From Chitinophagaceae bacterium (GTDB taxonomy: Bacteria > Bacteroidota > Bacteroidia > Chitinophagales > Chitinophagaceae), in the NCBI GenBank assembly GCA_041691395.1, contig JBEPUT010000012.1, forward strand, positions 1,575 to 65,574: DNA of 64,000 bases, given 5' to 3'. The notes beneath the pieces were generated by a model that did not search any database, was not told where the DNA came from, and saw only the letters and a program-made list of their open reading frames with translations. How positions within the stretch are numbered: the stretch's first letter is position 1; the number at the start of each line of letters is the position of its first letter. Of the stretch, positions 1 through 64,000 are shown one piece after another. Both the position numbers and the translations under genes were made by a program.

Positions 1-889
1 CAGTAAACTTGCACTTAAAAAGAGCAAAAACATTGCTGTTTATCCACCCATTGGCAACAGCCCTGTTCATGACTTCCTTAAGCCATTGAACATATTTCAT
101 GGCTGTATTCGGGATGATCTTGTGTTGTATCAGGACATACTTGTAGAGTTCCTCACAGAATTTATATTCCAACTGAGCGAGTGGAATATCATCCTGCTTA
201 TAACGATAGGTCAAAAATTCAAAATACCTTCTTTTCCTCCCGATCCATTTCTCAATCGTATTAAAGGACCGGTGACCGGAAAAAGAAAGTTGTAAAAAGT
301 TCAATAAGAATTCGTCAAGTGCAAGCCTAAAGGTTTTCTGCCTTTGCTTGTTATCAAACACGCTATTGGCTTTCCTGACTATCTGTTCGATATCTTTGGA
401 GAGTTGTTCTTTTTCCCTTTTCAGAAGACTAAGCTTCGCGGGAGCGGGGACGGCGTCATATTGGCACGCCTTGTTGGATTTTTCACAATAAGAGATAAAA
501 GATTTTATGACGGCATCAATGGATTCGCTTAATTCAAGGTTTTCAACTTGTTCCAGGCGGCTCCTTTCCCCGGAAATTGGGGTTAGATAGGACTCCTTCA
601 CCATTTGCGGTGTCGCCAATTCATTTTTCGCCTGGCATAAGTCGAAATGCCGTTCAATGTCGACTTTAACCTGGCCTATCTCTTTATTAATCGCTTTGAA
701 ATCTGGATCCCGGGCAAGAACTGTCTTGGTTTTATTTTCCCAGTGGTCTGAAAGGACTTTGCAGCCCAGGGAAAACTCGTCTTTCAGTCCGTCAATAGTG
801 ATCCTTACATAAATGGGAATCTTTCCATCCTTACTCGCTTTTTTCCTTTTGAGATAAAAAAGAATCGAAAATTTTTGTTTGACGTTCAT
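1..889 (-). CDS. Tyrosine recombinase/integrase, Bacteroidota type (arm-binding N-terminus plus SAM-like domain). Partial, runs off the window start.
   Basis: Hand-translated from ATG at 889. The frame stays open to position 1: MNVKQKFSILFYLKRKKASKDGKIPIYVRITIDG...NTAMKYVQWLKEVMNRAVANGWINSNVF. It is absent from the ORF track because no stop lies inside the window. It sits just beyond a tRNA 3' end. Confidence 0.88.
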   Translation of the reverse strand, partial: MNVKQKFSILFYLKRKKASKDGKIPIYVRITIDGLKDEFSLGCKVLSDHWENKTKTVLARDPDFKAINKEIGQVKVDIERHFDLCQAKNELATPQMVKESYLTPISGERSRLEQVENLELSESIDAVIKSFISYCEKSNKACQYDAVPAPAKLSLLKREKEQLSKDIEQIVRKANSVFDNKQRQKTFRLALDEFLLNFLQLSFSGHRSFNTIEKWIGRKRRYFEFLTYRYKQDDIPLAQLEYKFCEELYKYVLIQHKIIPNTAMKYVQWLKEVMNRAVANGWINSNVFALFKCKFT

Positions 890-964
890 AACGCATCATT
901 TAAGATTTTAAAAAATCTCTCTTTCAAACGCACCGTCAACTCTGTGTCGCCTTACGGATTCCAA

Positions 965-1018
965 TTCGGGGGCCTATAAAGGTAGGCCCCCAAATAGGCC
1001 CCCGAATAGGGCACCGAA
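965..1018. repeat. Four 12-bp repeats (three tandem direct, one inverted), putative integrase arm-binding sites
   Basis: TAGGCCCCCAAA 983-994, TAGGCCCCCGAA 995-1006 and TAGGGCACCGAA 1007-1018. TTCGGGGGCCTA at 965-976 is the exact reverse complement of the middle unit. Confidence 0.75.
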
Positions 1019-1090
1019 TCCATTGATTTGATTTGATCTTAATTGATTTGCTTATTTGGAGCAAACGCAGTGCAGGCCTGCATTTTAATC

Positions 1091-1116
1091 AAAAATGACC
1101 CTTTTTGTAAGGGTCA
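1091..1116 (-). terminator. Intrinsic terminator-like hairpin downstream of tRNA-Val
   Basis: TGACCCTT (1096-1103) pairs with AAGGGTCA (1109-1116), followed by T5 on the minus strand. Confidence 0.65.
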
Positions 1117-1121
1117 CCAGG

Positions 1122-1196
1122 TGAACTGCACTGGGTTCGAACCAGTGACCTCTGCTCTGTCAAAGCAGCGCTCTGAACCAACTGAGCTAGCAGTCC
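1122..1196 (-). tRNA. tRNA-Val(GAC)
   Basis: Minus strand folds as a cloverleaf: GGACTGC TA GCTC AGTTGGTTCA GAGC G CTGCT TTGACAG AGCAG AGGTC ACTGG TTCGAAC CCAGT GCAGTTC A. Anticodon GAC. CCA is not encoded. Confidence 0.97.
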
Positions 1197-1310
1197 GGAT
1201 GGTGTTTCATTAAATCCTGACCAGTAAGGGATGCTTTTTCTGATACAAAATACGCAGAAAAACTGACACCAAAATAACCAGATACATCTTAGCAATTGAT
1301 ACACTCCGGT

Positions 1311-2606
1311 TCACGGCAACTTATTCGCCAGCCTGCGCAGCTGGATCTCGGAGACCTTGGCAGCGTAACTCACATTGATCATGAGGAACCCGGCATTCTC
1401 AAAACTCTGCTGCGCATTCTTTACGTCCACGATGGTGGCCTGTTTATACTGAAACCGCTTCAATACCAGGTCCAGCAACTTCTGCGAAAGATCATAGGTT
1501 TCTTTGGCCGTTGCCAGTTGCTGCAGGTTGTTTTTATAGGCTTGCCAGCTTTTCACGGCGCTGGAATTTATCCCGAGTAATAACGTATCTCTTTGCAAAC
1601 CGGCGATTTTAACATTGATGCCCGCCACCTGCTCCTGCTTGCGGTATATGTTCCCGTTGAATATCGGAACGGTGAGGCCCAGTCCGAGGTAGGGACCATA
1701 AGACTGGTTGTACAGGGAAAACCCCGCGGCATTGGCCGTATGGCTGAAATTATACCCTGCATTCAATAAAAAAGAGGGATAGCGCTGGGCGCCGACTTCT
1801 TTTTCAATGTACTGGTTGATGACCACCTGCTGATAAGCGGCCTGCAGATCGGGATTTTGGGAAACAGCATCCAATATAGAATCCAGTTGTAGGCCGTTAT
1901 CTACGAGAATGGTATCACGGATAGCAATAACCGAATCCGGTTTCAGGGTCAGCAGCGTCAGCAGATCGGTCTTTCCCTGATCCACCACCAGTTGCTGCGC
2001 TTGCAGGTTCTGTATCTGGGTGTTTAAATCAACCTGGCTCTGGAATAAATCCGCATCGTTGGCCACCCCTACCTGCTGTTGCTTTTTTACGATATCCAGT
2101 TTTTGTTTAGACGCTTCTATGGATGTCTGTAGCGTCCTGGCATAACTCTCCTGCCGTACGATGTCGTAATATTTCAGCATCACATTATAGAACAGTGTTT
2201 GTACCCGCGAATCCAATTGTTGCCGGGTTAACAGAACAGCCGTTTCATACTGGCGTTTGGCATTGTGCACCCGGCCACCGTTATACAATAAGACATTCCC
2301 GGCAACTCCGGCGGTAATACTGGTGGAACGGGCATTGGTGCTGCTTTTGTTATTGGCCGGATTGGAATACCGCTGATCTATACTGGTGAGTTGCTGGTTA
2401 CCTGAAGCCGTTCCCGCCACAAAGGGCAATCCCCCGGCATATCCATAACTGTTATTGATCTCTGCAATATCCACGGCATGCTGGGTGATCCGGATGCCCA
2501 GGTTGTTTTTCATGGCTATATTCAGAACCTCATTCAGGCTGAGCTCCTGGGAAGAAGCCTGGGTTACCACTGCTCCGAAAAATAATATTAATAGGATCCG
2601 CATCAT
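1311..2606 (-). CDS. TolC-family outer membrane efflux protein
   Basis: Signal peptide, OEP-type helical repeats, third gene of an RND operon. Confidence 0.9.
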   Translation of the reverse strand: MMRILLILFFGAVVTQASSQELSLNEVLNIAMKNNLGIRITQHAVDIAEINNSYGYAGGLPFVAGTASGNQQLTSIDQRYSNPANNKSSTNARSTSITAGVAGNVLLYNGGRVHNAKRQYETAVLLTRQQLDSRVQTLFYNVMLKYYDIVRQESYARTLQTSIEASKQKLDIVKKQQQVGVANDADLFQSQVDLNTQIQNLQAQQLVVDQGKTDLLTLLTLKPDSVIAIRDTILVDNGLQLDSILDAVSQNPDLQAAYQQVVINQYIEKEVGAQRYPSFLLNAGYNFSHTANAAGFSLYNQSYGPYLGLGLTVPIFNGNIYRKQEQVAGINVKIAGLQRDTLLLGINSSAVKSWQAYKNNLQQLATAKETYDLSQKLLDLVLKRFQYKQATIVDVKNAQQSFENAGFLMINVSYAAKVSEIQLRRLANKLP

Positions 2607-2610
2607 TATT

Positions 2611-5600
2611 TTAAGCTGTTACATGGGTTAACCTGGTTTTGTGTTTGCCGGACAGGTACGTATACACGGCCGGTATCACAAACAGGGTCAGGATCAGGGA
2701 AAATAATATGCCGCCCACCACCACGATGCCCAAAGGTATGCGACTGGTGGATGCTGCACCCAGGCTTAGCGCAATGGGCAATGCGCCAAGGGAAGTAGCA
2801 AGACTGGTCATCAGGATGGGCCTCAGTCTTTGTGAGGCCGCTTCCACTACCGCAGGCATTTTTTCAAGGCCGTGTTCTCTTTTCTGGTTGGCAAATTCCA
2901 CGATCAGGATCCCGTTTTTGGTCACCAGCCCGATCAGCATGATCATACCGATCTCGGAAAATATATTCAGGGTCTGATTAAATATCCAGAGGCTCAGCAG
3001 CGCCCCGGCGAGTGCCAGTGGTACGGTGAGCATAATGGCGAACGGATCTACAAAACTTTCAAACTGCGCCGCCAGCACCAGATAAATCAGGATCAGGGCG
3101 AGACCGAAAGCAAACAATATATTGGAAGAACTTTCTGCATAATCCCTGGATGCGCCGGCCAGCGCGGTCTGGAAACTCTGATCCAACACCCTCGGGGCAA
3201 TGGCCTGCATGGCCTTGATGCCATCCCCGATGGTTTTTCCTTCAGACAGGGACGCGGATATGGTTGCCGATTTATACCGGTTGAAATGGTACAGGGTTGC
3301 CGGGCTGCTGTTTTGCTCCATGTGGATCACGGCATTCAGCGGAATATTAACGCCTTTGTTATTACGTACATACAGGTTGCTGATGTCTGTGGGCTCATTC
3401 CGGTCTGATCTTTCCACCTGAGCGATCACCTGGTACTGATAGCCGTTTTGAATATAATAAGCCAGCCTGCCGCCGCTGAATGCAGATTGCATAGCGGAAA
3501 TAACATCGTTGGTGGAAAGGCCGAGGTCCTTGATCTTTATGCGGTCCAGGTTGACGTCCAATACCGGTTTATTAAATTTCAGATCCACATCGGCATTGGA
3601 AAACGTTTTGTCTTTCCGGATCTCTTCCAGGAACCTGGGAATGGCGGTTTTCAATTTTTCGAGATCCTGGTTCTGCAATACAAACTGCACCGGGAGACTG
3701 GAGCGGGAGCCCGAACCCACCGCAATGGTCTGTTCCTGGATGGTAAAAATGCGGGCTTCATTGAACCTGGTTAATTTCTGCTGCAGGTCATTGGCAATCT
3801 GGGCCTGCGTCCGGGTTCTCAGCGATGGATCAACCAAACCGATCCGGGGGGAAGACCCGTTAAAACTGCTTCCCGTTGGCGTGCGCACAAAAACGAAATC
3901 GCGTTCGGGTACCGAATCATATAAATAATCGGCAATGCTGTCGGAGATATTGGCCATACGGCTATAACTGGTCCCTTCCGGCGCCGTAGCGGTCAGCCGC
4001 ACGGTGCTCCGGTCTTCCAGTGGCGCCAGTTCGCTTTGCAGGGAGTTCAAAAGAAAATAAACCATCACGGCACATACGGCAATGATCACCCAGGCTGCCC
4101 ATCGCACTTTCAGAAATGCCTGCAGCAACCGGCGGTAACCGTTTTCCATCCCCTTGAAGAAAGGTTCCGTTCTTTCATAGAACTTCCCATGGGAAGCGTC
4201 CTTGCGCGTGAGCACCACATTCAGCACCGGCGTGATGGTGAGGGAAACAAAAGCGGATATCAACACGGCAGCAGCCAGCACCACGCCGAATTCACGGAAC
4301 AGGCGGCCGACAAATCCCTGTAAAAAAACAACGGGTAAAAAAACAACGGCCAGGGTAATGGAAGTGGAAATAACGGCAAAGAAAATTTCCCGGCTGCCTT
4401 CCACCGCTGCTTTTTTCAACGGCAATCCCTCTTCCAGTTTTCTGAAAATATTTTCCGTCACCACGATCCCGTCATCCACCACCAGTCCGGTGGCCAGTAC
4501 GATGCCCAGTAAAGTAAGGATATTGATGGTAAACCCGCAAACATACATGATGAAGAAAGTCGCGATCAGCGAGATGGGAATATCGATCAGCGGCCGCAAG
4601 GCGATCAGCCAGTTCCGGAAAAAGAAAAAGATCACAAACACCACCAGGCTGAAGGAGATAAGCAGCGTATCCTTTACTTCGTTGAGTGACTGCCGGATGG
4701 TTTTGGTATTATCGATCAGTACGTTGAACTGCAGGTCTTCCCGGTTGGATTGTTTGATGATGTCCAGCTTTTTATTGAACTCATTGGCAATTTCAATATT
4801 GTTCGCTCCCGGCTGCGGGATGATGGCGAGTCCGACCGCATTCACACCATCATATTTCCAGCTTTGTTCAGGGTTTTGGGGGCCTAGTTCGATCCGAGCC
4901 ACATCGCCCAGGCGAACGATGCCGGAACTGTCTTCCCGGAGGATCACGTTCCTGAAATCCTCAATGCTGGTGAGCCGGCCCTTGGTCATAATGGTCATCT
5001 CGGTATTGTTACCGTAAATCTTACCGGGAGGCAGCTCCACATTTTCTGAAGCCATCGCCGCGCTGATGTCATTATACGCCACATTATAGGCGCTCATTTT
5101 ATCCGGGTCCAGCCATACGCGCATGGCAAAACCCAGATCGCCGAAAACATTCACGGAACTCACGCCGTCTATCGTTTGCAATTGTTGCTGCAGCACATTG
5201 TCGGCATAGTCACTGAGTTCCATCAGGCTTTTGGTGCGGCTCTGCACGGCCAGCAATAAAATGAAATCACTGTTGGCATCTGCCTTGGTCACCACGGGTG
5301 GGGCATCAATATCGAGGGGAAGGTTCCGGGCGGCTTGTCCCACTTTATCCCTTACATCACTCGCTGCACTTTCCAGGTCATATCCCAGGTTGAATTCCAC
5401 CACGATGGAACTTCTGCCGAGGGAACTGGTGGAGGTGATGGTTCGTATACCGGGAATTCCGTTTACCTGTTTTTCCAGGGGTTCGGTGATCTGACTTTCG
5501 ATGATGTCGGGATTGGCGCCGGTATAGGAAGTGGTTACTGTAATGATCGGCGGGTCGATGGCCGGATAATCACGAACCGCCAGGAAGTAATATCCCACGA

Positions 5601-5676
5601 TCCCGAATAAAATAATCATCAGGTTCATTACGGTTGCCAGCACAGGCCTTCGCAGCGATAATTCCGAAATGTTCAT
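2611..5676 (-). CDS. RND efflux transporter permease subunit
   Basis: 1021 aa with AcrB-family motifs GLVVDDGIVVTENI, GLVTKNGILIVEFAN and RLRPILMTS. Confidence 0.95.
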   Translation of the reverse strand: MNISELSLRRPVLATVMNLMIILFGIVGYYFLAVRDYPAIDPPIITVTTSYTGANPDIIESQITEPLEKQVNGIPGIRTITSTSSLGRSSIVVEFNLGYDLESAASDVRDKVGQAARNLPLDIDAPPVVTKADANSDFILLLAVQSRTKSLMELSDYADNVLQQQLQTIDGVSSVNVFGDLGFAMRVWLDPDKMSAYNVAYNDISAAMASENVELPPGKIYGNNTEMTIMTKGRLTSIEDFRNVILREDSSGIVRLGDVARIELGPQNPEQSWKYDGVNAVGLAIIPQPGANNIEIANEFNKKLDIIKQSNREDLQFNVLIDNTKTIRQSLNEVKDTLLISFSLVVFVIFFFFRNWLIALRPLIDIPISLIATFFIMYVCGFTINILTLLGIVLATGLVVDDGIVVTENIFRKLEEGLPLKKAAVEGSREIFFAVISTSITLAVVFLPVVFLQGFVGRLFREFGVVLAAAVLISAFVSLTITPVLNVVLTRKDASHGKFYERTEPFFKGMENGYRRLLQAFLKVRWAAWVIIAVCAVMVYFLLNSLQSELAPLEDRSTVRLTATAPEGTSYSRMANISDSIADYLYDSVPERDFVFVRTPTGSSFNGSSPRIGLVDPSLRTRTQAQIANDLQQKLTRFNEARIFTIQEQTIAVGSGSRSSLPVQFVLQNQDLEKLKTAIPRFLEEIRKDKTFSNADVDLKFNKPVLDVNLDRIKIKDLGLSTNDVISAMQSAFSGGRLAYYIQNGYQYQVIAQVERSDRNEPTDISNLYVRNNKGVNIPLNAVIHMEQNSSPATLYHFNRYKSATISASLSEGKTIGDGIKAMQAIAPRVLDQSFQTALAGASRDYAESSSNILFAFGLALILIYLVLAAQFESFVDPFAIMLTVPLALAGALLSLWIFNQTLNIFSEIGMIMLIGLVTKNGILIVEFANQKREHGLEKMPAVVEAASQRLRPILMTSLATSLGALPIALSLGAASTSRIPLGIVVVGGILFSLILTLFVIPAVYTYLSGKHKTRLTHVTA

Positions 5677-5678
5677 GA

Positions 5679-6764
5679 TTATTGTGAGTTGCTCCCGTTG
5701 TTATTTAATGCGGCGAACTGGGCCAGCGTCCTGATATTCCGAACTTCCAGTCTGGCCTTGGGCCTGGCAAACAGAACGCCGGTCACCACCACGGTATCCC
5801 CGTCTTTTATGCCGCTGGTGATCACCACATTATTGGCCAGCCGCAAACCAGCGGTTACATTGGCGAAACTGGCCCTTCCGTTTTTCACCAAGATCACCTG
5901 ATTGTCCTTATCATTGGGAATAAGGGAATTGGTGGGAACCAGAATGGCCTTTTTATCGGTACCGGCATTGACAAATACTTTTACGAAAGCGCCGGGATTG
6001 GGATTGCTGTTTTCCAGTATCGCCCGAACGGTCAGGCTCCTGGAAGATTGATTCACCTGGGGTTCAATGGCCATGATCCTGGCTTTTTTCCTGCCGGCGC
6101 CAGTGGCATCCATTTCCACATCCACGGTTGCCCCTACTTTTAATATACTGCCATAACCTTCGGGCAGGGTAAAATCTATTTTGATCCGGTCAAGCTGCAA
6201 CAGGGTGGCGATTAGGGTGGCGGGAGAAACATAAGCGCCCAGGCTCACCTGGCGCAAACCGATTATGCCGCTGAACGGCGCCTTCAAAATGGTTTTATCA
6301 GAGAGGGCCTGGTTATAAGCGATATCTGCTTTGAATCCGTTAACTGCATTCAATGAGGCATCGTAATCGCTTTGATTGATGCCATTTACGGCCAGCAGTT
6401 GTTTGTTGCGCTCTTCGGTTTTTTCGGCGAGGTCGAGTTGCACCTTACTTTTATTCACCTGGGCCTCCAGATCAGCGTTGTTGATGCGGGCGATCACGGT
6501 GCCTGCGGCTATCCGTTTGCCTTCCGGCACATGGAGATAAGTGATCCGGCCGCTGGCTTCAGGATGCAGTTCAACATATTCGTTGGCAACAACCGTTCCG
6601 TTCACCTCTATGGTATTGGTGATGGGTTGGAAAGCGGCGACGAGAACATCCACGTAAACATTCGCTTCCGGTTTTTTTGCAGCGGTATCCTGTTTATTTT
6701 TACAGGCAGGAAAAAGGAAAAGAAAGATAAATGAACCCAAAACCAAACTGATCTGCTTAGTCAT
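5679..6764 (-). CDS. RND efflux periplasmic adaptor (membrane fusion lipoprotein)
   Basis: Lipobox LFPAC, KAPFSGIIG lipoyl-hybrid motif, lies upstream of the RND permease. Confidence 0.92.
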   Translation of the reverse strand: MTKQISLVLGSFIFLFLFPACKNKQDTAAKKPEANVYVDVLVAAFQPITNTIEVNGTVVANEYVELHPEASGRITYLHVPEGKRIAAGTVIARINNADLEAQVNKSKVQLDLAEKTEERNKQLLAVNGINQSDYDASLNAVNGFKADIAYNQALSDKTILKAPFSGIIGLRQVSLGAYVSPATLIATLLQLDRIKIDFTLPEGYGSILKVGATVDVEMDATGAGRKKARIMAIEPQVNQSSRSLTVRAILENSNPNPGAFVKVFVNAGTDKKAILVPTNSLIPNDKDNQVILVKNGRASFANVTAGLRLANNVVITSGIKDGDTVVVTGVLFARPKARLEVRNIRTLAQFAALNNNGSNSQ

Positions 6765-6895
6765 CCATTATGGCTGTTTTTGATGAAAACGGTTAACTCC
6801 AAATATAATCAGAATTATATTTCCGGGCTGGCAAAAGGCCCTTTTATTATATGAATGGGCGGGTGAGAAATTAAATTAACAACCGGAAAACCAAA

Positions 6896-8128
6896 TCATC
6901 CGGCAACAACTCTTCTTTGCAATTCTTTCCGGATCAAAGCCAGTTCCCTGCCGGTTTGTCCGCTCAGCGAACTGTTTTCCTCCGCGCGCCGCATCAGGTA
7001 AGGCACCACCTCCTCTATGGGACCGAAGGGCAGGTATTTGCTTACGGAACACCCTGCGTTGGCCAGATTAAACGTGATGTTGTCACTCATTCCGTACAGC
7101 TGGGAAAAATGAATGTGTTTGTGGTTAAGCGGCAGTTGCCTTTCGCGCAGTAACCGGGTAGTATAACCGTTGCTGTATTCGTTATGGCTGGCGATGATGG
7201 CGGAAATATGCGCAATATGATCAACGCAAAAAACCACCGCTTCGTTATAGTCGCGGTCCGTGGCCTCTTTATTCTCCTGAATGGGAGAAGGATAATGCTG
7301 CGCTTCCGCCCGTGCCCGCTCCTTCTCCATATACGCCCCGCGTACGAGCTTCACGCCAAGCACAAAATCCTTCAGCAGGGCGGCTTCGAGTATATCCCGT
7401 AAAAAAGACAGCCGGTCACTGCGGTATAACTGAACGGTATTGAACACGATCACTTCGCTTTTATTAAACTGTTCCATCATCTGGATGCTGAGCACATCCA
7501 CCGGATCCTGTATCCAGGTTTCTTCGGCGTCCACCAGTATCCCCACATGATGCGCTGAAGCCGCTTCACAGATCTGCTGCATGCGGCTACGCACGCGGCT
7601 CCATTCGGAAGACTCCGCTTCATTGAAAGAAGACAATGCAGCGTCATATCGTTTCATCAGCGATCCCGATGCGGAACTTAATGAGCTGTCCAGTTTCTCC
7701 AGCAATTCAAAGCGGGCAAAACCCGTGACCTTGACGCTGATGAACGGAATATTGGGTTGGGAAGCCGCGTATCGGATCACCCGTATAAATTCCCGGCAGG
7801 CCTGGTCAAATCCATTTTCACCGTTCTCCCCGCCTTCCACGCCATAGTCCAGGATGGCCTGCACCTGGTAGGCCCCCAGTTTCCGGGCAACGGCAGCCGT
7901 TTGTTCCAGCGTTTCCCCTCCCACAAACTGCGCAAAAAGCGTTCTCCGGATGATCCCTTTAACAGGCAGTCCGGCACGGATGGCGAGGGGAGTTAAACGG
8001 ATGCCCCATTTCACCAGGAATGCCTTTCCCATGCTGCGGAATAGAAAGCGGGCCTTTTTCAGTTCCGCATCGGATTTATAAGCAAAAGCAATTTGCGTAT
8101 TGGTGAAGGAGACGGGGAGAGGAATCAT
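6896..8128 (-). CDS. Monofunctional proline dehydrogenase
   Basis: Motifs LVDAEETWIQ, VKLVRGAYME, FSQLYGM and YLMRRAEEN. Start moved to ATG 8128, downstream of the promoter motif. Confidence 0.92.
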   Translation of the reverse strand: MIPLPVSFTNTQIAFAYKSDAELKKARFLFRSMGKAFLVKWGIRLTPLAIRAGLPVKGIIRRTLFAQFVGGETLEQTAAVARKLGAYQVQAILDYGVEGGENGENGFDQACREFIRVIRYAASQPNIPFISVKVTGFARFELLEKLDSSLSSASGSLMKRYDAALSSFNEAESSEWSRVRSRMQQICEAASAHHVGILVDAEETWIQDPVDVLSIQMMEQFNKSEVIVFNTVQLYRSDRLSFLRDILEAALLKDFVLGVKLVRGAYMEKERARAEAQHYPSPIQENKEATDRDYNEAVVFCVDHIAHISAIIASHNEYSNGYTTRLLRERQLPLNHKHIHFSQLYGMSDNITFNLANAGCSVSKYLPFGPIEEVVPYLMRRAEENSSLSGQTGRELALIRKELQRRVVAG

Positions 8129-8167
8129 ATTTTCGGGACGCCGTTTGAAAGTGGATGGTATATGTTG

Positions 8168-8175
8168 CAAAAATA
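8168..8175 (-). promoter_or_regulatory. Bacteroidota -7 promoter element (TAnnTTTG)
   Basis: Minus strand reads TATTTTTG about 40 nt upstream of the PRODH start. Confidence 0.55.
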
Positions 8176-8235
8176 CCCGAAACCAACCAATCCACTAAGT
8201 CCTAGCCGATTATTGCTTATTTTCGGTACTTTCCG

Positions 8236-9333
8236 ATGAGAATTATTCAAACCGGCATTTATAAGCTCAGCATACCCATGGATCCGTTTAGCATTGCTAC
8301 CGGAACGATGTACTATGCTCAGAATCTTTTCATCAGGATCCATACCAGCAGCGGCATCACGGGCGTGGGCGAATGTTCTGCCTTTCCCATGATCGTGGGC
8401 GAAACCCAGGCCACCTGCTATGAAATGGCCAAAGAGTTTGCTGCTTTATGGAAAGACAAGGATCCACTGGACATCCCCGCCCGTATGGCCGGATTACATG
8501 ATTTCACCGCCTTTAATTCCACGGTGAAAAGCGCTTTCGACATGGCCCTGTATGATCTGGCATCTAAAGAAGCGGGACTTCCGCTTTATCAATTTTTGCA
8601 CGGCAGCAGAAAACCACTCGAGACCGATCTGACCATCGGTATCGGTGAACCGGAGGTGATGGCGGCGAAGGCACTGGAATTTAAAAATAAGGGAGTCCGG
8701 ATCATCAAAATAAAGCTCGGCAAAAACGGTCCCCAGGATGTGGAAAGGGTGAAGCTTATCCGCCAGGCAGTGGGTGATTCGCTGGTGCTGCGGATTGATG
8801 CCAACCAGGGATGGGATCCTGAAACCGCCCGCGACGCTTTAATGGCCATGGGGAGATTTAATATCCAGTTTTGCGAACAGCCCATGCGGCACTGGAACGA
8901 TCATTTGCTTCCGGAACTGAAATCCATTTCACCGGTGAAAATCATGGCCGACGAAAGCGTATTCGATCACCACGATGCCCTGCGGCTGATCAAAGCCGAT
9001 GCCTGTGATTATGTCAACATCAAATTCTCCAAGTCCGGTGGCATCCTGGAAGCCCTGAAAATAAACCAGGTCTGTGCCGAAAATCACATCCCCTGCATGA
9101 TGGGTGGCATGCTGGAAAGCCGGCTGGCCCTGACGGCCTTTGCCCATTTTGCCAGTGCCCAGGACAATATTTTATATTATGATCTGGATACCTGTTTACT
9201 CGGACATACCATTGATCCGGTGACCGGTGGTGTAAAATACAGAGGCTACCATCTTGAACTTCCGGAAGTTCCCGGTATTGGCGCGGATGTGGAGGAGGAA
9301 TTTTTGAAGGGATGTGAGCAGACGATGGTTTGA
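8236..9333 (+). CDS. Dipeptide epimerase (L-Ala-D/L-Glu epimerase family, enolase superfamily)
   Basis: KIK motif, DANQGW, EQP, DES metal ligands and NIKFSKSGG. Confidence 0.88.
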   Translation: MRIIQTGIYKLSIPMDPFSIATGTMYYAQNLFIRIHTSSGITGVGECSAFPMIVGETQATCYEMAKEFAALWKDKDPLDIPARMAGLHDFTAFNSTVKSAFDMALYDLASKEAGLPLYQFLHGSRKPLETDLTIGIGEPEVMAAKALEFKNKGVRIIKIKLGKNGPQDVERVKLIRQAVGDSLVLRIDANQGWDPETARDALMAMGRFNIQFCEQPMRHWNDHLLPELKSISPVKIMADESVFDHHDALRLIKADACDYVNIKFSKSGGILEALKINQVCAENHIPCMMGGMLESRLALTAFAHFASAQDNILYYDLDTCLLGHTIDPVTGGVKYRGYHLELPEVPGIGADVEEEFLKGCEQTMV

Positions 9334-9427
9334 TTTCAAATTAAAAACCGCCGCATAAAAAAAGAAAACCGTAGGCGTCTCCGGGATCACTGGCTGATCA
9401 GCGGGAAAAGGATTTTAACAGCAAAAA

Positions 9428-9958
9428 ATGGAACAAATAATGACCAAATCGCCAACGGATTCGCAGATCACCATGACGGAACTGGTACTGCCGAACGACA
9501 CGAATGTATTTGGCAACCTGATGGGTGGCCGGCTGATGTACTGGATGGATATTGCGGCGGCGCTCTGCGCCACCAAACATTGCAACGCCGCCGTGGTTAC
9601 GGCTTCTGTGGATAATATTTCGTTTGAGAATCCGATCGTGCTGGGCAATGCTGTGCATATAGAGGCCAAACTCAGCCGCGCATTTACCACGTCCATGGAA
9701 GTGCACCTGCGGGTTTGGGGAGAAAACTTTCTGATCCGCGAAAAGTATAAAAGCAACGAAGCGTATTACACTTTCGTTGCCCTGGATGCTGGACGCAAGC
9801 CGATGAGGGTTCCGGAGATTGTTCCGGGGAATGAAGAAGAAAAATTGTTGTTTGAGGGCGCCTTGAGACGCCGGCAACTCCGCCTGGTATTGGGGGGCAA
9901 GATGAAACCGGAAGATGCGGAGGAGCTCAAAGCTTTATTTATGCAGGTAAAGTCTTAG
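9428..9958 (+). CDS. Acyl-CoA thioesterase (hotdog fold)
   Basis: PNDTNVFGNLMGGRLMYWMD motif. Confidence 0.9.
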   Translation: MEQIMTKSPTDSQITMTELVLPNDTNVFGNLMGGRLMYWMDIAAALCATKHCNAAVVTASVDNISFENPIVLGNAVHIEAKLSRAFTTSMEVHLRVWGENFLIREKYKSNEAYYTFVALDAGRKPMRVPEIVPGNEEEKLLFEGALRRRQLRLVLGGKMKPEDAEELKALFMQVKS

Positions 9959-10135
9959 CCATTTTTCCACGCTCCTTCAACAGTTGCCATGTCTTTCAAA
10001 AATATATTGCTTATTCCGGTTGCCGGAGCATGGATGAGCCTGATCCTGGCTGCATCGAAGGCACGAAAATATATGGTCCGTGAATATGGAGCAGGATTAT
10101 CACGAGCAGAAATAAAAATTGGCAGAAGGCCGGGC

Positions 10136-10168
10136 AAAAAAAACCCTCTCGCATTTGCAAGAGGGTTT
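10136..10168 (-). terminator. Terminator of rpsA (possibly bidirectional)
   Basis: AAACCCTCT (10141-10149) pairs with AGAGGGTTT (10160-10168), with an A-tract on the left and a short T-run on the right. Confidence 0.7.
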
Positions 10169-10188
10169 TACATGTGAAACAAATTGTA

Positions 10189-12108
10189 TCATTTAGGCTC
10201 TTCCGTTCCGCCTTTTTCTTCCTGCTGCAGTTTTTCTTTAATTTCCGCCAGCGTTCCGAGATCACCGAGGGTTGGCTTTTCAACCTTACTCTGGATCGTC
10301 TTCACGGCTTTGCGGGTTTTATCCGCGTCGGTCTTTGCTTCCTTGCGGGCAACATCCTTTTCATCGGCTTTAGCCTGTTCCCAGATGCGGGTATGGGATA
10401 AAACGATGCGCTTTTCATTGCGGTCGAACTCGATCACCATGAACTGCGTGGTTTCATCTGCCTGCACGGTCTTGCCATCTTCTTTGGCGAGATGACGGTT
10501 GGGGGCAAATCCTTCCAGACCATAAGGCAACTGAACGAGGGCACCCTTGTCATCTTTGCGCGTAACTGTTCCTTCATGGATGGTACCGATGGCAAAGGTA
10601 TTTTCCAGCGCGTTCCAGGGATCTTCTTCCAGTTGTTTATGTCCGAGTTGCAGTTTGCGGTTTTCCTTGTCTATACTCAGGATCAGCACGTCAATATGCT
10701 GGCCTACCTTGGTATATTCAGAAGGATGGTTAAAGCGTTTCAGCCAGCTGAGGTCGCTGATGTGGATCATCCCGCCAATACCCGGAGCCAGTTCAACAAA
10801 TACACCATAGGGCGTGATGTTTTTCACCAGGCCATTGTGTTTGCTGCCCTGTGGGAACTTAATTTCGATGGTGCTCCATGGATCTTCGCTAAGCTGTTTG
10901 ATGGAAAGGCTCATCTTGCGCGCGCTCTTATCAAGCGTTACAATACGGGCCTGGTGTTCATCACTCAGTTTGAAAAATTCCTTGGCATTGATCGGTGTAT
11001 TGGCCCAGGTGATTTCACTCACGTGTACCAATCCTTCCACGCCCGGCATGATTTCGAGGAAAGCACCGTAATCTTCTATATTCACCACTTTGCCTTTCAC
11101 GATTTCACCCTCCCTGATATTTTCAGGCAGCACGTCCCATGGATGCGGGGTAAGCTGCTTCAAACCGAGGCTGATTCTTTTCTTACCATCATCGAAGTCG
11201 AGTACCACCACCTGGAGTTTCTGATCCAGTTTAAGCACTTCGCTCGGATGGCTGATCCTGCCCCAGCTGATGTCAGTGATATACAACAGGCCATCCAGTC
11301 CGCCGAGGTCCATAAACGCCCCGAAATCCGTAATATTCTTGATGGTTCCTTCCAACACCTGACCTTTTTCGAGTTTGCTCATGATCTCGGCACGCTGTGC
11401 TTCGATATCGCTTTCGATCAGGGCCTTATGGGAAACGACGGCATTCTTGATGGCATCGTTAACCTTAACTACTTTGAATTCCATGGTTTTTCCAACGAAC
11501 TGATCGTAATCAGTCACTGGTTTCACGTCAATCTGTGAACCCGGCAAGAAGGTTTCCATTCCGAATACATCCACGATAAGACCACCCTTGGTTTTGCTGG
11601 TGACCGTTCCGGTAACCACTTCACCGGTTTTGTGGATCTCCACAATGCGTTCCCAGGCGCGGGTAATGCGGGCCTGTTTGCGACTGAGGTGAAGATGGCC
11701 TTCCCTGTCTTCTTTTTCCATTACCATCACTTCCACTTCATCGCCGCTCTTCAGGTTGGGCAGGTCGCGGAACTCATTCAGGGAAACCAGACCGTCACTT
11801 TTAAATCCGATATTAACAACCACATCGGTTTTAGTGAGACCGACTACTAAACCCTTGATGAGTTCCCCGTCGGTAATGGTGACAAACGTGTTGTCGTACA
11901 CATCGTCATACTTTTCCTTTTCTTCTTTCGTGTAAGCAGCGACATTTCTTTTGTCGATGGTCCAGTCGAAATCATCATGCGGAGTAGGCGCGGGATAGGC
12001 GGTCTTCCCGTTTGCGGCAGGTGCAGTTGTTGTCGCTGTAGCTGTTGCCGTATCGGCAGCGGGCTCCTGTCCTTCAGCGTTTGGGTTAAGAATGTTGTTT
12101 TCTTCCAT
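10189..12108 (-). CDS. rpsA: 30S ribosomal protein S1
   Basis: Six S1 repeats (e.g. FGAFMDLGGLDGLLYITDISW). True start is MEENN at 12108, downstream of the promoter motif. Confidence 0.97.
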   Translation of the reverse strand: MEENNILNPNAEGQEPAADTATATATTTAPAANGKTAYPAPTPHDDFDWTIDKRNVAAYTKEEKEKYDDVYDNTFVTITDGELIKGLVVGLTKTDVVVNIGFKSDGLVSLNEFRDLPNLKSGDEVEVMVMEKEDREGHLHLSRKQARITRAWERIVEIHKTGEVVTGTVTSKTKGGLIVDVFGMETFLPGSQIDVKPVTDYDQFVGKTMEFKVVKVNDAIKNAVVSHKALIESDIEAQRAEIMSKLEKGQVLEGTIKNITDFGAFMDLGGLDGLLYITDISWGRISHPSEVLKLDQKLQVVVLDFDDGKKRISLGLKQLTPHPWDVLPENIREGEIVKGKVVNIEDYGAFLEIMPGVEGLVHVSEITWANTPINAKEFFKLSDEHQARIVTLDKSARKMSLSIKQLSEDPWSTIEIKFPQGSKHNGLVKNITPYGVFVELAPGIGGMIHISDLSWLKRFNHPSEYTKVGQHIDVLILSIDKENRKLQLGHKQLEEDPWNALENTFAIGTIHEGTVTRKDDKGALVQLPYGLEGFAPNRHLAKEDGKTVQADETTQFMVIEFDRNEKRIVLSHTRIWEQAKADEKDVARKEAKTDADKTRKAVKTIQSKVEKPTLGDLGTLAEIKEKLQQEEKGGTEEPK

Positions 12109-12144
12109 ATAAATAAAAATCCCGAAGGTTTTAAATCGGGGCTG

Positions 12145-12152
12145 CAAAAATA
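12145..12152 (-). promoter_or_regulatory. -7 promoter element of rpsA
   Basis: Minus strand TATTTTTG(CAGC) matches TAnnTTTG. Confidence 0.7.
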
Positions 12153-12220
12153 CAAAAAAATCGGCTAAAAAGGAAAGGGGCCTGAATTCAGGGAAAAATG
12201 GCATTAAAAGGTAAAGCCTC

Positions 12221-12649
12221 TTATTTCCAGCCTTTAGACAGGTAATAAGCGTAACCTGTTTCCAGCGCCCGGCCAATGTCCTTCATCAGCGCAGGATCTT
12301 CTTTGGTAATGTGAAAGCAGGTTTTTCCCTGCAATAATTTGAGCAGCTTCACCGGAAGTTCAGGTAATAATTTCGGATTGGTATAAACAGGAAAGAAATA
12401 GAAACCCACATATCCGCTTTGAATCAGTATGGTGGCAAATGCCAGTTCCGGTAACGTTTTCTTGGAAATGACGACTTCCTTATTATAATATACAGAATAG
12501 TTTCCGGGGCCATCGGCGCGGACTATGTAATTTCCCTTCACGTATTTGGAGAGCATTTTCCTAAGCTCTTTAAACAGCGGAGGCAGCGTTGGCTGGCCCT
12601 CGGACTTATCTTCATATTTAACGGACTTCTTCTGACTTACTTTCGCCAT
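12221..12649 (-). CDS. Hypothetical protein, DUF1801/YdhG-like
   Basis: GYVGFYFFPVY...LLKLLQGKTCFHI resembles DUF1801 proteins. Confidence 0.6.
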   Translation of the reverse strand: MAKVSQKKSVKYEDKSEGQPTLPPLFKELRKMLSKYVKGNYIVRADGPGNYSVYYNKEVVISKKTLPELAFATILIQSGYVGFYFFPVYTNPKLLPELPVKLLKLLQGKTCFHITKEDPALMKDIGRALETGYAYYLSKGWK

Positions 12650-12668
12650 GGAGCTGGTTTATAAACCG

Positions 12669-12830
12669 TCAATATAATCTATTTCCATGAACGGCAAGCC
12701 ATTGCAGGGTACTATTTTGAAAGCCATTGTTTTGAATCAGTTTCAGCCAGGCTTGCTTTTGGATGTCTCCCGCAAACCAACCGGTATACATTTTCGGTGC
12801 TTCCCAGACCTTTGCCGGCGCGTTTCTGTG
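12669..12830 (-). pseudogene. Short remnant resembling the C-terminal part of arsenite methyltransferase ArsM
   Basis: 12791-12669 encodes MYTGWFAGDIQKQAWLKLIQNNGFQNSTLQ, similar to the EMYAGCVAGAIQK..YL..I...GF.NI.IQ segment of Bacteroidota ArsM as recalled from memory. It is out of frame with upstream sequence and has no N-terminus. Confidence 0.4.
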
Positions 12831-12856
12831 TCTCTATAACCTGTCTGCTTACATGA

Positions 12857-13102
12857 TTATTTATAGTAAAGGTCGATCTCCCTCCCGAACTCATGGACCA
12901 CTTGAACGAGATCAGGATTTTCCGGAATGGCGGTCCAGAATAAAATACCTCCGGCTTTGACGGCCTTTGTCAAATAGAGGTGGGATTCTTTAAATATGAT
13001 CTGGTAGGTGATCTTGCCCCTGTTTCCGATCAGGTTGCAGGTATAATGACTGCCCTTATATTCGATCTGGATATTTTTTGTACCGGAGGTTTCGTGCATC
13101 AT
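12857..13102 (-). CDS. Small hypothetical protein
   Basis: 81-aa ORF from ATG 13102 with protein-like composition. No family recognised. Confidence 0.55.
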   Translation of the reverse strand: MMHETSGTKNIQIEYKGSHYTCNLIGNRGKITYQIIFKESHLYLTKAVKAGGILFWTAIPENPDLVQVVHEFGREIDLYYK

Positions 13103-13294
13103 AAAATAGAATTTATGGTATACCCTATCGAAAGACAAGGCTCCCGGAGAAAAGTTGCACCGGCCCTGAAAATCAGGAAATGCCATGGGAGAATGTCAGG
13201 ATTTCAGCTGTCTTCCCGCGCTGTCGCCATGTATTGCTCCCACCAGCGCAAAGACTTTGGATAAATTCCGGTTTATTTCTCCAACTTTGCACGG

Positions 13295-13771
13295 ATGGAA
13301 AATATCGTAGACATCAGACCATTGCCTGATGCGGGCGTTTATCAGCTTATCCTGCCGGAACAGGTATCCAGTTTGCTTCAGTTGAAACAACCGGATGGTA
13401 AAATGATGTGTATCATCCACGAAAATAAAATGCAGCTGGAATGGCTTGGCCAAAGGATATGGCAGCAATATCATTTCCTGGATGATGCCTTCATCACCGG
13501 AAAAACAAAACTGATCCGGAAGAAGCGGCTCGCTTTTATTATCCTGATCATGGCAGCGCTGATCAGCATTTTCAGAATCAGCATCGCGGGATGGATCCAC
13601 GTGGATATTATTTACCTGACTGCCTTCCTATTTACCATTGGTGTTATCAGCTGCATGCAGTTGATGAAATATTTTGCGCTGGGCATTACCGGCACAAACA
13701 GGGATCAGGCCTCCGGACAGATTTCAGCATTGAAAGAATTGATCCGGAAGGACTATTCGTCTACAGATTAG
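13295..13771 (+). CDS. Hypothetical membrane protein (two C-terminal TM helices)
   Basis: Two hydrophobic stretches, fills the intergenic gap. Confidence 0.6.
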   Translation: MENIVDIRPLPDAGVYQLILPEQVSSLLQLKQPDGKMMCIIHENKMQLEWLGQRIWQQYHFLDDAFITGKTKLIRKKRLAFIILIMAALISIFRISIAGWIHVDIIYLTAFLFTIGVISCMQLMKYFALGITGTNRDQASGQISALKELIRKDYSSTD

Positions 13772-14270
13772 TTTTATAGGATGTTTCCACTTTGACGCCT
13801 TTGGTCAGGGTTTGATAAACCACGCAATACCTTTCGGTTAATTTGGCCAGGGTTTGAAGTTGCTCGGCGCTTGCCTCCGAATCGAGTATGAAACCCAGGC
13901 GTATTGATTTAAATCCTACAGGCGCGTCCTTTGAAACACCCAGTGTGCCGCGGAAATCCAGATCACCTTCTGCTTTGATCAGGGCATCCCTGATCTGTAT
14001 GCCGATAGCGGTGGACACGGCGCGCAAGGTGACACCCGCACAGGCTACCAGGGCCTCCAGCAGCAGATCCCCCGAACACGCGAGCATACCGTCGCCACCC
14101 GTACCCGGATGCAGGCCCGCTTCCACCAATCCCTTGCCCGTTCCCAGTTTGCAGGAAATACCCTCCCCAATTTTCCCTTCAGCCCGGAGCGTGATAACTG
14201 CGGTTTCAGGGCGCTCCCGGTATTTGTCTTTCAACGGAGCCTGCAGGTTTTTTAGTTCTTCTGATTTCAT
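13761..14270 (-). CDS. OsmC-family protein
   Basis: CSGDLLLEALVACAG and TERYCVVYQTL motifs. Confidence 0.88.
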   Translation of the reverse strand: MKSEELKNLQAPLKDKYRERPETAVITLRAEGKIGEGISCKLGTGKGLVEAGLHPGTGGDGMLACSGDLLLEALVACAGVTLRAVSTAIGIQIRDALIKAEGDLDFRGTLGVSKDAPVGFKSIRLGFILDSEASAEQLQTLAKLTERYCVVYQTLTKGVKVETSYKTNL

Positions 14271-14400
14271 TATTCGATGCGTGATTTGGTGCGCAAAGTA
14301 ATCATTACGGAGAAACCGGGAAAACCTGCCCTGGAATTCATGGGGTCAGCAGGTGCTGGCACGGTTATATAAGAACTATGTTCAGCCCAATAAATCAATT

Positions 14401-14778
14401 ATGGAAAATGACCCGCACAAAAAAGTGCTGCTGGTTGATGATGAGGAGGATTTTTGCGAAATTGTTTGCAGAATCCTGTATAAAGAAGGATATGAGGTTG
14501 TATGTGCACCCTCGCTTAAAATCGCTGCCGAAGAATTGACTCAATATAACCCGCACATTATTTTACTCGATCACAATTTACCGGATGGATTTGGATTAAG
14601 CTTCCTGGAGAATAATAAAGAGGTGCTCAACCATAAGCAGGTTATTTTTATCACGGCCAATTCTTCCCGCGCCCTGATAGATAAAGCTATTTCGCTGGGC
14701 GCATTTCATTTTCTGTCCAAACCCTTTACCCGTTCTGCCTTAAGCAGGGCCGTTTCCCAGGCCGAAAAATCCAGTTAA
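14401..14778 (+). CDS. Single-domain response regulator (receiver)
   Basis: LLVDDEE, ILLDHNLPDG, FITA and FLSKPF motifs. Confidence 0.9.
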   Translation: MENDPHKKVLLVDDEEDFCEIVCRILYKEGYEVVCAPSLKIAAEELTQYNPHIILLDHNLPDGFGLSFLENNKEVLNHKQVIFITANSSRALIDKAISLGAFHFLSKPFTRSALSRAVSQAEKSS

Positions 14779-15041
14779 TTGTTGATGGGATACACCGGCC
14801 CGTAAATTAATCTTTCCACAGTAGCGGGATGGCATAATTTTTAACATTGGGGAATAAATCCATCAACAGCCATTCCGGTGGCAGTCTCATCTGATCGGCG
14901 TTTAACCGGCAAAAGGCACCAGCAACAATGGCAAACGCGATCGCGACCTTATTGCCATTCAGGGGGCCATCCAGTTTTTTCAAAAACCTGGTAATTGCAT
15001 TGACCTGGCCGGCATTGCCAGACAGATACTGGGAATCCTGT

Positions 15042-16520
15042 TCAATGGCATGGTAAAAAAACAGTAAAGGTGGCTCCTTTGCCAGGAATACTGCTGGCTT
15101 CAATTGATCCTTTATGATTTTGAACGATTCTTTTGGAAATGGCCAGCCCGACGCCTGTTCCGGGATATTCCTTCCGGCTGTGCAGCCGTTGAAATAATTC
15201 GAAAATCCTGCCGGCATTTTCAGGGTCAAACCCGATACCATTATCCTGTATCGATATTTTATAATAGGCCATTAGCGGATTCCGGTCCTGTTCCTTACCG
15301 AACTGAATGGATTCTTTTTTACAGGAAATATTGATCTGCATCGGCCTGCCTTTTTGCTGATATTTGATGGCGTTCCCCAGAAGATTTTCAAATAACTGAC
15401 GGATCTGAAACGGAATGCCCCATATATTTATGGGACCAGTCGGGTCCATGCGGATGCTGCCCTCTGGCAATGAATCCTTGTAAAAGATCTTAATCTCCTC
15501 CAATACCTCATGCACATTTACCACCTCAAATTTATCCGTGATGGCGGAAGTTTCAGAATACAGCAGCAGGTCGTCGATCAGGTCCTTCATCCGGATGACT
15601 GAATTCACGGAATTAGTTAAATACGTTTTTTCCTTTTCCGACAGTTTTTCCCCGATGCTTTCCATAATCATAGAATTGTAAAACTGTACTTTCCTTAAGG
15701 GTTCTTTCAGGTCATGAGCCGCCGCATAGGAAAATTGCTGCAGCTCCCTGTTCTGGAATTCCAGTTCTGCGGCATAGTCCTTGACCTTATCCGATGCCAG
15801 CTTAATTTCCGTCAGGTCGCGGGTCACTTTGGAGAAACCCAAAAGCTGGTCCTGCTCATCGTGTATCGCGGTAATAACGATACTTCCCCAGAATTTGCTT
15901 CCATCCTTTCTGAGACGCCAGCCCTCGTGAACAGCTTTACCCCTGTTCACCGCCTCTTCGATCAATTGCTCCGGTAATTTTTTTTGCCTGTCCTCCGGCA
16001 GATAAAATATCCTGAAATTCTTTCCGACAATTTCTTCTGCCAGGTATCCTTTTATTTTCTCAGCACCCTTGTTCCAGTTTTGGATAATACCATTCACATC
16101 CAAAAACAAAATAGCATAGTCCTCAATTTCACCGATCATCTTATGATATCTTTCTTCACTCTTTTTCAACGCATCATTTGCTATTTGGAGTTCCGTAATA
16201 TCCGTCAGGGTATTGACCGCACCGGCTATTTCACCGTATTGATCAAAAATGGGGTTGGACTGCAGAATCACGTTTCGCCTTGTCCCATCAGGCCGTTCCA
16301 GGATAACGCCGGGGCCACCGGAAGGGAAATACCTGTTTTTTCCCTCAACCGGCTTTTCCCCAAAAAGAAGTTCTGCAGCTCGGTTAAAACTGCTGATATA
16401 ACCGGCCGCGTTGGTCAGGTAAGTGGCGGCAGACAGATGCTGTATCATCTCTGCAAGTTGTTTTTCAATTGGCGGGATCTTCTTCCTGCCGGAACCTGAC
16501 TGGTCTGGGACTTCATTCAT
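15042..16520 (-). CDS. Cytoplasmic PAS-PAS sensor histidine kinase
   Basis: Two PAS domains, H-box AAHDLKEPLR, N-box NAIKY, G-boxes DNGIGF and GTGVGL. Confidence 0.92.
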   Translation of the reverse strand: MNEVPDQSGSGRKKIPPIEKQLAEMIQHLSAATYLTNAAGYISSFNRAAELLFGEKPVEGKNRYFPSGGPGVILERPDGTRRNVILQSNPIFDQYGEIAGAVNTLTDITELQIANDALKKSEERYHKMIGEIEDYAILFLDVNGIIQNWNKGAEKIKGYLAEEIVGKNFRIFYLPEDRQKKLPEQLIEEAVNRGKAVHEGWRLRKDGSKFWGSIVITAIHDEQDQLLGFSKVTRDLTEIKLASDKVKDYAAELEFQNRELQQFSYAAAHDLKEPLRKVQFYNSMIMESIGEKLSEKEKTYLTNSVNSVIRMKDLIDDLLLYSETSAITDKFEVVNVHEVLEEIKIFYKDSLPEGSIRMDPTGPINIWGIPFQIRQLFENLLGNAIKYQQKGRPMQINISCKKESIQFGKEQDRNPLMAYYKISIQDNGIGFDPENAGRIFELFQRLHSRKEYPGTGVGLAISKRIVQNHKGSIEASSIPGKGATFTVFLPCH

Positions 16521-16599
16521 TTAATGCTGTGTTACGGCCGTTTTCCATGATTTATAACATCTCGCAAATTCGCATCGTCAGAGCAAGAATTAAAATTTT

Positions 16600-16896
16600 T
16601 AATTTTTCAAAACGATGTTTTCCTTTGTGCGGCATTTCCTAAGTTCCTGCCAGTTTTCCGGGAATATTTTATCCAGCATGCCCGGCTCATCTTCAGAAAA
16701 ATCGGATTTGGTGACGTACATGTTCGCACCGGCATCAAAGGCGTAATGGTAGCCAGCAACTCCATAAGTTGATGGCCATTCTCTACCTCATGAACAGCAA
16801 AATCCAGGTCGGATTGACTAACGGCTTCCACAAAAAAATCCGGTCATCCGGATCATCGTCTGCCAGTAAAATTTGCATTTCCTGGTTATTGATCAT
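16600..16896 (-). pseudogene. Response-regulator receiver pseudogene (frameshifts plus internal deletion)
   Basis: Three frames give MQILLADDDPDDR, then VEAVSQSDLDFAVHEVENGHQLMELL, then AFDAGANMYVTKSDF...LKN*. The phospho-Asp segment and central strands are missing. Confidence 0.75.
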
Positions 16897-16980
16897 TGAG
16901 TACCAGTATTATTGGTCGTTTGGCTAAAATACTACACAAAAGTTCAAAAACGGGATTTTATCGGAATCTTCGTAACTTAA

Positions 16981-16994
16981 TTGATCACAATCAA
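16981..16994. promoter_or_regulatory. Perfect FNR/CRP-family-type palindrome TTGAT-N4-ATCAA
   Basis: TTGAT CACA ATCAA in intergenic DNA about 85 bp upstream of the receiver pseudogene. Confidence 0.4.
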
Positions 16995-17015
16995 CCTATA
17001 ACTGGACTCTGTCCA

Positions 17016-17039
17016 CGCCGGAATCCGGCGCATTTTTTT
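17016..17039 (+). terminator. Plus-strand intrinsic terminator-like hairpin
   Basis: CGCCGG-AAT-CCGGCG followed by CATTTTTTT. Confidence 0.5.
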
Positions 17040-17054
17040 GTTCCTGAATAGATT

Positions 17055-17400
17055 TTAGGCAAACTTTTCATTTAAATTTTTAGCCGGGTCGCCATTCAGG
17101 TCATGATATAAGGAGCTGATGAAAATGGTCTGTGCCGCACCGGGCAGGCCATGACCAGGAAAACGCCCAGCACACGCATTACGATTCTCAGTAACGGTTG
17201 AATAATCCGGCCGAGAAAGAAAAGCGGCACGCAGATGATAAAAAACGAAAGCAGCCTTTGCAGTCCGCAACCGACAGTGGAACCAAGGCTTTCGCCCCAT
17301 TTTTCCCTCATCAGTCCGGCGGATCGTTTAAATGCCTGCAGCGAGCCCGGATTTTCGTAAGCTATGATGGGCAGCACAAAAAGGTGGCAACGCTCCAGCC
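17055..17400 (-). pseudogene. Truncated, frameshifted remnant of a DUF6159-like membrane protein
   Basis: Consecutive frames give GWSVATF, then VLPIIAYENPGSLQAFKRSAGLMREKWGESLG, then AAQTIFISSLYHDLNGDP. This matches the C-terminal half of that family as recalled. The N-terminal half is absent. Confidence 0.6.
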
Positions 17401-17406
17401 GTCTCA

Positions 17407-17640
17407 GTGATTAAGGATAGATTCCAGGCCGAGGAAATTGTGCAGGCCGCATTGCTCAAAGCATTTAAAGGACTTTTCGTTATGGGTACGGCACTCGGCC
17501 TTTTTGTCAATCATTTATTGGCGAACGCCAGTTATTCGCTACCGGGACTTTCACCGGAACAAATTCTTTCATATTTCCAGGTAGGTTTAATATTCTTTTT
17601 TCTTTTCCAGTTGGCCAAAATCTTCAGACTGATCTTTTAA
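17407..17640 (+). CDS. Small hypothetical membrane protein
   Basis: 77 aa, GTG start, two hydrophobic segments. Confidence 0.4.
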   Translation: MIKDRFQAEEIVQAALLKAFKGLFVMGTALGLFVNHLLANASYSLPGLSPEQILSYFQVGLIFFFLFQLAKIFRLIF

Positions 17641-17671
17641 AACCGGGATAGCATTCAGCTTTCTGTTGCGT

Positions 17672-19072
17672 TTATTTCTTATGGCTGTCCGCCATTTCCA
17701 GTGCCGCCGTAGCCGTGTAATATTTTGCTATCATATCGGGCACCTCCCAGACAGGTAGTTGTCCCGCCTTCAGGTATTTCAGATAACGCTGAAGCACCGC
17801 TGAAAAATGCGCTTCATGCCCTACATTATATTTATCCGGAATGACCAGCTTCCATGTTTTGCCGGCTCTTACTGCACGGATACCCGGATGGTCTGAATTC
17901 AATTTTGAGATCGCTTTCTGTAAAGCGGCTTCATACTGCTGATCATTATTTAAGGGTGTGATGTACAGCGTGGGCTCATAATTTTCCGCTGTGCCTTGTT
18001 TTATTTCCAGGTTCGCCACACTTCCTTTCATCAGACAGTAGTAAGTATCGCCGCTGCCTTCAGGTGCTTTGTATCTCCAGCCTGCAGTCAGTTTGATGTG
18101 TATGCCTTTGATCGAATAATCAATCTGACCATTGCCATGCGTATCTAAAATAGTATCGTGCAGCAAATAAGGCTGCAGATAAGAAGGGAAGTGATCGTTT
18201 TGGGTCACCGCAGTAAACTGCGAAAGGGTGATGGGTGTTGGCCAGATCCTCGCATGATGAATGGTAATGTCCTTTTTATAGTCAAGCACCGCTTCGGGAA
18301 AACAGGTCCATTGCACCAAATCTATCAAATGTGTCCCGACATCTGTAATGGCGTCGCCCTGCTGGGCCGGATCAAAAAACCAGGAAGGCCTGGTCAGCGC
18401 TTTGCCGGAAACGAATTTATAAAAATAATGTACACTTTCTATGGTGACTCCGGGCGCTTTTCCGGTACCAGCGGAAAGGGTGCCAAATACATCTGGCATT
18501 TGGACCAGTTCTCTGAGCACCAGGTTGGTGATTTCGGAGCGCTCCGTCATGATATCATACAGCAATACCTGATGCTGCGCCGCCGTAGTAAACGCCTTTT
18601 CCAGTTCCTTAAAATTGGCCGCACGAATGGCCATGGGCTTATCCGAAAGTACGTTCAAACCAGCGCCAACCGACTTTGAAATGTATTGCGTTTTACGCAG
18701 ATTGTTTCCGGCAAGCACAACCACATTTCCTTTTTTTTCTGCAATCATTCTTTCCAAAAAATCATTTCCGGTGTATACTATTTCTGACCAGTGCGTGGGA
18801 GACTCCCTGCGCGTATTGTATTGTTTGATCAGATCCAGGTGGGATCGCAGTTCCGGGCCTTCGGGTGCGTAAACATATACGTTGCTGTCAATGCCCGGGG
18901 ACATGGATTTCTGGACCAGAGCCGCGTGAAAGTGGCCGGGATCCAGGGTAATGAGTTTTATCATGGCGGTGTCGGTCTTACGGCTATCTTTTGGTGACAC
19001 GGAGGACTGGCAACCGGAATTAATCACAGACACTAAAGAATAAATGAACAACAGTCCGGGAAATAGCTTCAT
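17672..19072 (-). CDS. Gfo/Idh/MocA-like oxidoreductase with the 'putative oxidoreductase C-terminal' domain (lipoprotein)
   Basis: LITLDPGHFHAALVQK, LSDKPM, YDIMTER and DVGTHLIDL motifs, with an N-terminal lipobox NSGC. Confidence 0.8.
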   Translation of the reverse strand: MKLFPGLLFIYSLVSVINSGCQSSVSPKDSRKTDTAMIKLITLDPGHFHAALVQKSMSPGIDSNVYVYAPEGPELRSHLDLIKQYNTRRESPTHWSEIVYTGNDFLERMIAEKKGNVVVLAGNNLRKTQYISKSVGAGLNVLSDKPMAIRAANFKELEKAFTTAAQHQVLLYDIMTERSEITNLVLRELVQMPDVFGTLSAGTGKAPGVTIESVHYFYKFVSGKALTRPSWFFDPAQQGDAITDVGTHLIDLVQWTCFPEAVLDYKKDITIHHARIWPTPITLSQFTAVTQNDHFPSYLQPYLLHDTILDTHGNGQIDYSIKGIHIKLTAGWRYKAPEGSGDTYYCLMKGSVANLEIKQGTAENYEPTLYITPLNNDQQYEAALQKAISKLNSDHPGIRAVRAGKTWKLVIPDKYNVGHEAHFSAVLQRYLKYLKAGQLPVWEVPDMIAKYYTATAALEMADSHKK

Positions 19073-19207
19073 AATCTGTTTTCCACATTAAATTCTTTAC
19101 TGATCTGATAAACAGGACCTGACTGAGGCGAAGGCGTTCATGGATACAATATACTAACTTTTCGATGGAACAAATGGCTGCCCCGGGCCAACCACCTGAA
19201 TTGGATT

Positions 19208-19648
19208 TTACGGATTAAATAAATGAACCCCGGCCAAACACAATGAAACTACTTTTATCAGTTCGCCGGCAACAAAGTATACATGCATGTTAGAACGTTC
19301 AACGCGCATTCCGTTAATAAGCAGCGCGGCCCTTTTATTCATAATGGGCAGGAGCCAGATGGTCTGAATTATCAGGACAAACAGGGCCAGGAAGAAGAAA
19401 ACGTCCGGCCAAAATGCTCCCCTGTTCCGGTACCATAAGGCGCTTCCCATAATCATTAGGGCCAATACCCATTCCACTTTATTTAATGCTCTAAAAACCA
19501 ACCGCCCTATGCCAAGGCCTATCGCAAGTGTTACTCCCGGGGCTCGGAACTTCAGCCATGCCTCCATGAAACTGATGGCGGTAACAAATCCAATCCAGAT
19601 AAAAAGACAAACCAAAGCTACCGGCTGTTCGACTGTCCATGTAATCAT
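19208..19648 (-). CDS. Conserved 4-TM membrane protein
   Basis: AISFMEAWLKFRAPGVTL..GLGIGRLVFRALNKVEW motif with four hydrophobic helices. Confidence 0.75.
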   Translation of the reverse strand: MITWTVEQPVALVCLFIWIGFVTAISFMEAWLKFRAPGVTLAIGLGIGRLVFRALNKVEWVLALMIMGSALWYRNRGAFWPDVFFFLALFVLIIQTIWLLPIMNKRAALLINGMRVERSNMHVYFVAGELIKVVSLCLAGVHLFNP

Positions 19649-19896
19649 AAAAAGCTTTTATGCCTGAACAGACAAAAGATCCATCCTTTCGTATGTCCAT
19701 ACAATGGCTGCATAAAAAAATACAACCCAAAGATAACCCGTTTTCATAAATAGAGGACCAAATTGTCCTCTATTTATAATCGCCATTAAAATCATGGAAA
19801 ATTCATGGCTGCGGCCCAGCGGCAGACGTGAACAGGTCATTATACAACCCCCGCAAAATGCGCCCGACTGGAATTTTTTTTCTCGATGAATCCTTC

Positions 19897-19904
19897 TACA
19901 TTTG
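19897..19904 (+). promoter_or_regulatory. -7 promoter element of tRNA-Leu
   Basis: TACATTTG matches TAnnTTTG, 7 nt before the tRNA. Confidence 0.75.
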
Positions 19905-19911
19905 CAGCCCT

Positions 19912-19995
19912 GCCCGGGTGGCGAAATTGGTAGACGCACTGTGTTCAGGTCGCAGCATCCGCAAGGTTGTGCTGGTTCGAATCCAGTCCCGGGCA
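19912..19995 (+). tRNA. tRNA-Leu(CAG)
   Basis: GCCCGGG acceptor stem, CTGTG-TTCAGGT-CGCAG anticodon arm, long variable arm and TTCGAAT T-loop. Confidence 0.97.
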
Positions 19996-19998
19996 CCG

Positions 19999-20035
19999 AA
20001 AACCCTCTTTAAATCATTGATTTTCAGAGGGTTTT
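19999..20035. terminator. Hairpin immediately after tRNA-Leu (terminator or att-associated)
   Basis: AAAACCCTCT (19999-20008) pairs with AGAGGGTTTT (20026-20035), with an inner AAATCA/TGATTT stem. Confidence 0.6.
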
Positions 20036-20086
20036 GCACTTTTAACACGCTTTTTTTCAACACTTTTTTACGCTTATCCACACTAA

Positions 20087-20120
20087 AAAAGTCCCGTAAA
20101 AGTCCCACAGAAAATCCCAC
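20087..20120 (+). repeat. Three near-tandem 11-bp repeats, putative integrase arm-binding sites
   Basis: AAAAGTCCCGT 20087-20097, AAAAGTCCCAC 20098-20108 and GAAAATCCCAC 20110-20120. Confidence 0.65.
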
Positions 20121-20162
20121 ACTTTGGATTACTGTTTGTGGCATAGCCACAAACAGATATTT

Positions 20163-21257
20163 ATGACAATTGAAGAGAGACAATCTGACAATGGGAAAAA
20201 AACATATTACAGGTTTAAATGGGCGAATGGTCCAAAAGATAAAATGAGCGCTGGCGTTTTCACCTACACTAAGCCTAGGACCCAGATCGAAAAAAATCAC
20301 AACAAAGAAGCATTAACCATTCTGGAAATCAAAAGATCTCAACTCGTAATAGACAGACAATCGATAGGAACCGGATACATACCCGCGCACCGATATAAGA
20401 GCAATTTTATCGACTTCTTTGATGACTTTGTTAAAAAGAACGCCCGCGTTGGGAAACGACATCTTCATGCCAGCTTCGTGCACTTCAAAGAATTCGTAAA
20501 GAAACAATCATTACCACCGCTCGAGGTCACCGAAGAATTCTGCACGCGATTCAGAAATTATCTATTAGACAAATTCAACGGCGACACCCCAATGAACTAT
20601 TTCTCGGAATTTAAGCGCATGATAAAGGCGGCCACGAAACAGGGCTATTTCCGCAACAGTCCAGCCGAAGATGTTAAAGCCAAGACCGGCAAAAATCGAA
20701 AATTAAAAGAAAACCTCGAAGTGAAAGAGTACCTCAGCTTATTAAATACACCGTGCCTGAATGAAGAAGTAAGGGAAGCGTTCATTTTCTGCTGCTACAC
20801 AGGACTAAGGTGGATAGATGTAAACCTGTTAACCTGGAAAGATATCGGCAGGGACACCATTAAAACCAGGTTGATTCAGGCGAAGACGGGCCAACCCGTC
20901 GTTATCACGATGCATCCAATTGCCCAGGCGATTGTCGAAAAACGACATTTAAGGCTAATAGAATCCGGGTTAGAAGAACGGATCTTCAGGCTTCCCAGCG
21001 CAGACGGAGCAAATAAACTTTTAAAAAGCTGGGTAAACTCCGCATCGATCACCAAAAAGATAACCTGGAGTGTAGCCAGACTCAGCTTTTCCATACTTCT
21101 TCAGGATGAAAGCGTAGATACTGCGACGGTGGCGCTGCTACTCGGCCACAGGACAACAAAGTATGTCAACGACACCTACAAGCGTCACCGCCCCAAGGAT
21201 CAAACAGCAATAATCGCCAAATTGCCGTCACCTGAAAAGACACCCGACGTGGCCTGA
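20163..21257 (+). CDS. Tyrosine integrase
   Basis: FIFCCYTGLRW (Arg I), QAKTG (Lys), WSVARLSF (variant HxxR), LGH and a downstream Tyr. Start at ATG 20163. Confidence 0.92.
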   Translation: MTIEERQSDNGKKTYYRFKWANGPKDKMSAGVFTYTKPRTQIEKNHNKEALTILEIKRSQLVIDRQSIGTGYIPAHRYKSNFIDFFDDFVKKNARVGKRHLHASFVHFKEFVKKQSLPPLEVTEEFCTRFRNYLLDKFNGDTPMNYFSEFKRMIKAATKQGYFRNSPAEDVKAKTGKNRKLKENLEVKEYLSLLNTPCLNEEVREAFIFCCYTGLRWIDVNLLTWKDIGRDTIKTRLIQAKTGQPVVITMHPIAQAIVEKRHLRLIESGLEERIFRLPSADGANKLLKSWVNSASITKKITWSVARLSFSILLQDESVDTATVALLLGHRTTKYVNDTYKRHRPKDQTAIIAKLPSPEKTPDVA

Positions 21258-21262
21258 ATATT

Positions 21263-21499
21263 TTACTTTAACTTTTTAACAGCCTTTAACAACAGGGATT
21301 CGCTACCGTCCATCATCAAATCCAATTCAGCGCGCTTAAAATACCCGCTTTCATTCTTGTATACACCAAAGGCATCACATTTCTTGGACAACTGAGTTCT
21401 GCCCAGGTTACAATAAATCATCGCCTCCTCAGGCTTAAGGAAAGGTTTATGGCAAATAGCCACAGCCTTCATTACCGCAATATCCGACCTCCTCATCAT
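21263..21499 (-). CDS. Excisionase-like helix-turn-helix protein
   Basis: Small basic protein, KPFLKPEEAMIYCNLGRTQL...YFKRAELD, convergent with the integrase. Confidence 0.6.
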   Translation of the reverse strand: MMRRSDIAVMKAVAICHKPFLKPEEAMIYCNLGRTQLSKKCDAFGVYKNESGYFKRAELDLMMDGSESLLLKAVKKLK

Positions 21500-21537
21500 A
21501 TCACCCCCTTTTTTAAATTAACGTTCAAACTCAATTT

Positions 21538-23502
21538 TTACCTTGGTGCCTTCATGGACAAGCGTTGGATTTCAGCATCGATCAATTCAGATATATCGGC
21601 CTTAATTCTAAAATAATTGTCCGTGATTTTACCAGGATCAATAGCTTTCCCCTGCGGCATTTGGTGCGATCTTCCTCTTTTCTCCTTCATGGAACCATGC
21701 CCCAAATCAATCTCACAATGAAAGCATTTAAGCTTTATCTTTTGATTGGGGTCGTCCGCAACCATCCCGACAAATTCACCAGAAGAAAGGGAAGCAATTT
21801 TGGATTGGGGTATCGCAAAATCCATCTGTGTCGACCTGCTGACAGAAGTATCCGTTCGGTTGATGGTCATACTGTTTTTAAGTTGGCTAATCTTGCCAAA
21901 CCGGTCAGCCAACACTTTAGCAGTCTCCCCCATGACCTGACCGGAAATGATATTTCCCGTAATATTCATAATGACAGACGCCTGGTCGCTTCCATAATCC
22001 TTTTTCAGCTGACTAAAATCCTGCATTCCGAGGCAGGCTGCGACCTTATTGGATCTGGCAGTGGCAATTAAATTATCAATCCCATTCAGAAATATCGTCG
22101 GAAACTCATCAAAGACGAGGCTGCATTTATGCTTGTTTTTTTGATTGACCATTTTGACAAGCCGGTTAACATAGAGCGAAAGGACCGGCCCGAAGGTCTG
22201 TTGCTTTTGCGGGTTATTAGCTAAACACAGCACTTTGGGTGATTCGGGGTTGTTAATGTCCAGGGTGAAATCGTTGCCCGATAAAACCCAATACAACTGA
22301 GGTGAAGAAAGCCTTGCCATACCAATTTTCGCGCTGGCGATCTGGCCTTCCAACTGTTCCATGGCGTCATTCTGGTAAGCTGAGATAAAAGGGTTGATCA
22401 TCACCTCAATTTCCGGTTCAGTTTTCAGCACTGGAAAGAGGTTTTCATAATCCACCTGCATTAATTCAATAACATGCGGAAGCGTACAAAACTTGCCATT
22501 CATGTATTTCCGAAGAAACCAAATTACAGCAGTCACAAAGTTGATCGGTGACTCGACAAAAAAATCGCCTTGTTTTGTAATCCATTCCCGATTTAACCCT
22601 AGTAGAATTGATCTGGAGGATTCAATGGCATCCGTTATATCAATCATACTCGCAGGATCAAGGGGGTTGCATCTGTCGCTCTGTGAGGGGTCATCCAGGT
22701 TTATCCGACAAAATATCGGCGCGACAAGGAAAGAAGTCGCATCTCGTTGCAATGCATTAAAGGCTATCCCGGACAAATCCGGATATTTAAAATCATAAAC
22801 CAACATAGTAAACCCCTTAGCGATATGCTGTTTTATCAACCTTTGAATTACAAAATAGGACTTACCCGAACCAGGAGAACCAATGACCAGCAAACCTCGA
22901 AAGGGATTGATGATATTAATCCAGCTCCTCCGAACTTTTCCTTTAAGACTATATAGTGCAGGCAGATTAACAGAATAGGCATTGGTCAGCAACCGTTCTT
23001 CCTGAGGAAATGTTTCATTCAGTTCATTAAAAACGTCCAGTCCAAGTTCTATCCTAACCAGGCGCGATAATCTTGATCCCCCAGCAAGGACGAGAAGATA
23101 ACCAAGCGTAGTCAGGCTGATATATGTAATGCAAAGGGATTGCTCGCTGGCATCAATATCTAGGCATAGGCCAGCCGAAAAGTAGGTAACTAATCCGGCA
23201 CCCAGAAGCCAAACAATAGACCGCCTCCTGGTTTTCCCGTCCTTCCGCCCCTGACCACCGATTAGAGAAACGATTAACAAACCCAAAGAAAGAAGCTTCG
23301 CATGGTTACGCTCAAATAGCCCGGTCCGTGCAATATTCCACAAGAATCGATTTGTAATGGGGTTTGTAAATCCCCAATCCGCAAACGCATCATAACAGAA
23401 ATAATAGAAATGGAGAAGCAATAAAACTATACTGCCCATCCTTGTAAATTCGAGGACTTTTTCCAGCCCCACAGCATTTTCTCCTGTCCCACTTGCCATC
23501 AC
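21538..23502 (-). CDS. mobC: Type IV coupling protein, Bacteroidota MobC (YWFCY domain plus TraG/VirD4 ATPase)
   Basis: FYYFCY motif, Walker A GSPGSGKS, Walker B LVFDEFPT and ARSNKVA. Confidence 0.92.
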   Translation of the reverse strand: MMASGTGENAVGLEKVLEFTRMGSIVLLLLHFYYFCYDAFADWGFTNPITNRFLWNIARTGLFERNHAKLLSLGLLIVSLIGGQGRKDGKTRRRSIVWLLGAGLVTYFSAGLCLDIDASEQSLCITYISLTTLGYLLVLAGGSRLSRLVRIELGLDVFNELNETFPQEERLLTNAYSVNLPALYSLKGKVRRSWINIINPFRGLLVIGSPGSGKSYFVIQRLIKQHIAKGFTMLVYDFKYPDLSGIAFNALQRDATSFLVAPIFCRINLDDPSQSDRCNPLDPASMIDITDAIESSRSILLGLNREWITKQGDFFVESPINFVTAVIWFLRKYMNGKFCTLPHVIELMQVDYENLFPVLKTEPEIEVMINPFISAYQNDAMEQLEGQIASAKIGMARLSSPQLYWVLSGNDFTLDINNPESPKVLCLANNPQKQQTFGPVLSLYVNRLVKMVNQKNKHKCSLVFDEFPTIFLNGIDNLIATARSNKVAACLGMQDFSQLKKDYGSDQASVIMNITGNIISGQVMGETAKVLADRFGKISQLKNSMTINRTDTSVSRSTQMDFAIPQSKIASLSSGEFVGMVADDPNQKIKLKCFHCEIDLGHGSMKEKRGRSHQMPQGKAIDPGKITDNYFRIKADISELIDAEIQRLSMKAPR

Positions 23503-23514
23503 ACCTCATTTTAA

Positions 23515-24798
23515 TTATCTATTCAATTTTCGCTTCTTCTTCTTCCTTTTTGCCTTTAGCGCGTGCGGCGGAAGCGCATTCATTCCCTCATTCTTCAACA
23601 ATTGTTCAACCAACGAAGCGGCGAAGATTTTCTTCTCCAGTATATTTCCGGGTAGCGTGCGATCCTTGACGTTTACCAGCTGTTTAGGCCGCTCCCACCG
23701 CTGGCAATCGTTGGCAGATTCGCGCGCTTTTACCATTTCATTTAAAACCGCTAGCTTGCTTACCAAACTTCCTATGCTATATTGTTTACCCAACTCACTT
23801 CCATTAAACACTGCCTTAGTCCGGTGATCGACAAACGTCACTCCGTAAGGCAGACCGTTGACATTTCGCCGGATGATCGTCGAGATTTCTTTTGCCGACA
23901 ATCCCTCAATCAGTTGGTCTATCGTTATCTTACCCAAATTCAACTCTTCATCAATCGCCGCTTTCAATGCCAAGCGGTTGGGAAGGCGTTTGCTGACATT
24001 TTTCCGAAATTTACTCTCCAGATTCCGCAGCGTGGGTTGACTATAAATGGAACTGGCTTTAATCGGTACACCCATTTTATTGCCGTGTGAATCAATAATA
24101 TGGTAAACCAGTCCACCATGCGAATGAATTCTCCCGCCCATACGACCAGCGTCGGCCATAATGTTGTAACTATTCAAAACGGCATTGAAGGAGGGCAGCG
24201 ACGTGTATTTATATTGTTCCATCACTTGATCGAGCACGTTAGTAATGGACCTTTTCGTTTCGGACTTGCCGTATTGGATGGAGTCCGGAATCAGCAAATC
24301 GGGCTGCAATATACTCTTCGAAGCGCCCGACCCAGCCCTCATTAAACCAAATTCGATCTCGATTTCCTTTCTGGCAAACTCAGATTGGTTTCTTCCGATG
24401 TTAAAAGTATCGATTCGACTTCCGTCCGAGGTTATGGTCGTCGTGACAATATGGATATGGGGGTGGGCGGCATCTGTGTGTCGGTACACCAGAAACGGCT
24501 GGAGGCCAAATCCGATTTTTTCCATGTATCGGCCTGCAATTACAGAAAGCGTGTTTTCATCTAATTTTTCGGAAGGATCAAAATTCAGGGAGATATGGAG
24601 GACATTGCTTTTTTTCGACCGGTCGTTTAGGGAAATTAGGTTCTGAAATCTGCTCAGTTTATCGTAGAAATTAAGGTCGGCCAAATCCTGCAGATAATTT
24701 CCAGCAGCTATACAATACGCGTTGCCATTTAATACCTTCTGTTCATTGTAATTCAGTGCGCGCTTGATGCTATGCGGGCTCGTTATTTTTGCAACCAT
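23515..24798 (-). CDS. mobB: MOBP-type relaxase (Bacteroidota MobB)
   Basis: Motif I YNEQKV, motif II HISLNFDPSE and HUH motif HTDAAHPHIHIVT. Confidence 0.92.
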   Translation of the reverse strand: MVAKITSPHSIKRALNYNEQKVLNGNAYCIAAGNYLQDLADLNFYDKLSRFQNLISLNDRSKKSNVLHISLNFDPSEKLDENTLSVIAGRYMEKIGFGLQPFLVYRHTDAAHPHIHIVTTTITSDGSRIDTFNIGRNQSEFARKEIEIEFGLMRAGSGASKSILQPDLLIPDSIQYGKSETKRSITNVLDQVMEQYKYTSLPSFNAVLNSYNIMADAGRMGGRIHSHGGLVYHIIDSHGNKMGVPIKASSIYSQPTLRNLESKFRKNVSKRLPNRLALKAAIDEELNLGKITIDQLIEGLSAKEISTIIRRNVNGLPYGVTFVDHRTKAVFNGSELGKQYSIGSLVSKLAVLNEMVKARESANDCQRWERPKQLVNVKDRTLPGNILEKKIFAASLVEQLLKNEGMNALPPHALKAKRKKKKRKLNR

Positions 24799-25184
24799 AA
24801 TTGATGGATTTGATTCATGCGATACTTGATTTCATCAACTTTATTCAAGAAAGACCGGTGCGTCGACTCATAGAGAAAAACCCAGGATCTCATTTGGGGT
24901 ACGGTATCCAGTGTGTGCAAGCGTTTTACCGCCTGATTGAAATTGTTACCGATAGCTGACAACTCGTTCTTTAGCAGTAGCATTTCCGCTAGGAATGCAT
25001 CAGCTGATTCGTTCCGGTATTTGACGGTCACTGGGTGAGCCAACATCATTTTCCGTGCATATTCACTGAGATTTCTGCAGGTTGTATGCTGAAACTTCGT
25101 ATAGATCTCCTTATACTCCTCCGGCTTGACCCGAAAGTTTATCCACTCTTTAGCACTGTCACTTTTTTCATTCATTGGCCTCAA
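24783..25184 (-). CDS. Relaxosome accessory ribbon-helix-helix protein (MobA/MobC type)
   Basis: INFRVKPEEY, LSEYARKM and ELSAIGNNFNQAVKRLH. Overlaps the relaxase start. Confidence 0.88.
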   Translation of the reverse strand: MRPMNEKSDSAKEWINFRVKPEEYKEIYTKFQHTTCRNLSEYARKMMLAHPVTVKYRNESADAFLAEMLLLKNELSAIGNNFNQAVKRLHTLDTVPQMRSWVFLYESTHRSFLNKVDEIKYRMNQIHQLWLQK

Positions 25185-25265
25185 CTTTCAAAATTCTTAA
25201 TCAAACCCCGATGACTGCCAGTCAGAACGCCCGTCGACTCCGGAGACAACCAGGGCGCCGAGAAC

Positions 25266-25310
25266 CAATTGTGCAACAATTGAACATCTCGCCCGTTGCA
25301 AATCCGGCAA
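25266..25310 (+). other. Candidate oriT with MOBP-type nic site
   Basis: Inverted repeat CAATTG-TGCAA-CAATTG (25266-25282) followed by ACATCTCG^CCCG. This resembles RP4 CTATCCTG^CCCG and lies upstream of the relaxosome genes. Confidence 0.65.
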
Positions 25311-25504
25311 CGTCACCCCCTTCAGGTTTTTCTGTGGGCCCGTCTGAAGTCTTCAAAATTAGACATGACAGTATAGGGAACGAACAGCTGATCAAAATCT
25401 AACCAGCTGGTATTAAGCCTGGAAAGGCCGAAAATAGATTGGAGTTTTTTTAGCCATTAAAGACAGGGATATGAAATTGTTTCTATGGCATAAAAGAAAG
25501 GGGG

Positions 25505-25984
25505 TTACATGAGCCCCTGATCAGCGAAAGAGAAAAACCCCTCGTCATTGAGGATTAGGTGGTCCAACACCTTAATGTCGTGAAGACCAGCAGCCAGTCC
25601 AATTTTCCGGGTGAGATCTTCATCCGAACGGCTTGGTTTCAAATTGCCGGAAGGATGATTGTGAGCAAGGATGAGGCTACAAGCAAGCACCTCCAAGGCA
25701 GCTGCCAGGATAATCCTTGGATCGGCAACCGTACCGGTGACTCCCCCGGTCGAAACCTCAAAAAGCCCTATCACCTTGTTTGCCTGGTTTAAAAACAAGA
25801 CCTTAAATTCTTCGACGAGTCCAATCCTACCCTCATCCCAAAGCGTTCTGAATATGTTGTGTGAATCTTCGGAACACCTAATCAGAATTCGCTCTGAAGC
25901 TTTCACCTGGGAAATATATACCAACTTAACTTTTGCTACCTGATTCAGGATCAAAGCTCTCATTTCATTTTCCATAACATCCAT
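25505..25984 (-). CDS. radC: RadC-like JAB domain protein
   Basis: EEFKVLFLN, GGVTGTVADPR, LAHNHPSGNLKPSRSD and VLDHLIL motifs. Confidence 0.93.
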   Translation of the reverse strand: MDVMENEMRALILNQVAKVKLVYISQVKASERILIRCSEDSHNIFRTLWDEGRIGLVEEFKVLFLNQANKVIGLFEVSTGGVTGTVADPRIILAAALEVLACSLILAHNHPSGNLKPSRSDEDLTRKIGLAAGLHDIKVLDHLILNDEGFFSFADQGLM

Positions 25985-26019
25985 TTAAATAAGTTAAATA
26001 ATTAATTATGGAACCGTTA

Positions 26020-26127
26020 TCGGCTTGACGACGAGTAAGACCAAACAGGAAGGCGAAATAAATAATGGCCTGCGCGTGGGAACTGTGTTTGTTTCGCCGG
26101 TTTGGGCGCCCGACGCGTCAAAGCCGA
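26020..26127 (+). promoter_or_regulatory. Long interrupted stem-loop upstream of radC (candidate ssDNA promoter)
   Basis: Nested stems 26020-26030/26116-26127, 26041-26046/26100-26105 and 26052-26064/26086-26098. The last is 13 bp with two G-T wobbles on the + strand. Confidence 0.5.
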
Positions 26128-26206
26128 ACTTTGTAAAATAATTGATATGCACAACGCAGTTTTCAGTTTTTCCAGTAGCTCGATTTACGACCGGCTTGCC
26201 AAAACC

Positions 26207-26232
26207 AAGCTGCCGTCCGGGGACGGCAGCTT
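26207..26232 (-). terminator. Terminator-like hairpin after the ParB-like gene
   Basis: Perfect 12-bp stem AAGCTGCCGTCC/GGACGGCAGCTT. Confidence 0.65.
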
Positions 26233-26246
26233 TCGGGAGACGATCT

Positions 26247-28046
26247 CTAACCTTCAGGATTGAGCTTATCCATGCGATTTCTCAGATTGTTCAATCTGTC
26301 TTCCAGGACGGCTTCCCGTTTTTCGGTTTTTTCCCGCTGGCTGATTTCGATGGACTGAATATCAGTACCCGCCATTTCGCCTATCTTGTAAAGAAAATAA
26401 CCGGCTTCCGTCCTCGGAGACTTGCTGTCGGTATTTGATACTATCGCAGCCCTGACAAGATATCCAAACTGACTATTGGAGAGTTCCTGTAACCCCAAGT
26501 ATAGGCTCTCTGCATTTTTGTGATCAAATTTGTCATTTTGCATCCACAACTTTTGAAGCACTTCATTTCTGCTCGAATAATCCAGAGACTGAAAAATGAT
26601 AAGCCGGGCCGCTGCCCAGTCTGCGACGGTAGGTTCAGAAGTCATTGAAGACATTTCCGTTTGAAATTTCTCATGCACGCTTATTTGAACCTTCTCCCTG
26701 TCCAACTCCTTCAACCTTTTCTCCCGGTCAGACAGCCGAGCTATTTCCGCCCGCAGCAGATCAGGCGTTGCGGTTCCAGCTTTGAGCGCTGACTGCACTT
26801 CTTTTGCGGTCACTTTTGGCAGCAGGTTTTCGGACTGCGCAGGCCGCGGAATAAAGAAAACCACCTTACATTCAGAATCTGAGAAATGAAGTCCTTTCAG
26901 TACCTCGCCCTGAAGTACCGCAGACTTATACCGATCCGTTTCCGAAATATATTCCTCCATCGCCTGATTGTAACCACCCTCGTCAAATTCCGGTTCGGCT
27001 TCTTCATCTTCGCCTTCTATCATAAAATCATCCTTTTCTGGTATTTCGGGATCTGAACAAATGGACATTTTGCACCGGTCATATTTTGGTAAATCGTTGG
27101 CCCCGGCGATGACTTTGCACGCGAGTTCCAGCATTTCCGGAATATCCCAGCTATACAGTAAGGCGTTCGGTTTCTCGGTTTCAAAAATTCTGGCCAATTT
27201 TATTGCATGATGAGCATTGCATTTTCTTTCAAAACATTCCCCATTAGTACAAACGGCCTCTTTTGCTTCGTCCGGAAAAAGCGTTTTCATCGTAGCAGTG
27301 TTAAACGGGCATTTGGAGCAGGCTCCGACCTCCGGCAATAACTGTTTATCTTTTCTGTCAAATGGGGCTGAGTTTAAACCGTACTTAAATTGAGAAAGCA
27401 CATACTTTAGATTTCCGACTTGGAAATGCTTTTCTTTTTGCCAATTGGCGCAGTACTGACTGAAAAATGCCTGCTGTGCGGATGTGGATAAAACACATAT
27501 TTGCAAGGCTTCGGTTAGGTTAAAACTGTCAGACAGAAAAATTTCCTGAATCTCCGGAATCAGGGAGGCGAGTTTAATGCGTGCGTAAACAAAGGTTTTG
27601 GATTTTCCCAGCCGCGCGGCGATTTCATCGACGGTTTTCCGGTTTTGCTGCATGTATCCTATGGCCAGCGCCTCATGAATTGGGTGTACATCCTCTCCAT
27701 GAAGATTTTCAACCAATTGAATTTCGCGGACTTCGTCGTCATTCAGGTCTTTGATCGTCACCGGGACTTTTAAAAGGCTCACCATGGCCGCAGCCCGTAA
27801 CCGCCTTTCTCCGGTAACCAGTTCAAAACGACCGGAAGGCATTGGGCGAACCGTCAGGTTTTCAATGATACCGAACAAAACAATGCTGTCAGCCAATTCC
27901 TCAATGCCTATTTCCGAGTAGTGCTTCCGGTAATTCAGGGGGCTGAAATCAATTTCCGAAACGGATAACAATTCATACCTGCCTTCCGGCTGCGTAACCG
28001 AAATAGGAGGTTTTGATATGGGTTTATTCTTGATTTTTGAAGTCAT
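26247..28046 (-). CDS. ParB/RepB/Spo0J-family protein with a long C-terminal extension (ICE type)
   Basis: NYRKHY..ELADSI..GII..LTVRP..FELVTGERRLRA, then LVENL, then an HTH (IAARLGKS). 599 aa. Confidence 0.88.
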   Translation of the reverse strand: MTSKIKNKPISKPPISVTQPEGRYELLSVSEIDFSPLNYRKHYSEIGIEELADSIVLFGIIENLTVRPMPSGRFELVTGERRLRAAAMVSLLKVPVTIKDLNDDEVREIQLVENLHGEDVHPIHEALAIGYMQQNRKTVDEIAARLGKSKTFVYARIKLASLIPEIQEIFLSDSFNLTEALQICVLSTSAQQAFFSQYCANWQKEKHFQVGNLKYVLSQFKYGLNSAPFDRKDKQLLPEVGACSKCPFNTATMKTLFPDEAKEAVCTNGECFERKCNAHHAIKLARIFETEKPNALLYSWDIPEMLELACKVIAGANDLPKYDRCKMSICSDPEIPEKDDFMIEGEDEEAEPEFDEGGYNQAMEEYISETDRYKSAVLQGEVLKGLHFSDSECKVVFFIPRPAQSENLLPKVTAKEVQSALKAGTATPDLLRAEIARLSDREKRLKELDREKVQISVHEKFQTEMSSMTSEPTVADWAAARLIIFQSLDYSSRNEVLQKLWMQNDKFDHKNAESLYLGLQELSNSQFGYLVRAAIVSNTDSKSPRTEAGYFLYKIGEMAGTDIQSIEISQREKTEKREAVLEDRLNNLRNRMDKLNPEG

Positions 28047-28063
28047 AATTTGTTTTTTGGAGA

Positions 28064-28312
28064 TTAATAGATATTTTTTGAAATGAGGTCTTTTAATTTA
28101 CACTTGACCTCTTTGGCGACCTCGCCGCGCCATGTGGAGGCATTGGAAAGAAAATAGAGCAATATCACTTTCGCCGAATCCTCGCCGTAGCGGTCGTTAA
28201 TTGTTTGCAGTGAATACATGGCCTCCAGGTAAGGCACAGCGCCAAAATATATTTTCGGCCAGTTGGCGTAAATTATCGGCGCGATTTCTGATATCTTGTC
28301 AGGGATTTCCAT
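28064..28312 (-). CDS. Small conserved hypothetical protein of the phage/ICE type
   Basis: W..YFGAVPYL.AM..L..I.D.YG.DSA..I.LYFL.NA.TWRGE.A motif, recalled from mobile-element proteins. Function unknown. Confidence 0.7.
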   Translation of the reverse strand: MEIPDKISEIAPIIYANWPKIYFGAVPYLEAMYSLQTINDRYGEDSAKVILLYFLSNASTWRGEVAKEVKCKLKDLISKNIY

Positions 28313-28358
28313 AACATCAAGTTTAAAATAGGGGGTGGCAGTCCCCCCATGGATGGAT

Positions 28359-28760
28359 TTAAAATGGAAGGTCTTCGGCAGTTATCTGAGTTGCGGCTTT
28401 CGTCAAAAGTGCCTCGGATTCGTCGGCGGGCTCACTTGTTCCGTTTGCCTTTGGCCGGTCACCCAGTTTGACATTATTGACATGGAAAGTCAGATTGGCC
28501 CTGGCCTCACCGGCTCCATTGGTATATGCATTCACGCCAATGGTTCCGAAAAGTTCCACCTGACGGCCTTTGGTCAGGTAAGGCGCAACGCCGATTGCCT
28601 GCCAGTAAGAACAGTTTACGAAGATTGTTTGCTGTTTTACTTCCTGTGATTCTTTCGATTTATAACTATTATTGATCGCAATACTGAATTGTACGACTTT
28701 GCGTCCATCGGGTAATTCCTTTACTATTGCATCTGCTGTTAAACGTCCAACGAGTTCCAT
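28359..28760 (-). CDS. ssb: Single-stranded DNA-binding protein with acidic DLPF tail
   Basis: LVGRLTADA OB-fold start, YLTKGRQV and C-terminal EDLPF. Confidence 0.9.
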   Translation of the reverse strand: MELVGRLTADAIVKELPDGRKVVQFSIAINNSYKSKESQEVKQQTIFVNCSYWQAIGVAPYLTKGRQVELFGTIGVNAYTNGAGEARANLTFHVNNVKLGDRPKANGTSEPADESEALLTKAATQITAEDLPF

Positions 28761-28900
28761 AAAATGATAATTTAAAATTTGACTAATTGATTGAAAAATG
28801 AAAATCTGAAGACTGCGCAGGGGGAGACCGGGAAGAAGTTGTCATGTTGAAATTTTGATGATCGAAAAAAACAGGTTTGAAAAAGAAAAAAGGGAAAAAA

Positions 28901-29037
28901 AGAAAGCAAACCCTAAGCTGCCAGGGCTTGGGCAGACACCAAAAGGAAACGGAATAAAGTCCGCAAAGCGGTGCCTGAAAGGCATTTGTGCCGTAGTCTT
29001 TTGGTTTGTGAAACGGCAGGCAGCTAAATTGCTTTCT
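28901..29037. promoter_or_regulatory. Multi-branched stem-loop upstream of ssb (candidate ssDNA promoter or structured RNA)
   Basis: Nested perfect stems 28901-28909/29029-29037 (9 bp), 28916-28922/29019-29025 (7 bp) and 28938-28945/28998-29005 (8 bp). Inner hairpins CCGC-AAA-GCGG and TGCC-TGAAA-GGCA. Confidence 0.55.
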
Positions 29038-29119
29038 CTTTTGCCACCCGTTTTCGGTTCAAGCCTGAATATTGCCCGTAGTTAGGTCTGTTCCACTGAG
29101 ATAATTTTTTTGACCTGCA

Positions 29120-29476
29120 TTAGAATAGGAAGACGTCCTCGATTAAATAAAACTGTGGAGTCGGCGAAGCCAAAAGGATAGATAAGACCAAATAAATAAT
29201 TTGTTTTTTCCCAGGGTGCGATCGTAAATAAGCCATAGATGCCCGCCGGATATTCAACCATTTCTTTCGCGTTATCTTTTGTTCCGGGTAACCATATCTA
29301 ATGGAGTGTCCGGTTTTAACCTCAATGAAATAAAGCACGCCCTCCTTGGCTGCGATTAGGTCAATTTCCAAATGGCCGGTACGCCAGTTCTGTTCCATTA
29401 TCTGGTAGCCCTGATTCTTAAACCAGGATAGCGCAAGCACTTCTCCTGACCGGCCGGTTTCGTTATGTCTTGCCAT
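29120..29476 (-). CDS. yraN: YraN-family PD-(D/E)XK nuclease
   Basis: G..GE..A...GY.I...NWR...EIDLIA....FIEVKT. Start at ATG 29476. Confidence 0.85.
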   Translation of the reverse strand: MARHNETGRSGEVLALSWFKNQGYQIMEQNWRTGHLEIDLIAAKEGVLYFIEVKTGHSIRYGYPEQKITRKKWLNIRRASMAYLRSHPGKKQIIYLVLSILLASPTPQFYLIEDVFLF

Positions 29477-29554
29477 TAGAATCCCCTCCTTGCCCAACCC
29501 GAATGTCTCGTGGTGATTCGAATCAAAAAGGATTTGTCTGAGACAAAATCCGCA

Positions 29555-31156
29555 CTATTCATAAAATTGTTTTTTATTTTGGGGAATATTCATGGCAACA
29601 ACCTTCTTGGCTCTAGTCCCTGCGTGGATGGAAAGCGGTCTGTCCAGGCTTCGGAAATGAAGCGCTTCGGCAACGTGCGGCAGATCAACGATGACACTTC
29701 CAGCCAGGTCAGCAATTGTCCGGGAGAGTTTGAGGACTCGGCTGTAAGATCTCGCTGACATTTGCAAAACATCTATCTGTCTGAGTAGAAAAGCCTTAGT
29801 CTCTTGTTCCATCTGACAGGCTTTTTCAATTATTTTGTCTGGCATTTGGGCATTATTGTAAATGCCCGGGTAGAATCGAAGACGTCTGGATTGAATCGCG
29901 CGCGCCTTGATCACCCGCTGGCGTACCAAGTATGAGGACTCCGGCCGGCCAGGCTGCTCCACGATCTCAAAACCGGAAAGCGGGTCAACCTCTATGTGCA
30001 GATCTATCCTTTCTAGCAATGGGCCGGATATTTTCCGTCGATACCAGTAGAGCGCTGTCTTGTTGCAGGTGCAGGTCCGGGTGGGATGTCCAAAGTACCC
30101 GCAAATGCATGGATTCATGGCTGCCAGCAGGATGAATGACGCCGGAAATTCAACAGATAATTTCGCTCGGGAAATCAAAACCTTTCGGTCTTCCAGGGGT
30201 TGACGCATCACCTCGATGGTGCTCCTTCTGAATTCCGGTAACTCGTCAAGAAATAATACCCCATTATGGGCTAGACTGATTTCCCCCGGCAGTGGCATAC
30301 TGCCTCCTCCGGCGAGGGCAACGTCGCTCATGGTATGATGCGGATTTCGGAATGGCCGGTCCCGAATGAGTCCGGTAAGCGGTTTCCCGGTGTTTATCAC
30401 ACTATAGATGCGGCTGGTCTCCAGTGACTCAGCTACCGTCATCGGTGGGAGGATCGAAGGCATCCTTTTGGCCAGCATCGTTTTACCAGATCCTGGAGGG
30501 CCTATAAGCAGTGCATTGTGTCCACCCGCTGCGGCAATTTCAAGTGCCCGCTTTACTGGCTTTTGTCCCTTGACATCGCTGAAATCAGGACCTAGGGGAT
30601 AATACGCTTTCTTTGGCTCCATCGCGATCATGGGCGTCAACGCGATATCAGACTGGACAAATGCAATAACTTCTTGTAGCGTGCTGATGCCATAAACAGC
30701 CAATCCACTGACCAGAGTGGCTTCCGGTGCATTTGCCTTTGGCAAAATAATACCCCGAAACCCTTCCCGGCTTGCCTGATAGGCCATGCACAATGCACCC
30801 CTGACCGGAAAGATCGTCCCGTCGAGGCCTATCTCACCGATAAGCAGGTAATCGGACAATTTGCCAATATCCTGAACCTGCTCCGAAGCGATGAGAATGC
30901 CAAGGGCCATCGGGAGATCGAAAGCCGTTCCGGATTTCCGCAAATCCGCAGGTGCCAGGTTAATGACCAGCTTCGTGCGCGGCATTTGGAAGCCCAGTTG
31001 TTGAACCGCGATAGCGATCCTGGAGAGAGATTCTTTTATCCCGTCGTCCGCCAGCCCGGTGATACTATAGCCTATGCCGTTACCGACGCTCACCTCTATA
31101 ACAATACGAAATGCATCCAATCCATATATTGCGCCACTGTATAATTTTGCCAACAT
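29555..31156 (-). CDS. comM: YifB/ComM-family AAA+ ATPase (Mg-chelatase-like, MCM-related helicase)
   Basis: NLAPADLRKSG..FDLPMA, Walker A GPPGSGKT, LAHNGVLFLDELPEF, AAMNPC.CG, SGPLLERID and SARSY.RVLKLSRTIADL. Full length. Confidence 0.93.
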   Translation of the reverse strand: MLAKLYSGAIYGLDAFRIVIEVSVGNGIGYSITGLADDGIKESLSRIAIAVQQLGFQMPRTKLVINLAPADLRKSGTAFDLPMALGILIASEQVQDIGKLSDYLLIGEIGLDGTIFPVRGALCMAYQASREGFRGIILPKANAPEATLVSGLAVYGISTLQEVIAFVQSDIALTPMIAMEPKKAYYPLGPDFSDVKGQKPVKRALEIAAAGGHNALLIGPPGSGKTMLAKRMPSILPPMTVAESLETSRIYSVINTGKPLTGLIRDRPFRNPHHTMSDVALAGGGSMPLPGEISLAHNGVLFLDELPEFRRSTIEVMRQPLEDRKVLISRAKLSVEFPASFILLAAMNPCICGYFGHPTRTCTCNKTALYWYRRKISGPLLERIDLHIEVDPLSGFEIVEQPGRPESSYLVRQRVIKARAIQSRRLRFYPGIYNNAQMPDKIIEKACQMEQETKAFLLRQIDVLQMSARSYSRVLKLSRTIADLAGSVIVDLPHVAEALHFRSLDRPLSIHAGTRAKKVVAMNIPQNKKQFYE

Positions 31157-31180
31157 ATTTCTCTATTTTAATAATTAGAT

Positions 31181-31513
31181 TTATCTGTCCAGATCGACTA
31201 GCTGTGTTGCATGAATTTCTGTGATGGTCCGGGTTTGGCCACTTTCATCAGAAAAGGTTTTGTACCGGATAGAGCCTTCCACAAGCACATGACTTCCTTT
31301 AATAATATAGTTCTTCATTTTCTCGACAGCTGTTTTCCCCCAGATGACGACCGCATGCCATTCCGTAACTTTTTTCGGTTTGCCGTCCCGGCAGAAATAG
31401 AACCGATCAGTCGCCAGCCTTAAAACAGCGACATCCGTACCATCGCCTATCCGCTTAATAATCGGATCCTTGCCCAGGTAACCGATGAGTTGCACCTTGT
31501 TCATTGATTTCAT
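31181..31513 (-). CDS. ssb: Single-stranded DNA-binding protein lacking the acidic C-terminal tail
   Basis: MNKVQLIGYLGKDP, TEWHAVVIWG, KGSHVLVEGSI. Ends at the OB fold (LVDLDR). Confidence 0.88.
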   Translation of the reverse strand: MKSMNKVQLIGYLGKDPIIKRIGDGTDVAVLRLATDRFYFCRDGKPKKVTEWHAVVIWGKTAVEKMKNYIIKGSHVLVEGSIRYKTFSDESGQTRTITEIHATQLVDLDR

Positions 31514-31625
31514 CCTTTTAAGATTTTAGATTCAGACAATATATTTTCAACACGAAGATGGGAGTTGAAAAAACCTGCAGCAATAGCATCAACGTGTATA
31601 GGAATATAGAAACGGGTAGAAACCT

Positions 31626-31994
31626 TTACCATCTTTTGATGATTTTAAATTGATTATTTTCCATCGCCCGATAGCCGTAATTGAACGAGAAAATGAACTC
31701 ATTCTTGGTAGTTTGTGCGATAAGATGGTGCGTATGGTAGTCAAAATCATATCCCATTTTGAGTAAGGTTTCCCGGTTTACATAGAATTCCGGCTTCTCC
31801 CCAAGAAAACTCTTCAGGATAATTCGGTTCCGCTTGAGGATAGTCAGAACTTGCCTGATTTCCTGCGCATTTTCAATTTTGATCACGTTGTGGTGGTCAT
31901 TTTTACATTTATCTGAGCAAAAGCGTCTATCAATTCTGGAACCGATGGACAGCGAAGCGCCGCATTGTATGCATGGAGTGGATTGTGTGGCCAT
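31626..31994 (-). CDS. Zinc-ribbon hypothetical protein (CxxC...FCSxxC)
   Basis: CIQCG...RRFCSDKCKNDHHN, then LKRNRIIL...GYDFDYHTH. Confidence 0.75.
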   Translation of the reverse strand: MATQSTPCIQCGASLSIGSRIDRRFCSDKCKNDHHNVIKIENAQEIRQVLTILKRNRIILKSFLGEKPEFYVNRETLLKMGYDFDYHTHHLIAQTTKNEFIFSFNYGYRAMENNQFKIIKRW

Positions 31995-32023
31995 TGACAA
32001 ATCTTTAAGACTGTTATTTAATA

Positions 32024-32049
32024 AAAAAAGGCAGCTCAGCGCTGCCTTT
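32024..32049 (-). terminator. Intrinsic terminator
   Basis: AAAGGCAGC/GCTGCCTTT stem with a T-tail on the minus strand. Confidence 0.65.
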
Positions 32050-32085
32050 GGACGTCAACCGTTTGATTTCCCAAGGATCGCTTGA

Positions 32086-32889
32086 TCAGGCGCGAACCCG
32101 CTTCTGACTCACGTTTTCCTTTTTGCGCGTCGCGGGATCGGCAGTGTTTGTCTTTCCCTCCTTTTGAGAATCCTCAATCGACGCCATATCATCCTGCCCG
32201 CTCAAAGACACAATAAATGCCAGGTCGTTTCCAGAAAGTAACTTACCCTCAGCGTCAAATATTCTAAGCGATTTGAATTGCGGCACCGCTTCGACGTCGT
32301 AGGAACAGATTTTACCGTCCAATGAAAGGGTGACCGGTTCCCGATTGCCTTTTCTTAACCCGCCAATCAGTTTCTCCAGTGAATCGGGTTTCTCCAGTTC
32401 CAGAAATGGAAAACGCTCCAGGGTCTTATTCAGGTCAAACCCATACCCGTCCGTGAAATACTGCAACCTGAAATTTCCTTTGGCATCCGTCTCCTGGAAA
32501 TTGAACTGTATCCAGCTGTTATATTCCACTTTCACATGCGACAACAATTTTTCGCAATAAACCGCACGGCCGTAAAGCAAATTATAACCCTTCAGCAGTT
32601 CGATTACCGGCCCGTTCTTTCCGTAGTAAAAAATCTGCTGCAAGCAATCCCGGGTATTCTCCCGGCTGATAATTAAATGATAGCGATGAAAATAGTAGAG
32701 GTCGGTCTCTTTCCAATGCTTGAATTGAAGGATAGCAAACACCGAATCATCCCCAAAGTCCGGTTGATATTCGATGGAAAAATCCGGCGGTGTATCCTTC
32801 AGCCGCGCTTTCAACTGCTGGGCCACAGAATCCGGAAATCCCGCTTCTGTAACATACTGCTTCAGGTACTCAAAATTCTTCTGATTCAT
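32086..32889 (-). CDS. Conserved ICE-associated hypothetical protein
   Basis: MNQKNFEYLK....GF N-terminus, YNLL.GRAV and W.QFNF.ETD..GN, recalled from Bacteroidota conjugative elements. Confidence 0.7.
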   Translation of the reverse strand: MNQKNFEYLKQYVTEAGFPDSVAQQLKARLKDTPPDFSIEYQPDFGDDSVFAILQFKHWKETDLYYFHRYHLIISRENTRDCLQQIFYYGKNGPVIELLKGYNLLYGRAVYCEKLLSHVKVEYNSWIQFNFQETDAKGNFRLQYFTDGYGFDLNKTLERFPFLELEKPDSLEKLIGGLRKGNREPVTLSLDGKICSYDVEAVPQFKSLRIFDAEGKLLSGNDLAFIVSLSGQDDMASIEDSQKEGKTNTADPATRKKENVSQKRVRA

Positions 32890-33514
32890 GATGTAATTTT
32901 TTATTGATGATTAAGAAAAAGAGATCCTCCGGTGTGTGACAATATTTGGGCAGCAGGCTGTGCTTTCTTTGGGGAAGCGCGAATGCGTTGCCGGATACTA
33001 TACTGTTCATGAGTTCTGTGGCGAAATCAACACAATTATATTTATAGGTTTGATACCGCATCGTCTTCGCCAGTGACTGGGCGCGCAGCATCAGCGAATC
33101 AAATTTTTCGCGGTTTAGGTCCGCTCCAAATGATGCATCATACTGATGATTAGCATTGTCGGCCAGGGCAGCATCCACCGGTTTATTGTTGAAAACTCCA
33201 GGAAAGCCGGCCCTCGGGTAAAAACCAAAATATTGGACGAGAGAGTCGGGACCGTTACGCTTTTTCAGCGCAAGAAATACATGCCCCACGTATCCCTTCA
33301 AAGGATCAAGCAGCCAGTGCGGATGCTTTCGACACGCCAGACGGACGAATAGCTCCACATGGTATTCGGCCCCTTTTTCGGGCAGGCGGTCAAAAGCGGG
33401 CCAAAACGCGGAAACAGGATGTGTATTTTTTGGGAAGCCAATGTCTGTCGAGGTTGACAAATGGCCCTGGACACAAGCTTGCAACAGGCAAGCGAAGGCG
33501 AGAAGGTATTTCAT
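32870..33514 (-). CDS. Predicted lipoprotein with a permuted papain-like His/Cys dyad
   Basis: Start MKYLLAFACLLQAC (lipobox) at 33514, then GHVFL...YFGFYP...YNCVDF. Confidence 0.6.
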   Translation of the reverse strand: MKYLLAFACLLQACVQGHLSTSTDIGFPKNTHPVSAFWPAFDRLPEKGAEYHVELFVRLACRKHPHWLLDPLKGYVGHVFLALKKRNGPDSLVQYFGFYPRAGFPGVFNNKPVDAALADNANHQYDASFGADLNREKFDSLMLRAQSLAKTMRYQTYKYNCVDFATELMNSIVSGNAFALPQRKHSLLPKYCHTPEDLFFLIINKKLHHESEEF

Positions 33515-33625
33515 GCAATTCGTTTCTGATTCGAAACAAAGATGCAAGCCGTGAACGGATCCCTCGGTGTGAAAAGTGCAATAAAATGTTTGCGAAATGA
33601 AAAAACCGTTGCCCCTAAAATGGCG

Positions 33626-33672
33626 CCAGGGGATCCCGTTGATCACTCAACCAAGATCCCCTGGACTTTTTT
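33626..33672. terminator. Stem-loop between the AraC and lipoprotein genes
   Basis: CCAGGGGATC (33626-33635) pairs with GATCCCCTGG (33655-33664), with an inner GTTGA/TCAAC stem. The T-run is on the + strand, antisense to the flanking genes. Confidence 0.45.
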
Positions 33673-33738
33673 CCATTGGCTTGTCAAAATTAAAACACTC
33701 ATCAATGCGCAGAAAAATAGATTATTAACGGCTGTGGA

Positions 33739-34728
33739 TTAATTGCCATTTCGGCGGGTCTCCGTTGGCCGGTACCCAAAATGTCTTTTGAAGGCAGTCG
33801 AAAAATTATGAACATCCGGATAGCCGGTAAGCCACGCAATTTCAGATACAGTCTGCTTGCCCTCCAGCAGCAACTGGCGCGCCCTGTCCATCCGCATCTC
33901 CTCGCCGAAACGAAAAAGACTGCATCCGAACAGGTTCTTAAAGGCGGTTTTCAATGTAAAAACGTTTGTACCCGTTTTCCGGGCGAGTTCAGTCGCCGTA
34001 TATTGATGTTCGAAGTCCGACAGGATCAGCGCTTTCGCCGCTTGCGCATATTCGATGGAAACGCGCGAGAATTTTTCAACAGCCGTTTGAACACCCGATA
34101 TATTCCGCAGCATCAGGATGAGCAATTCCATGGCTTTGGACTCATAGAAGGCCGGCGCCATAGATTCCAGGAAATCATATCGCAACATCTCGTTGACCAC
34201 GCGGATCATGCCCGGGCTTAGGAAACGGGTAGAACCGAGTAAACTCGTAGCAACAGCTTTTTCCACCTTTTCCAGGAAAACGGAAAGCATCGGAAAATAA
34301 GGCGCAAACTGCTGCAGCGTTTCCTTATGATAATGCACATCGAACGTATGGTATTCCCCGACCTGTTCAAAGGTCGCCTCGTTATGCACGAAGGGCGCAA
34401 AACTCAGATCGAACTGCTTTTCCTCCATCACGGTATGCACAATGCCATCCCATTTGGCCCGCATTTGTCGCTTAAACGGAATATGCAGTTCCAGCACGGC
34501 CAAATCCGCTCGTGCGACAAGGGTCACCGGCGTCCGGATGGCGTAGACGCTATACCAGATATCGAAACCAGTACCCGGGAAATGTTGGAAAAGCATGTCA
34601 CCGAAGGGCGAAAAGGTAGCAATGGGCGTAGAACCCACGAGGCAGTGCTTTTGGTAAACCGGCAGAATCCGGTTCCCATAGACAATCTCATCCCCCGCAC
34701 GGGAATTGATCTGAAGCTCCACTGGCAA
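33739..34728 (-). CDS. AraC-family transcriptional regulator
   Basis: C-terminal double HTH: ELARKTGTN..LK.AFK..FG and VSEIAWLTGY....FSTAFKRHFG. Confidence 0.9.
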   Translation of the reverse strand: MPVELQINSRAGDEIVYGNRILPVYQKHCLVGSTPIATFSPFGDMLFQHFPGTGFDIWYSVYAIRTPVTLVARADLAVLELHIPFKRQMRAKWDGIVHTVMEEKQFDLSFAPFVHNEATFEQVGEYHTFDVHYHKETLQQFAPYFPMLSVFLEKVEKAVATSLLGSTRFLSPGMIRVVNEMLRYDFLESMAPAFYESKAMELLILMLRNISGVQTAVEKFSRVSIEYAQAAKALILSDFEHQYTATELARKTGTNVFTLKTAFKNLFGCSLFRFGEEMRMDRARQLLLEGKQTVSEIAWLTGYPDVHNFSTAFKRHFGYRPTETRRNGN

Positions 34729-34843
34729 AGGTTTTTGGCGTTAACCCTCCACACAAATTCCGTTAAAAGAAAGTTACGAAAAGCCGGAAACTTTTTTAGA
34801 ACACTAATTTTTTTAGTATTTTTGTGCTTTAAATTCCCACTTT

Positions 34844-35284
34844 ATGAAACGGGTTGCTACGAATGACGGACAATTTCTGTTTGACAATAATCTTCGCGGC
34901 CTCGCATTCTTCGCCCGGATCGCCTTCGCGTCGCTGATCTTTTCTCCCGTTTTGTTTACCGGATATTGGTTAGCCATGAAGTTCGTCGCGCGTGGTGACT
35001 CCGCGCTCGTCTGGATCATCGCGACCCTTCTTTTCTCCGCAATGATTTATGTCGTTCTGCAAATCATAAAAACGCACATGGTCAAACTCCGGCGGCAAGG
35101 CAATTGGTTTTGGCTCGCGTTATTTATTCTATTCGTCGGCTTTGTTTGCGTCCCTCCCGTTTTAATTACATTGCCATGGGCGCTGTATTTGACCCATCGC
35201 AACCAAATGATCGCCTGGATGCTCGAGATCGCGTTCGCTTTATTCATCTATCGGCAATACGAACTCAAGATAAACAGGAATTAG
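34844..35284 (+). CDS. Hypothetical 4-TM membrane protein
   Basis: Four hydrophobic segments. Confidence 0.65.
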   Translation: MKRVATNDGQFLFDNNLRGLAFFARIAFASLIFSPVLFTGYWLAMKFVARGDSALVWIIATLLFSAMIYVVLQIIKTHMVKLRRQGNWFWLALFILFVGFVCVPPVLITLPWALYLTHRNQMIAWMLEIAFALFIYRQYELKINRN

Positions 35285-35736
35285 TAGCCGGTAAATTCAT
35301 GGATTGTTCACGGCGCCTACACAAATTGCCGAGAAGTAATGGCGTCCTATATTATTTATCGCAGTAATGGGCGACCAGAGAATCACCCACTGGATCCGCT
35401 AACCAGGCAGGCTTTTACCTTATTTCCGCTTAGACGAAAGATATTTCCGAGCGAGACATAATTTGGTCCAGCTTGATAATTGTATTCAATGCAGCTCTCA
35501 ATATCTTGAACTGCCAACCTAGCGGAAAACCATTGAGATGTCGTTGGATCAGTGGGCGAAAAACCAGCGAGCAGTAGTAGCTATTTTTTGAACAGGCTGG
35601 AGGAACGCTTCTCTGATAAATAAAATAAAAGACAAATTGAAGTCCTACAAAACTGCTCGCGGAACGATCCAGTTTTCCTTATCAAGCGATTGCCTGTTGC
35701 TCTCGGTCTCCCTAGCCATTTGGTATTTCCCTGAAT

Positions 35737-36690
35737 CTAAAGAGATTTTTTTTCTTTATAAATAAAAGGGTACTTATTTATGATCTCCTCGATTTGATAG
35801 CTGAATTTTTTAAAGGTATGCTGCCACCGCTTTACTTCCGCATCCGTATACTGGTATAAACCTTTGCCATTCTGCATTCCCATACCTCCTTCTTTCAAAA
35901 TATCGATAAAAAAATCCGGAATTCGTTGTTCCTTTGAAAGATAGGGGTTTAAATCCTTCATCACCATTCCATAAGCATAAGTTCCCATAAGATCCATGTA
36001 TCTGCAATTCCCTGCAAATGGCAAATAATAGCCGGCATCATTCCGGCAGGCCCGGTCTATATCTTCCACTGAAGCATAATCGTTTTCAACGAGATAAAAA
36101 GCTTCCCTGACCATAGCACTTAATAATCTGGATCTGATTCCAAGATTCTGAACCACATAAGGATCTTTTTTCCAGGCCTGCTTTGCCTGTCTGCAGACCT
36201 GATCCACTATCTCTTTCTTAACTGTAAGATTGCCTATAACCTCGAGAAATCTGGTCGTATGTGCAGGTTCTACCCAATTGAGTCCAATGATCCTTTCAGG
36301 TCTTCTGGCTTCGTGTTGCAATGCATCAAGACCAATACCTTCCGAATTAATTCCAATAACCACATCAGGAGAAAGTCTGTCTTCCAATTGCCTGATCTTA
36401 TCCTGTTTCACTGCCAATTCCTCTGTCGTGATAATAACGGCCAGTCCGCAGTTTTCCAGTCCCTTTAAATTTCCGGAAACATTTAGCCGATCCATTTCCA
36501 ATATACCTTCTTCATGCTCAGCCTTCATGTCGGAATAGTACGCAAGGATAGCATTTTCTGAATTTTCAACATCGCTTGTCCACAGATTAACCACATGCCC
36601 GGCTTTTAATAAACACACTGCAATACTCCGGGTGAGATCCCCTTTACCCGCCAGTAAAACGGTTCCAAACTGAGCTATTTTGTTCTTCAT
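35737..36690 (-). CDS. 3-hydroxyacyl-CoA dehydrogenase-like protein with degenerate cofactor and catalytic motifs
   Basis: Family fold motifs are present (LEV, KDP, EAFYLVE..ASVEDIDRA, GM..GKGLY.Y). It has GKGDLT instead of GxGxxG, NSE instead of NTS and GLNW instead of GxHW. Confidence 0.8.
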   Translation of the reverse strand: MKNKIAQFGTVLLAGKGDLTRSIAVCLLKAGHVVNLWTSDVENSENAILAYYSDMKAEHEEGILEMDRLNVSGNLKGLENCGLAVIITTEELAVKQDKIRQLEDRLSPDVVIGINSEGIGLDALQHEARRPERIIGLNWVEPAHTTRFLEVIGNLTVKKEIVDQVCRQAKQAWKKDPYVVQNLGIRSRLLSAMVREAFYLVENDYASVEDIDRACRNDAGYYLPFAGNCRYMDLMGTYAYGMVMKDLNPYLSKEQRIPDFFIDILKEGGMGMQNGKGLYQYTDAEVKRWQHTFKKFSYQIEEIINKYPFIYKEKKSL

Positions 36691-36723
36691 AATGTGAAAT
36701 GCCCCAATTAAATTAAACGCTCG

Positions 36724-38028
36724 TTAGATTGTTTTCAATACCAGTTTCGCTTTCTTAACCGCAAATTCAATATCGTCCTCCGTATGAGCCGCACTGATAT
36801 ACCACAAACCCCTGCCGATGATCCTTACGCCACGGTCGTGCATGCCTGCTATAAATTTGGATAATTTTGCCTTATCTTGAGTTAAGGTATCCCGGTAATC
36901 CTTCACCTTATCCAGGTGAGTAAATGTTGTATTGAACATGGGTCCCGGGCCTTGCACCAAAAGGCCTTGATTTGTTTCAAGCGCAGCCAGTCTCAGGCCA
37001 TCCATTAAACGGTTTCCCAATTGGAAAAACCGCTTATACGGATTTTCCGTTTCCAAAACATTAATCGTTGCCAGAGCGGCCGCGACGGTCGGATTGCTTG
37101 AATTCATGGTTCCTGCATGAATTACCCTCGATTTCTCTATTAATTCCATCCATTCCCCTTTCCCTGCGATCACGCTCAAAGGATATCCACTGGCAATCGC
37201 TTTGGCAAATACAGAAAGATCAGGTTTTACGTTGAAATACTCCTGGGCGCCTCCAAGCGAAAGGCGAAAACCGGTAATCACTTCATCAAAAATCAGCGTT
37301 ATGCCATATTCATTGCATAAAGCCCTCATCCCATTTAAAAACCCTTCTTCCGGAAGAATACATCCACTATTACACATCACCGGTTCCGTGATGATTGCCG
37401 CAAGTTCATGATGATGTTTTTTAACTGTATCTTTTAATAAGGCCAAATCATTCCAGGGCAAAATAATAAACTCGTCCCGGGCGCCTTCGGGCAGGCCTTC
37501 CGTCCAGGAATAAGCAACGGGGTTTTCCCTGCTTCCTAATTCTTCCCCCGGTTTGGCGGAAATACCCCAGCATACATTATCGAGCCAGCCGTGGTAATGG
37601 CCTTCAAAACGTAAAAATTTCTGTTTCCCGGTTTTTGCCCGGGCAATCCGAAAAGCGGTTTGAACGGCCTCCGAACCGTCCAGGCAAAACCGCATCAATT
37701 CCGCGGAAGGAATAATCTGGTTAATTTTTTCGGCGAGCTCAATTTCTTTTATGTGCTGACCGGCAAAAAGCTGCCCGGATTTTGAATACTCCTCAACAGC
37801 CCTTAACAACCCCGGATGAGAATGACCCAGGATCAATGGCCCTTGGCTTAGCGTGAAATCAAGGTATTCGTTGCCATCAGCATCATAGATCCGGCTACCC
37901 AGTCCATGTGTGTAGAATAATGCATGCGGATGATTATACTTTCTGAATTCAGATGAAACGCCTCCGGCAAGAACCTTCTTAGCTCTTTCCAGCAGTCCTT
38001 CAGATTTTTTGTATATATATGTTCCCAT
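36724..38028 (-). CDS. Class-III PLP aminotransferase (GSA-aminomutase-like)
   Basis: FEGHYHGW, ITEPV, LIFDEVITGFR, VFAKAIASG (PLP Lys) and HAGTMNSS. Confidence 0.88.
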   Translation of the reverse strand: MGTYIYKKSEGLLERAKKVLAGGVSSEFRKYNHPHALFYTHGLGSRIYDADGNEYLDFTLSQGPLILGHSHPGLLRAVEEYSKSGQLFAGQHIKEIELAEKINQIIPSAELMRFCLDGSEAVQTAFRIARAKTGKQKFLRFEGHYHGWLDNVCWGISAKPGEELGSRENPVAYSWTEGLPEGARDEFIILPWNDLALLKDTVKKHHHELAAIITEPVMCNSGCILPEEGFLNGMRALCNEYGITLIFDEVITGFRLSLGGAQEYFNVKPDLSVFAKAIASGYPLSVIAGKGEWMELIEKSRVIHAGTMNSSNPTVAAALATINVLETENPYKRFFQLGNRLMDGLRLAALETNQGLLVQGPGPMFNTTFTHLDKVKDYRDTLTQDKAKLSKFIAGMHDRGVRIIGRGLWYISAAHTEDDIEFAVKKAKLVLKTI

Positions 38029-38093
38029 CTGAAATTAGGAATTGATCATTTAAATATTTTATCATAACAAGTCATATACCGTTTCAGAAGGAA

Positions 38094-39089
38094 TCAGATA
38101 ACCGTTGCATTTTTGTTCTGCTCTTCAAGCTTACCTGATGGATAAAGAGAAGCCAGTTGAAAAATGTCTTTATTAAATATCGCAAAGGCATCTTCCCATT
38201 CTTTTGCTTCTTCCTGCGTATAAGCATATAGGCCCGTCAGACTCTGGGTTCCGCGGGCCTTAGAGTCCACCATAGCCTGCATGAGTTCCGGCACACAATC
38301 CTCATTGCTAAGTTTTGGAAAAACCGATTTAAATATCTGCATCCAGTCTTGCAAACCCATAAAGTCCATCCTCCGGAAAACACCCATTAAGGTCATCCAG
38401 GACCCTGCATCATACCTGAATGCCTTATCTGCATCCTCCATAGTAGCCATACCGCTGCCTATCAGGTTGAATATTTCACGATAAACGGCATACATCAATC
38501 GGTTGGTTATAAAACCCGGTATATCCTTTTTCAATAAAGTAGGTTCTTTACCCCAATGACGGGCAATCCGGAATACCCATTCGGCGTTATCCCGATCGGT
38601 CTTCGCCCCGCAGATAATTTCCATAAACCGAGTAGCATAAGCTGGCTCAGCCCAATGCACGCCAAGGAATCTTTCAGGACGTGGTATAAACTGCTGAAGA
38701 ACACTTACCGCAATTGCTGAAGTATTGGTAGCGATAACCGTATCCAGTCTTATTTCCTTTACTATCTTACTGTAAACAGATGACTTAACCTGAATGTCCT
38801 CGATAACACACTCCAATACCAGGTCGCAGTTTTTAAGTTGCTGATAATCCTGCGTTATTTCAAGCTGTTCGGCTCTTAACTTAAAGGACTGTTTTATGAT
38901 GCCTGACCTACGGCAAAGATTCAACTGGTCATTGATCCGGGATGCTGCAAATTCAAAATCTTCAGGTATGGGTGCAACAGCTATTATCCTGTGACCGGCG
39001 AGCAATAAAGAAACTAGAATACTGCTTCCCATTAATCCCAACCCAACAACTCCTATTTCAACAGCCGCGAACGTTTCCTTGTTTTTCAT
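38094..39089 (-). CDS. 3-hydroxyacyl-CoA dehydrogenase-family protein (intact motifs)
   Basis: GLGLMG, LECVIED, ATNTSAI, GVHWAEP..MEI and PGFITNRL. Confidence 0.88.
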   Translation of the reverse strand: MKNKETFAAVEIGVVGLGLMGSSILVSLLLAGHRIIAVAPIPEDFEFAASRINDQLNLCRRSGIIKQSFKLRAEQLEITQDYQQLKNCDLVLECVIEDIQVKSSVYSKIVKEIRLDTVIATNTSAIAVSVLQQFIPRPERFLGVHWAEPAYATRFMEIICGAKTDRDNAEWVFRIARHWGKEPTLLKKDIPGFITNRLMYAVYREIFNLIGSGMATMEDADKAFRYDAGSWMTLMGVFRRMDFMGLQDWMQIFKSVFPKLSNEDCVPELMQAMVDSKARGTQSLTGLYAYTQEEAKEWEDAFAIFNKDIFQLASLYPSGKLEEQNKNATVI

Positions 39090-39484
39090 TAATAGGAAAG
39101 TTTAACGATGCAATCAATCTCAACTTTTATGCCCTCCGCTAACACCGACTGCACTGTCGTTCTGGCTGGTTTAACGCCGGGAAAATATTCAGCATACACC
39201 TTGTTGTAACGGTCAAAGTCTTTAATATCACTCAAATGCACAGTACATTTAACCACATTTTCCATCGTAGATTCTGCCACTTCCACAATGGCTTTAATAT
39301 TACCCAAAGTACGATGGGTTTCCTCTTCGATCGTTCCTAATATAAATTCAGAGGTACTGAAATCTACCGAAGCCTGACCACTTACAAACAAAAACCCATT
39401 GACAATCACTCCATCAGAATAAGCACCCGTATCAAATCCCTTTCTACGAGCCGGATGATCTATTTTCGTTTTCTTCAAATTCAT
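39089..39484 (-). CDS. RidA/YjgF-family enamine/imine deaminase
   Basis: GAYSDG, FVSGQ, NKVYAEYF, PARTTVQ and VEIDCI. Start at 39484. Confidence 0.9.
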   Translation of the reverse strand: MNLKKTKIDHPARRKGFDTGAYSDGVIVNGFLFVSGQASVDFSTSEFILGTIEEETHRTLGNIKAIVEVAESTMENVVKCTVHLSDIKDFDRYNKVYAEYFPGVKPARTTVQSVLAEGIKVEIDCIVKLSY

Positions 39485-39688
39485 ACTCTGTTCATCTGCG
39501 ATGATTAATATAATAGTTAACCCCGGGCATATATATTTCAACATACCATAGGATAATCAAAAATAGCTGACATGCTTTTCAAATTCTGTTACTTTTCTGT
39601 ATATTTATAATACTATCTTTCAGTATTCAGACAACGTCAATAGATCTTTGTTTTATTTATCGGAATTTGCTATTATTAAAATGCAAAA

Positions 39689-40558
39689 ATGAAGGCCATT
39701 GAGAAAAGACTGCCACAGGATTATGATAAATCTTTTATTGTATTCAGGGAAACAGGAAAATTCTTTCCCGCTCCTTGGCACTACCATCCTGAATATGAAT
39801 TAGTACTCATCACCAGCAGTACCGGAAGAAGAATGGTTGGCGACCACATTGGATATTTTGATGCAGAAGATTTGGTTTTCATGGGGCCGCAACTTTCCCA
39901 TGTTTGGATGAACGATCCACAATATATTAATGGCGTGGCGGATCGAAGAGCAGATGGCATCGTTATACAATTTGTTGAAAAATTTCTTGGAGAAAAATTT
40001 CTCAATATTCCGGAAATGGCAAGTTTTAAAAAAATTCTTGAACTATCCAGCCAAGGCATGGCTATTAAAGGCGCAGCAAGGGAGAAGATTAGCTCTATTA
40101 TGAAAGGCATGCTCGAAATGAATGGCTTGAAACGCCTTTCAGCCCTGTTCACGATATTTGACCTATTGTCCAACAATTCAGAATACGAATTATTGGCAAG
40201 CCCCGGATTTATACTGAAAGCGCAATTACCCTGTTCAGATCGCTTCAGCAAGATCACTGAATATATTCTCCGGAATTTCGACAAGGATATCACTTTGTCT
40301 GACGTTGCTTCCAAATCAAATATGGCCATCACGACGTTCTGCAATTTTTTTAAAGAAAACTACAGGGTAACCTTTATTGAGTACCTGAATAATGTACGGA
40401 TTGGATATGCATGTAAGCTAATCAGTGACATGAACAAGAATATTGTGGAAGTTGCATACGAAAGCGGCTACAAAAGCCTGGCCAATTTTAACCGGCAATT
40501 TAAAAAATTCAAAAATATGACCCCGACAGAATACAGAAGGACCATCAACCTGGCATAA
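39689..40558 (+). CDS. AraC-family regulator with cupin sensor domain, divergent from the ridA operon
   Basis: WHYHPEYEL cupin motif, C-terminal HTH and GYKSLANFNRQFKK. Confidence 0.92.
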   Translation: MKAIEKRLPQDYDKSFIVFRETGKFFPAPWHYHPEYELVLITSSTGRRMVGDHIGYFDAEDLVFMGPQLSHVWMNDPQYINGVADRRADGIVIQFVEKFLGEKFLNIPEMASFKKILELSSQGMAIKGAAREKISSIMKGMLEMNGLKRLSALFTIFDLLSNNSEYELLASPGFILKAQLPCSDRFSKITEYILRNFDKDITLSDVASKSNMAITTFCNFFKENYRVTFIEYLNNVRIGYACKLISDMNKNIVEVAYESGYKSLANFNRQFKKFKNMTPTEYRRTINLA

Positions 40559-40584
40559 GGGGAAAAAAACTTTCCGGACAATTC

Positions 40585-42180
40585 CTATAGCTTCAGGATG
40601 CTTTGCAATGCTGCAGGATCCGCACTTAGTTTTTTAGTGAATTCCGAGGCTGCATAAAATGACAGCATATAATCTTTTTCAGTTTGCTTTTCCGCAGTCT
40701 TGCTTCTACGGCCCCGTTGCCAGGCTGAATTTATTCTGGACATAAAAATTTGGTCCTCCTCAGCCACCTTACGGATATAGATTTTTATTGAATTCATGTC
40801 CCTTTTGCGGGAATCAGCAAAAGTCAATAGATTGTTTTGTCTCTTACAGATGTAGTCCAGGAACTGAACGCTTAAGAGGAAATCGTTGAAGTCCGCTTTA
40901 TTCCTTTTTATCCGTCCATTATAATTCAGTAAAAGATTTTTTATTTCCCTGAAGGGATTCTCCAACCGTGTATTTTTATCCAGAATATTCCTGACGTCCT
41001 GTTCATCCAGCCAGGGCTGCAACCGGAAACTGTCATTTTGCGCACAGAAACTCTGGGGGGCCTTTTCATAAACAATCCTGTATATTTTTTCCCAGTTCGC
41101 ATCCCAGGCCGTACCGAAATGGCTTTTCACAAATCCAGGAAGAGCATCCATATAGTGATCATTGCCTTTCTCCTTCAGCATTTTTGCTGCGATGGTATAA
41201 GTATCCCACTGGCCGTTCTGAAGGTACCGCATGGGCACCCAATTTGACAGGATAATACCCAGATTGTTGGCATTTTCCAGATTCCCATATACTTCAGCAT
41301 AGGCATTTATATTTCCAAACTGGGCATCGCCCATGCGGGGGCCCCATCTGCACCAATTCAATGCAGGGCAACCGATCAACTGGAATTCTTTGTCTAAAAT
41401 CGTTTTGGCAATACTATCCACTTTCATTTTATCCGTTTCCCAGTAATTCCAATCCATTATCACGATATCCCTGCGAAGCAGGTCAAGAACTTCTTTGTCA
41501 TGGTAAATGGGAACATCTCCCCAGATAATTGTTTTCTTACCTAATGATTTTACGTATTCATTCAACTTATTTACATATCCCGCCCAAATCCGGGGTTTAC
41601 TGTTTGTTTCCAATGCCTTTTTTGACATTTCGCCGGAACCCCAGTTTACTTCATCGCATCCGATATGGAAATAGCGTGAGGTGAAAATAGCAGCAATCTC
41701 TGTATACAGATCCCTCATTAAATGAAGCGTACTGTCACTTACAGGGCTTACTGAATTGAATTCCTTTCCGCTCTCGCCATCGTCCAAAAATTTATACCGT
41801 TGCGTTTCAATGATATATTTAGCATGACCAAAGGATTCAATTTCCGGAATCATCTCGATCCCTCTATTATCCGCATATTTTATCAGCTTATTTAGTTCCC
41901 CGGTTGTAAATGCCCCTGGGCATGTTTTCAGCTCCGGATGGGATTTAAAATAATAGGCAGACCCCTGGTCATCTGTTATCCTGAAAATAATGGAATTCAA
42001 TCCCTCGTCATGGCAAAAGTCAATAAGGCGGAAATAATATTCCATAGTCTCTATTGTCCGGGGAGCATCTATCATAAATCCCCGAAATGGCTTATCCCTG
42101 TTATAGTCTGCTGGTTTGTTTTTAAAACTGAACAGGGAAATAGCCCCGATGATGATTAATAATTTCAGAATTGCTTTCAT
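40585..42180 (-). CDS. Glycoside hydrolase family 20-like (beta-N-acetylhexosaminidase-type) secreted protein
   Basis: RGFMIDAPR, IPEIESFGH and FHIGCDEV (catalytic DE pair), plus a signal peptide. Confidence 0.82.
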   Translation of the reverse strand: MKAILKLLIIIGAISLFSFKNKPADYNRDKPFRGFMIDAPRTIETMEYYFRLIDFCHDEGLNSIIFRITDDQGSAYYFKSHPELKTCPGAFTTGELNKLIKYADNRGIEMIPEIESFGHAKYIIETQRYKFLDDGESGKEFNSVSPVSDSTLHLMRDLYTEIAAIFTSRYFHIGCDEVNWGSGEMSKKALETNSKPRIWAGYVNKLNEYVKSLGKKTIIWGDVPIYHDKEVLDLLRRDIVIMDWNYWETDKMKVDSIAKTILDKEFQLIGCPALNWCRWGPRMGDAQFGNINAYAEVYGNLENANNLGIILSNWVPMRYLQNGQWDTYTIAAKMLKEKGNDHYMDALPGFVKSHFGTAWDANWEKIYRIVYEKAPQSFCAQNDSFRLQPWLDEQDVRNILDKNTRLENPFREIKNLLLNYNGRIKRNKADFNDFLLSVQFLDYICKRQNNLLTFADSRKRDMNSIKIYIRKVAEEDQIFMSRINSAWQRGRRSKTAEKQTEKDYMLSFYAASEFTKKLSADPAALQSILKL

Positions 42181-42208
42181 TTACAGTATTAATAAAAAGA
42201 AAAAAGAA

Positions 42209-45200
42209 CTAATAGGATATGGTCATATGAATATGTTTGGCCGTCTGCGGAACAGTAACAGATTCTTTGCCGGCATCCCATTCCTTCCAATCCCTGCCAT
42301 TCACAGTCACAGACCTGATCGGTTTTTGAAAAGGCGCGTGAACAAAAAGCAATATCCTGGAACATGCTGATGCGGGTAAATCAATCTCAGCCTCTATTGT
42401 TTCCGGTGATCTTCCGGAACTCAATGAATAACTTATCTCTCCGTATTCCGTATGCGCATTGAACAGCTCTACTTTCTGACCCGGCTCGAGCCACCTTTCC
42501 GGAATACCTCCGCCAAGCCAAAGTTCATCTTTTTTTTCCATGACCAAAAGATCGCAAACCTGGTTGATAACACGGGCTTCATCAGAGATCTTATAGAAGG
42601 GGCCGCTGCCATGCCCCCACATCCTGTATTCTTCGGTTTGTACGTTCACATCCGGATACAGACAAGATACAAAACTATTATACAAATCGCGAAGTGCCGC
42701 CTTGGTCTCCCGGCGTTTCAAATACGTGTCAACCGGGTTTTGAAGATTGGCCTGAAATACCATTCCACCCCGACTAAACCAATAGTCATCATCTACCCAT
42801 CCATGGGTATTCAAGTTCAGCGAAGTTGAAAGGGTTAAATTATCCTCCCAGTCGTTCAGGATCCAGTCAGCCATGGGCTCATCCGCATCGATCAGGCCGG
42901 TTTTAATCAAAACGATGGGGCCATACAATGCCTCTCGCGTTGCGGACAGCCGCAGATTAGGATAAATCCCTTTATTATACCGGTCGTAATACGCTGACTT
43001 TTTAGACCCAAAGTATCGGAAACGTTGATGCGGACGTGTTGGAACGTAGGGAACATATTCATTGTTCCTCAGCCGGATGACAGGGCTTAATTCAATGGCC
43101 TTTTCTATGCTGCTTCTAATGTCCGAATGATAAGCAGCTGCCTGCTTACGGTAAAACCCGGCCTGCGGCAGACCCGCTTTAGTAAAGGCTTTAACCATGG
43201 TCTCCAGCGCCAGACAGGTATAACCGTTTGTGGCATACCAAAACCGCCAGTCCTCAGGATCTTCCAAAAGTCCGGCAGGCAACAAACCATACTGACCGGC
43301 CTTATTCCCTTTTTCATCCAGTTCTTTGGTATGACTTCTCTGTTCGATGATCCAATTTGCCGCCCTGATCATGTGCGGGGCCGCTTTTAATAACCACTCC
43401 CGGTCACCGGAATACAAATAATGACTAGCAAGCGCCCATAACACGGTACCATGATGCATATTGTATCCGTTAAACGTAAGGTCGTACACAGAGTCGATCC
43501 TTACGCCATAAAAAACATCCTTCTGATCTCCTGTAAAGTCGCCCGGAAGTTTGCGGCTTCCCTGAAGCTCCATGAAAGTGTTTAAATAATCAGCGGCAGT
43601 CGAAAAATCTCCCAACCGGTCCATCAGCATGGTTTGTAAAATGGCCTCATTGGCATATACGCCATATCCTAATGACGAGGCGGAAACCATATACAGACCG
43701 CTCTTCGGGTCCTTGGTGGCACTCATACGGATATGCGGGATAACCGCTTTCTCCATTTCATTGAATTTCCTTTCGGGTACATTATAAATCACCTGTCTGG
43801 CTACCAGGTTCCTCCAGTAGGTTTCAACCCGGTTTTTTTCGGAATCATAGTTCAGGGAAGCGACCGCTTTACCGTCCGATGCGGTCAGGTCGCCGACAAA
43901 AGGAAAATAAAAATAGAATACCGCTGAAGAATTTGCTTCCAATTGCATTTGATGGTGGAGGGATCTGTTTTCTTTGCTGTTGTCCCCGGTTAACTCGCTT
44001 ATCCCTTCCGCCGGGGTTAACATATAACATCTCAGGTATTTCTTACCGCGGATCTGATCAAACAAGAAATTACCGTCCATCGTTAAATAGTTCAATGCCT
44101 GGTTTCCCGATAACCAGATATCGGAAGTATCCCGATGAAGAGATGGGTTGGATACCGTGAGTTTTACCAGTAAGACAGCGGCCGTCTGCTCATCCCTGCC
44201 CTGGTTGGAAGGCGACAATGGCCCATGCAGCAGTGTGGTAAACGCCTCTTCGTTATAATTTAAAGAATCCTGCCTCCAGTTTGAATGAACAATAGGTAAA
44301 TAATCATTCAGCAAGGACATTTCACAATTCTCTTCAGTCCGGTCGAAATTGGGCAGCCGACCGCTACCAATCTTCCATGCCAGATCATCTCCGTTCCAGT
44401 TACACCTCGCCAATTCTTTACCCTGCGCTTTTGTGAGCAGTTTATTAATAAAAATATTACCCCCCCATTGTACCGCAAATTTTTGCCAGTTTGCATCAGA
44501 TGCCAGAGGAAGATATATCCTGTTTCCCAGCTGGTCGTGTACGGGATCCAAGTGAGGAATTTCCTTTCTGGCACGATCGTAGGATTGTTCCGGCTGAGCT
44601 TCGATCCTTTGCCTGACTGTTTTACCTTTGACCGGGCCTCCTTTTGAAAAAGAAACCGGATCATCGGATTTTGTTATATAGGCATTAAAATGCGGAATAT
44701 ATACAGGTCCTTTTTCAAGATCGTTCACAGAAAACGAAAACGTGCCATGAGGCGACCGCAAAGTAACTACCGTTTCGTCGTTGGATCCGGGCAGGGTTGT
44801 CCTGGCGGAATAGATGTCGGCCACAATCCCTTTCGATTTTCCATTCAGGGTCAACTTCCATGAATTTATACCCGTTTTTTTATCCTGCTTATCCCAGTTC
44901 CAGGATGAAATACTTTTCAACCGGCCATTAAAGATCTCCAGGCTTCCTTCAACGGATGAATGACTATTTTCATCACAGCCCAATTCTATCCGGATGGAAC
45001 TGCTTTTTTCCTCAGAGGCTGAAAAAACATGAATAGCCCGGATACCGGAGTGCTTTTGCGGATATAACAAACGGATTTTTAAGGTTCTCCTGTAGGTAAC
45101 TGGTCCGGGTAAATAAACGGCATGACTATTTTCCTGCGCAGTCAACGGTTTAAATGTGAAAACAAGCCGGTCGCCATCCGGTTCAGCATTCACATCGGCA

Positions 45201-45622
45201 GTTATCCAGCTCCCCTGCCAAGGATCATCTTCCTGGTCTTCTATCGTGGGCATAACAGGTGGGGTTTCCGGCCAAGTATGATGCCAGTACTGCAATACCG
45301 GTAAACCGGTAGATTTATCCGCGGCACGGCGATCATAAACAACTTCAACGCTTTGTATATCCCTTGCTTCCCACCAGAAGACTCCAATGTCAGAAGAGTA
45401 AGCATAAACGGCCTGGTTAAAACCCGGTTTAGCTAAAGATTTTCCTAGTGGATTAGCTATTTTGTACCAGCTCTTAAGACTGCCAAATGGAGTGATCTCC
45501 AAACGATTGCTCCTTTCCCGTTTCGGCGGAGAAACCGGCTGCGACTGAAGAAAAAAGGAACCGAATAGGGCAGGTATCAGAAAAAATAATAATCTTTTCC
45601 TCAGTATGGATTGGTTTTGCAT
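42209..45622 (-). CDS. Large secreted protein with a C-terminal (alpha/alpha)6 six-hairpin glycosidase-like domain, family unassigned
   Basis: Signal peptide, HYLYSGDREWL...AANWII, GLLPAG.LED and a C-terminal GIPERWL..G beta-domain. Confidence 0.6.
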   Translation of the reverse strand: MQNQSILRKRLLFFLIPALFGSFFLQSQPVSPPKRERSNRLEITPFGSLKSWYKIANPLGKSLAKPGFNQAVYAYSSDIGVFWWEARDIQSVEVVYDRRAADKSTGLPVLQYWHHTWPETPPVMPTIEDQEDDPWQGSWITADVNAEPDGDRLVFTFKPLTAQENSHAVYLPGPVTYRRTLKIRLLYPQKHSGIRAIHVFSASEEKSSSIRIELGCDENSHSSVEGSLEIFNGRLKSISSWNWDKQDKKTGINSWKLTLNGKSKGIVADIYSARTTLPGSNDETVVTLRSPHGTFSFSVNDLEKGPVYIPHFNAYITKSDDPVSFSKGGPVKGKTVRQRIEAQPEQSYDRARKEIPHLDPVHDQLGNRIYLPLASDANWQKFAVQWGGNIFINKLLTKAQGKELARCNWNGDDLAWKIGSGRLPNFDRTEENCEMSLLNDYLPIVHSNWRQDSLNYNEEAFTTLLHGPLSPSNQGRDEQTAAVLLVKLTVSNPSLHRDTSDIWLSGNQALNYLTMDGNFLFDQIRGKKYLRCYMLTPAEGISELTGDNSKENRSLHHQMQLEANSSAVFYFYFPFVGDLTASDGKAVASLNYDSEKNRVETYWRNLVARQVIYNVPERKFNEMEKAVIPHIRMSATKDPKSGLYMVSASSLGYGVYANEAILQTMLMDRLGDFSTAADYLNTFMELQGSRKLPGDFTGDQKDVFYGVRIDSVYDLTFNGYNMHHGTVLWALASHYLYSGDREWLLKAAPHMIRAANWIIEQRSHTKELDEKGNKAGQYGLLPAGLLEDPEDWRFWYATNGYTCLALETMVKAFTKAGLPQAGFYRKQAAAYHSDIRSSIEKAIELSPVIRLRNNEYVPYVPTRPHQRFRYFGSKKSAYYDRYNKGIYPNLRLSATREALYGPIVLIKTGLIDADEPMADWILNDWEDNLTLSTSLNLNTHGWVDDDYWFSRGGMVFQANLQNPVDTYLKRRETKAALRDLYNSFVSCLYPDVNVQTEEYRMWGHGSGPFYKISDEARVINQVCDLLVMEKKDELWLGGGIPERWLEPGQKVELFNAHTEYGEISYSLSSGRSPETIEAEIDLPASACSRILLFVHAPFQKPIRSVTVNGRDWKEWDAGKESVTVPQTAKHIHMTISY

Positions 45623-45676
45623 GCTGATGTAGTTAAATAAAAAAGGTAATTAAAGCAGTTATCGTTTTTACCAATA

Positions 45677-46456
45677 TTACTGGGCGGTGTATCCTCCGTC
45701 AATTACCACTGCCTGTCCCGTAATCCCACCTGCTTTTTCTCCGGCCAGGAAAAGCGCATAATGTGCTATTTCGTCCGTCCGAAGTAAGCGTTTTTGGGGA
45801 ACCAGCGGAAATATGACCTCCTCTATTACCCGACTCACCGGAATATTCCTAGTCTTTGCCAGTTCGGAGAGCTGATTCCTTAACAGAGCCGTATCCACAT
45901 AACCCGGGCAAAGTGCATTAACGGTTATATTGTGTTCAGCGCCTTCCAGGGCGGCTACTTTCGTAAGGCCTATCACACCATGTTTTGCGCTGTTATAGGC
46001 GGACTTACCGGCAAAGCCGACCAGGCCATTCACGGATGCTATATTAATTATTCTGCCGAACGCCTGTTTCTTCATTATTGGAAACACCTTCTTGATCGCT
46101 ATAAAACTGCCGACAAGCATTATCCGAATTAAAAGCTCAAACTGATCGACAGGAAAATCCTCAATCCGGGACACGTATTGAATACCGGCATTGTTGATCA
46201 GCACATCAATCCTTCCATAAGTCTGCAATGTTATATCCATAGCATCTATTATCTGGGATTCGCTGGTCACATCGCATTCAATTCCTGAAATATCCGGATG
46301 TTCCTTCTTCAATTCAGAAACAGCCTGATCGATTTTATCCCGGTTGATATCCGTTATAACCAACTTCGCTCCATCCTTGGCAAACAGCCTTGCAATTTCG
46401 TAACCTATACCGCTTGCGGCACCTGTGATGAACAGCACCTTATTTTTTACTGACAT
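45677..46456 (-). CDS. bdhA: 3-hydroxybutyrate dehydrogenase (SDR)
   Basis: TGAASGIG, NAGIQ...IEDFP, GKSAYNSAKHG, CPGYVDT.L.RNQL and IDGGYTAQ, characteristic of BDH. Confidence 0.75.
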   Translation of the reverse strand: MSVKNKVLFITGAASGIGYEIARLFAKDGAKLVITDINRDKIDQAVSELKKEHPDISGIECDVTSESQIIDAMDITLQTYGRIDVLINNAGIQYVSRIEDFPVDQFELLIRIMLVGSFIAIKKVFPIMKKQAFGRIINIASVNGLVGFAGKSAYNSAKHGVIGLTKVAALEGAEHNITVNALCPGYVDTALLRNQLSELAKTRNIPVSRVIEEVIFPLVPQKRLLRTDEIAHYALFLAGEKAGGITGQAVVIDGGYTAQ

Positions 46457-46483
46457 ACGGCTGATTTAAAATGGCGAAAAACA

Positions 46484-47290
46484 TCATTTTTCGAGGTAGG
46501 AATTTTTGGCAGATTCATCCGGAGAAGGCCGAAATAAATTAACGATCCCCTGACAATAATCTTTTAATCCAACCACGTCCGCACCCACGCTGACAAATTG
46601 ATAACCCATTTTAACAAGGTACTTAAGGTTGGACGGGTTTCCGACCGTACCGGCGAACTTACCAAATTTAGCGGCCACAGCCGCGACGCGTTCATAGGTT
46701 TCCGCTATTTTCGGGTGATCCCATTTCCCCGGCGCCCCGATACCCTGACTGAAATCGCCGGGTCCGAAGAAAAGCATATCATATCCCTCCAATGCCGCAA
46801 TGGCTTCCAGCTCAGCCAGCGGTTCGGGATCTTCGATCTGGAAAACGACAAAGCGTTGCTCATTCGCCTGTTGCAGGTAATCATTAAAATCTATTGCCGT
46901 ATAGGCACCATCCGTATTTCCACCGTCAATGGGCCTCCGGCCGAGAGGGTGGAACCGGGTCATTCGGACCACTTTTTTTGCATCTTCCAAGCTCATGATA
47001 TGCGGCACCATGATACCCGAAGCGTCGAGCTCTAACGGTCTTATATAATCGCTATAACTTCCTCTGGATACCCGCACCATCAGGTCTACATCATGCGCCT
47101 TGGTAGCCCAGGTATTTGCCGCCACCACAGACCAATCCTGACCGACATGTTCCTGGTCTATCCAAACGCAGTCAAATCCCGAGATCGCAGCCAGTTCAGA
47201 AACCCGAGCATCCGAAAAATTGACTTTAAAGCAACTGACGGTTTTTCCGGCTCTGAGTTTTTTTAATACCTGGCTTTCGCGCATTCTCAT
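46484..47290 (-). CDS. HpcH/HpaI class-II aldolase (2-keto-3-deoxy-sugar-acid aldolase type)
   Basis: GFDCVWIDQEH, GIMVPH, FQIED and LFFGPGDFSQGIG. Confidence 0.88.
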   Translation of the reverse strand: MRMRESQVLKKLRAGKTVSCFKVNFSDARVSELAAISGFDCVWIDQEHVGQDWSVVAANTWATKAHDVDLMVRVSRGSYSDYIRPLELDASGIMVPHIMSLEDAKKVVRMTRFHPLGRRPIDGGNTDGAYTAIDFNDYLQQANEQRFVVFQIEDPEPLAELEAIAALEGYDMLFFGPGDFSQGIGAPGKWDHPKIAETYERVAAVAAKFGKFAGTVGNPSNLKYLVKMGYQFVSVGADVVGLKDYCQGIVNLFRPSPDESAKNSYLEK

Positions 47291-47315
47291 TTGAAAAGAT
47301 TTTAATGATCAATTT

Positions 47316-48584
47316 TTATTCGTTATTAACAGGCGGGCCTTCTGCTTTCAACTGCACCCGGTATATCAGTAATGCACAAACGATCAATAAGAGGGAAGCC
47401 CAACGGTACATCGCGCTGAGGTCCACCTGCGAGTCCCGCAAAACGCCTCCCGCGTAAAGTCCGATTCCGCCAATAACCGTTGCGAACATATTCAGAATCC
47501 CATAACCCGTTGCCCGGAAACGTTCATCAACCACCTGGCAGAGTACCGGCATCATATTCACATCGGTGAAGGTACGCGTGAGAGAAAAGATCATAAAAAG
47601 AACAATGGTCAGGGGAAGAATGGCCGTGCTGCTCGCGATGAACACACAGGGCGCTGCTATGCAAAGGCCGATAATCGGAACCAGGATCCGCGCCCTGGGA
47701 TTCGACCTGCTCCAGCGGTCCGCCAGAAAACCGCCCAAAAGCAGGCCCACAATCGCAGAAGGATAGAAATATCCAGTGGCATATAACCCGGCCATGCCTT
47801 GAGAAAGATTGAAATGTTCCTTATAATAAGTAGGAAGCCATCCCATGATCATCCAGCCGACTACTCCAAAAAGTCCCCAGAAAATCAGCATGATGATAAA
47901 AGACCGGCTGCTGAACAGGGCCCGGATACCCTGAAGAAAATTTACCCGGATCTTTATTGCTACGGAAGGATTTTCTGATCGTTGCTTGGGAGCATCACGC
48001 AAGGTAAAGATCAGGATGACAGAATATATTATTCCAACGATTCCGAAAATATGGAATGGGAAAGTCCACGCATGCTTCTCCGCGATCCAGCCGCCTACAA
48101 AACCAAGACTCGAACCGATCATAATGCCCACCATATGAATTCCTGTGGCGAGGGAACGGGTGGAATTCCGGTGATAGTCCACGATCAGCGCAAGGGCCGC
48201 GGGGATATAACAGGCTTCGCTGATTCCCATCAGCGCGCGAGTTGCCAGCAATTGTTCAAAGTTAGTGACATAGGACGTCAGCAACGTGACGATTGACCAA
48301 ACTAAAAGACTGGTGATGATCACGCGGCTGCGGTTAAACCGGTCGGCGAGAAAACCAGCGAAGGGACTGAGTAATCCGTAAACCCATAAAAAAATGGACG
48401 TAAGCAGTCCAAACTGCGTGTCCGTCATAGGGATTGCATGGACAATCGACCCCCGCATGGTGGTGAGCATGGTCCGGTCGAGATAATTTAAAGCGCCGAC
48501 AAAAAACAATAAGGCAACCACCAACCATGCGCGTGAGGACAGTTTTGAACCGGAGGCCATCGCGACCGGTTGCCTTATGGACAT
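47316..48584 (-). CDS. MFS sugar-acid permease (resembles the NanT-type family of Bacteroidota nan loci)
   Basis: 12 TM helices, LNYLDR, FLWVYGLLSP..G..ADRFNR and RALMGISEA.YIPA.L.LI.DYH...RSLA.GIHM.G. The NanT resemblance is from recall only. Confidence 0.8.
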   Translation of the reverse strand: MSIRQPVAMASGSKLSSRAWLVVALLFFVGALNYLDRTMLTTMRGSIVHAIPMTDTQFGLLTSIFLWVYGLLSPFAGFLADRFNRSRVIITSLLVWSIVTLLTSYVTNFEQLLATRALMGISEACYIPAALALIVDYHRNSTRSLATGIHMVGIMIGSSLGFVGGWIAEKHAWTFPFHIFGIVGIIYSVILIFTLRDAPKQRSENPSVAIKIRVNFLQGIRALFSSRSFIIMLIFWGLFGVVGWMIMGWLPTYYKEHFNLSQGMAGLYATGYFYPSAIVGLLLGGFLADRWSRSNPRARILVPIIGLCIAAPCVFIASSTAILPLTIVLFMIFSLTRTFTDVNMMPVLCQVVDERFRATGYGILNMFATVIGGIGLYAGGVLRDSQVDLSAMYRWASLLLIVCALLIYRVQLKAEGPPVNNE

Positions 48585-48632
48585 TCGAGATGAATTAGAC
48601 TAATCATCACTGAAACATTTTGTGCACCGAAG

Positions 48633-49955
48633 TTAAATCAGCCTGGCAAAACCGCTGGAGGCTACTTTGCCTTTTAAGACGTGGTCAACAAATCCGTGAT
48701 GAAATGCATCAGCGATATACGCAAACACTTCTTCAATGGCATCGCGATAGGTCATAACGATTTCCTCCGTATGCGCCATGGTTGGATAAATAGATAAGCC
48801 AGCCAGGAATCCCCTGTCCAGCATCAATTGCGTATAAAGCGTTCTCAGTTTTTCCGCATCTTCATGGTCAAAACTGAAATGAGCCAGGGAGGGGTAACCG
48901 GCCGTGACCACAGGCAGTTTATATTTTTCACCGGCACTGCGCCAGTATTGCATGATCAGGTTTCCCACCTTCGCCACATGTTCGGGCACATCAACTCCTG
49001 CCATTTTTTTCAATGTGGCCAAGGCGGCAACGGGACCGATACTTTCCGTCCAGTAGGTACTGCTGATAAAGGAATAATGTGCACCATCCATGGCCTCTTT
49101 TGTTCCAATCACGGCGCCGACAGGCGTGCCATTACCCATGGCTTTTGCGAATACCGCCATGTCCGGCTTCACGCCGAACCGCAGATGTGCGCCACCGTAG
49201 TGCAGGCGCCAGCCAACGGTGATCTCATCAAAAATGAGCAAGGCCCCGCATGCCCTGGTAGCCTCCCGGATAAATTCAAGAAAACCTGGTTCGGGGTCTG
49301 CATTCCGACAAGGCTCCATGATCACTGCTGCAAGCCGGGATCCATAACGATCGATAACCTGTTTGAAACTGTCCAGGTCATTGTACCGGAAAGCAACGGT
49401 TGTATCTCTCAACTGAACGGGAACGCCTAATGGATTAAGACCTGGCAACAGATGACCCCTCAGCGCATCGTTTTCTCCCAAATTTGCCGCCAGATACCAA
49501 TCCTGCCAGCCATGGTAACCACATATAGCAATCACAGAACGGTCCCTGGTAGCACGGGCAATCCGAACCGCCACAGCACAAGCCTCTCCCCCACCGCGAA
49601 CAAATCGGACTTGTTCGGCCCAGGGGTGAATACCGCATAACAAATCTGCCAGCTCTACTTCTTCGGGCGGATTGAGCGAGCACATACTTCCCATTTCCGT
49701 TCTGCGGATGACGGCGCGCGTAACTTCCGGATCGGCATAACCCAACAGACAGGAACCGACCGCGTTGGTGGACATGTCATAATAGTGCTTTTCATCAAGA
49801 TCCCATATCTCACAGCCTTTTGCGCGGCTGAAATAGGCGGGCCAACGGCCCGGTGCCATATTCTCAGGACGTTTACTTAACAATTGCACACCACCGGGAA
49901 TACGGGTCTTCGCATGCAAATAAAGCTTCTCCGTCTTATTTTCAGATTCCGCCAT
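48633..49955 (-). CDS. Class-III PLP aminotransferase (GSA-aminomutase-like, second copy)
   Basis: CGYHGWQDW, IMEP, IFDEITVGWR, VFAKAMGNG (PLP Lys) and SSTYWTE. Confidence 0.88.
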   Translation of the reverse strand: MAESENKTEKLYLHAKTRIPGGVQLLSKRPENMAPGRWPAYFSRAKGCEIWDLDEKHYYDMSTNAVGSCLLGYADPEVTRAVIRRTEMGSMCSLNPPEEVELADLLCGIHPWAEQVRFVRGGGEACAVAVRIARATRDRSVIAICGYHGWQDWYLAANLGENDALRGHLLPGLNPLGVPVQLRDTTVAFRYNDLDSFKQVIDRYGSRLAAVIMEPCRNADPEPGFLEFIREATRACGALLIFDEITVGWRLHYGGAHLRFGVKPDMAVFAKAMGNGTPVGAVIGTKEAMDGAHYSFISSTYWTESIGPVAALATLKKMAGVDVPEHVAKVGNLIMQYWRSAGEKYKLPVVTAGYPSLAHFSFDHEDAEKLRTLYTQLMLDRGFLAGLSIYPTMAHTEEIVMTYRDAIEEVFAYIADAFHHGFVDHVLKGKVASSGFARLI

Positions 49956-50037
49956 TATTCAATCTTTAAATTTTCAACAATTCCTTCCCAGGAACAGGAA
50001 AGCCTGCGATCCGCATCCCTATGGTTTGCGCATCATT

Positions 50038-51156
50038 CTAATGTACACGTATTCTGGCAAATTCAATGCGGGTGTTATCACTATGGTCTCCCGCGTAATA
50101 ATAGGCGATCATTTCACCAGGTCCCAGATTTAAGAGTGTAGGATGACCAACAGAAAAACGGGTCATTTCATCCCAGGCATCATCCATACTGATATTCCGG
50201 CTATCCTGCATTTTAAGTTTACTGTTGTAAACGACCAGGCTTTCATCAAAGGTCCGACCATGGTCTCGGCTGGTACGGACCGTTATAATGGGTCTTATGG
50301 ACCGGTCGATATCAATTGCAGCTATTCTTCCATCTCCAAGATCAACCGGCTGTCCGGGTTGTCCGTAGACCCCGGTATCCCAGATATCACCCCAGGTCTT
50401 GCCGCCATCATGACTCTCTCTGGCATGGATGTTCAGGTATTGCTGTCTTTGCCCGTCAAGGGTCCAGAAAAAGTCCACAATTGTATTTCCGTCGGCAATA
50501 ACATTCGGACGCTGGTCCCAGTAATACATACCCGGCGCTTCGGTGACCTTTACCACGTCGCCCCAGGTTTTCCCTCCGTCGTTTGAAAAGATCATGGCTG
50601 ATTTATGAACCCATTCCGATTTATCCCAATCGTGTTTATTGATCTCAAACTGGCACACGATGGTTCCGTCCCTCAACCGGAACGGAGCACCCGTGAGCGG
50701 CGTAGGATCACGTACGGGATCTGTATTCATTAACTCAGGAGTTGACCAGGTTTCCCCTTCGTCATCGGAAAGGCTTATAAATATTCGGGTATCCTTAAGG
50801 CTTGAATTTACCGGATCATAATAGGGCTTTGACAAATCAGAAGAATCAACCCAGTTAGACAACATCAGCACCCGTTTACCGCCCAGCGAAAGAAAATATA
50901 AAATGCGGCTCTGGCCCGCAACACCATCAATATCCGGCAACTTGACGGGTTCAAATGGTCTGACCCAGGTCTTGCCCTCATCATCAGACCATGTCATCAC
51001 CGCGTGCATAAAATCACAGTCTCCTTTTTTCTCCGATGCCTTGAAAGCACCAAGCCATCTGCCTGAAGGCAATTTCTCAATACAGGGGAAAGCATTACTG
51101 CTGAAATTTTTATCATCCAGCGGTTTGGTTATACTGCCTTTGCTTATTATTTGCAT
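50038..51156 (-). CDS. Cytoplasmic BNR/Asp-box beta-propeller (sialidase-fold) protein
   Basis: Five Asp-boxes (SDDEGKTW, SDDEGETW, SNDGGKTW, SHDGGKTW, SRDHGRTF). No signal peptide and no canonical RIP motif. Confidence 0.8.
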   Translation of the reverse strand: MQIISKGSITKPLDDKNFSSNAFPCIEKLPSGRWLGAFKASEKKGDCDFMHAVMTWSDDEGKTWVRPFEPVKLPDIDGVAGQSRILYFLSLGGKRVLMLSNWVDSSDLSKPYYDPVNSSLKDTRIFISLSDDEGETWSTPELMNTDPVRDPTPLTGAPFRLRDGTIVCQFEINKHDWDKSEWVHKSAMIFSNDGGKTWGDVVKVTEAPGMYYWDQRPNVIADGNTIVDFFWTLDGQRQQYLNIHARESHDGGKTWGDIWDTGVYGQPGQPVDLGDGRIAAIDIDRSIRPIITVRTSRDHGRTFDESLVVYNSKLKMQDSRNISMDDAWDEMTRFSVGHPTLLNLGPGEMIAYYYAGDHSDNTRIEFARIRVH

Positions 51157-51193
51157 CGGATTTTTTTAGTTCATGCAAGATCCCTCAAGCGGA

Positions 51194-52246
51194 TCAGGAA
51201 GCTTCGGTTACTCCAAATGCTCTCCTGGCATTGTGACAGAAAATATCGTTTATCTGGTCTTTGGAAAGGCCTGCCAGTTGTGCTGCGTGTTTCACGGCCA
51301 GGAGCTGATCGTAAATCGCCAGGATCGGGCGCGCATCCGTATGAATATTCGGCTTTTTGGCATATTCCGGTGTTTCCATCTGGTACCAGAAGCGGCCGAG
51401 GGGAGCGTATCTTCCATGAAAAGCGTTCGCCGCCAGATTATCGGAGCCATAAAAAATCCTTTTATGGTCTTCTTTCTTAAACAGCGTGTAGTGGGCCATC
51501 ACATCTGAAACGGCCGAATTGTCGTACCAGATATTGGGCATCTCGCGGAGCCGGTTGATCGCCTTTTCAATCGCCCAGTAGGTAAAACTTCGGGCGCAGT
51601 GCGCCAGGATCCATTTAATCTTCGGATATCTGCGCGTTGTATATTCTTCCAGGTCTCTCAGATTTTCTTCATCTGCGCAACCATGATAACGGGAAAGATG
51701 CATGGTGACCCACAAGCCCATTTCATTCGCCAGTTCCAGTTGGGGAGGCGTAAAAAATTCGGATATCCGGCATTGGTTTGGATCACCGGTTAGTGAATAT
51801 AACCGGTAGGGTTTCAGGCCCTGAAATCCCTTTTTCAGCATATCGTTTCGGATATCCTCAACCTGGCATTGCGGAGTGACCAGTCGGTGTCCCCGGGAGT
51901 TCGGCTTTTTTTTCAATTCATCCGCTAAAAATGCGTTGTGTGCCTGAACGTCCATGCCCGGGCAGGGAGTCCCCAGGACCAGGTAGTCTATCTGTCGCCC
52001 GGGAAACATCCTTTTGTTCCACGCTTCCGTAACGCGGAAGTCCGCGAAGACATACGCGTTACGATGTGCGTGGTTTACTGGTAAATGTTCGTCGTTCCAG
52101 AAGTGTATGTGTGCGTCAAATATTTTTTCGGGCACAAACGATTCCAGATCTTCTTCCCACACGATACGATCCGAATCGTTCATAAAAATCACCTGTCCGT
52201 CGGGGGCGGTTTCAAGTGATGTTCGATCTTCCTTTTCTCCATTCAT
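51194..52246 (-). CDS. Amidohydrolase-family (TIM-barrel) protein
   Basis: DAHIH metal motif, GLKPY, TMH, ILAHCAR and IFYGSD. Confidence 0.85.
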   Translation of the reverse strand: MNGEKEDRTSLETAPDGQVIFMNDSDRIVWEEDLESFVPEKIFDAHIHFWNDEHLPVNHAHRNAYVFADFRVTEAWNKRMFPGRQIDYLVLGTPCPGMDVQAHNAFLADELKKKPNSRGHRLVTPQCQVEDIRNDMLKKGFQGLKPYRLYSLTGDPNQCRISEFFTPPQLELANEMGLWVTMHLSRYHGCADEENLRDLEEYTTRRYPKIKWILAHCARSFTYWAIEKAINRLREMPNIWYDNSAVSDVMAHYTLFKKEDHKRIFYGSDNLAANAFHGRYAPLGRFWYQMETPEYAKKPNIHTDARPILAIYDQLLAVKHAAQLAGLSKDQINDIFCHNARRAFGVTEAS

Positions 52247-52375
52247 AACCCTCAGATAAGTTGTTAACCATTTTCAATATGACAAGCCTGAATGACCAAA
52301 ATTAACTTCCGACATTCTATCAATATGGAATATTTATGCTCATTTATAGTACTTTATTTCAGAAACCCGTTTGCC

Positions 52376-53593
52376 TCAGTGCCGTCTACGCGCCACATCC
52401 TTTTGTTTTACTGTTTCGGCCAGGTAGGCCACCGTTTCAGCCGGATTAAAGCGATCTGGCGAAAACGCGCTGACGTCTATCTGCGTCCGGCCATCCGCAA
52501 CGAATTCCGCCAGCAGCAATCCCGACACGGGATTATACGCAAAACCGCCTGAATGAAAGGCCAGACCAAGATACAATCCCGGAATCGCAGAGACTGGCCC
52601 CAAGATGGGCTCTCCATCCATGGAAAAGGTCAAAAGACCAATCTTGTCGCTCTCCCAACGGACCTTCTCAAGGGCTGGCACAAAAGGCGTGAATTTCGAT
52701 CTGATCTCTTCCTTTAGCCGGACCGGAGCATATTGGTCATCCGGGTGCTTTTCCAGTTCATTCAGGTGATAGGTAAGCGAAGTGACACGTTGCTCTTCCC
52801 GCTCCCCCGTTTCTATTCCAAAAAGCAGTCGGCCACCTGATGCGGGACGGACATAACCTCCCAGTGGATCCGCATTAACAGCCGGAATCAACAGGGGTTT
52901 CCCGAGAGGTTCCGTAGTATAACGTTGATGAATAACTGTTTTCACCGGCAGCTGCAGGTTTAGTCTGGAAAGCAATACATTCGTCCAGGAATATACGGTG
53001 CTTAGCACGACATCTGCTTCGACCTCTCCGGCAGCGGTTTTCACGCCGGCCACCGTTTCACCCCTCATCATAAAATCCGTCACCAGCTGATGTTCGCGAA
53101 TCTCGACACCGAGTACGCGGCATTTCTTTGTCAATGCCGGAATATAATCCTGTGGCTCGCTATAACCACCCCGTGGATCAAAAAGCCCGATGAAATCTCC
53201 CGGTGGATAAAGCTCAGGCCATCGTTTGTGCATTTCATATGCATCCAGTATTTCATAAGGGGCCTGACAATGGTCGTAAAGAGGCAGAAGTTTTTCACGC
53301 ACCGTCCACGACAGCGGATCAAAAAGGTTCAGTGCGCCAGTGTCCTGAAACCGGTAGCCTTCCAATTCTTCCGAAAGATCCCGGAAAAGCTGCAGACTGA
53401 TTTTACGCGACCTTACGCCGGTCTCACTCCACAATAATCCGGTAATGATTCCGGCAGCCCTGCTGCTTGACCCATCTCCTACCGGTCCCTTATCCAGTAC
53501 AATTACTTTTTCAAAACCTTTGCGTGCCAGGTGATAGGCCGTGCTAAGGCCTGTAACGCCTGCACCAAGAATAACAACGGTACTGCGGTTCAT
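52376..53593 (-). CDS. FAD-dependent oxidoreductase, DAO/sarcosine-oxidase-beta family
   Basis: ILGAGVTGLSTAYHLA, GSSSRAAG, DGEPILG, GFAYNP..G and FSPDRF. True start 53593. Confidence 0.88.
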   Translation of the reverse strand: MNRSTVVILGAGVTGLSTAYHLARKGFEKVIVLDKGPVGDGSSSRAAGIITGLLWSETGVRSRKISLQLFRDLSEELEGYRFQDTGALNLFDPLSWTVREKLLPLYDHCQAPYEILDAYEMHKRWPELYPPGDFIGLFDPRGGYSEPQDYIPALTKKCRVLGVEIREHQLVTDFMMRGETVAGVKTAAGEVEADVVLSTVYSWTNVLLSRLNLQLPVKTVIHQRYTTEPLGKPLLIPAVNADPLGGYVRPASGGRLLFGIETGEREEQRVTSLTYHLNELEKHPDDQYAPVRLKEEIRSKFTPFVPALEKVRWESDKIGLLTFSMDGEPILGPVSAIPGLYLGLAFHSGGFAYNPVSGLLLAEFVADGRTQIDVSAFSPDRFNPAETVAYLAETVKQKDVARRRH

Positions 53594-53603
53594 TTTTAAT
53601 TTA

Positions 53604-55166
53604 TTATTTTTTGTCTTCCGGACGTTCTGGACGAAGAAGGTCGACGCCCGCGCCTCCCATAAATGAATAGAGCTCGGCATGCTGCAGAATAAACCGCAGA
53701 CGAAGCCCGGCATGCAAGTCTGGTAAATGTTTATGTTTTTGCCAGCTGACCGGCAACGCCGTGCCATCACTTCGGATAATATGGCATTCCCCAGCACTAT
53801 AGCCTGGCAAAACGTTTCCATTTTCGTCAAGCACTTCTACTTTTAATGAACCGGAGCCGGCGTTCGCATTTACCAGCAGCTCCTGATGAAGATTTTTCAG
53901 CGACCGGGTCGTTACGATCCCAATGGTCTCATCCGCATCCAGGGAAACAAAACCGTCCTTGCGCAAAGTCGCAAGGCCAATGGCAGCCTTTGCTGAATCT
54001 TCCGGCGCGCCATGCGTCTGCTTACATCCTCCGTACCAGAGTTTGATCGTATTGTTTTCAACCAGCGGATGGTTGGGTGTAAAGATCATGCCCTGATCCC
54101 AGGAACCCCTCGGGCCAACGGGTAAAATAGGGATGCGTTCCCCATTTACTGTTTCCTCGCGGACCCAATGAATGCCATCCCGACTGCTGGCCAGTTCACA
54201 ATAGATTGGTCCATCATCATGAGCATCTGTTATATGAAATATCCAAAGAAAGCCGAGGTATCCGGATTCGTAAGGAAAAGCACTCAGTCCGTAGAATTCC
54301 GTCCGCTGACCCGGCTGAGTTACCCAGTGATCGTCCGCTTTATCCGGCATCATGATGAGACGGGTTGAAGGCCAGTGCTCAAAATCTTTCGTAGCGGTGA
54401 ACCCAACACATCGCCGCCTGAAACCCCGGACAATGGCAAATATTTTCGGAAAACCAATATAACGATGGGTATGATCATCCCAAACAAATTGGCCAACGTC
54501 CCCCGGGTCTTTGAGAACCGGGTTATGCGCAACGTCAGTCCAGTGAATACCATCCGGTGAATACGCGCCCCAATAACCTCGGATCAAATGATCCGGTCTC
54601 GTACGGCCGTAATCATAGTTGAGCAGTTTGTACCGGCGATTGGAATCTTTTTCCCAGGGAGTATAAATAACCTGGGGTAAAACATCCTCTTTTGTACGGC
54701 GCAAAAAAATATTATTGGCTTTTGAGCCTTTGTAATCAACGATGCCCAGCTCCGGTTTTTCCCAGGTCAGCCCATCCTTACTGGTTGCATACAGATCAGC
54801 ATACTCACCAGCCCAGGATTGATACCATAGCCTGTAACCCTTTTCTTTTTCGTTGGGCAACACAGTTCCAAACACGTAAGCCATTCGGCCCTCCCAGGGT
54901 TTATCTGCGATGAGTAAGGGATTTCCGGCATGTTTTATAAACGGGTGATAGGTTCGCTTGATATGCTCTTTTTTGGCTACCAGATAATCGTCTGCCAGCA
55001 GTTGCCAGCTCCCTGCTAGACCGGCAAAGGCCGTCTGTTCCGACGTATCCACCATGGAGGGAGCGCCAGCGCTCAACGGGGCATTTTGGATCCCGCCCGC
55101 AGCCATACAAATAACGGCCGGGATGAAGACGAAAAATAAATACCTTATTTCAATACCCTTAAGCAT
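53604..55166 (-). CDS. Secreted five-bladed beta-propeller putative glycoside hydrolase (paralog A1)
   Basis: Signal peptide, ADKPWEG, SKDGLTWEKPELG, SRDGIHW, ATLRKDGFVS and a C-terminal beta-sandwich. Confidence 0.7.
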   Translation of the reverse strand: MLKGIEIRYLFFVFIPAVICMAAGGIQNAPLSAGAPSMVDTSEQTAFAGLAGSWQLLADDYLVAKKEHIKRTYHPFIKHAGNPLLIADKPWEGRMAYVFGTVLPNEKEKGYRLWYQSWAGEYADLYATSKDGLTWEKPELGIVDYKGSKANNIFLRRTKEDVLPQVIYTPWEKDSNRRYKLLNYDYGRTRPDHLIRGYWGAYSPDGIHWTDVAHNPVLKDPGDVGQFVWDDHTHRYIGFPKIFAIVRGFRRRCVGFTATKDFEHWPSTRLIMMPDKADDHWVTQPGQRTEFYGLSAFPYESGYLGFLWIFHITDAHDDGPIYCELASSRDGIHWVREETVNGERIPILPVGPRGSWDQGMIFTPNHPLVENNTIKLWYGGCKQTHGAPEDSAKAAIGLATLRKDGFVSLDADETIGIVTTRSLKNLHQELLVNANAGSGSLKVEVLDENGNVLPGYSAGECHIIRSDGTALPVSWQKHKHLPDLHAGLRLRFILQHAELYSFMGGAGVDLLRPERPEDKK

Positions 55167-55202
55167 AATTAAAATTTCAAATGCTCAATGACCATCGGCA
55201 GG

Positions 55203-56144
55203 TCAATCATTAAATACTAATAGTTCAGGGATGTGCATTTTTGCCTTTGCCCGGGCCGCCACTACCTCGTCCTGCGGTATCCACCGATAGGGCCAGCGCA
55301 AACGCGTGCCAATAGGAAACCATCCCCCCACAGCGGCCAGGAATTTATCCAGGGCCGGATTAGAAAACCCAGCGTGCTGATAGGGGATAATGCATTCTTC
55401 AAAAAAATTCAGGATTCTCTGCTGAATCTCTAGCGCCTTGTCCAGATCCGTCTGCATTAATGCCCACCACGCTTGTGCTCCTTTGGGGCTGAGGCAAGCG
55501 ATATTTGAATAGGATCCGGCGGCAACTGACTCCTTCAGACCTGTCGCCAACTTGTGCCCCGGAACAAACACGGAAAGATGGGTTGCCTGTTCCCGCATCT
55601 TACGATACCATTCCGCGTTTCCACCAGCCACCTTGATACCGATCAGGGTGGGAACACTTTCTTTCAAAGAATGATAATCCTCAGGAGTTAAGACCTGCTT
55701 GGCATGTGGAGGATTGTATAATACTATCGGAATACCTCCTGCTTCCGCAGCCATTTTTTGAAGAAAAATAATTTGCTCTTCCTTTGTCATGATTACCCAA
55801 TCGGGTAAAATAACCTGGAAGGCGTCCGGTTTCAAATACAAACTTCTCTTCAATCTTTCTAAGGAGGTTACCGGGCTTGGATGGCTAACTCCTATCTGAT
55901 AGCGGATTCCTGCGGCGGCGCATTTCCTTCCCAACAACTCACAGATGCCATCAAATTCATCTTCCGTCTGGTTATAGAATTCACCAGCCGTCCCATTGGA
56001 ATAGATCCCATCCAGACCGGCCGTAATCAGGTAATCCAATTCACCATTCAAAACCGGGTAATCAATGTGGTCATCGCTACCCAAAGGCAGCAATAAAGTT
56101 CCCCAATTGCCCCTGAGATTTTGCGATGTTAATTTTGCCTGCAT
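55203..56144 (-). CDS. DapA/NanA-family class-I aldolase or lyase
   Basis: SNGTAGEF phosphate/carboxylate loop, VLYNPP (Tyr) and IGIKVAG (Schiff-base Lys). Confidence 0.85.
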   Translation of the reverse strand: MQAKLTSQNLRGNWGTLLLPLGSDDHIDYPVLNGELDYLITAGLDGIYSNGTAGEFYNQTEDEFDGICELLGRKCAAAGIRYQIGVSHPSPVTSLERLKRSLYLKPDAFQVILPDWVIMTKEEQIIFLQKMAAEAGGIPIVLYNPPHAKQVLTPEDYHSLKESVPTLIGIKVAGGNAEWYRKMREQATHLSVFVPGHKLATGLKESVAAGSYSNIACLSPKGAQAWWALMQTDLDKALEIQQRILNFFEECIIPYQHAGFSNPALDKFLAAVGGWFPIGTRLRWPYRWIPQDEVVAARAKAKMHIPELLVFND

Positions 56145-56191
56145 AACAAAAAGGATAAGTCTTCTTTAACGCATCGGTTCCCTATGATTGA

Positions 56192-58471
56192 TCAATTAGG
56201 CCGAAGATCGATGCGGAAAAGCTTTTGAATCTCCGATGCAGTCAAGACTTTTCTATCGACCCCGATATGTTTAGCCTTCCCGGTGAATTGTGCCTGGGGA
56301 ACGGGCGTTACCTCCTCTTTGTAAGTCATAAAATGTTCGTCGGCATCTGCTCCAAAAAACAAATTATTTCCCAGGTGAATGCCTACTTCCGGCAGCGCAT
56401 CCGGCAATTCAAAATAACGGCGTATGTTCTTATCCGTTACCAAGTGCGCAGCTCCGAATTGTAAACGCCCCCGTCCCACCTCCTTACCATCCAGATAAAG
56501 AATAACCAGTCCCAGATCATAGGTCACTGCCAGCAGATGAAATTTTCCGTCATGGAACGCCAATGGTCTTGACTGAACGGTCTGCCCGTTGACATTAAAG
56601 CGCAATCCTGGATTTTTTTTACCTGCCGGATCGAAGTCAAACAGCAGCTCGCCACTCGCCAGGTCCCCGCTGCCGCGGTAATTGCTGAATAACCGCATAG
56701 GTCCCTGACGGTTTGTCTTAACCATGGCCGATAAAGTAAAACGGGCGCCCAGATCGGTGGTATTCAGTATTTCAATTTTTGTCGGATACAAAGTATCGAA
56801 AGGAAAGTTAACGGATTCACTGGCTTTCGAAGGACGATCCGGATCCGCTGCGACCGATACCGGCCCGTAAAGCCGGTAAGGCGGAAGTTGATCCGCCTTT
56901 TTAAATGTCAGGTGAATGTCTTGCGGCTGTGCCGGATCAAAAACATCAACATCTGCGCCGCCATTAAAAGAATACAGGGAAGCATTTTGAAGAATGAACC
57001 GCAAACGGAATGGCTCCCGGGAATCCGGTAAACTCATGTGGTTTCTCCAGCTGACCTGAATGGAGGTGCTATCCATGCGGACGACCTTACACTCGGAACG
57101 ACTAAAACCCCGTACCACTCCTCCATTTCGCCCAACCACTTCAACGGTTAGTGAACCACCCGCAGCATTCGCATTCACCAGCAGCGGCCCATGAAGATTT
57201 TTCAATAATTTGGTCGTAACGATGCCTGTGGAACCCGTTGCATCCAGGGAAGCAAATCCATCTTTTCGTAAAGTGGCCAGACCTATGCCCGCTCCGACAC
57301 TGGCATCGGGTGCGTCATGCGTTGCTTTAGAACCACCGTACCAGAGTTTAATGATATTGTTTTCAACCAACGGATGATTTGGCGTAAAAATCATTCCCTG
57401 ATCCCAGGCACCCTTCTGACCCACCGGCAGTATGGACAGCCGTTTGCCATTCGATACTTCTTGACGTATCCAACTGATCCCATCCCGGCTGCTGACCAGT
57501 TCACAATAAATCGGCCCATCGTTTTTGCCGTCGGTAATATGGAATATCCAAAGAAAACCAAGGTATCCGGATTCATAGGGAAAAGCGCTCAATCCGTAAA
57601 ATTCCGTCCGCTGGTTTTTCAGGGAGGCCCAGAGATCATCCGCTTCATCGGGAACCATTATAAGTTGGGCCGACGGCCAGTGTTCAAAATCCTTTGTTGC
57701 AGTGAATCCAACGCATCGCCTGTTGAACCCCCGGACGACTGTAAAGATTTTCGGGTATCCGATATAACGTCCAGTATGGGCGTCCCACACAAAATTTCCG
57801 ACGTCTCCCGGATCTTTCAGTACCGGATTCTGCGGTACGTCCGTCCAGTGGATTCCATCGGATGAATAGGCGCCCCAGAAACCGCTCACCAGGTGATCCG
57901 GTTTCGTGCGGCCATAGTCATAATTGAGTAATTTGTACCTACGGTTAGGATCTTTTTCCCAGGGTGTATAAATAACCTGAGGCAAATGATCTTCTTTGGT
58001 TCGACGTAAAAAAATATTATTGGCTTTAGAACCATTATAATCAATGATCCCAAGTTCCGGCTTCTCCCAGGTCAATCCATCCCGACTTGTCGCATATAAA
58101 TTCCGGTACTCCTTTCCCCAGGCCTGATACCAAATCCGATAGCCCGTTGCATTTTCGTTGGGTAATACCGTACCATAAATATAGACCATGCTGCCTTCCC
58201 AGGGTTTGTCTGCTACAAGCACCGGATTGCCTGCATATTTTGTAAACGGATGATACGTCCGTTGAACATGTTCTTTTTTTTCAACCAGATAGTCGTCCAC
58301 CAGCAACTGCCAGTCCCCCGTAAGATCGGCGAAGCTTTTCGGTCTTGCTGTATCGGAGGCATTTTTTGAGGTCCGGGCCGTCCAGTATTTTTCGCTTTTA
58401 CCGCGACTGGGATAAAGTACGGCGCAAAGAAAAGCAAGCCATACATATTTCATCGTTGTTCGGTCGATCAT
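56192..58471 (-). CDS. Secreted five-bladed beta-propeller putative glycoside hydrolase with a C-terminal LamG/ConA-like domain (paralog A2)
   Basis: Close paralog of 53604-55166 with long identical stretches. Extra C-terminal domain: FTLSAMV...FHLLAVTYD.G.V.LYLDG. Confidence 0.72.
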   Translation of the reverse strand: MIDRTTMKYVWLAFLCAVLYPSRGKSEKYWTARTSKNASDTARPKSFADLTGDWQLLVDDYLVEKKEHVQRTYHPFTKYAGNPVLVADKPWEGSMVYIYGTVLPNENATGYRIWYQAWGKEYRNLYATSRDGLTWEKPELGIIDYNGSKANNIFLRRTKEDHLPQVIYTPWEKDPNRRYKLLNYDYGRTKPDHLVSGFWGAYSSDGIHWTDVPQNPVLKDPGDVGNFVWDAHTGRYIGYPKIFTVVRGFNRRCVGFTATKDFEHWPSAQLIMVPDEADDLWASLKNQRTEFYGLSAFPYESGYLGFLWIFHITDGKNDGPIYCELVSSRDGISWIRQEVSNGKRLSILPVGQKGAWDQGMIFTPNHPLVENNIIKLWYGGSKATHDAPDASVGAGIGLATLRKDGFASLDATGSTGIVTTKLLKNLHGPLLVNANAAGGSLTVEVVGRNGGVVRGFSRSECKVVRMDSTSIQVSWRNHMSLPDSREPFRLRFILQNASLYSFNGGADVDVFDPAQPQDIHLTFKKADQLPPYRLYGPVSVAADPDRPSKASESVNFPFDTLYPTKIEILNTTDLGARFTLSAMVKTNRQGPMRLFSNYRGSGDLASGELLFDFDPAGKKNPGLRFNVNGQTVQSRPLAFHDGKFHLLAVTYDLGLVILYLDGKEVGRGRLQFGAAHLVTDKNIRRYFELPDALPEVGIHLGNNLFFGADADEHFMTYKEEVTPVPQAQFTGKAKHIGVDRKVLTASEIQKLFRIDLRPN

Positions 58472-58522
58472 AATTAGATACCCGATTTTAGCCAGGGTTC
58501 AACAAGAAAGTAAAGTCCCTTC

Positions 58523-60046
58523 TTATTTAAATCTGAAAGAATACAGGTCGGCATCTTTCAAATAGATATGCAAACGGACCGGTTTATTTGCCAACGCCTC
58601 CAGATTTTGATTTCCATTCCAAGATACGATTCTTGCTATTTCATTGCCGATCAGGCTTTGTTTATCCTTTAGGGTGAACCCGGGAACCGGATCGCCATTT
58701 TCATCCTGTATTTCTATACGGATCTCTCCTGCCGCAGAAGTCGCGTAATTGATTTCAAGCTCCTGTCCGGAAAAGATAAAGGGCTTGGTGACCAGCTCTC
58801 CTCCTTTATATGGCCCATAGACGGAAGTGAACCCATCGAGCCTCAAAGTGTAGCGCTCCAGGCAAGCAGTAGGCTGGGCATAATCCTTATTTACATAGAT
58901 CGACATTTCTTCCTGTCCGGTCTGAACCACATTCAGCGCAGGATAATTCGTTCTGGAAACCCAGTCGCCTAAACCGGTACCCGGACGAATGAACGATTCC
59001 ATAAACATTCGGCTGTAACGATTTCCTCCCCGGCTCGTCATGAAATAAGCATCCGACACATCATGAAAATATCCTGGTTCCACCTTTAATTTTGAGGCTT
59101 GTTCACTAGTCAACACCTGGCGCCCCTCCATAAGTCTTCCGCCTATCGCAATATATATTTGCGGCGCCCTGAAATACGGGCTGGTTTGTTGTGTATAAAG
59201 TTGTTCGGGAGGCGTATCGCCAAAAGTCATGGCCACCGGTTCAGACCAATGAACAAAGTCAGGCGACGTGATGCGGCTGACTGTGCGGTAACCTTTATAT
59301 CCCGTACCCGACCAGGTTCGGAAATAACAAGCATATAATCCTTCACTTTCTGACCAGAAACATACATTCTGCGAATCAAACATTCCGTTTTTGGTAATGG
59401 GTTCATTTTTGAATTTCTTCCAGTGGATCCCATCGGATGAAACAAAAGCAAATAATCCACCCCCTTCCGAAGTCCCTCCCATCGCTTTATATTTCTGATC
59501 AGCCGGCGTATTGGGACTGCTATCCAGAAAGGGTGAAAAATTATGCGTTGCCGATTCCCGGGCCAGGATGACATTATTTTCGAAATCACCATCAATCTTA
59601 TGCAATTTCAACAGAGGCTTCACCCAATGGATCCCATCTTTCGATTCTGCATAGCAGGTTGTTGACAAATGTTTATCCAGTTCGATCGCCGTCGCTTTGG
59701 TAACTTTTGATTGCTTTTTACCGGCCGGTGCGACATATTTTTTATCCGAAGGCATTCCCCTGTAATAGGCGCGGTATAGTGGCCCATCTTTTATTATGGT
59801 CGTATAACCGCAGAAAACACCTTCCCACGGCTTATTAAAATATATGACCGTTCCCTTGTCATTCGGTCTGTGCATGACGATCTGTGCTCCTTCAAGGGTA
59901 TCCACCAGGTAATGATCAACAAAAATAACCCGCTTCGTTCCCAATGTAATAACACGATCATCCTGCCCGAAACTGATACCAGGATGGTATAAAAAACAGA
60001 ACAGTACCAGGGATAATCGTATTAAGCGTTTTTGCATAAATTTCAT
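58523..60046 (-). CDS. Secreted five-bladed beta-propeller putative glycoside hydrolase (paralog B1)
   Basis: PWEG, YRAYYRG, AESKDGIHW.KP, FDSQN and LRLDGF.S...GG.L.TKP motifs. Confidence 0.7.
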   Translation of the reverse strand: MKFMQKRLIRLSLVLFCFLYHPGISFGQDDRVITLGTKRVIFVDHYLVDTLEGAQIVMHRPNDKGTVIYFNKPWEGVFCGYTTIIKDGPLYRAYYRGMPSDKKYVAPAGKKQSKVTKATAIELDKHLSTTCYAESKDGIHWVKPLLKLHKIDGDFENNVILARESATHNFSPFLDSSPNTPADQKYKAMGGTSEGGGLFAFVSSDGIHWKKFKNEPITKNGMFDSQNVCFWSESEGLYACYFRTWSGTGYKGYRTVSRITSPDFVHWSEPVAMTFGDTPPEQLYTQQTSPYFRAPQIYIAIGGRLMEGRQVLTSEQASKLKVEPGYFHDVSDAYFMTSRGGNRYSRMFMESFIRPGTGLGDWVSRTNYPALNVVQTGQEEMSIYVNKDYAQPTACLERYTLRLDGFTSVYGPYKGGELVTKPFIFSGQELEINYATSAAGEIRIEIQDENGDPVPGFTLKDKQSLIGNEIARIVSWNGNQNLEALANKPVRLHIYLKDADLYSFRFK

Positions 60047-60082
60047 TTTAAACTAAATGGGATCCAGACATCCGCCTGCGGT

Positions 60083-61678
60083 TTATTTCTGAAATTGGAA
60101 TGAATAGAGATCAGCATCTTTTAAGACAAACCGCAGCTGTACGGGTTTGCCCTCCAGCGCATGCACATCGCTGCCAGTTTCCCAGATCACGGCCCGTTCA
60201 ATATTGTCTCCAAAAACAGGTGCACAATCTTTCAGTTCAAATCCGGGTACCGGATTTCCACTCGTATCCTGGATCTCCACCTGAATACTGCCTGCAGCAG
60301 ACGTGGAAAAATTCAGCGATAATTTTTTGCCCTCAAAAAAGAAAGGTTTGGTTGTCAGGCTGCCCCCTTCCATCGGCGCATGAACTGAAACGAAACCATC
60401 CATGCGCAGGGTGTAACGCCGAAGATCGCTAGTGGGTGCATTACTCGTCCAGGAGCTTTCCGTTGCATACAAAGAAAGTTCATCGGGAGCGCCTTTTAGG
60501 TCAGATTTTGTTTCGATGATCCCCCATCCGATATATTGCTGCCCGTAATTCCAGGTTCCGTCCCGTTCGATACCAGGACGAAGAAAACTTTCATCCCAGC
60601 GCTGAAACTGAACTCCATCACGGCTGCTCATCAGCATGGCGTCCGTGAGGGCGGTTCCGTACCGGAGGGAATGGCTGCTGCGCAAAGTCCGGTGTTCAAG
60701 CTGAGGCAGAGCCCGCATGGAAGGGGACCATCCGCGTTCAATATAACGCGTTGGCAATCCGATGAAAAGATAAGGCGCGCGGAAATAGGGCTTGACCTGG
60801 TTGGTATAAAGTTCTATCGGCAGGGAGTCTTCATAACTTACATCTTTCATTTCGCTCCAGTGAAGGAAATCCTTTGAAACAGCCGTACGTACTGCCCGGT
60901 AACCTCCCTTTGTTAATGTTTGCGCGTTTGTTCCGCCTTTAAAATAGCGCCAGTATGCGCGGTATTCGTTGCGGGTGCTGTCCCAAAAGGCAATATTCTG
61001 CGAGTCGAACGCGCCTTCCGTGATTACCGGAGTCTTGCTCATCGGTAACCAGTGAACCGCGTCAGATGATTTAAAAGCAAGCAACCCTTTGGGTTTCTGC
61101 GAACAAACGATGGCCTTGTACCGCGAATCGGGATGTGCTTCCGGGTTCCCGTCTTTAAACATGGAAGCATTGTCACCCATATTGAGCTGCAGGCCACCGA
61201 TCTCTCCACTGGCCAGGACAATATTATTTTTTTTGGAACCTTTATACTCGTAAAGACCCAAATCCGGTTTACGCCAGTGGATGCCATCAGCGCTCTCTGC
61301 ATAACAGATATAAAACGGATGGTCATTAATGAATTTATCGGGAGTCAGTGTAATCTGTGAACCGCGATAATACATCCGGAAAAGATCGCCGTCTTTGAAG
61401 ACGCTATGGTATCCGCTGGTATTGCCCTCCCAGGGTTCATTATGTACAACGGCAACTTCCCGGAGTTCCGGATGATGCAATATGCGTTCGGCCTTCCCGG
61501 AAAGATCCTTCACCAAAAATTCATCCAAAAATAATTGCCGCTGCATGCCGATATCAGGTGTGCCGGAAGCCCGGCCATTTGCCTGCTGAGCAAAAGACGG
61601 ACAGGCAAAGGTCATACAACCGGCAAGCGCCCATGCAAAATGAAAGATTGATTGCCTGCTGAATGGTTTTTTCTTCAT
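60083..61678 (-). CDS. Secreted five-bladed beta-propeller putative glycoside hydrolase (paralog B2)
   Basis: Same motif set as B1 and B3, with a signal peptide. Confidence 0.7.
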   Translation of the reverse strand: MKKKPFSRQSIFHFAWALAGCMTFACPSFAQQANGRASGTPDIGMQRQLFLDEFLVKDLSGKAERILHHPELREVAVVHNEPWEGNTSGYHSVFKDGDLFRMYYRGSQITLTPDKFINDHPFYICYAESADGIHWRKPDLGLYEYKGSKKNNIVLASGEIGGLQLNMGDNASMFKDGNPEAHPDSRYKAIVCSQKPKGLLAFKSSDAVHWLPMSKTPVITEGAFDSQNIAFWDSTRNEYRAYWRYFKGGTNAQTLTKGGYRAVRTAVSKDFLHWSEMKDVSYEDSLPIELYTNQVKPYFRAPYLFIGLPTRYIERGWSPSMRALPQLEHRTLRSSHSLRYGTALTDAMLMSSRDGVQFQRWDESFLRPGIERDGTWNYGQQYIGWGIIETKSDLKGAPDELSLYATESSWTSNAPTSDLRRYTLRMDGFVSVHAPMEGGSLTTKPFFFEGKKLSLNFSTSAAGSIQVEIQDTSGNPVPGFELKDCAPVFGDNIERAVIWETGSDVHALEGKPVQLRFVLKDADLYSFQFQK

Positions 61679-61725
61679 ACCTAATCAAATCGTATTGCAA
61701 ATTATTCCGGAATGCCGTTATCCGG

Positions 61726-63297
61726 TTATTGAAACCGGAATGAATAGAGATCAGCGTCTTTTAAAACAAACCGCAACCGCACCGGTTTGTTCTCCAGCGA
61801 ATGGAGATCGCTGTCTTTCTTCCAGGTTATGGTACGATCCAGGGTATCACCAAAGATGGGCGCACAATCATCCAGGCCGAAACCCGGCAGCGGTTTACCG
61901 TTGGTATCCTGTATTTCAACCTGTATACTGCCTGCGGCGGAACTGGAAAAATTCAGCGACAGTGTGTTGCCGCGGAAAAGAACAAGTTTAGTGATCAGGC
62001 CGCCTCCCTCCATGGAGGCATGAGCGGAAACAAAACCATCCAGCCGAAGTGTATAACGACGCAACCTTACGCCCATGGGACGTTGGGACTGGTAGTCTTC
62101 TGTAGCATAAAGGGAAAGTTCGTCGGGTGCTCCTTCGAGATCAGACTTTGTTTCGATCATTCCCCACGCGCTGTACTGCTGTCCATAATTCCACGTGCCT
62201 TCCCGTTCAATGCCCGGTCGGAGAAAAGTTTCTGTCCAGCGTCTGAAGTTTTCGCCGTCGAGGCTGGCCATGATCATTCCTTCGGTCACAGCAGTTCCCT
62301 CCCGTACACTTACACTGGATCGCAGTTCGCGGTAGGCAAACTCGGGAAGGTCGCGCATAGATTGCGACCAGCCGCGATCAATATACCGTGTCGGGAGGCC
62401 GATGAGCAGGTCAGGAGCGCGGTAGTACGGTTTTACCTGGTTTGTATAGAGTTGCACCAGCATTGTATCCAAATACTTCAGATCCGCATGATGGTCCCAA
62501 TGGACGAAGTCCGTGGATGTTGCCGTCCGGATATCCCGGAGATGGTTTTTATATATTCGCCAGTAGGCCCGGTATTCCTTATGGACGCTATCCCAGAAAG
62601 CAATATTCTGGGAATCGAATTCTCCGTCTGTGATTACCGGTTCATGGGTAATGGGCAACCAGTGAATCGCATCGGCTGACTTGAAAACAAACAGCCCCTT
62701 TGGTTTTTCTGAACAAACAATGGCTTTATAACGGGCATCTGGTGAAGCATCCGGGTTCTCATCTTTAAACATCGAAGCGTTATCGCTCAGGTTCAGTTGA
62801 ATACCACCGACATTTCCGTTGGCCAGCACGATATTATTGTGCTTCGAACCCTTGAATTTATAGAGGCCTAAATCCGGTTTACGCCAGTGAATACCATCGT
62901 TGCTCTCTGCATAACAAAAGCGATTATGCAGATCAGCATCCGTTTCGTTTTTGTGGCCATTCTCGAATCTTTCCACATTCACCGCACGGTAGTACATGCG
63001 GTAGAGATCAGCATCTCTGAAAATGCTGAAATAATTACTACCGCTGCCTTCCCAGGAACTGTCGCATGTCAGGATAATCTCCCGTGGAACCGGGTGATGC
63101 AGGCGTAATCCTGCTTTACCAGTAAACCTATCCACCAGAAAATCATCAACAAACAATTCCCGGTTCATACCGATATTCACCACGCCAATGCGGGAATTAT
63201 CCGTTTGCTGAGCATTGACGGGATTCAGGAGAAACATCAGGCACGCCGTAACCAATGACATCAAAAAAATGCATGCCCGATGTTCTATTTTCTTCAT
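61726..63297 (-). CDS. Secreted five-bladed beta-propeller putative glycoside hydrolase (paralog B3)
   Basis: Same motif set. Likely start is MKKIEHRAC at 63297, which gives a normal signal peptide. Confidence 0.7.
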   Translation of the reverse strand: MKKIEHRACIFLMSLVTACLMFLLNPVNAQQTDNSRIGVVNIGMNRELFVDDFLVDRFTGKAGLRLHHPVPREIILTCDSSWEGSGSNYFSIFRDADLYRMYYRAVNVERFENGHKNETDADLHNRFCYAESNDGIHWRKPDLGLYKFKGSKHNNIVLANGNVGGIQLNLSDNASMFKDENPDASPDARYKAIVCSEKPKGLFVFKSADAIHWLPITHEPVITDGEFDSQNIAFWDSVHKEYRAYWRIYKNHLRDIRTATSTDFVHWDHHADLKYLDTMLVQLYTNQVKPYYRAPDLLIGLPTRYIDRGWSQSMRDLPEFAYRELRSSVSVREGTAVTEGMIMASLDGENFRRWTETFLRPGIEREGTWNYGQQYSAWGMIETKSDLEGAPDELSLYATEDYQSQRPMGVRLRRYTLRLDGFVSAHASMEGGGLITKLVLFRGNTLSLNFSSSAAGSIQVEIQDTNGKPLPGFGLDDCAPIFGDTLDRTITWKKDSDLHSLENKPVRLRFVLKDADLYSFRFQ

Positions 63298-63371
63298 GCC
63301 TATGGAAGCGAGACCGGTGATCAACACCTGAATCCCGGTTATCCGCTTCGTGATTGATTTGTTTTCTGATT

Positions 63372-64000
63372 TCAATACCCTGGATTTTGAACAGTTTTAG
63401 GCTCCAGACTTAAAATGCTTAAGGAAAGCGGCCAGATAAATTTGTACTCGCTGCCTGGATTCGTTTTAAAATAGGGGATCAGTTCATCTGCTTTATTAAA
63501 TCGCAGGATATCCCACCAGCGCTTTCCTTCGTAAACCAATTCCAGCAGGCGCTCGTTGAGAATTAATGAATCATTTACTTCCTGGGTACCATTTACAAAA
63601 GTATGGCTGCCGAAATTGCTGCCGAAGGCGCGGGCCCTGACCGCATTCATCTCCGCAGACGGATCCTGGTTCAGCGCATTTTCCGCTTCTGCCTTTAACA
63701 GTAAAATATCCGCATACCGGTATATCACCACATCATCAAAAAAATGCCTGATGCCATTATCGATCATACCATCAAACTTCCTCTGCACGGTGGCAAAGTA
63801 ATTGGTATAAAGGCCGGTCGCCGGATCTACCCCGTATACATCGATATAAGATGCTCTTTTACGCAGGTCATCATCACTGAACTTGGACCGGGTATCACTT
63901 GTCAGCGTCCAATAATTATCTCCCCCGAGTACACCGAGGGAATCCCTTGTTGCGGGAGAAATATTAGCAGGCAATCCGCTGTATACATACATATTAGCCA
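63372..64000 (-). CDS. susD: RagB/SusD-family lipoprotein, C-terminal part (5' end outside the window)
   Basis: IYRYADILLLKAEA, MNAVRARA, ILNERLLELVYEGKRWWDILR, WPL and QNPGY. Confidence 0.93.
   Translation of the reverse strand, partial: ANMYVYSGLPANISPATRDSLGVLGGDNYWTLTSDTRSKFSDDDLRKRASYIDVYGVDPATGLYTNYFATVQRKFDGMIDNGIRHFFDDVVIYRYADILLLKAEAENALNQDPSAEMNAVRARAFGSNFGSHTFVNGTQEVNDSLILNERLLELVYEGKRWWDILRFNKADELIPYFKTNPGSEYKFIWPLSLSILSLEPKTVQNPGY

Follow-up and report, generated by a model that had tools for sequence, protein, structure and literature searches.

The window analysed here is a stretch of 64,000 nucleotides from a Chitinophagaceae bacterium. In the region that concerns us all genes lie on the - strand. 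Read in the direction of transcription, there is an ssb gene (28359-28760, PF00436), an 82-aa ORF, the gene of a 599-aa ParB_N/HTH protein (28046-26247) with its intrinsic terminator (26207-26232, a 12-bp perfect stem), then the hairpin described below and, directly downstream of the hairpin, the gene of a RadC-like JAB protein (25505-25984; PF04002, 5.8e-35). After a gap of 320 nt follow the genes of a NikA/MobC-like protein and a MobA/VirD2-type relaxase (together 23515-25184, -) and of a YWFCY-TraG coupling protein (T4CP; 21538-23502, -), all assigned, like the ParB_N/HTH gene, by domain annotation. Farther along there is a tyrosine integrase gene (20124-21257), which adjoins tRNA-Leu (19912-19995). 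We regard this set of genes as a small integrated mobilisable element. Its annotated genes include no primase and no Rep gene, and a search for its right border, in the form of a direct repeat of 12 nt or more from the 3' end of tRNA-Leu, found none. A yraN gene, a comM-like gene and a second ssb gene (29120-31513) lie on the same strand beyond the second hairpin copy described below; no att repeat was found. The true start of radC is likely ATG 25975 (MEN...), and not the first ATG at 25984; the context of the former, ATTATGGAA, matches that of the homologues, and its position is equivalent to their starts.

Folded as DNA, the + strand between 26020 and 26127 forms three stems nested one inside another, in agreement with a previous reading of the locus made from the letters of the sequence (the sequence-only reading). 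The outer stem, P1, pairs 26020-26033 with 26114-26127. The middle stem, P3, which is seen both in the folds and in the covariation of the family, pairs 26039-26048 with 26098-26107. The inner stem, P4, pairs GCGAAATAAATA (26053-26064), for which the near-invariant family consensus is CGGAATAAAT, with TGTTTGTTTCGC (26086-26097), and is closed by a terminal loop (26065-26085) whose length ranges from about 11 to 80 nt in the family. P4 had been described as a stem of 13 bp (26052-26064/26086-26098) with two T-G pairs; the stem and both pairs (T26059·G26091 and T26063·G26087) are present in the fold, but the length is 12 bp. Similarly, the previously given extent of the structure, 26020-26127, covers the stems correctly but leaves out three parts of the unit: the -7 box, a symmetric 10x10 internal loop and a further helix, P0. 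In the window fold the two sides of the loop are GGAACCGTTA (26010-26019) and ACTTTGTAAA (26128-26137). P0 is an AT-rich helix of 9 bp, in which, in the minimum free energy structure, ATTAATTAT (26001-26009) pairs with 26138-26146.

The folding energy of the window hairpin is unremarkable (z -1.55 to -1.68; 11-16 of 200 dinucleotide shuffles fold equally well). Since such an energy is within chance, one sequence alone could not establish the hairpin, and we take it to be real because the structure is conserved, with covariation, among homologues.

The hairpin family and its conservation

RadC relatives were collected from 80 genome loci, with 41-57% identity over most of their length, and despite this low protein identity the DNA upstream of many of them has an architecture that matches the window hairpin. 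Picking by the inner stem only yielded 21 instances, and several loci had two of them, located before different genes. From the homologues we built a covariance model (R1; unit of about 150 nt) oriented antisense to the genes; a covariance model was used because MAFFT alone puts the outer stems out of register. R1 found 31 matches in the window and the 80 loci, with one weak match in the opposite orientation, and 31 in the genome set; over both sets the opposite orientation occurred in two weak matches only. One of the matches is a second copy in the window (28897-29047, +; 38.4 bits, E 5.4e-5, full length), which lies upstream of ssb. A reversed and degenerate copy next to an integrase gene (L007:2855-3009, +) has P1 arms that are no longer complementary, and its fold is no better than that of shuffled sequences; it is probably a remnant of recombination.

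By R1, the hairpin is present in 24 of 401 genomes sampled across the phylum and in 19 of 178 genera. All 24 genomes belong to the class of the window, and many of them have two to four copies, some within a few kb. The taxa represented among the loci are Pedobacter, Algoriphagus, Belliella, Flavobacterium, Mucilaginibacter, Ohtaekwangia, Chitinophagaceae and uncultured Bacteroides. Most copies precede the start of a gene, to which they are always antisense, with a predicted leader of about 13-35 nt. This gene codes in most cases for RadC, and in others for SSB, ArdC (ArdcN plus zincin peptidase), DUF932, ParB_N/KorB-like, GIY-YIG or DUF6943 proteins. Leading regions of plasmids are enriched in SSB and anti-defence genes oriented for transcription from the T-strand (PMC11541004), and the genes found behind the hairpins are typical of leading regions.

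The family did not surface in searches that relied on known RNA motifs or on primary sequence. When Rfam, including the radC RNA motif, was searched with cmscan, the region of the window had no match at E <= 10, and the motif in five loci with canonical members had none at E <= 1. A canonical member had no blastn match (word size 11) among the 72,556 plasmids of PLSDB, and single-sequence nhmmer with the intergenic region retrieved three weak relatives only. In a search for RNA-seq runs, the runs that contained the hairpin sequence were metagenome DNA only.

The sequence-only reading had proposed covariation across homologous radC upstream regions as a check on the hairpin, and such covariation was found. 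In an alignment of the 31 genome hits by R1, an alignment that is fitted to the model, standard pairs occupy 81.6% of the pair cells, compared with 66.0% in column shuffles and 37-50% when the partners are slid by 1-3 columns. Both sides have changed in 29 of the 39 pairs, and the covariation score was 0.335, a value attained by none of 500 shuffles, versus 0.128. In P0 (helix 1 of the family) 7 of 7 pairs co-vary and 87% of the cells are paired, while in P1 (helix 2) both sides have changed in 8 of 8 pairs. The sequences of P0, P1 and P2 thus vary freely yet stay paired, and P4 (CGGAATAAAT / GTTTATGCCG) is almost invariant. These figures indicate that the structure of the hairpin is under selection. 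P4 sits at about -45 to -55 relative to the promoter predicted below, and its invariance suggests a conserved recognition partner. We also observed that the purine-rich loops flanking P4 share its near-invariance across genera, all other stems being variable.

The strand on which the hairpin folds is of special interest for its function. As DNA, the - strand of the window adopts a different structure, with -18.5 kcal/mol as opposed to -22.3 kcal/mol for the + strand; the preference for the + strand noted previously thus holds for the window, and the homologues agree: calculated with DNA parameters, the antisense strand is the more stable one in 25 of 26 copies, by 4.2 kcal/mol on average. It must be noted that, as judged from shuffles, about half of this margin (approximately 2.3 kcal/mol) is compositional. 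The z-scores differ in the same direction (-2.51 for the antisense and -1.96 for the sense strand, p = 0.0013). G·T pairs on the antisense strand of the 26 copies number 74, versus 20. Among the aligned cells there are 69 G·T and 32 A·C combinations, and without two conserved wobble columns these numbers become 41 and 31, a difference that is not significant. On the whole, the evidence from energies and wobble pairs favours the antisense strand to a moderate degree.

The antisense -7 box and the predicted transferred strand

All 21 copies picked by the inner stem have a -7-like box of the form TAnnTTTG at one and the same place, right after the 3' arm of P1. The logo of this box, derived from 51 copies, is T37 A47 H H T49 T50 T36 G45, and G is found at -10/-9 in 2 of 102 cases. 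In most copies the box is 40-43 nt past the start of the P4 3' arm, and in about 30 of the 51 copies there is a TTG or TTTG in the P3 3' arm, 20-22 nt ahead of the box. The optimal spacer between the -33 and -7 elements recognised by sigma-ABfr is 19 bp, thus the spacing in the family is longer. The logo equals the -7 element of sigma-ABfr in F. johnsoniae, TAHHTTTG (T-12 A-11 T-8 T-7 T-6 G-5; PMC6847099, also PMC7366714), for which the -33 element is reported to be weak and the start site to lie 4-5 nt past the -7 box (PMC6847099). In the window copy the box GAACTTTG (26126-26133, +, antisense to radC) scores 5/6, having G instead of T at -12, and the -33-like TTTG (26101-26104) within the P3 3' arm is 21 nt ahead of it. 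A host example of the box is the perfect TACATTTG a few bases upstream of tRNA-Leu (approximately 19890-19911, +), and we take TAHHTTTG to be the consensus used by the host. Among radC loci that lack the motif, perfect -7 boxes are rare on both strands, and the pattern does not generalise to them.

The location of the box relative to the helices can be described in terms of an open complex. Over 42 copies the pairing probability does not fall below 0.7 as far as -12, whereas at -11 it is 0.21, so the end of P1 coincides with the position where melting of an open complex starts. The last pair of P1 in the window is A26127·T26020, hence -11 is paired in this copy, and -10 to -1 are open in the 10x10 loop. 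The first pair of P0 involves A26138, the predicted non-template +1, which is five bases past G-5 and in this respect follows the start-site rule of PMC6847099. The order of the elements along the 3' arm, -33 (26101-26104), -7 (26126-26133) and +1 (26138), makes the 3' arm the non-template strand; the template in the folded strand is the 5' arm together with its 5' flank. The predicted RNA would begin opposite T26009 with 5'-AUAAUUAAUU... and would continue into radC; the leader would measure 25 nt if translation starts at ATG 25984 or 34 nt if it starts at ATG 25975. In double-stranded DNA the box is directed away from radC, in the folded strand it is directed into radC. We infer that the folded + strand could rebuild a Bacteroidota sigma-A promoter pointing into the gene.

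The sequence-only reading had predicted that the + strand is the one that is transferred, and a conserved motif upstream of mobC supports that prediction. The gap before mobC contains an oriT candidate (25266-25295, +) consisting of the inverted repeat CAATTGT-GCA-ACAATTG (25266-25282) and a nic-like sequence, AACATCTCGCC. This layout is kept upstream of mobC, antisense to the genes, in five elements (the window, L005, L006, L020 and L021), where the repeat is followed by AC(A/T)TCTnGC and its arms co-vary (CAATTGT/ACAATTG, CGGTTGT/ACAACCG, CGTTTGT/ACAAACG, AGCCG/CGGCT). An inverted repeat 5' of a nic-like ATCnnG is the oriT arrangement of RP4/MOBP, and by this likeness the nick is predicted to be on the + strand. 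With a nick on this strand radC would enter the recipient first, followed by the hairpin and then by parB and ssb, and the mob genes would be the last. At every locus where relatives of the mob genes of the window were detected, the hairpin is antisense to the mobC, relaxase and T4CP genes, and in most cases the mob genes are preceded by the leading genes. The resulting order, hairpin - leading genes - oriT - mobC - relaxase - T4CP, is as in F.

A candidate single-strand promoter and its alternatives

The explanation that we favour, with a probability of roughly 60%, is that the hairpin is a fold-back promoter, similar to Frpo, used by the Bacteroidota housekeeping sigma factor sigma-ABfr on single-stranded DNA. 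A candidate single-strand promoter had already been proposed in the sequence-only reading, and the proposal is now supported by the fold, the covariation, the prediction of the T-strand and the geometry of the antisense sigma-A box. Binding of RNA polymerase, the start site, the dependence on single-stranded DNA and zygotic induction are what we infer from these features. The element would be nicked at oriT (around 25291) and its + strand would enter the recipient with the 5' end first. radC would arrive as antisense DNA with the hairpin next, and the strand would then fold. P1-P3 would rebuild a duplex carrying the -33 TTTG, with the -7 box at the foot of P1; T or G at -12 and, in the window copy, A-11 would be paired, -10 to -1 would be open, and the AT-rich P0 would provide the downstream duplex from +1. 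Such a fold would mimic the open complex of RNA polymerase, the 3' arm serving as non-template and the 5' arm as template strand, and transcription could proceed from about 26009 leftwards across radC, producing a leader of 25-34 nt. The second copy would act likewise for ssb-orf82-parB. Synthesis of the second strand would remove the fold, leaving a box that faces away from the gene. It is possible that the transcript additionally primes synthesis of the complementary strand.

A second structure, which we call H0, is attached to the hairpin. In nearly all copies, sense-strand bases located at the predicted transcription start and immediately 5' of it pair with the start-codon region; in the window, folding of the - strand (25970-26013) pairs TTCCATAA (26013-26006) with TTATGGAA (25977-25970), which contains ATG. 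The arms of H0 track the first codons of the different genes, e.g. TTCCAT/ATGGAA in radC, CTTCAT/ATGAAG in ardC and GTACCAT/ATGGTAC in another radC copy, and some of the pairs, read on the sense strand, are G·U. Apart from the window, examples were seen at L060:4724, L016:4712, L038 and L118. In naked single-stranded DNA the complement of H0 competes, according to folding, with P0, which is marginal in the window.

The existence of H0 is the best argument for a different explanation, namely that the hairpin belongs to the 5' UTR of the radC mRNA and controls translation by the choice between P0 closure and H0 pairing. The start codon is paired in nearly all members, H0 co-varies with the first codons of different genes and includes sense-strand G·U pairs; moreover, the - strand folded as RNA takes nearly the same fold as + strand DNA, and the z-scores on the sense strand are just slightly weaker. 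On the other hand, just 2 of 46 copies have a perfect sense-strand box in the 150 nt ahead of the hairpin, as compared with 19 of 46 that have a perfect box at the fixed antisense position (the background in the genome is 0.23 per kb per strand). In the window there is a strong terminator approximately 60 nt upstream of the hairpin unit and no box in between. The wobble bias is towards the antisense strand, there is no match in Rfam, and an RNA leader leaves unexplained the box on the opposite strand, the avoidance of G at -10/-9, the TTG at -33 and the junction at -12/-11. For these reasons we think that an RNA leader is an unlikely explanation, albeit the least unlikely of the alternatives.

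H0 can be accommodated by the single-strand promoter as well. In H0 the G/C half of the 5' arm would be missing from the predicted +1 transcript, and a read-through transcript has the whole arm, thus H0 may block the translation of read-through transcripts and limit translation to RNA initiated at the hairpin. IS10 offers a parallel: in fold-back inhibition, the translation start of read-through transcripts is paired with sequence that lies just ahead of the start site proper to the element. The layout is the same in the two cases, so only properly started transcripts would be translated. They differ in that IS10 has a transposase gene with a double-stranded DNA promoter, and here the proper start would be a putative single-strand promoter.

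The hairpin could also be mainly an RNA-polymerase-dependent single-strand origin, i.e. a priming site whose effect on gene expression is incidental. Its architecture would be identical, a promoter-like hairpin on the transferred strand, no primase is annotated in the element, and Frpo itself primes DNA synthesis (PMC9849209, PMC12672017). A pure origin does not, however, need a fixed distance from a gene or several copies, and the unit is found at a fixed short distance from the start codon (leader of about 13-35 nt), in two to four copies per element, each before a leading gene, and coupled to the start-codon fold-back H0; these features count against priming as the sole function. In ssoA/ssoU and in the minus origin of M13/f1 a hairpin presents promoter-like boxes to the host RNA polymerase in one orientation of single-stranded DNA. 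The product of these origins is a short primer, each replicon has one of them, and their position is independent of start codons, unlike that of the hairpin of the window element, of which there are two copies, with up to four matches per genome, most of them before a gene start. An RNA-polymerase-dependent sso is a single-copy, non-coding part of a rolling-circle replicon; in the window element no Rep gene was seen. A role limited to priming is in our opinion improbable, slightly more so than the RNA leader.

Still less credible is an ordinary promoter on the + strand of double-stranded DNA, which would make a divergent or antisense transcript and in which the inverted repeat would be an operator or incidental. 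The box and the TTG do amount to a regular promoter that is directed away from radC, and in 12 of 46 copies an ORF of at least 90 aa starts within 350 nt in that direction. But in 28 of 46 copies what follows in that direction is the 3' end of a co-directional gene, and an ORF of 90 aa or more is absent, conservation ends at P0, compensatory changes over about 130 nt of variable stems require a single-stranded molecule, and arms separated by loops of 11-80 nt are unlike the operator of a dimer. We rejected a ParB/KorB operator, since the arms co-vary and are 11-80 nt apart. An integron attC-like site was rejected because conservation is in the centre and not at the ends, the hairpin precedes genes, and an integron integrase is lacking. 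A terminator or attenuator was rejected as well, as the hairpin has no T-run and the terminator at 26207-26232 is a separate structure.

It is instructive to compare the putative promoter with the single-strand promoters described previously. To our knowledge, promoters of this kind have so far been shown just for sigma-70 in enterobacterial IncF/IncI plasmids. The class 1 promoters are Frpo1 and Frpo2 of the F plasmid and ssi1-3 of ColIb-P9/pESBL (Masai & Arai 1997, cited in PMC9849209 and PMC12672017), and the evidence for them comes from in vitro assays, in vivo deletions and 5' RACE (PMC9849209, PMC12672017). The Bacteroidota family resembles them in that the (predicted) transferred strand forms a long, imperfect hairpin, placed before ssb and establishment genes of the leading region, in having several copies per element, in the predicted rebuilding of the two boxes of the host sigma factor, by which the T-strand would become the template, and in the expected switch-off upon second-strand synthesis. 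It differs in lacking sequence similarity, as judged by blastn of a canonical member against PLSDB, in relying on the -33/-7 elements of sigma-ABfr and not on -35/-10, and in being shorter (about 150 nt). In addition, the -7 box is in a preformed internal loop from -11, a separate helix starts at +1, and the elements that carry the family are integrated, and mobilisable or conjugative. Consequently, the family appears to fall outside the Frpo/ssi homology family. Class 2 (ardA, klcA) and class 3 (M.EcoGIX) promoters of pESBL/F, with start sites confirmed by 5' RACE, illustrate that hairpin families without common ancestry can do the same job before anti-restriction genes (PMC12672017); these are enterobacterial and sigma-70 based, and have no sequence or architecture in common with the Bacteroidota family. 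A full-text literature search for Frpo-type promoters in Bacteroidota returned no relevant paper, and Bacteroid* is not mentioned in a survey published in Nature in 2024 (PMC11541004).

The family combines a conserved hairpin on the predicted transferred strand, host sigma elements that in the fold are directed into a gene and a position in the leading region, three of the features that characterise single-strand promoters. A promoter of this kind would in addition be active on single- but not on double-stranded DNA, with a short early burst in transconjugants. The working principle would be that of Frpo1/2 and ssi1-3, the novelty being the different sigma consensus and the explicit preformed bubble. 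We tentatively suggest, as a more speculative extension, that Bacteroidota elements possess their own, non-Frpo class of single-strand promoters, defined by a preformed open complex (duplex to -12, open from -11 to -1 with TAHHTTTG, duplex from +1), by a start-codon fold-back that limits translation of the leading genes to the transcript of the incoming strand, and by a switch through which strandedness sets both activity and direction.

If the hairpin is a single-strand promoter, zygotic induction from the incoming strand would be a general strategy that has evolved convergently. With the model of sequence and structure one could then recognise, in Bacteroidota elements, which regions are leading and which strand is transferred, and this would open a route to their early (anti-defence) genes. 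The hairpin would also be a natural mimic of the open complex for studies of sigma-ABfr and a part for transient expression in genetic tools delivered by conjugation.

The copy upstream of ssb folds strongly (-38.2 kcal/mol, z -4.14). Its P0 pairs 28901-28909 with 29029-29037 and its P1 28916-28922 with 29019-29025, and a -33 TTTG is located at 29000-29003 (+). The -7 box, TAAATTGC (29025-29032, +), is weaker than that of the radC copy, with a consensus score of 4/6; it is mostly paired within P0, and the bubble is just 3x6 nt. The template at the predicted +1 is polypurine. Copies of the ssb type (28862-28909 (+) in the window; L101, L103, L110) have a long polypurine tract on the antisense strand, which supplies P0 with its 5' strand and is predicted to be the first stretch of template, and the mRNA leader in these copies would be about 140 nt long and pyrimidine-rich.

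Follow-up and report, generated by a model that had tools for sequence, protein, structure and literature searches.

ComM, YraN and the Leading Regions of Conjugative Elements

The present view of ComM and YraN is that of chromosomally encoded recombination factors specific to transformation, and the ComM of natural transformation is reportedly the subject of Nero et al. in 2018. YraN co-evolves with ComM, binds it and acts with it in D-loop resolution (Hardy et al., 10.1101/2024.02.06.579203), while DprA recruits ComM via the C-terminal Mg-chelatase domain (PMC12012524). The leading regions of F-like and IncI plasmids include ssb, psiB, ardA, parB-like and DUF932/YubP genes as well as Frpo single-strand promoters, of which Frpo2 is upstream of ssbF (PMC9849209, PMC11541004). 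Recombination genes are also borne by ICEs, as exemplified by the ssb-bet-exo genes of SXT/R391, in which bet/exo yields hybrid ICEs (PMC2786100). HelP of ICEBs1 is an OB-fold protein required for helicase progression on the ICE (PMC3542172), and SsbB of Bacillus subtilis is an OB-fold-only SSB that has no acidic C-terminal tip and is linked to incoming ssDNA.

The stretch of DNA analysed here (the window, 64,000 nucleotides in full) houses ssb, comM, yraN and ssb genes in an integrative mobilisable element (IME) of approximately 15 kb beside tRNA-Leu(CAG). Similarly to the chromosomal ComM-YraN pair, the products are of the same families, keep the catalytic motifs and combine a helicase with a PD-(D/E)XK nuclease. 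By contrast, they are encoded by a mobile element, the ComM is of a separate lineage, comM and yraN lie side by side between SSB genes, and the YraN is often replaced in related elements by other nucleases; a role in transformation is reported for the chromosomal pair. The likeness to F-like/IncI leading regions includes a location adjacent to oriT and away from the relaxase, templating by the transferred strand, the SSB, ParB-like, DUF932 and UmuC families, and an ssb preceded by a long hairpin that bears promoter boxes; the boxes are instead of the Bacteroidota -33/-7 type, and PsiB and ArdA are absent. SXT/R391 shares the pairing of an element SSB with homologous-recombination genes, in a system shown to make hybrids, but uses a lambda Red-like annealase/exonuclease rather than an AAA+ branch-migration helicase and PD-(D/E)XK endonuclease, and belongs to another phylum. 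As in ICEBs1, a small tailless OB-fold protein is element-encoded and is here the predicted partner of a helicase; however, the ICEBs1 helicase (PcrA) is host-encoded and of superfamily 1, whereas that of the window is the element-encoded ComM, and HelP has no sequence similarity to SSBs, while the partner in the window is a bona fide PF00436 SSB. The tailless SSB resembles B. subtilis SsbB in architecture and differs in being element-encoded.

An Integrative Mobilisable Element at tRNA-Leu(CAG)

The left end of the element is marked by its integration target, tRNA-Leu(CAG) (19912..19997, plus strand; ARAGORN, Rfam), which is the sole Rfam match over the element. A tyrosine integrase with Phage_int_SAM_5 and Phage_integrase domains follows (20124..21257, plus strand). 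The mobilisation operon (21538..25184, minus strand; Pfam) encodes MobC/NikA (25184..24783), a MobA/VirD2 relaxase of 427 aa that has no helicase domain (24798..23515) and a YWFCY-type coupling protein (23502..21538), with homologues in the same order at two further loci, L012 and L008. Upstream of mobC, a non-coding block with nested inverted repeats (25228..25316) is the candidate oriT on the basis of conservation, as it is almost identical in the window and L012 despite the divergence of the flanking proteins. Thus, a recombinase at a tRNA, a relaxase, a coupling protein and a candidate oriT are all present, as in an IME, and no T4SS genes occur within the 64-kb window, which indicates an element that can be mobilised but does not transmit itself.

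Beyond the candidate oriT are genes for a RadC-like JAB protein (25505..25984, minus strand; PF04002, E=6e-35), a 599-aa ParB-like protein with ParB_N and HTH_ParB domains that is related to PRTRC-type ParB (26247..28046, minus strand; homologues in L005, L012 and L176) and an 82-aa protein that matches no family and is conserved in L006/L008 (28064..28312, minus strand). The distal part of the element (32086..35284) encodes proteins of 267 aa and 258 aa that are without assignment, an AraC regulator (34728..33739, minus strand) and a membrane protein (34844..35284). L006 and L012 both have counterparts of the AraC regulator and of the 267-aa protein. The right end probably lies at ~35.2-35.7 kb, as suggested by a drop in metagenome depth and by the absence of the right flank from other metagenomes; an attR or flanking att repeat of 11 nt or longer was not found in searches of tRNA 3'-end repeats and k-mers.

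The original prediction that the genes are borne by an element in tRNA-Leu is borne out by L012, where an identical IME layout recurs in another host background, in the order AraC-p124-SSB-ComM-YraN-SSB-ParB-RadC-MobC-relaxase-T4CP-78-aa ORF-integrase-tRNA-Leu(CAG) as in the window. The element-end sequence between the tRNA and the integrase is kept in L012, where the homologous element also abuts tRNA-Leu(CAG).

The ssb, comM, yraN and ssb Genes

ORFs and profile matches agree with the prediction of four co-oriented genes at 28359-31513, all of which are on the minus strand, between the ParB, RadC, oriT and mob genes on one side and cargo on the other. The first is a tailless SSB of 110 aa (31181..31513; PF00436, E=3e-26), which stops with ...LVDLDR at the end of the OB-fold, lacks an acidic tip and is encoded 24 nt upstream of comM. 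In other elements its gene may overlap comM, and the conserved ending is ...[ND]LDR. The ComM/YifB AAA+ helicase (29555..31156, 533 aa) includes a Lon-like ChlI N-domain, the Mg_chelatase AAA+ core and Mg_chelatase_C (PF13541, PF01078 and PF13335), all of which exceed the gathering score, and attains 557.7 bits with TIGR00368 (cutoff 362.4). It matches the solved ComM structure 8rxd over the full length (E=3e-110) and keeps the C-terminal Mg-chelatase domain. The Walker A/B motifs (GPPGxGKT, VLFLDE), the R-rich motifs/conserved arginines and the four Zn-binding cysteines of CxC...CxC are invariant in 26 ComMs of the mobile clade, and no identical protein is on record for the ComM of the window.

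The YraN (UPF0102) PD-(D/E)XK nuclease (29120..29476) is a divergent copy, the ORF of which extends over 29120..29497 with a probable start at M8 (29476). It scores 73.6 bits with PF02021 (cutoff 23.6) and matches 3fov, while remaining below the cutoff in all 23 NCBIfam models (best NF009154, 79.3 vs 109); the catalytic EID...EVK residues are kept and the RFD motif is replaced. The last gene encodes a tailed SSB of 133 aa (28359..28760; PF00436, C-terminus ...AEDLPF), the counterparts of which in related elements all end in DLPF. Both SSBs exceed the cutoffs of Pfam and TIGR00621, and the acidic C-terminal tip (D-[LIF]-P-F) is present in the 133-aa SSB (EDLPF) and not in the 110-aa SSB.

Upstream of the tailless ssb is a gene for p124 (31626..32000, minus strand), a small protein composed of a Zn-ribbon (CxxC...Cx3C), a long helix and a beta-domain. 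The p124 family has 1180 representatives and no Pfam or NCBIfam assignment, and its AF2 model (pLDDT 95.6) finds no match in a PDB fold search. A terminator-like hairpin (32027..32049, minus strand) lies between the p124-ssb-comM-yraN unit and the genes that precede it.

Leading Region and Candidate Single-Strand Promoter

Every gene from 25505 to 34728 is on the minus strand, pointing toward the candidate oriT on the non-relaxase side. The module is 3.0-6.2 kb from the candidate oriT, in agreement with the 3-6 kb predicted, and the prediction that it is on the side to enter the recipient first is likewise supported, the template being the strand that is transferred. This polarity is backed by a long hairpin upstream of the tailed ssb on the template strand (28885..29060, plus strand), a candidate Frpo-like single-strand promoter. 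The hairpin folds as ssDNA with z = -2.4 to -3.9, has 38 conserved pairs across four elements and no Rfam match, and is placed upstream of ssb/parB/radC; at least 120 Bacteroidota genome loci contain its 19-mer core without a mismatch. The 3' arm bears Bacteroidota -33/-7 promoter boxes, an arrangement also seen in the ssDNA promoter Frpo of the F plasmid, which indicates the strand that is transferred and favours the location of the module in a putative leading (first-transferred) region. A sigma-70 promoter scan was discarded as not applicable to Bacteroidota. If confirmed, the hairpin would be a phylum-wide single-strand promoter that marks the leading regions and strand polarity of Bacteroidota elements and would be useful for annotation and for the design of conjugative delivery vectors.

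The tailed SSB is part of a leading-region kit that is common across Bacteroidota and appears to be driven by the conserved hairpin. ComM is found in 0 of 120 loci with this kit among the matches listed. Tailless SSBs are also common in Bacteroidota leading regions that are without ComM and, thus, taillessness is not specific to the ComM module. Upstream of the comM operon there is no recognisable ssDNA promoter or promoter hairpin, and for ComM itself early expression in the recipient therefore lacks support.

A Mobile Lineage of ComM

The distinct mobile clade of ComM that the original prediction anticipated is recovered as monophyletic, with bootstraps of 100/100, and as sister to all chromosomal ComMs of Bacteroidota. 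All eight members with examined surroundings are on IMEs or ICEs or are associated with a recombinase. The mobile contexts include a CTnDOT-type ICE with TraJ/TraM/TraN, ArdC and MTase-SNF2, an ICE-like region of Panacibacter ginsenosidivorans with DUF932, MTase-SNF2, ParB, primase and UmuDC, and linkage to MobC/RadC. The lineage is old and, where hosts are named, mostly of Chitinophagaceae. The element ComM is ~50-55% identical to chromosomal Bacteroidota ComM, while identity within the chromosomal clade of Chitinophagaceae is 78-90%. Coexistence of the two types, which the original prediction implied, is seen in the complete genome of P. ginsenosidivorans, which holds a chromosomal and an element ComM of 55% identity. 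Thus, in light of its separate clade and its status as a paralogue in P. ginsenosidivorans, the element ComM is not an orthologue of the chromosomal comM of transformation. P. ginsenosidivorans is a tractable case, as this isolate has been sequenced to a closed genome and contains both ComM copies.

A reading in which the window contains ordinary host chromosomal comM and yraN genes that happen to adjoin an integrase would accord with the near-universal presence of ComM and YraN on chromosomes and with the incomplete genome of the window host. The separate clade and the ~55% identity to chromosomal ComM of Chitinophagaceae argue against this reading, as does the L012 locus, where, in another background, the module again accompanies mob genes and adjoins tRNA-Leu(CAG). 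Chromosomal comM loci, moreover, never adjoin ssb or yraN: in ~165 loci of Bacteroidota, no SSB or YraN is encoded within 6-10 kb. The source metagenome also provides chromosomal-type comM pieces at 125-200x, which is similar to the host depth; these are 48-58% identical in nucleotides to the element copy and, thus, cannot be the element comM. The host-gene reading is rejected on phylogeny and context, its probability being very small.

A genome scan with the ComM protein gave four loci, all distant, and a scan with the mobile-clade alignment gave chromosomal ComMs at ≤55% among the matches listed; the latter scan used generic peptides and has no bearing on prevalence. ComM is noted in 56 of 72,556 PLSDB plasmid records and in 32 of 50,697 records of a phage collection; these are mostly non-mobilisable, several being chromosome-sized, or unannotated virome contigs, and none of the ComM matches in either collection is of the mobile clade. 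No prior description of an element-borne ComM module was found in the literature, and ComM, chelatase and YifB are absent from the main text and 14 supplementary files of a plasmid leading-region study. YraN-family genes do appear in the supplementary family tables of that study.

Variation of the Conserved Unit

The four genes were initially proposed as a module, yet the invariant core across the mobile clade is instead p124, tailless SSB and ComM. A PD-(D/E)XK nuclease (YraN, TnsA-N-like or PDDEXK_3) is usually encoded next. The p124 gene is the most constant neighbour of SSB-ComM and is beside comM in 11 of 11 mobile-clade loci, while the tailless SSB is directly upstream of ComM in seven of the eight sampled element types. 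A PD-(D/E)XK nuclease is encoded beside ComM in five of the eight and none is recognised in the other three; YraN itself accounts for three types, with another nuclease of this superfamily or none elsewhere. The element YraNs form two branches that are nested in the tree among chromosomal YraN of Chitinophagaceae, which hints at repeated capture. A contig joint in a soil metagenome that skips 28811-31967 would remove exactly p124 through the hairpin; the joint was set aside, as one side is supported by 21 nt.

Possible Functions

The element ComM, SSB and nuclease may act as a helicase-nuclease set on recombination intermediates that the transferred strand forms, a reading that is tentatively favoured at somewhat less than an even chance. 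Points in its favour include the intact motifs, the mobile context in independent backgrounds, the recurrent nuclease beside ComM, the partnership of YraN with ComM in D-loop resolution, the retained domain by which DprA recruits ComM, the strand polarity and the precedent of ICE-borne recombination in SXT bet/exo. Expression timing, substrates and biological pay-off are inferred as follows. ComM would be co-produced with the tailless OB-fold SSB as its dedicated partner, and p124 probably regulates or assists ComM. After transfer, the element SSBs and host RecA/DprA would coat the incoming single strand, which could pair with homologous resident DNA, for instance that of a related element or of chromosomal flanks mobilised alongside. 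At this point the element ComM would drive three-strand branch migration and YraN would cut the displaced strand, in a D-loop extension and resolution as in natural transformation. Transferred DNA could in this way be rescued or recombined even if relaxase recircularisation and integrase-mediated insertion stay incomplete, with hybrid elements generated as an outcome. The more far-reaching proposal of a private transformation-type D-loop machine, which would take the strand received by conjugation and, within the recipient, integrate element or Hfr-like co-mobilised chromosomal DNA by homologous recombination, is rather doubtful. Against a D-loop role, an element with its own integrase has no obvious need of homologous recombination, YraN is missing from five of the eight element types, and the YraN of the window has a sub-equivalog score and a lost RFD motif. 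The element carries no dprA or recA and, thus, the D-loop model depends on host factors. Inactivation of host yraN has no effect on the transfer of the Legionella ICE p45 (10.1101/2024.02.06.579203), which indicates, from a different system, that conjugation does not generally need YraN.

If true, D-loop processing of the transferred strand would form a bridge between conjugation and natural transformation that is kept up by the elements themselves. The long-kept mobile lineage suggests that machinery of the transformation type may be used by some conjugative elements on the single strands that they transfer; conjugative DNA would then sometimes be handled by transformation-like recombination, or ComM would have a second, hitherto unnoticed role in the processing of mobile-element DNA.

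In the main alternative, which is on balance unlikely, ComM is a hexameric helicase by which the element unwinds or replicates itself, with a tailless OB-fold cofactor, by analogy to PcrA and HelP of ICEBs1, where the OB-fold protein is needed for the helicase to progress (PMC3542172). In the donor, such a helicase would open the element once it is nicked; otherwise it would aid rolling-circle/complementary-strand synthesis, and could complement a relaxase that is devoid of a helicase domain. The close coupling of comM to the tailless ssb, its most constant partner, is as expected of a cofactor, a comM operon without an ssDNA promoter fits expression from dsDNA in the donor, and the module is also present in elements without a recognised nuclease. 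However, the recurrent PD-(D/E)XK nuclease and the repeated association of YraN with ComM are left unexplained, ComM is dispensed with by the majority of Bacteroidota elements that have this leading-region kit, and ComM is known for recombination, not replication. An improbable reading is that the module is a counter-measure, which would disturb transformation of the host or its defences against ssDNA, for instance through titration of DprA or host ComM/YraN or through the breakdown of incoming DNA that competes, such that the element escapes curing or attack. The region is rich in anti-restriction/establishment genes (ArdC, MTase-SNF2, DUF932 and ParB), leading regions are hotspots of anti-defence genes (PMC11541004), and transformation is proposed to cure mobile elements (10.1101/2024.02.06.579203). 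Nothing specific to interference is seen in the module, however. To our knowledge, there is also no evidence that Chitinophagaceae are naturally transformable, which counts against a counter-measure. The ATPase, Zn-binding and nuclease residues are, moreover, all conserved across the deeply diverged clade, which argues for an enzyme and not a decoy.

Module genes and conserved core

The module is encoded on the minus strand (28359-31513) by four ORFs that are all intact, as originally predicted. The tailless SSB (110 aa, 31513..31181; PF00436, E=3e-26) ends in ...LVDLDR directly after the OB fold. ComM/YifB (533 aa, 31156..29555) has three domains, scores 557.7 bits against the TIGR00368 cutoff of 362.4 and aligns over its full length to the solved ComM 8rxd (E=3e-110). 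The remaining genes, likewise on the minus strand, encode a UPF0102/YraN protein (29497/29476..29120) and a tailed SSB (133 aa, 28760..28359) with the canonical C-terminal tip ...AEDLPF. Across 26 diverged members of the mobile clade (the element-borne ComM lineage), ComM shows no change in its Walker A and Walker B motifs, its conserved arginines or its cluster of four cysteines, which argues that the enzyme is active.

The conserved unit differs from the four genes first proposed. The constant core is three genes: p124 (a 124-aa protein outside those four), the tailless SSB and ComM. YraN is found in only 3 of 8 element types, and the tailed SSB is part of a generic kit. In 7 of the 8 types, comM is immediately preceded by the tailless SSB gene, the product of which always ends in ...[ND]LDR. 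The p124 gene (31626..32000, minus strand) adjoins ComM in 11/11 mobile-clade loci; its orientation flips, being co-directional in the window and in locus L006 and divergent at the other loci. In its AF2 model (pLDDT 95.6), p124 combines a zinc ribbon (CxxC...Cx3C) with a long helix and a small beta domain; the protein matches no Pfam family, NCBIfam family or PDB fold. The p124 family has 1180 representatives in public data, and its position suggests, as a guess, a regulator or adaptor.

A PD-(D/E)XK nuclease is encoded beside ComM in 5 of the 8 element types, downstream in all except L174, where it is upstream. These neighbors are YraN (the window, L006 and L012), a TnsA-N-like protein (L006 and L009) and PDDEXK_3 (L174). 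The catalytic EID...EVK is conserved in the element YraNs, which score under the NCBIfam equivalog cutoffs; the window YraN is missing the RFD motif. In a weak 118-aa tree, two branches of element YraNs are nested among those of Chitinophagaceae chromosomes (45-54% identity), a hint that yraN may have been captured more than once.

A mobile lineage of ComM

In neighbor-joining (NJ) trees, the element-borne ComMs are monophyletic (100/100 bootstraps), and their sister group is formed by every chromosomal ComM sampled from Bacteroidota; thus, the distinct mobile clade sought by tree building is recovered. A second, tight group of 514-aa ComMs, ~55% identical to the window ComM, is the housekeeping gene. 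Its members share 78-90% identity across Chitinophagaceae genera and neighbor uvrB, dnaB and enolase, among other genes, while SSB or YraN is encoded within 6-10 kb of chromosomal comM at 0 of ~165 loci. The complete chromosome of Panacibacter ginsenosidivorans (L005) has both ComM copies, the chromosomal at 2.378 Mb and the element copy at 4.590 Mb, which are 55% identical. The window originates from a metagenome in which chromosomal-type comM fragments occur at 125-200x, compared to 100-160x for the host. The element copy cannot be their source, as it is only 48-58% identical in nucleotide sequence in those stretches. The scenario first named as refuting, in which the genome has no other comM and yraN and their synteny matches the core chromosome of relatives that are without the element, is therefore contradicted by the separate clade, the mobile contexts, the two P. 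ginsenosidivorans copies and the chromosomal-type fragments at near-host depth, and comM is element-borne as proposed. Three ComMs from contigs labelled Thalassomonas (L131), Bifidobacteriaceae (L150) and Caulobacter (L019) are of typical Bacteroidota type, with L131 clustering with Prolixibacteraceae and Lentimicrobiaceae in the tree; these are probably mis-binned MAG contigs.

Mobile contexts and element layout

The nearest relatives of the window ComM (57-72% identity) are metagenomic or from Chitinophagaceae, and the genomic surroundings of eight members of this group were inspected. The gene order of L012 is that of the window (AraC, p124, SSB, ComM, YraN, SSB, ParB, RadC, MobC, relaxase, T4CP, a 78-aa ORF, integrase and tRNA-Leu(CAG)) on a different chromosomal background. 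In L006-L008, the module is linked with RadC and MobC, while in L009-L011 it is inside a CTnDOT-type ICE that also encodes TraJ/TraM/TraN, ArdC and an MTase-SNF2 pair. The L009-L011 ComM is present on 24 contigs. The SSB-ComM-SSB of P. ginsenosidivorans adjoins DUF932, MTase-SNF2, ParB, primase and UmuDC. The module of L174 is near a serine recombinase, IS110 and the PDDEXK_3 nuclease, and p124-SSB-ComM is also kept in L175 and L176, where mobile hallmarks are fewer.

In the window, the module is followed 3' on the minus strand by genes for an 82-aa ORF, a 599-aa ParB-like protein, RadC, MobC/NikA, a MobA/VirD2 relaxase and a YWFCY-type coupling protein, beyond which are a tyrosine integrase and tRNA-Leu(CAG). 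A non-coding candidate oriT just upstream of mobC (25228-25316) has nested inverted repeats, CGAGA..CAATTGTGCAACAATTG..TCTCG and GTTGCAAATCCGGCAAC, that are conserved in a near-identical block of L012. The module is thus 3.0-6.2 kb from the candidate oriT, in agreement with the 3-6 kb first estimated. A TAnnTTTG box on the minus strand (25354-25361) is the likely mob promoter.

A candidate single-strand promoter

The yraN gene and the tailed ssb are separated by 359 nt, within which a long imperfect hairpin (28885-29060) lies on the plus strand, the template strand for the genes. As ssDNA, it folds better than shuffled sequences, with z of -2.4 to -3.9. Both arms are kept in four elements despite ComM identities of only 64-72%, and 5 of the 38 hairpin pairs have a compensatory change. 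Counterparts are found at L006:12510-12685(-), L009:12350-12532(-) and L012:11960-12131(-) and at the hairpin loci L178-L297, with the invariant arms CAAAAGGAAACGGAATAAA ... TTTATGCCGTAnnCTTTTG; no match is found in Rfam. Among species-representative genomes, at least 120 loci match the 19-nt core of the hairpin exactly; almost all are from Bacteroidota, across many families, and two copies ~2.04 kb apart are frequent. Many Flavobacteriaceae-type elements (L180, L182, L188, L199, L214, L215, L220, L235, L249, L256 and others) have two hairpins on the same strand, ~2.04 kb apart, which bracket a ~600-aa ParB-like gene. This pairing resembles Frpo1/Frpo2, the single-strand promoters of the F plasmid.

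Bacteroides and Flavobacterium promoters share a -7 box with the consensus TAnnTTTG. In 66/120 hairpin instances, the strand that bears the conserved right arm has an exact match to this box beyond the arm, on its 3' side, compared to 0/120 for the opposite strand and 3/120 for the left flank; the modal distance from the invariant TTTG (-33) to the -7 box is 21 nt. As the boxes are on the 3' arm, they point away from the genes in duplex DNA, and in the folded transferred strand would direct transcription into them. The Frpo of the F plasmid follows the same logic, with Frpo2 upstream of ssbF (PMC9849209), and shares with the window a hairpin with promoter boxes on its 3' arm ahead of an ssb. 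The hairpin is, thus, a candidate phylum-wide, Frpo-like promoter; no paper linking Frpo-type promoters to Bacteroidota was found. In the single-strand-promoter orientation, the genes after the hairpin encode DUF932 (27), ParB-like (25), RadC (6), DUF6266 (6), DUF6943 (5) and tailed SSB (3) proteins. The dominant families of plasmid leading regions, the DNA that enters the recipient first, include ParB, DUF932 and SSB (PMC11541004).

The -33/-7 boxes on the 3' arm of the hairpin support the polarity of the original prediction. The plus strand would enter 5' first, in the order oriT, radC, parB, ssb, hairpin, yraN, comM, ssb and p124. The comM operon begins after a terminator (32027-32049) and has no Frpo-like hairpin ahead of it. 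None of ComM, YraN and p124 is encoded at any of the 120 hairpin loci; the tailed SSB is thus generic kit, to which the ComM unit is only rarely added. Tailless SSBs are common in leading regions that are without ComM. Those of Flavobacteriaceae-type elements (L207, L244, L271, L274 and others) end in ...EILLLGSKNDK and are often adjacent pairs, while Chitinophagaceae-type elements have a tailed (DLPF) SSB copy after the hairpin.

Possible functions and novelty

ComM extends three-strand recombination intermediates (10.1101/2024.02.06.579203) and is recruited by DprA via its C-terminal domain (PMC12012524). YraN, which binds ComM and co-evolves with it, has been proposed to resolve D-loops (10.1101/2024.02.06.579203). 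By analogy, the transferred strand may pair with homologous resident DNA, and the module may process the resulting recombination intermediates. This reading is tentative, though the foremost of those considered, and is based on the intact helicase that is kept, the nuclease that recurs nearby, the first-entering placement and the precedent of SXT bet/exo, an ICE-borne recombination system (PMC2786100). The main rival, which appears rather unlikely, is that a helicase and its OB-fold cofactor would unwind or replicate the element in the manner of PcrA-HelP (PMC3542172). While a relaxase that is without a helicase and a comM operon that is without an ssDNA promoter are in keeping with such a role, the nucleases beside ComM are left unexplained by it. 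Interference of the module with host transformation or defences is improbable, as it is disfavored by the conserved active sites. The remaining probability is with functions other than recombination, unwinding/replication or interference.

The enzymes themselves are already known; new are their separate lineage, which is mobile, and their apparent genomic role. The ComM and YraN literature that was consulted treats transformation as chromosomally encoded, with mobile copies unmentioned, and no work pairing 'leading region' with YifB was found. The plasmid leading-region study does not mention ComM, chelatase or YifB, nor do 14 of its supplementary files, although its supplementary family tables list a YraN-family cluster. 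Plasmid and phage collections contain few ComMs, none of which are members of the mobile clade.

Element boundaries and flanking DNA

The element is an integrative mobilisable element of ~15 kb, as T4SS genes are absent from the 64-kb window and the genes past ~35.7 kb are metabolic. The tRNA clearly marks its left end, while its right end is placed at ~35.2-35.7 kb only by a drop of depth in the source metagenome and by the absence of the right flank from other metagenomes that hold the element; a search for an att repeat at the ends found none. A short soil-metagenome contig (run X5) joins 28810 to 31968, which would remove exactly p124, ssb, comM, yraN and the hairpin, and may be an alignment artefact, as one side of the joint is supported by only 21 nt. 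In a rhizosphere-metagenome contig (run X2), 37450 runs back into 18107 across 12 additional letters, a head-to-tail joint that is off the inferred element ends. To the right of the element, a metabolic/PUL-like region (53600-63400) has a run of paralogous ~500-550-aa genes without a Pfam match, the copies of which share 73-76% nucleotide identity at spacings of 1.6 and 3.3 kb.
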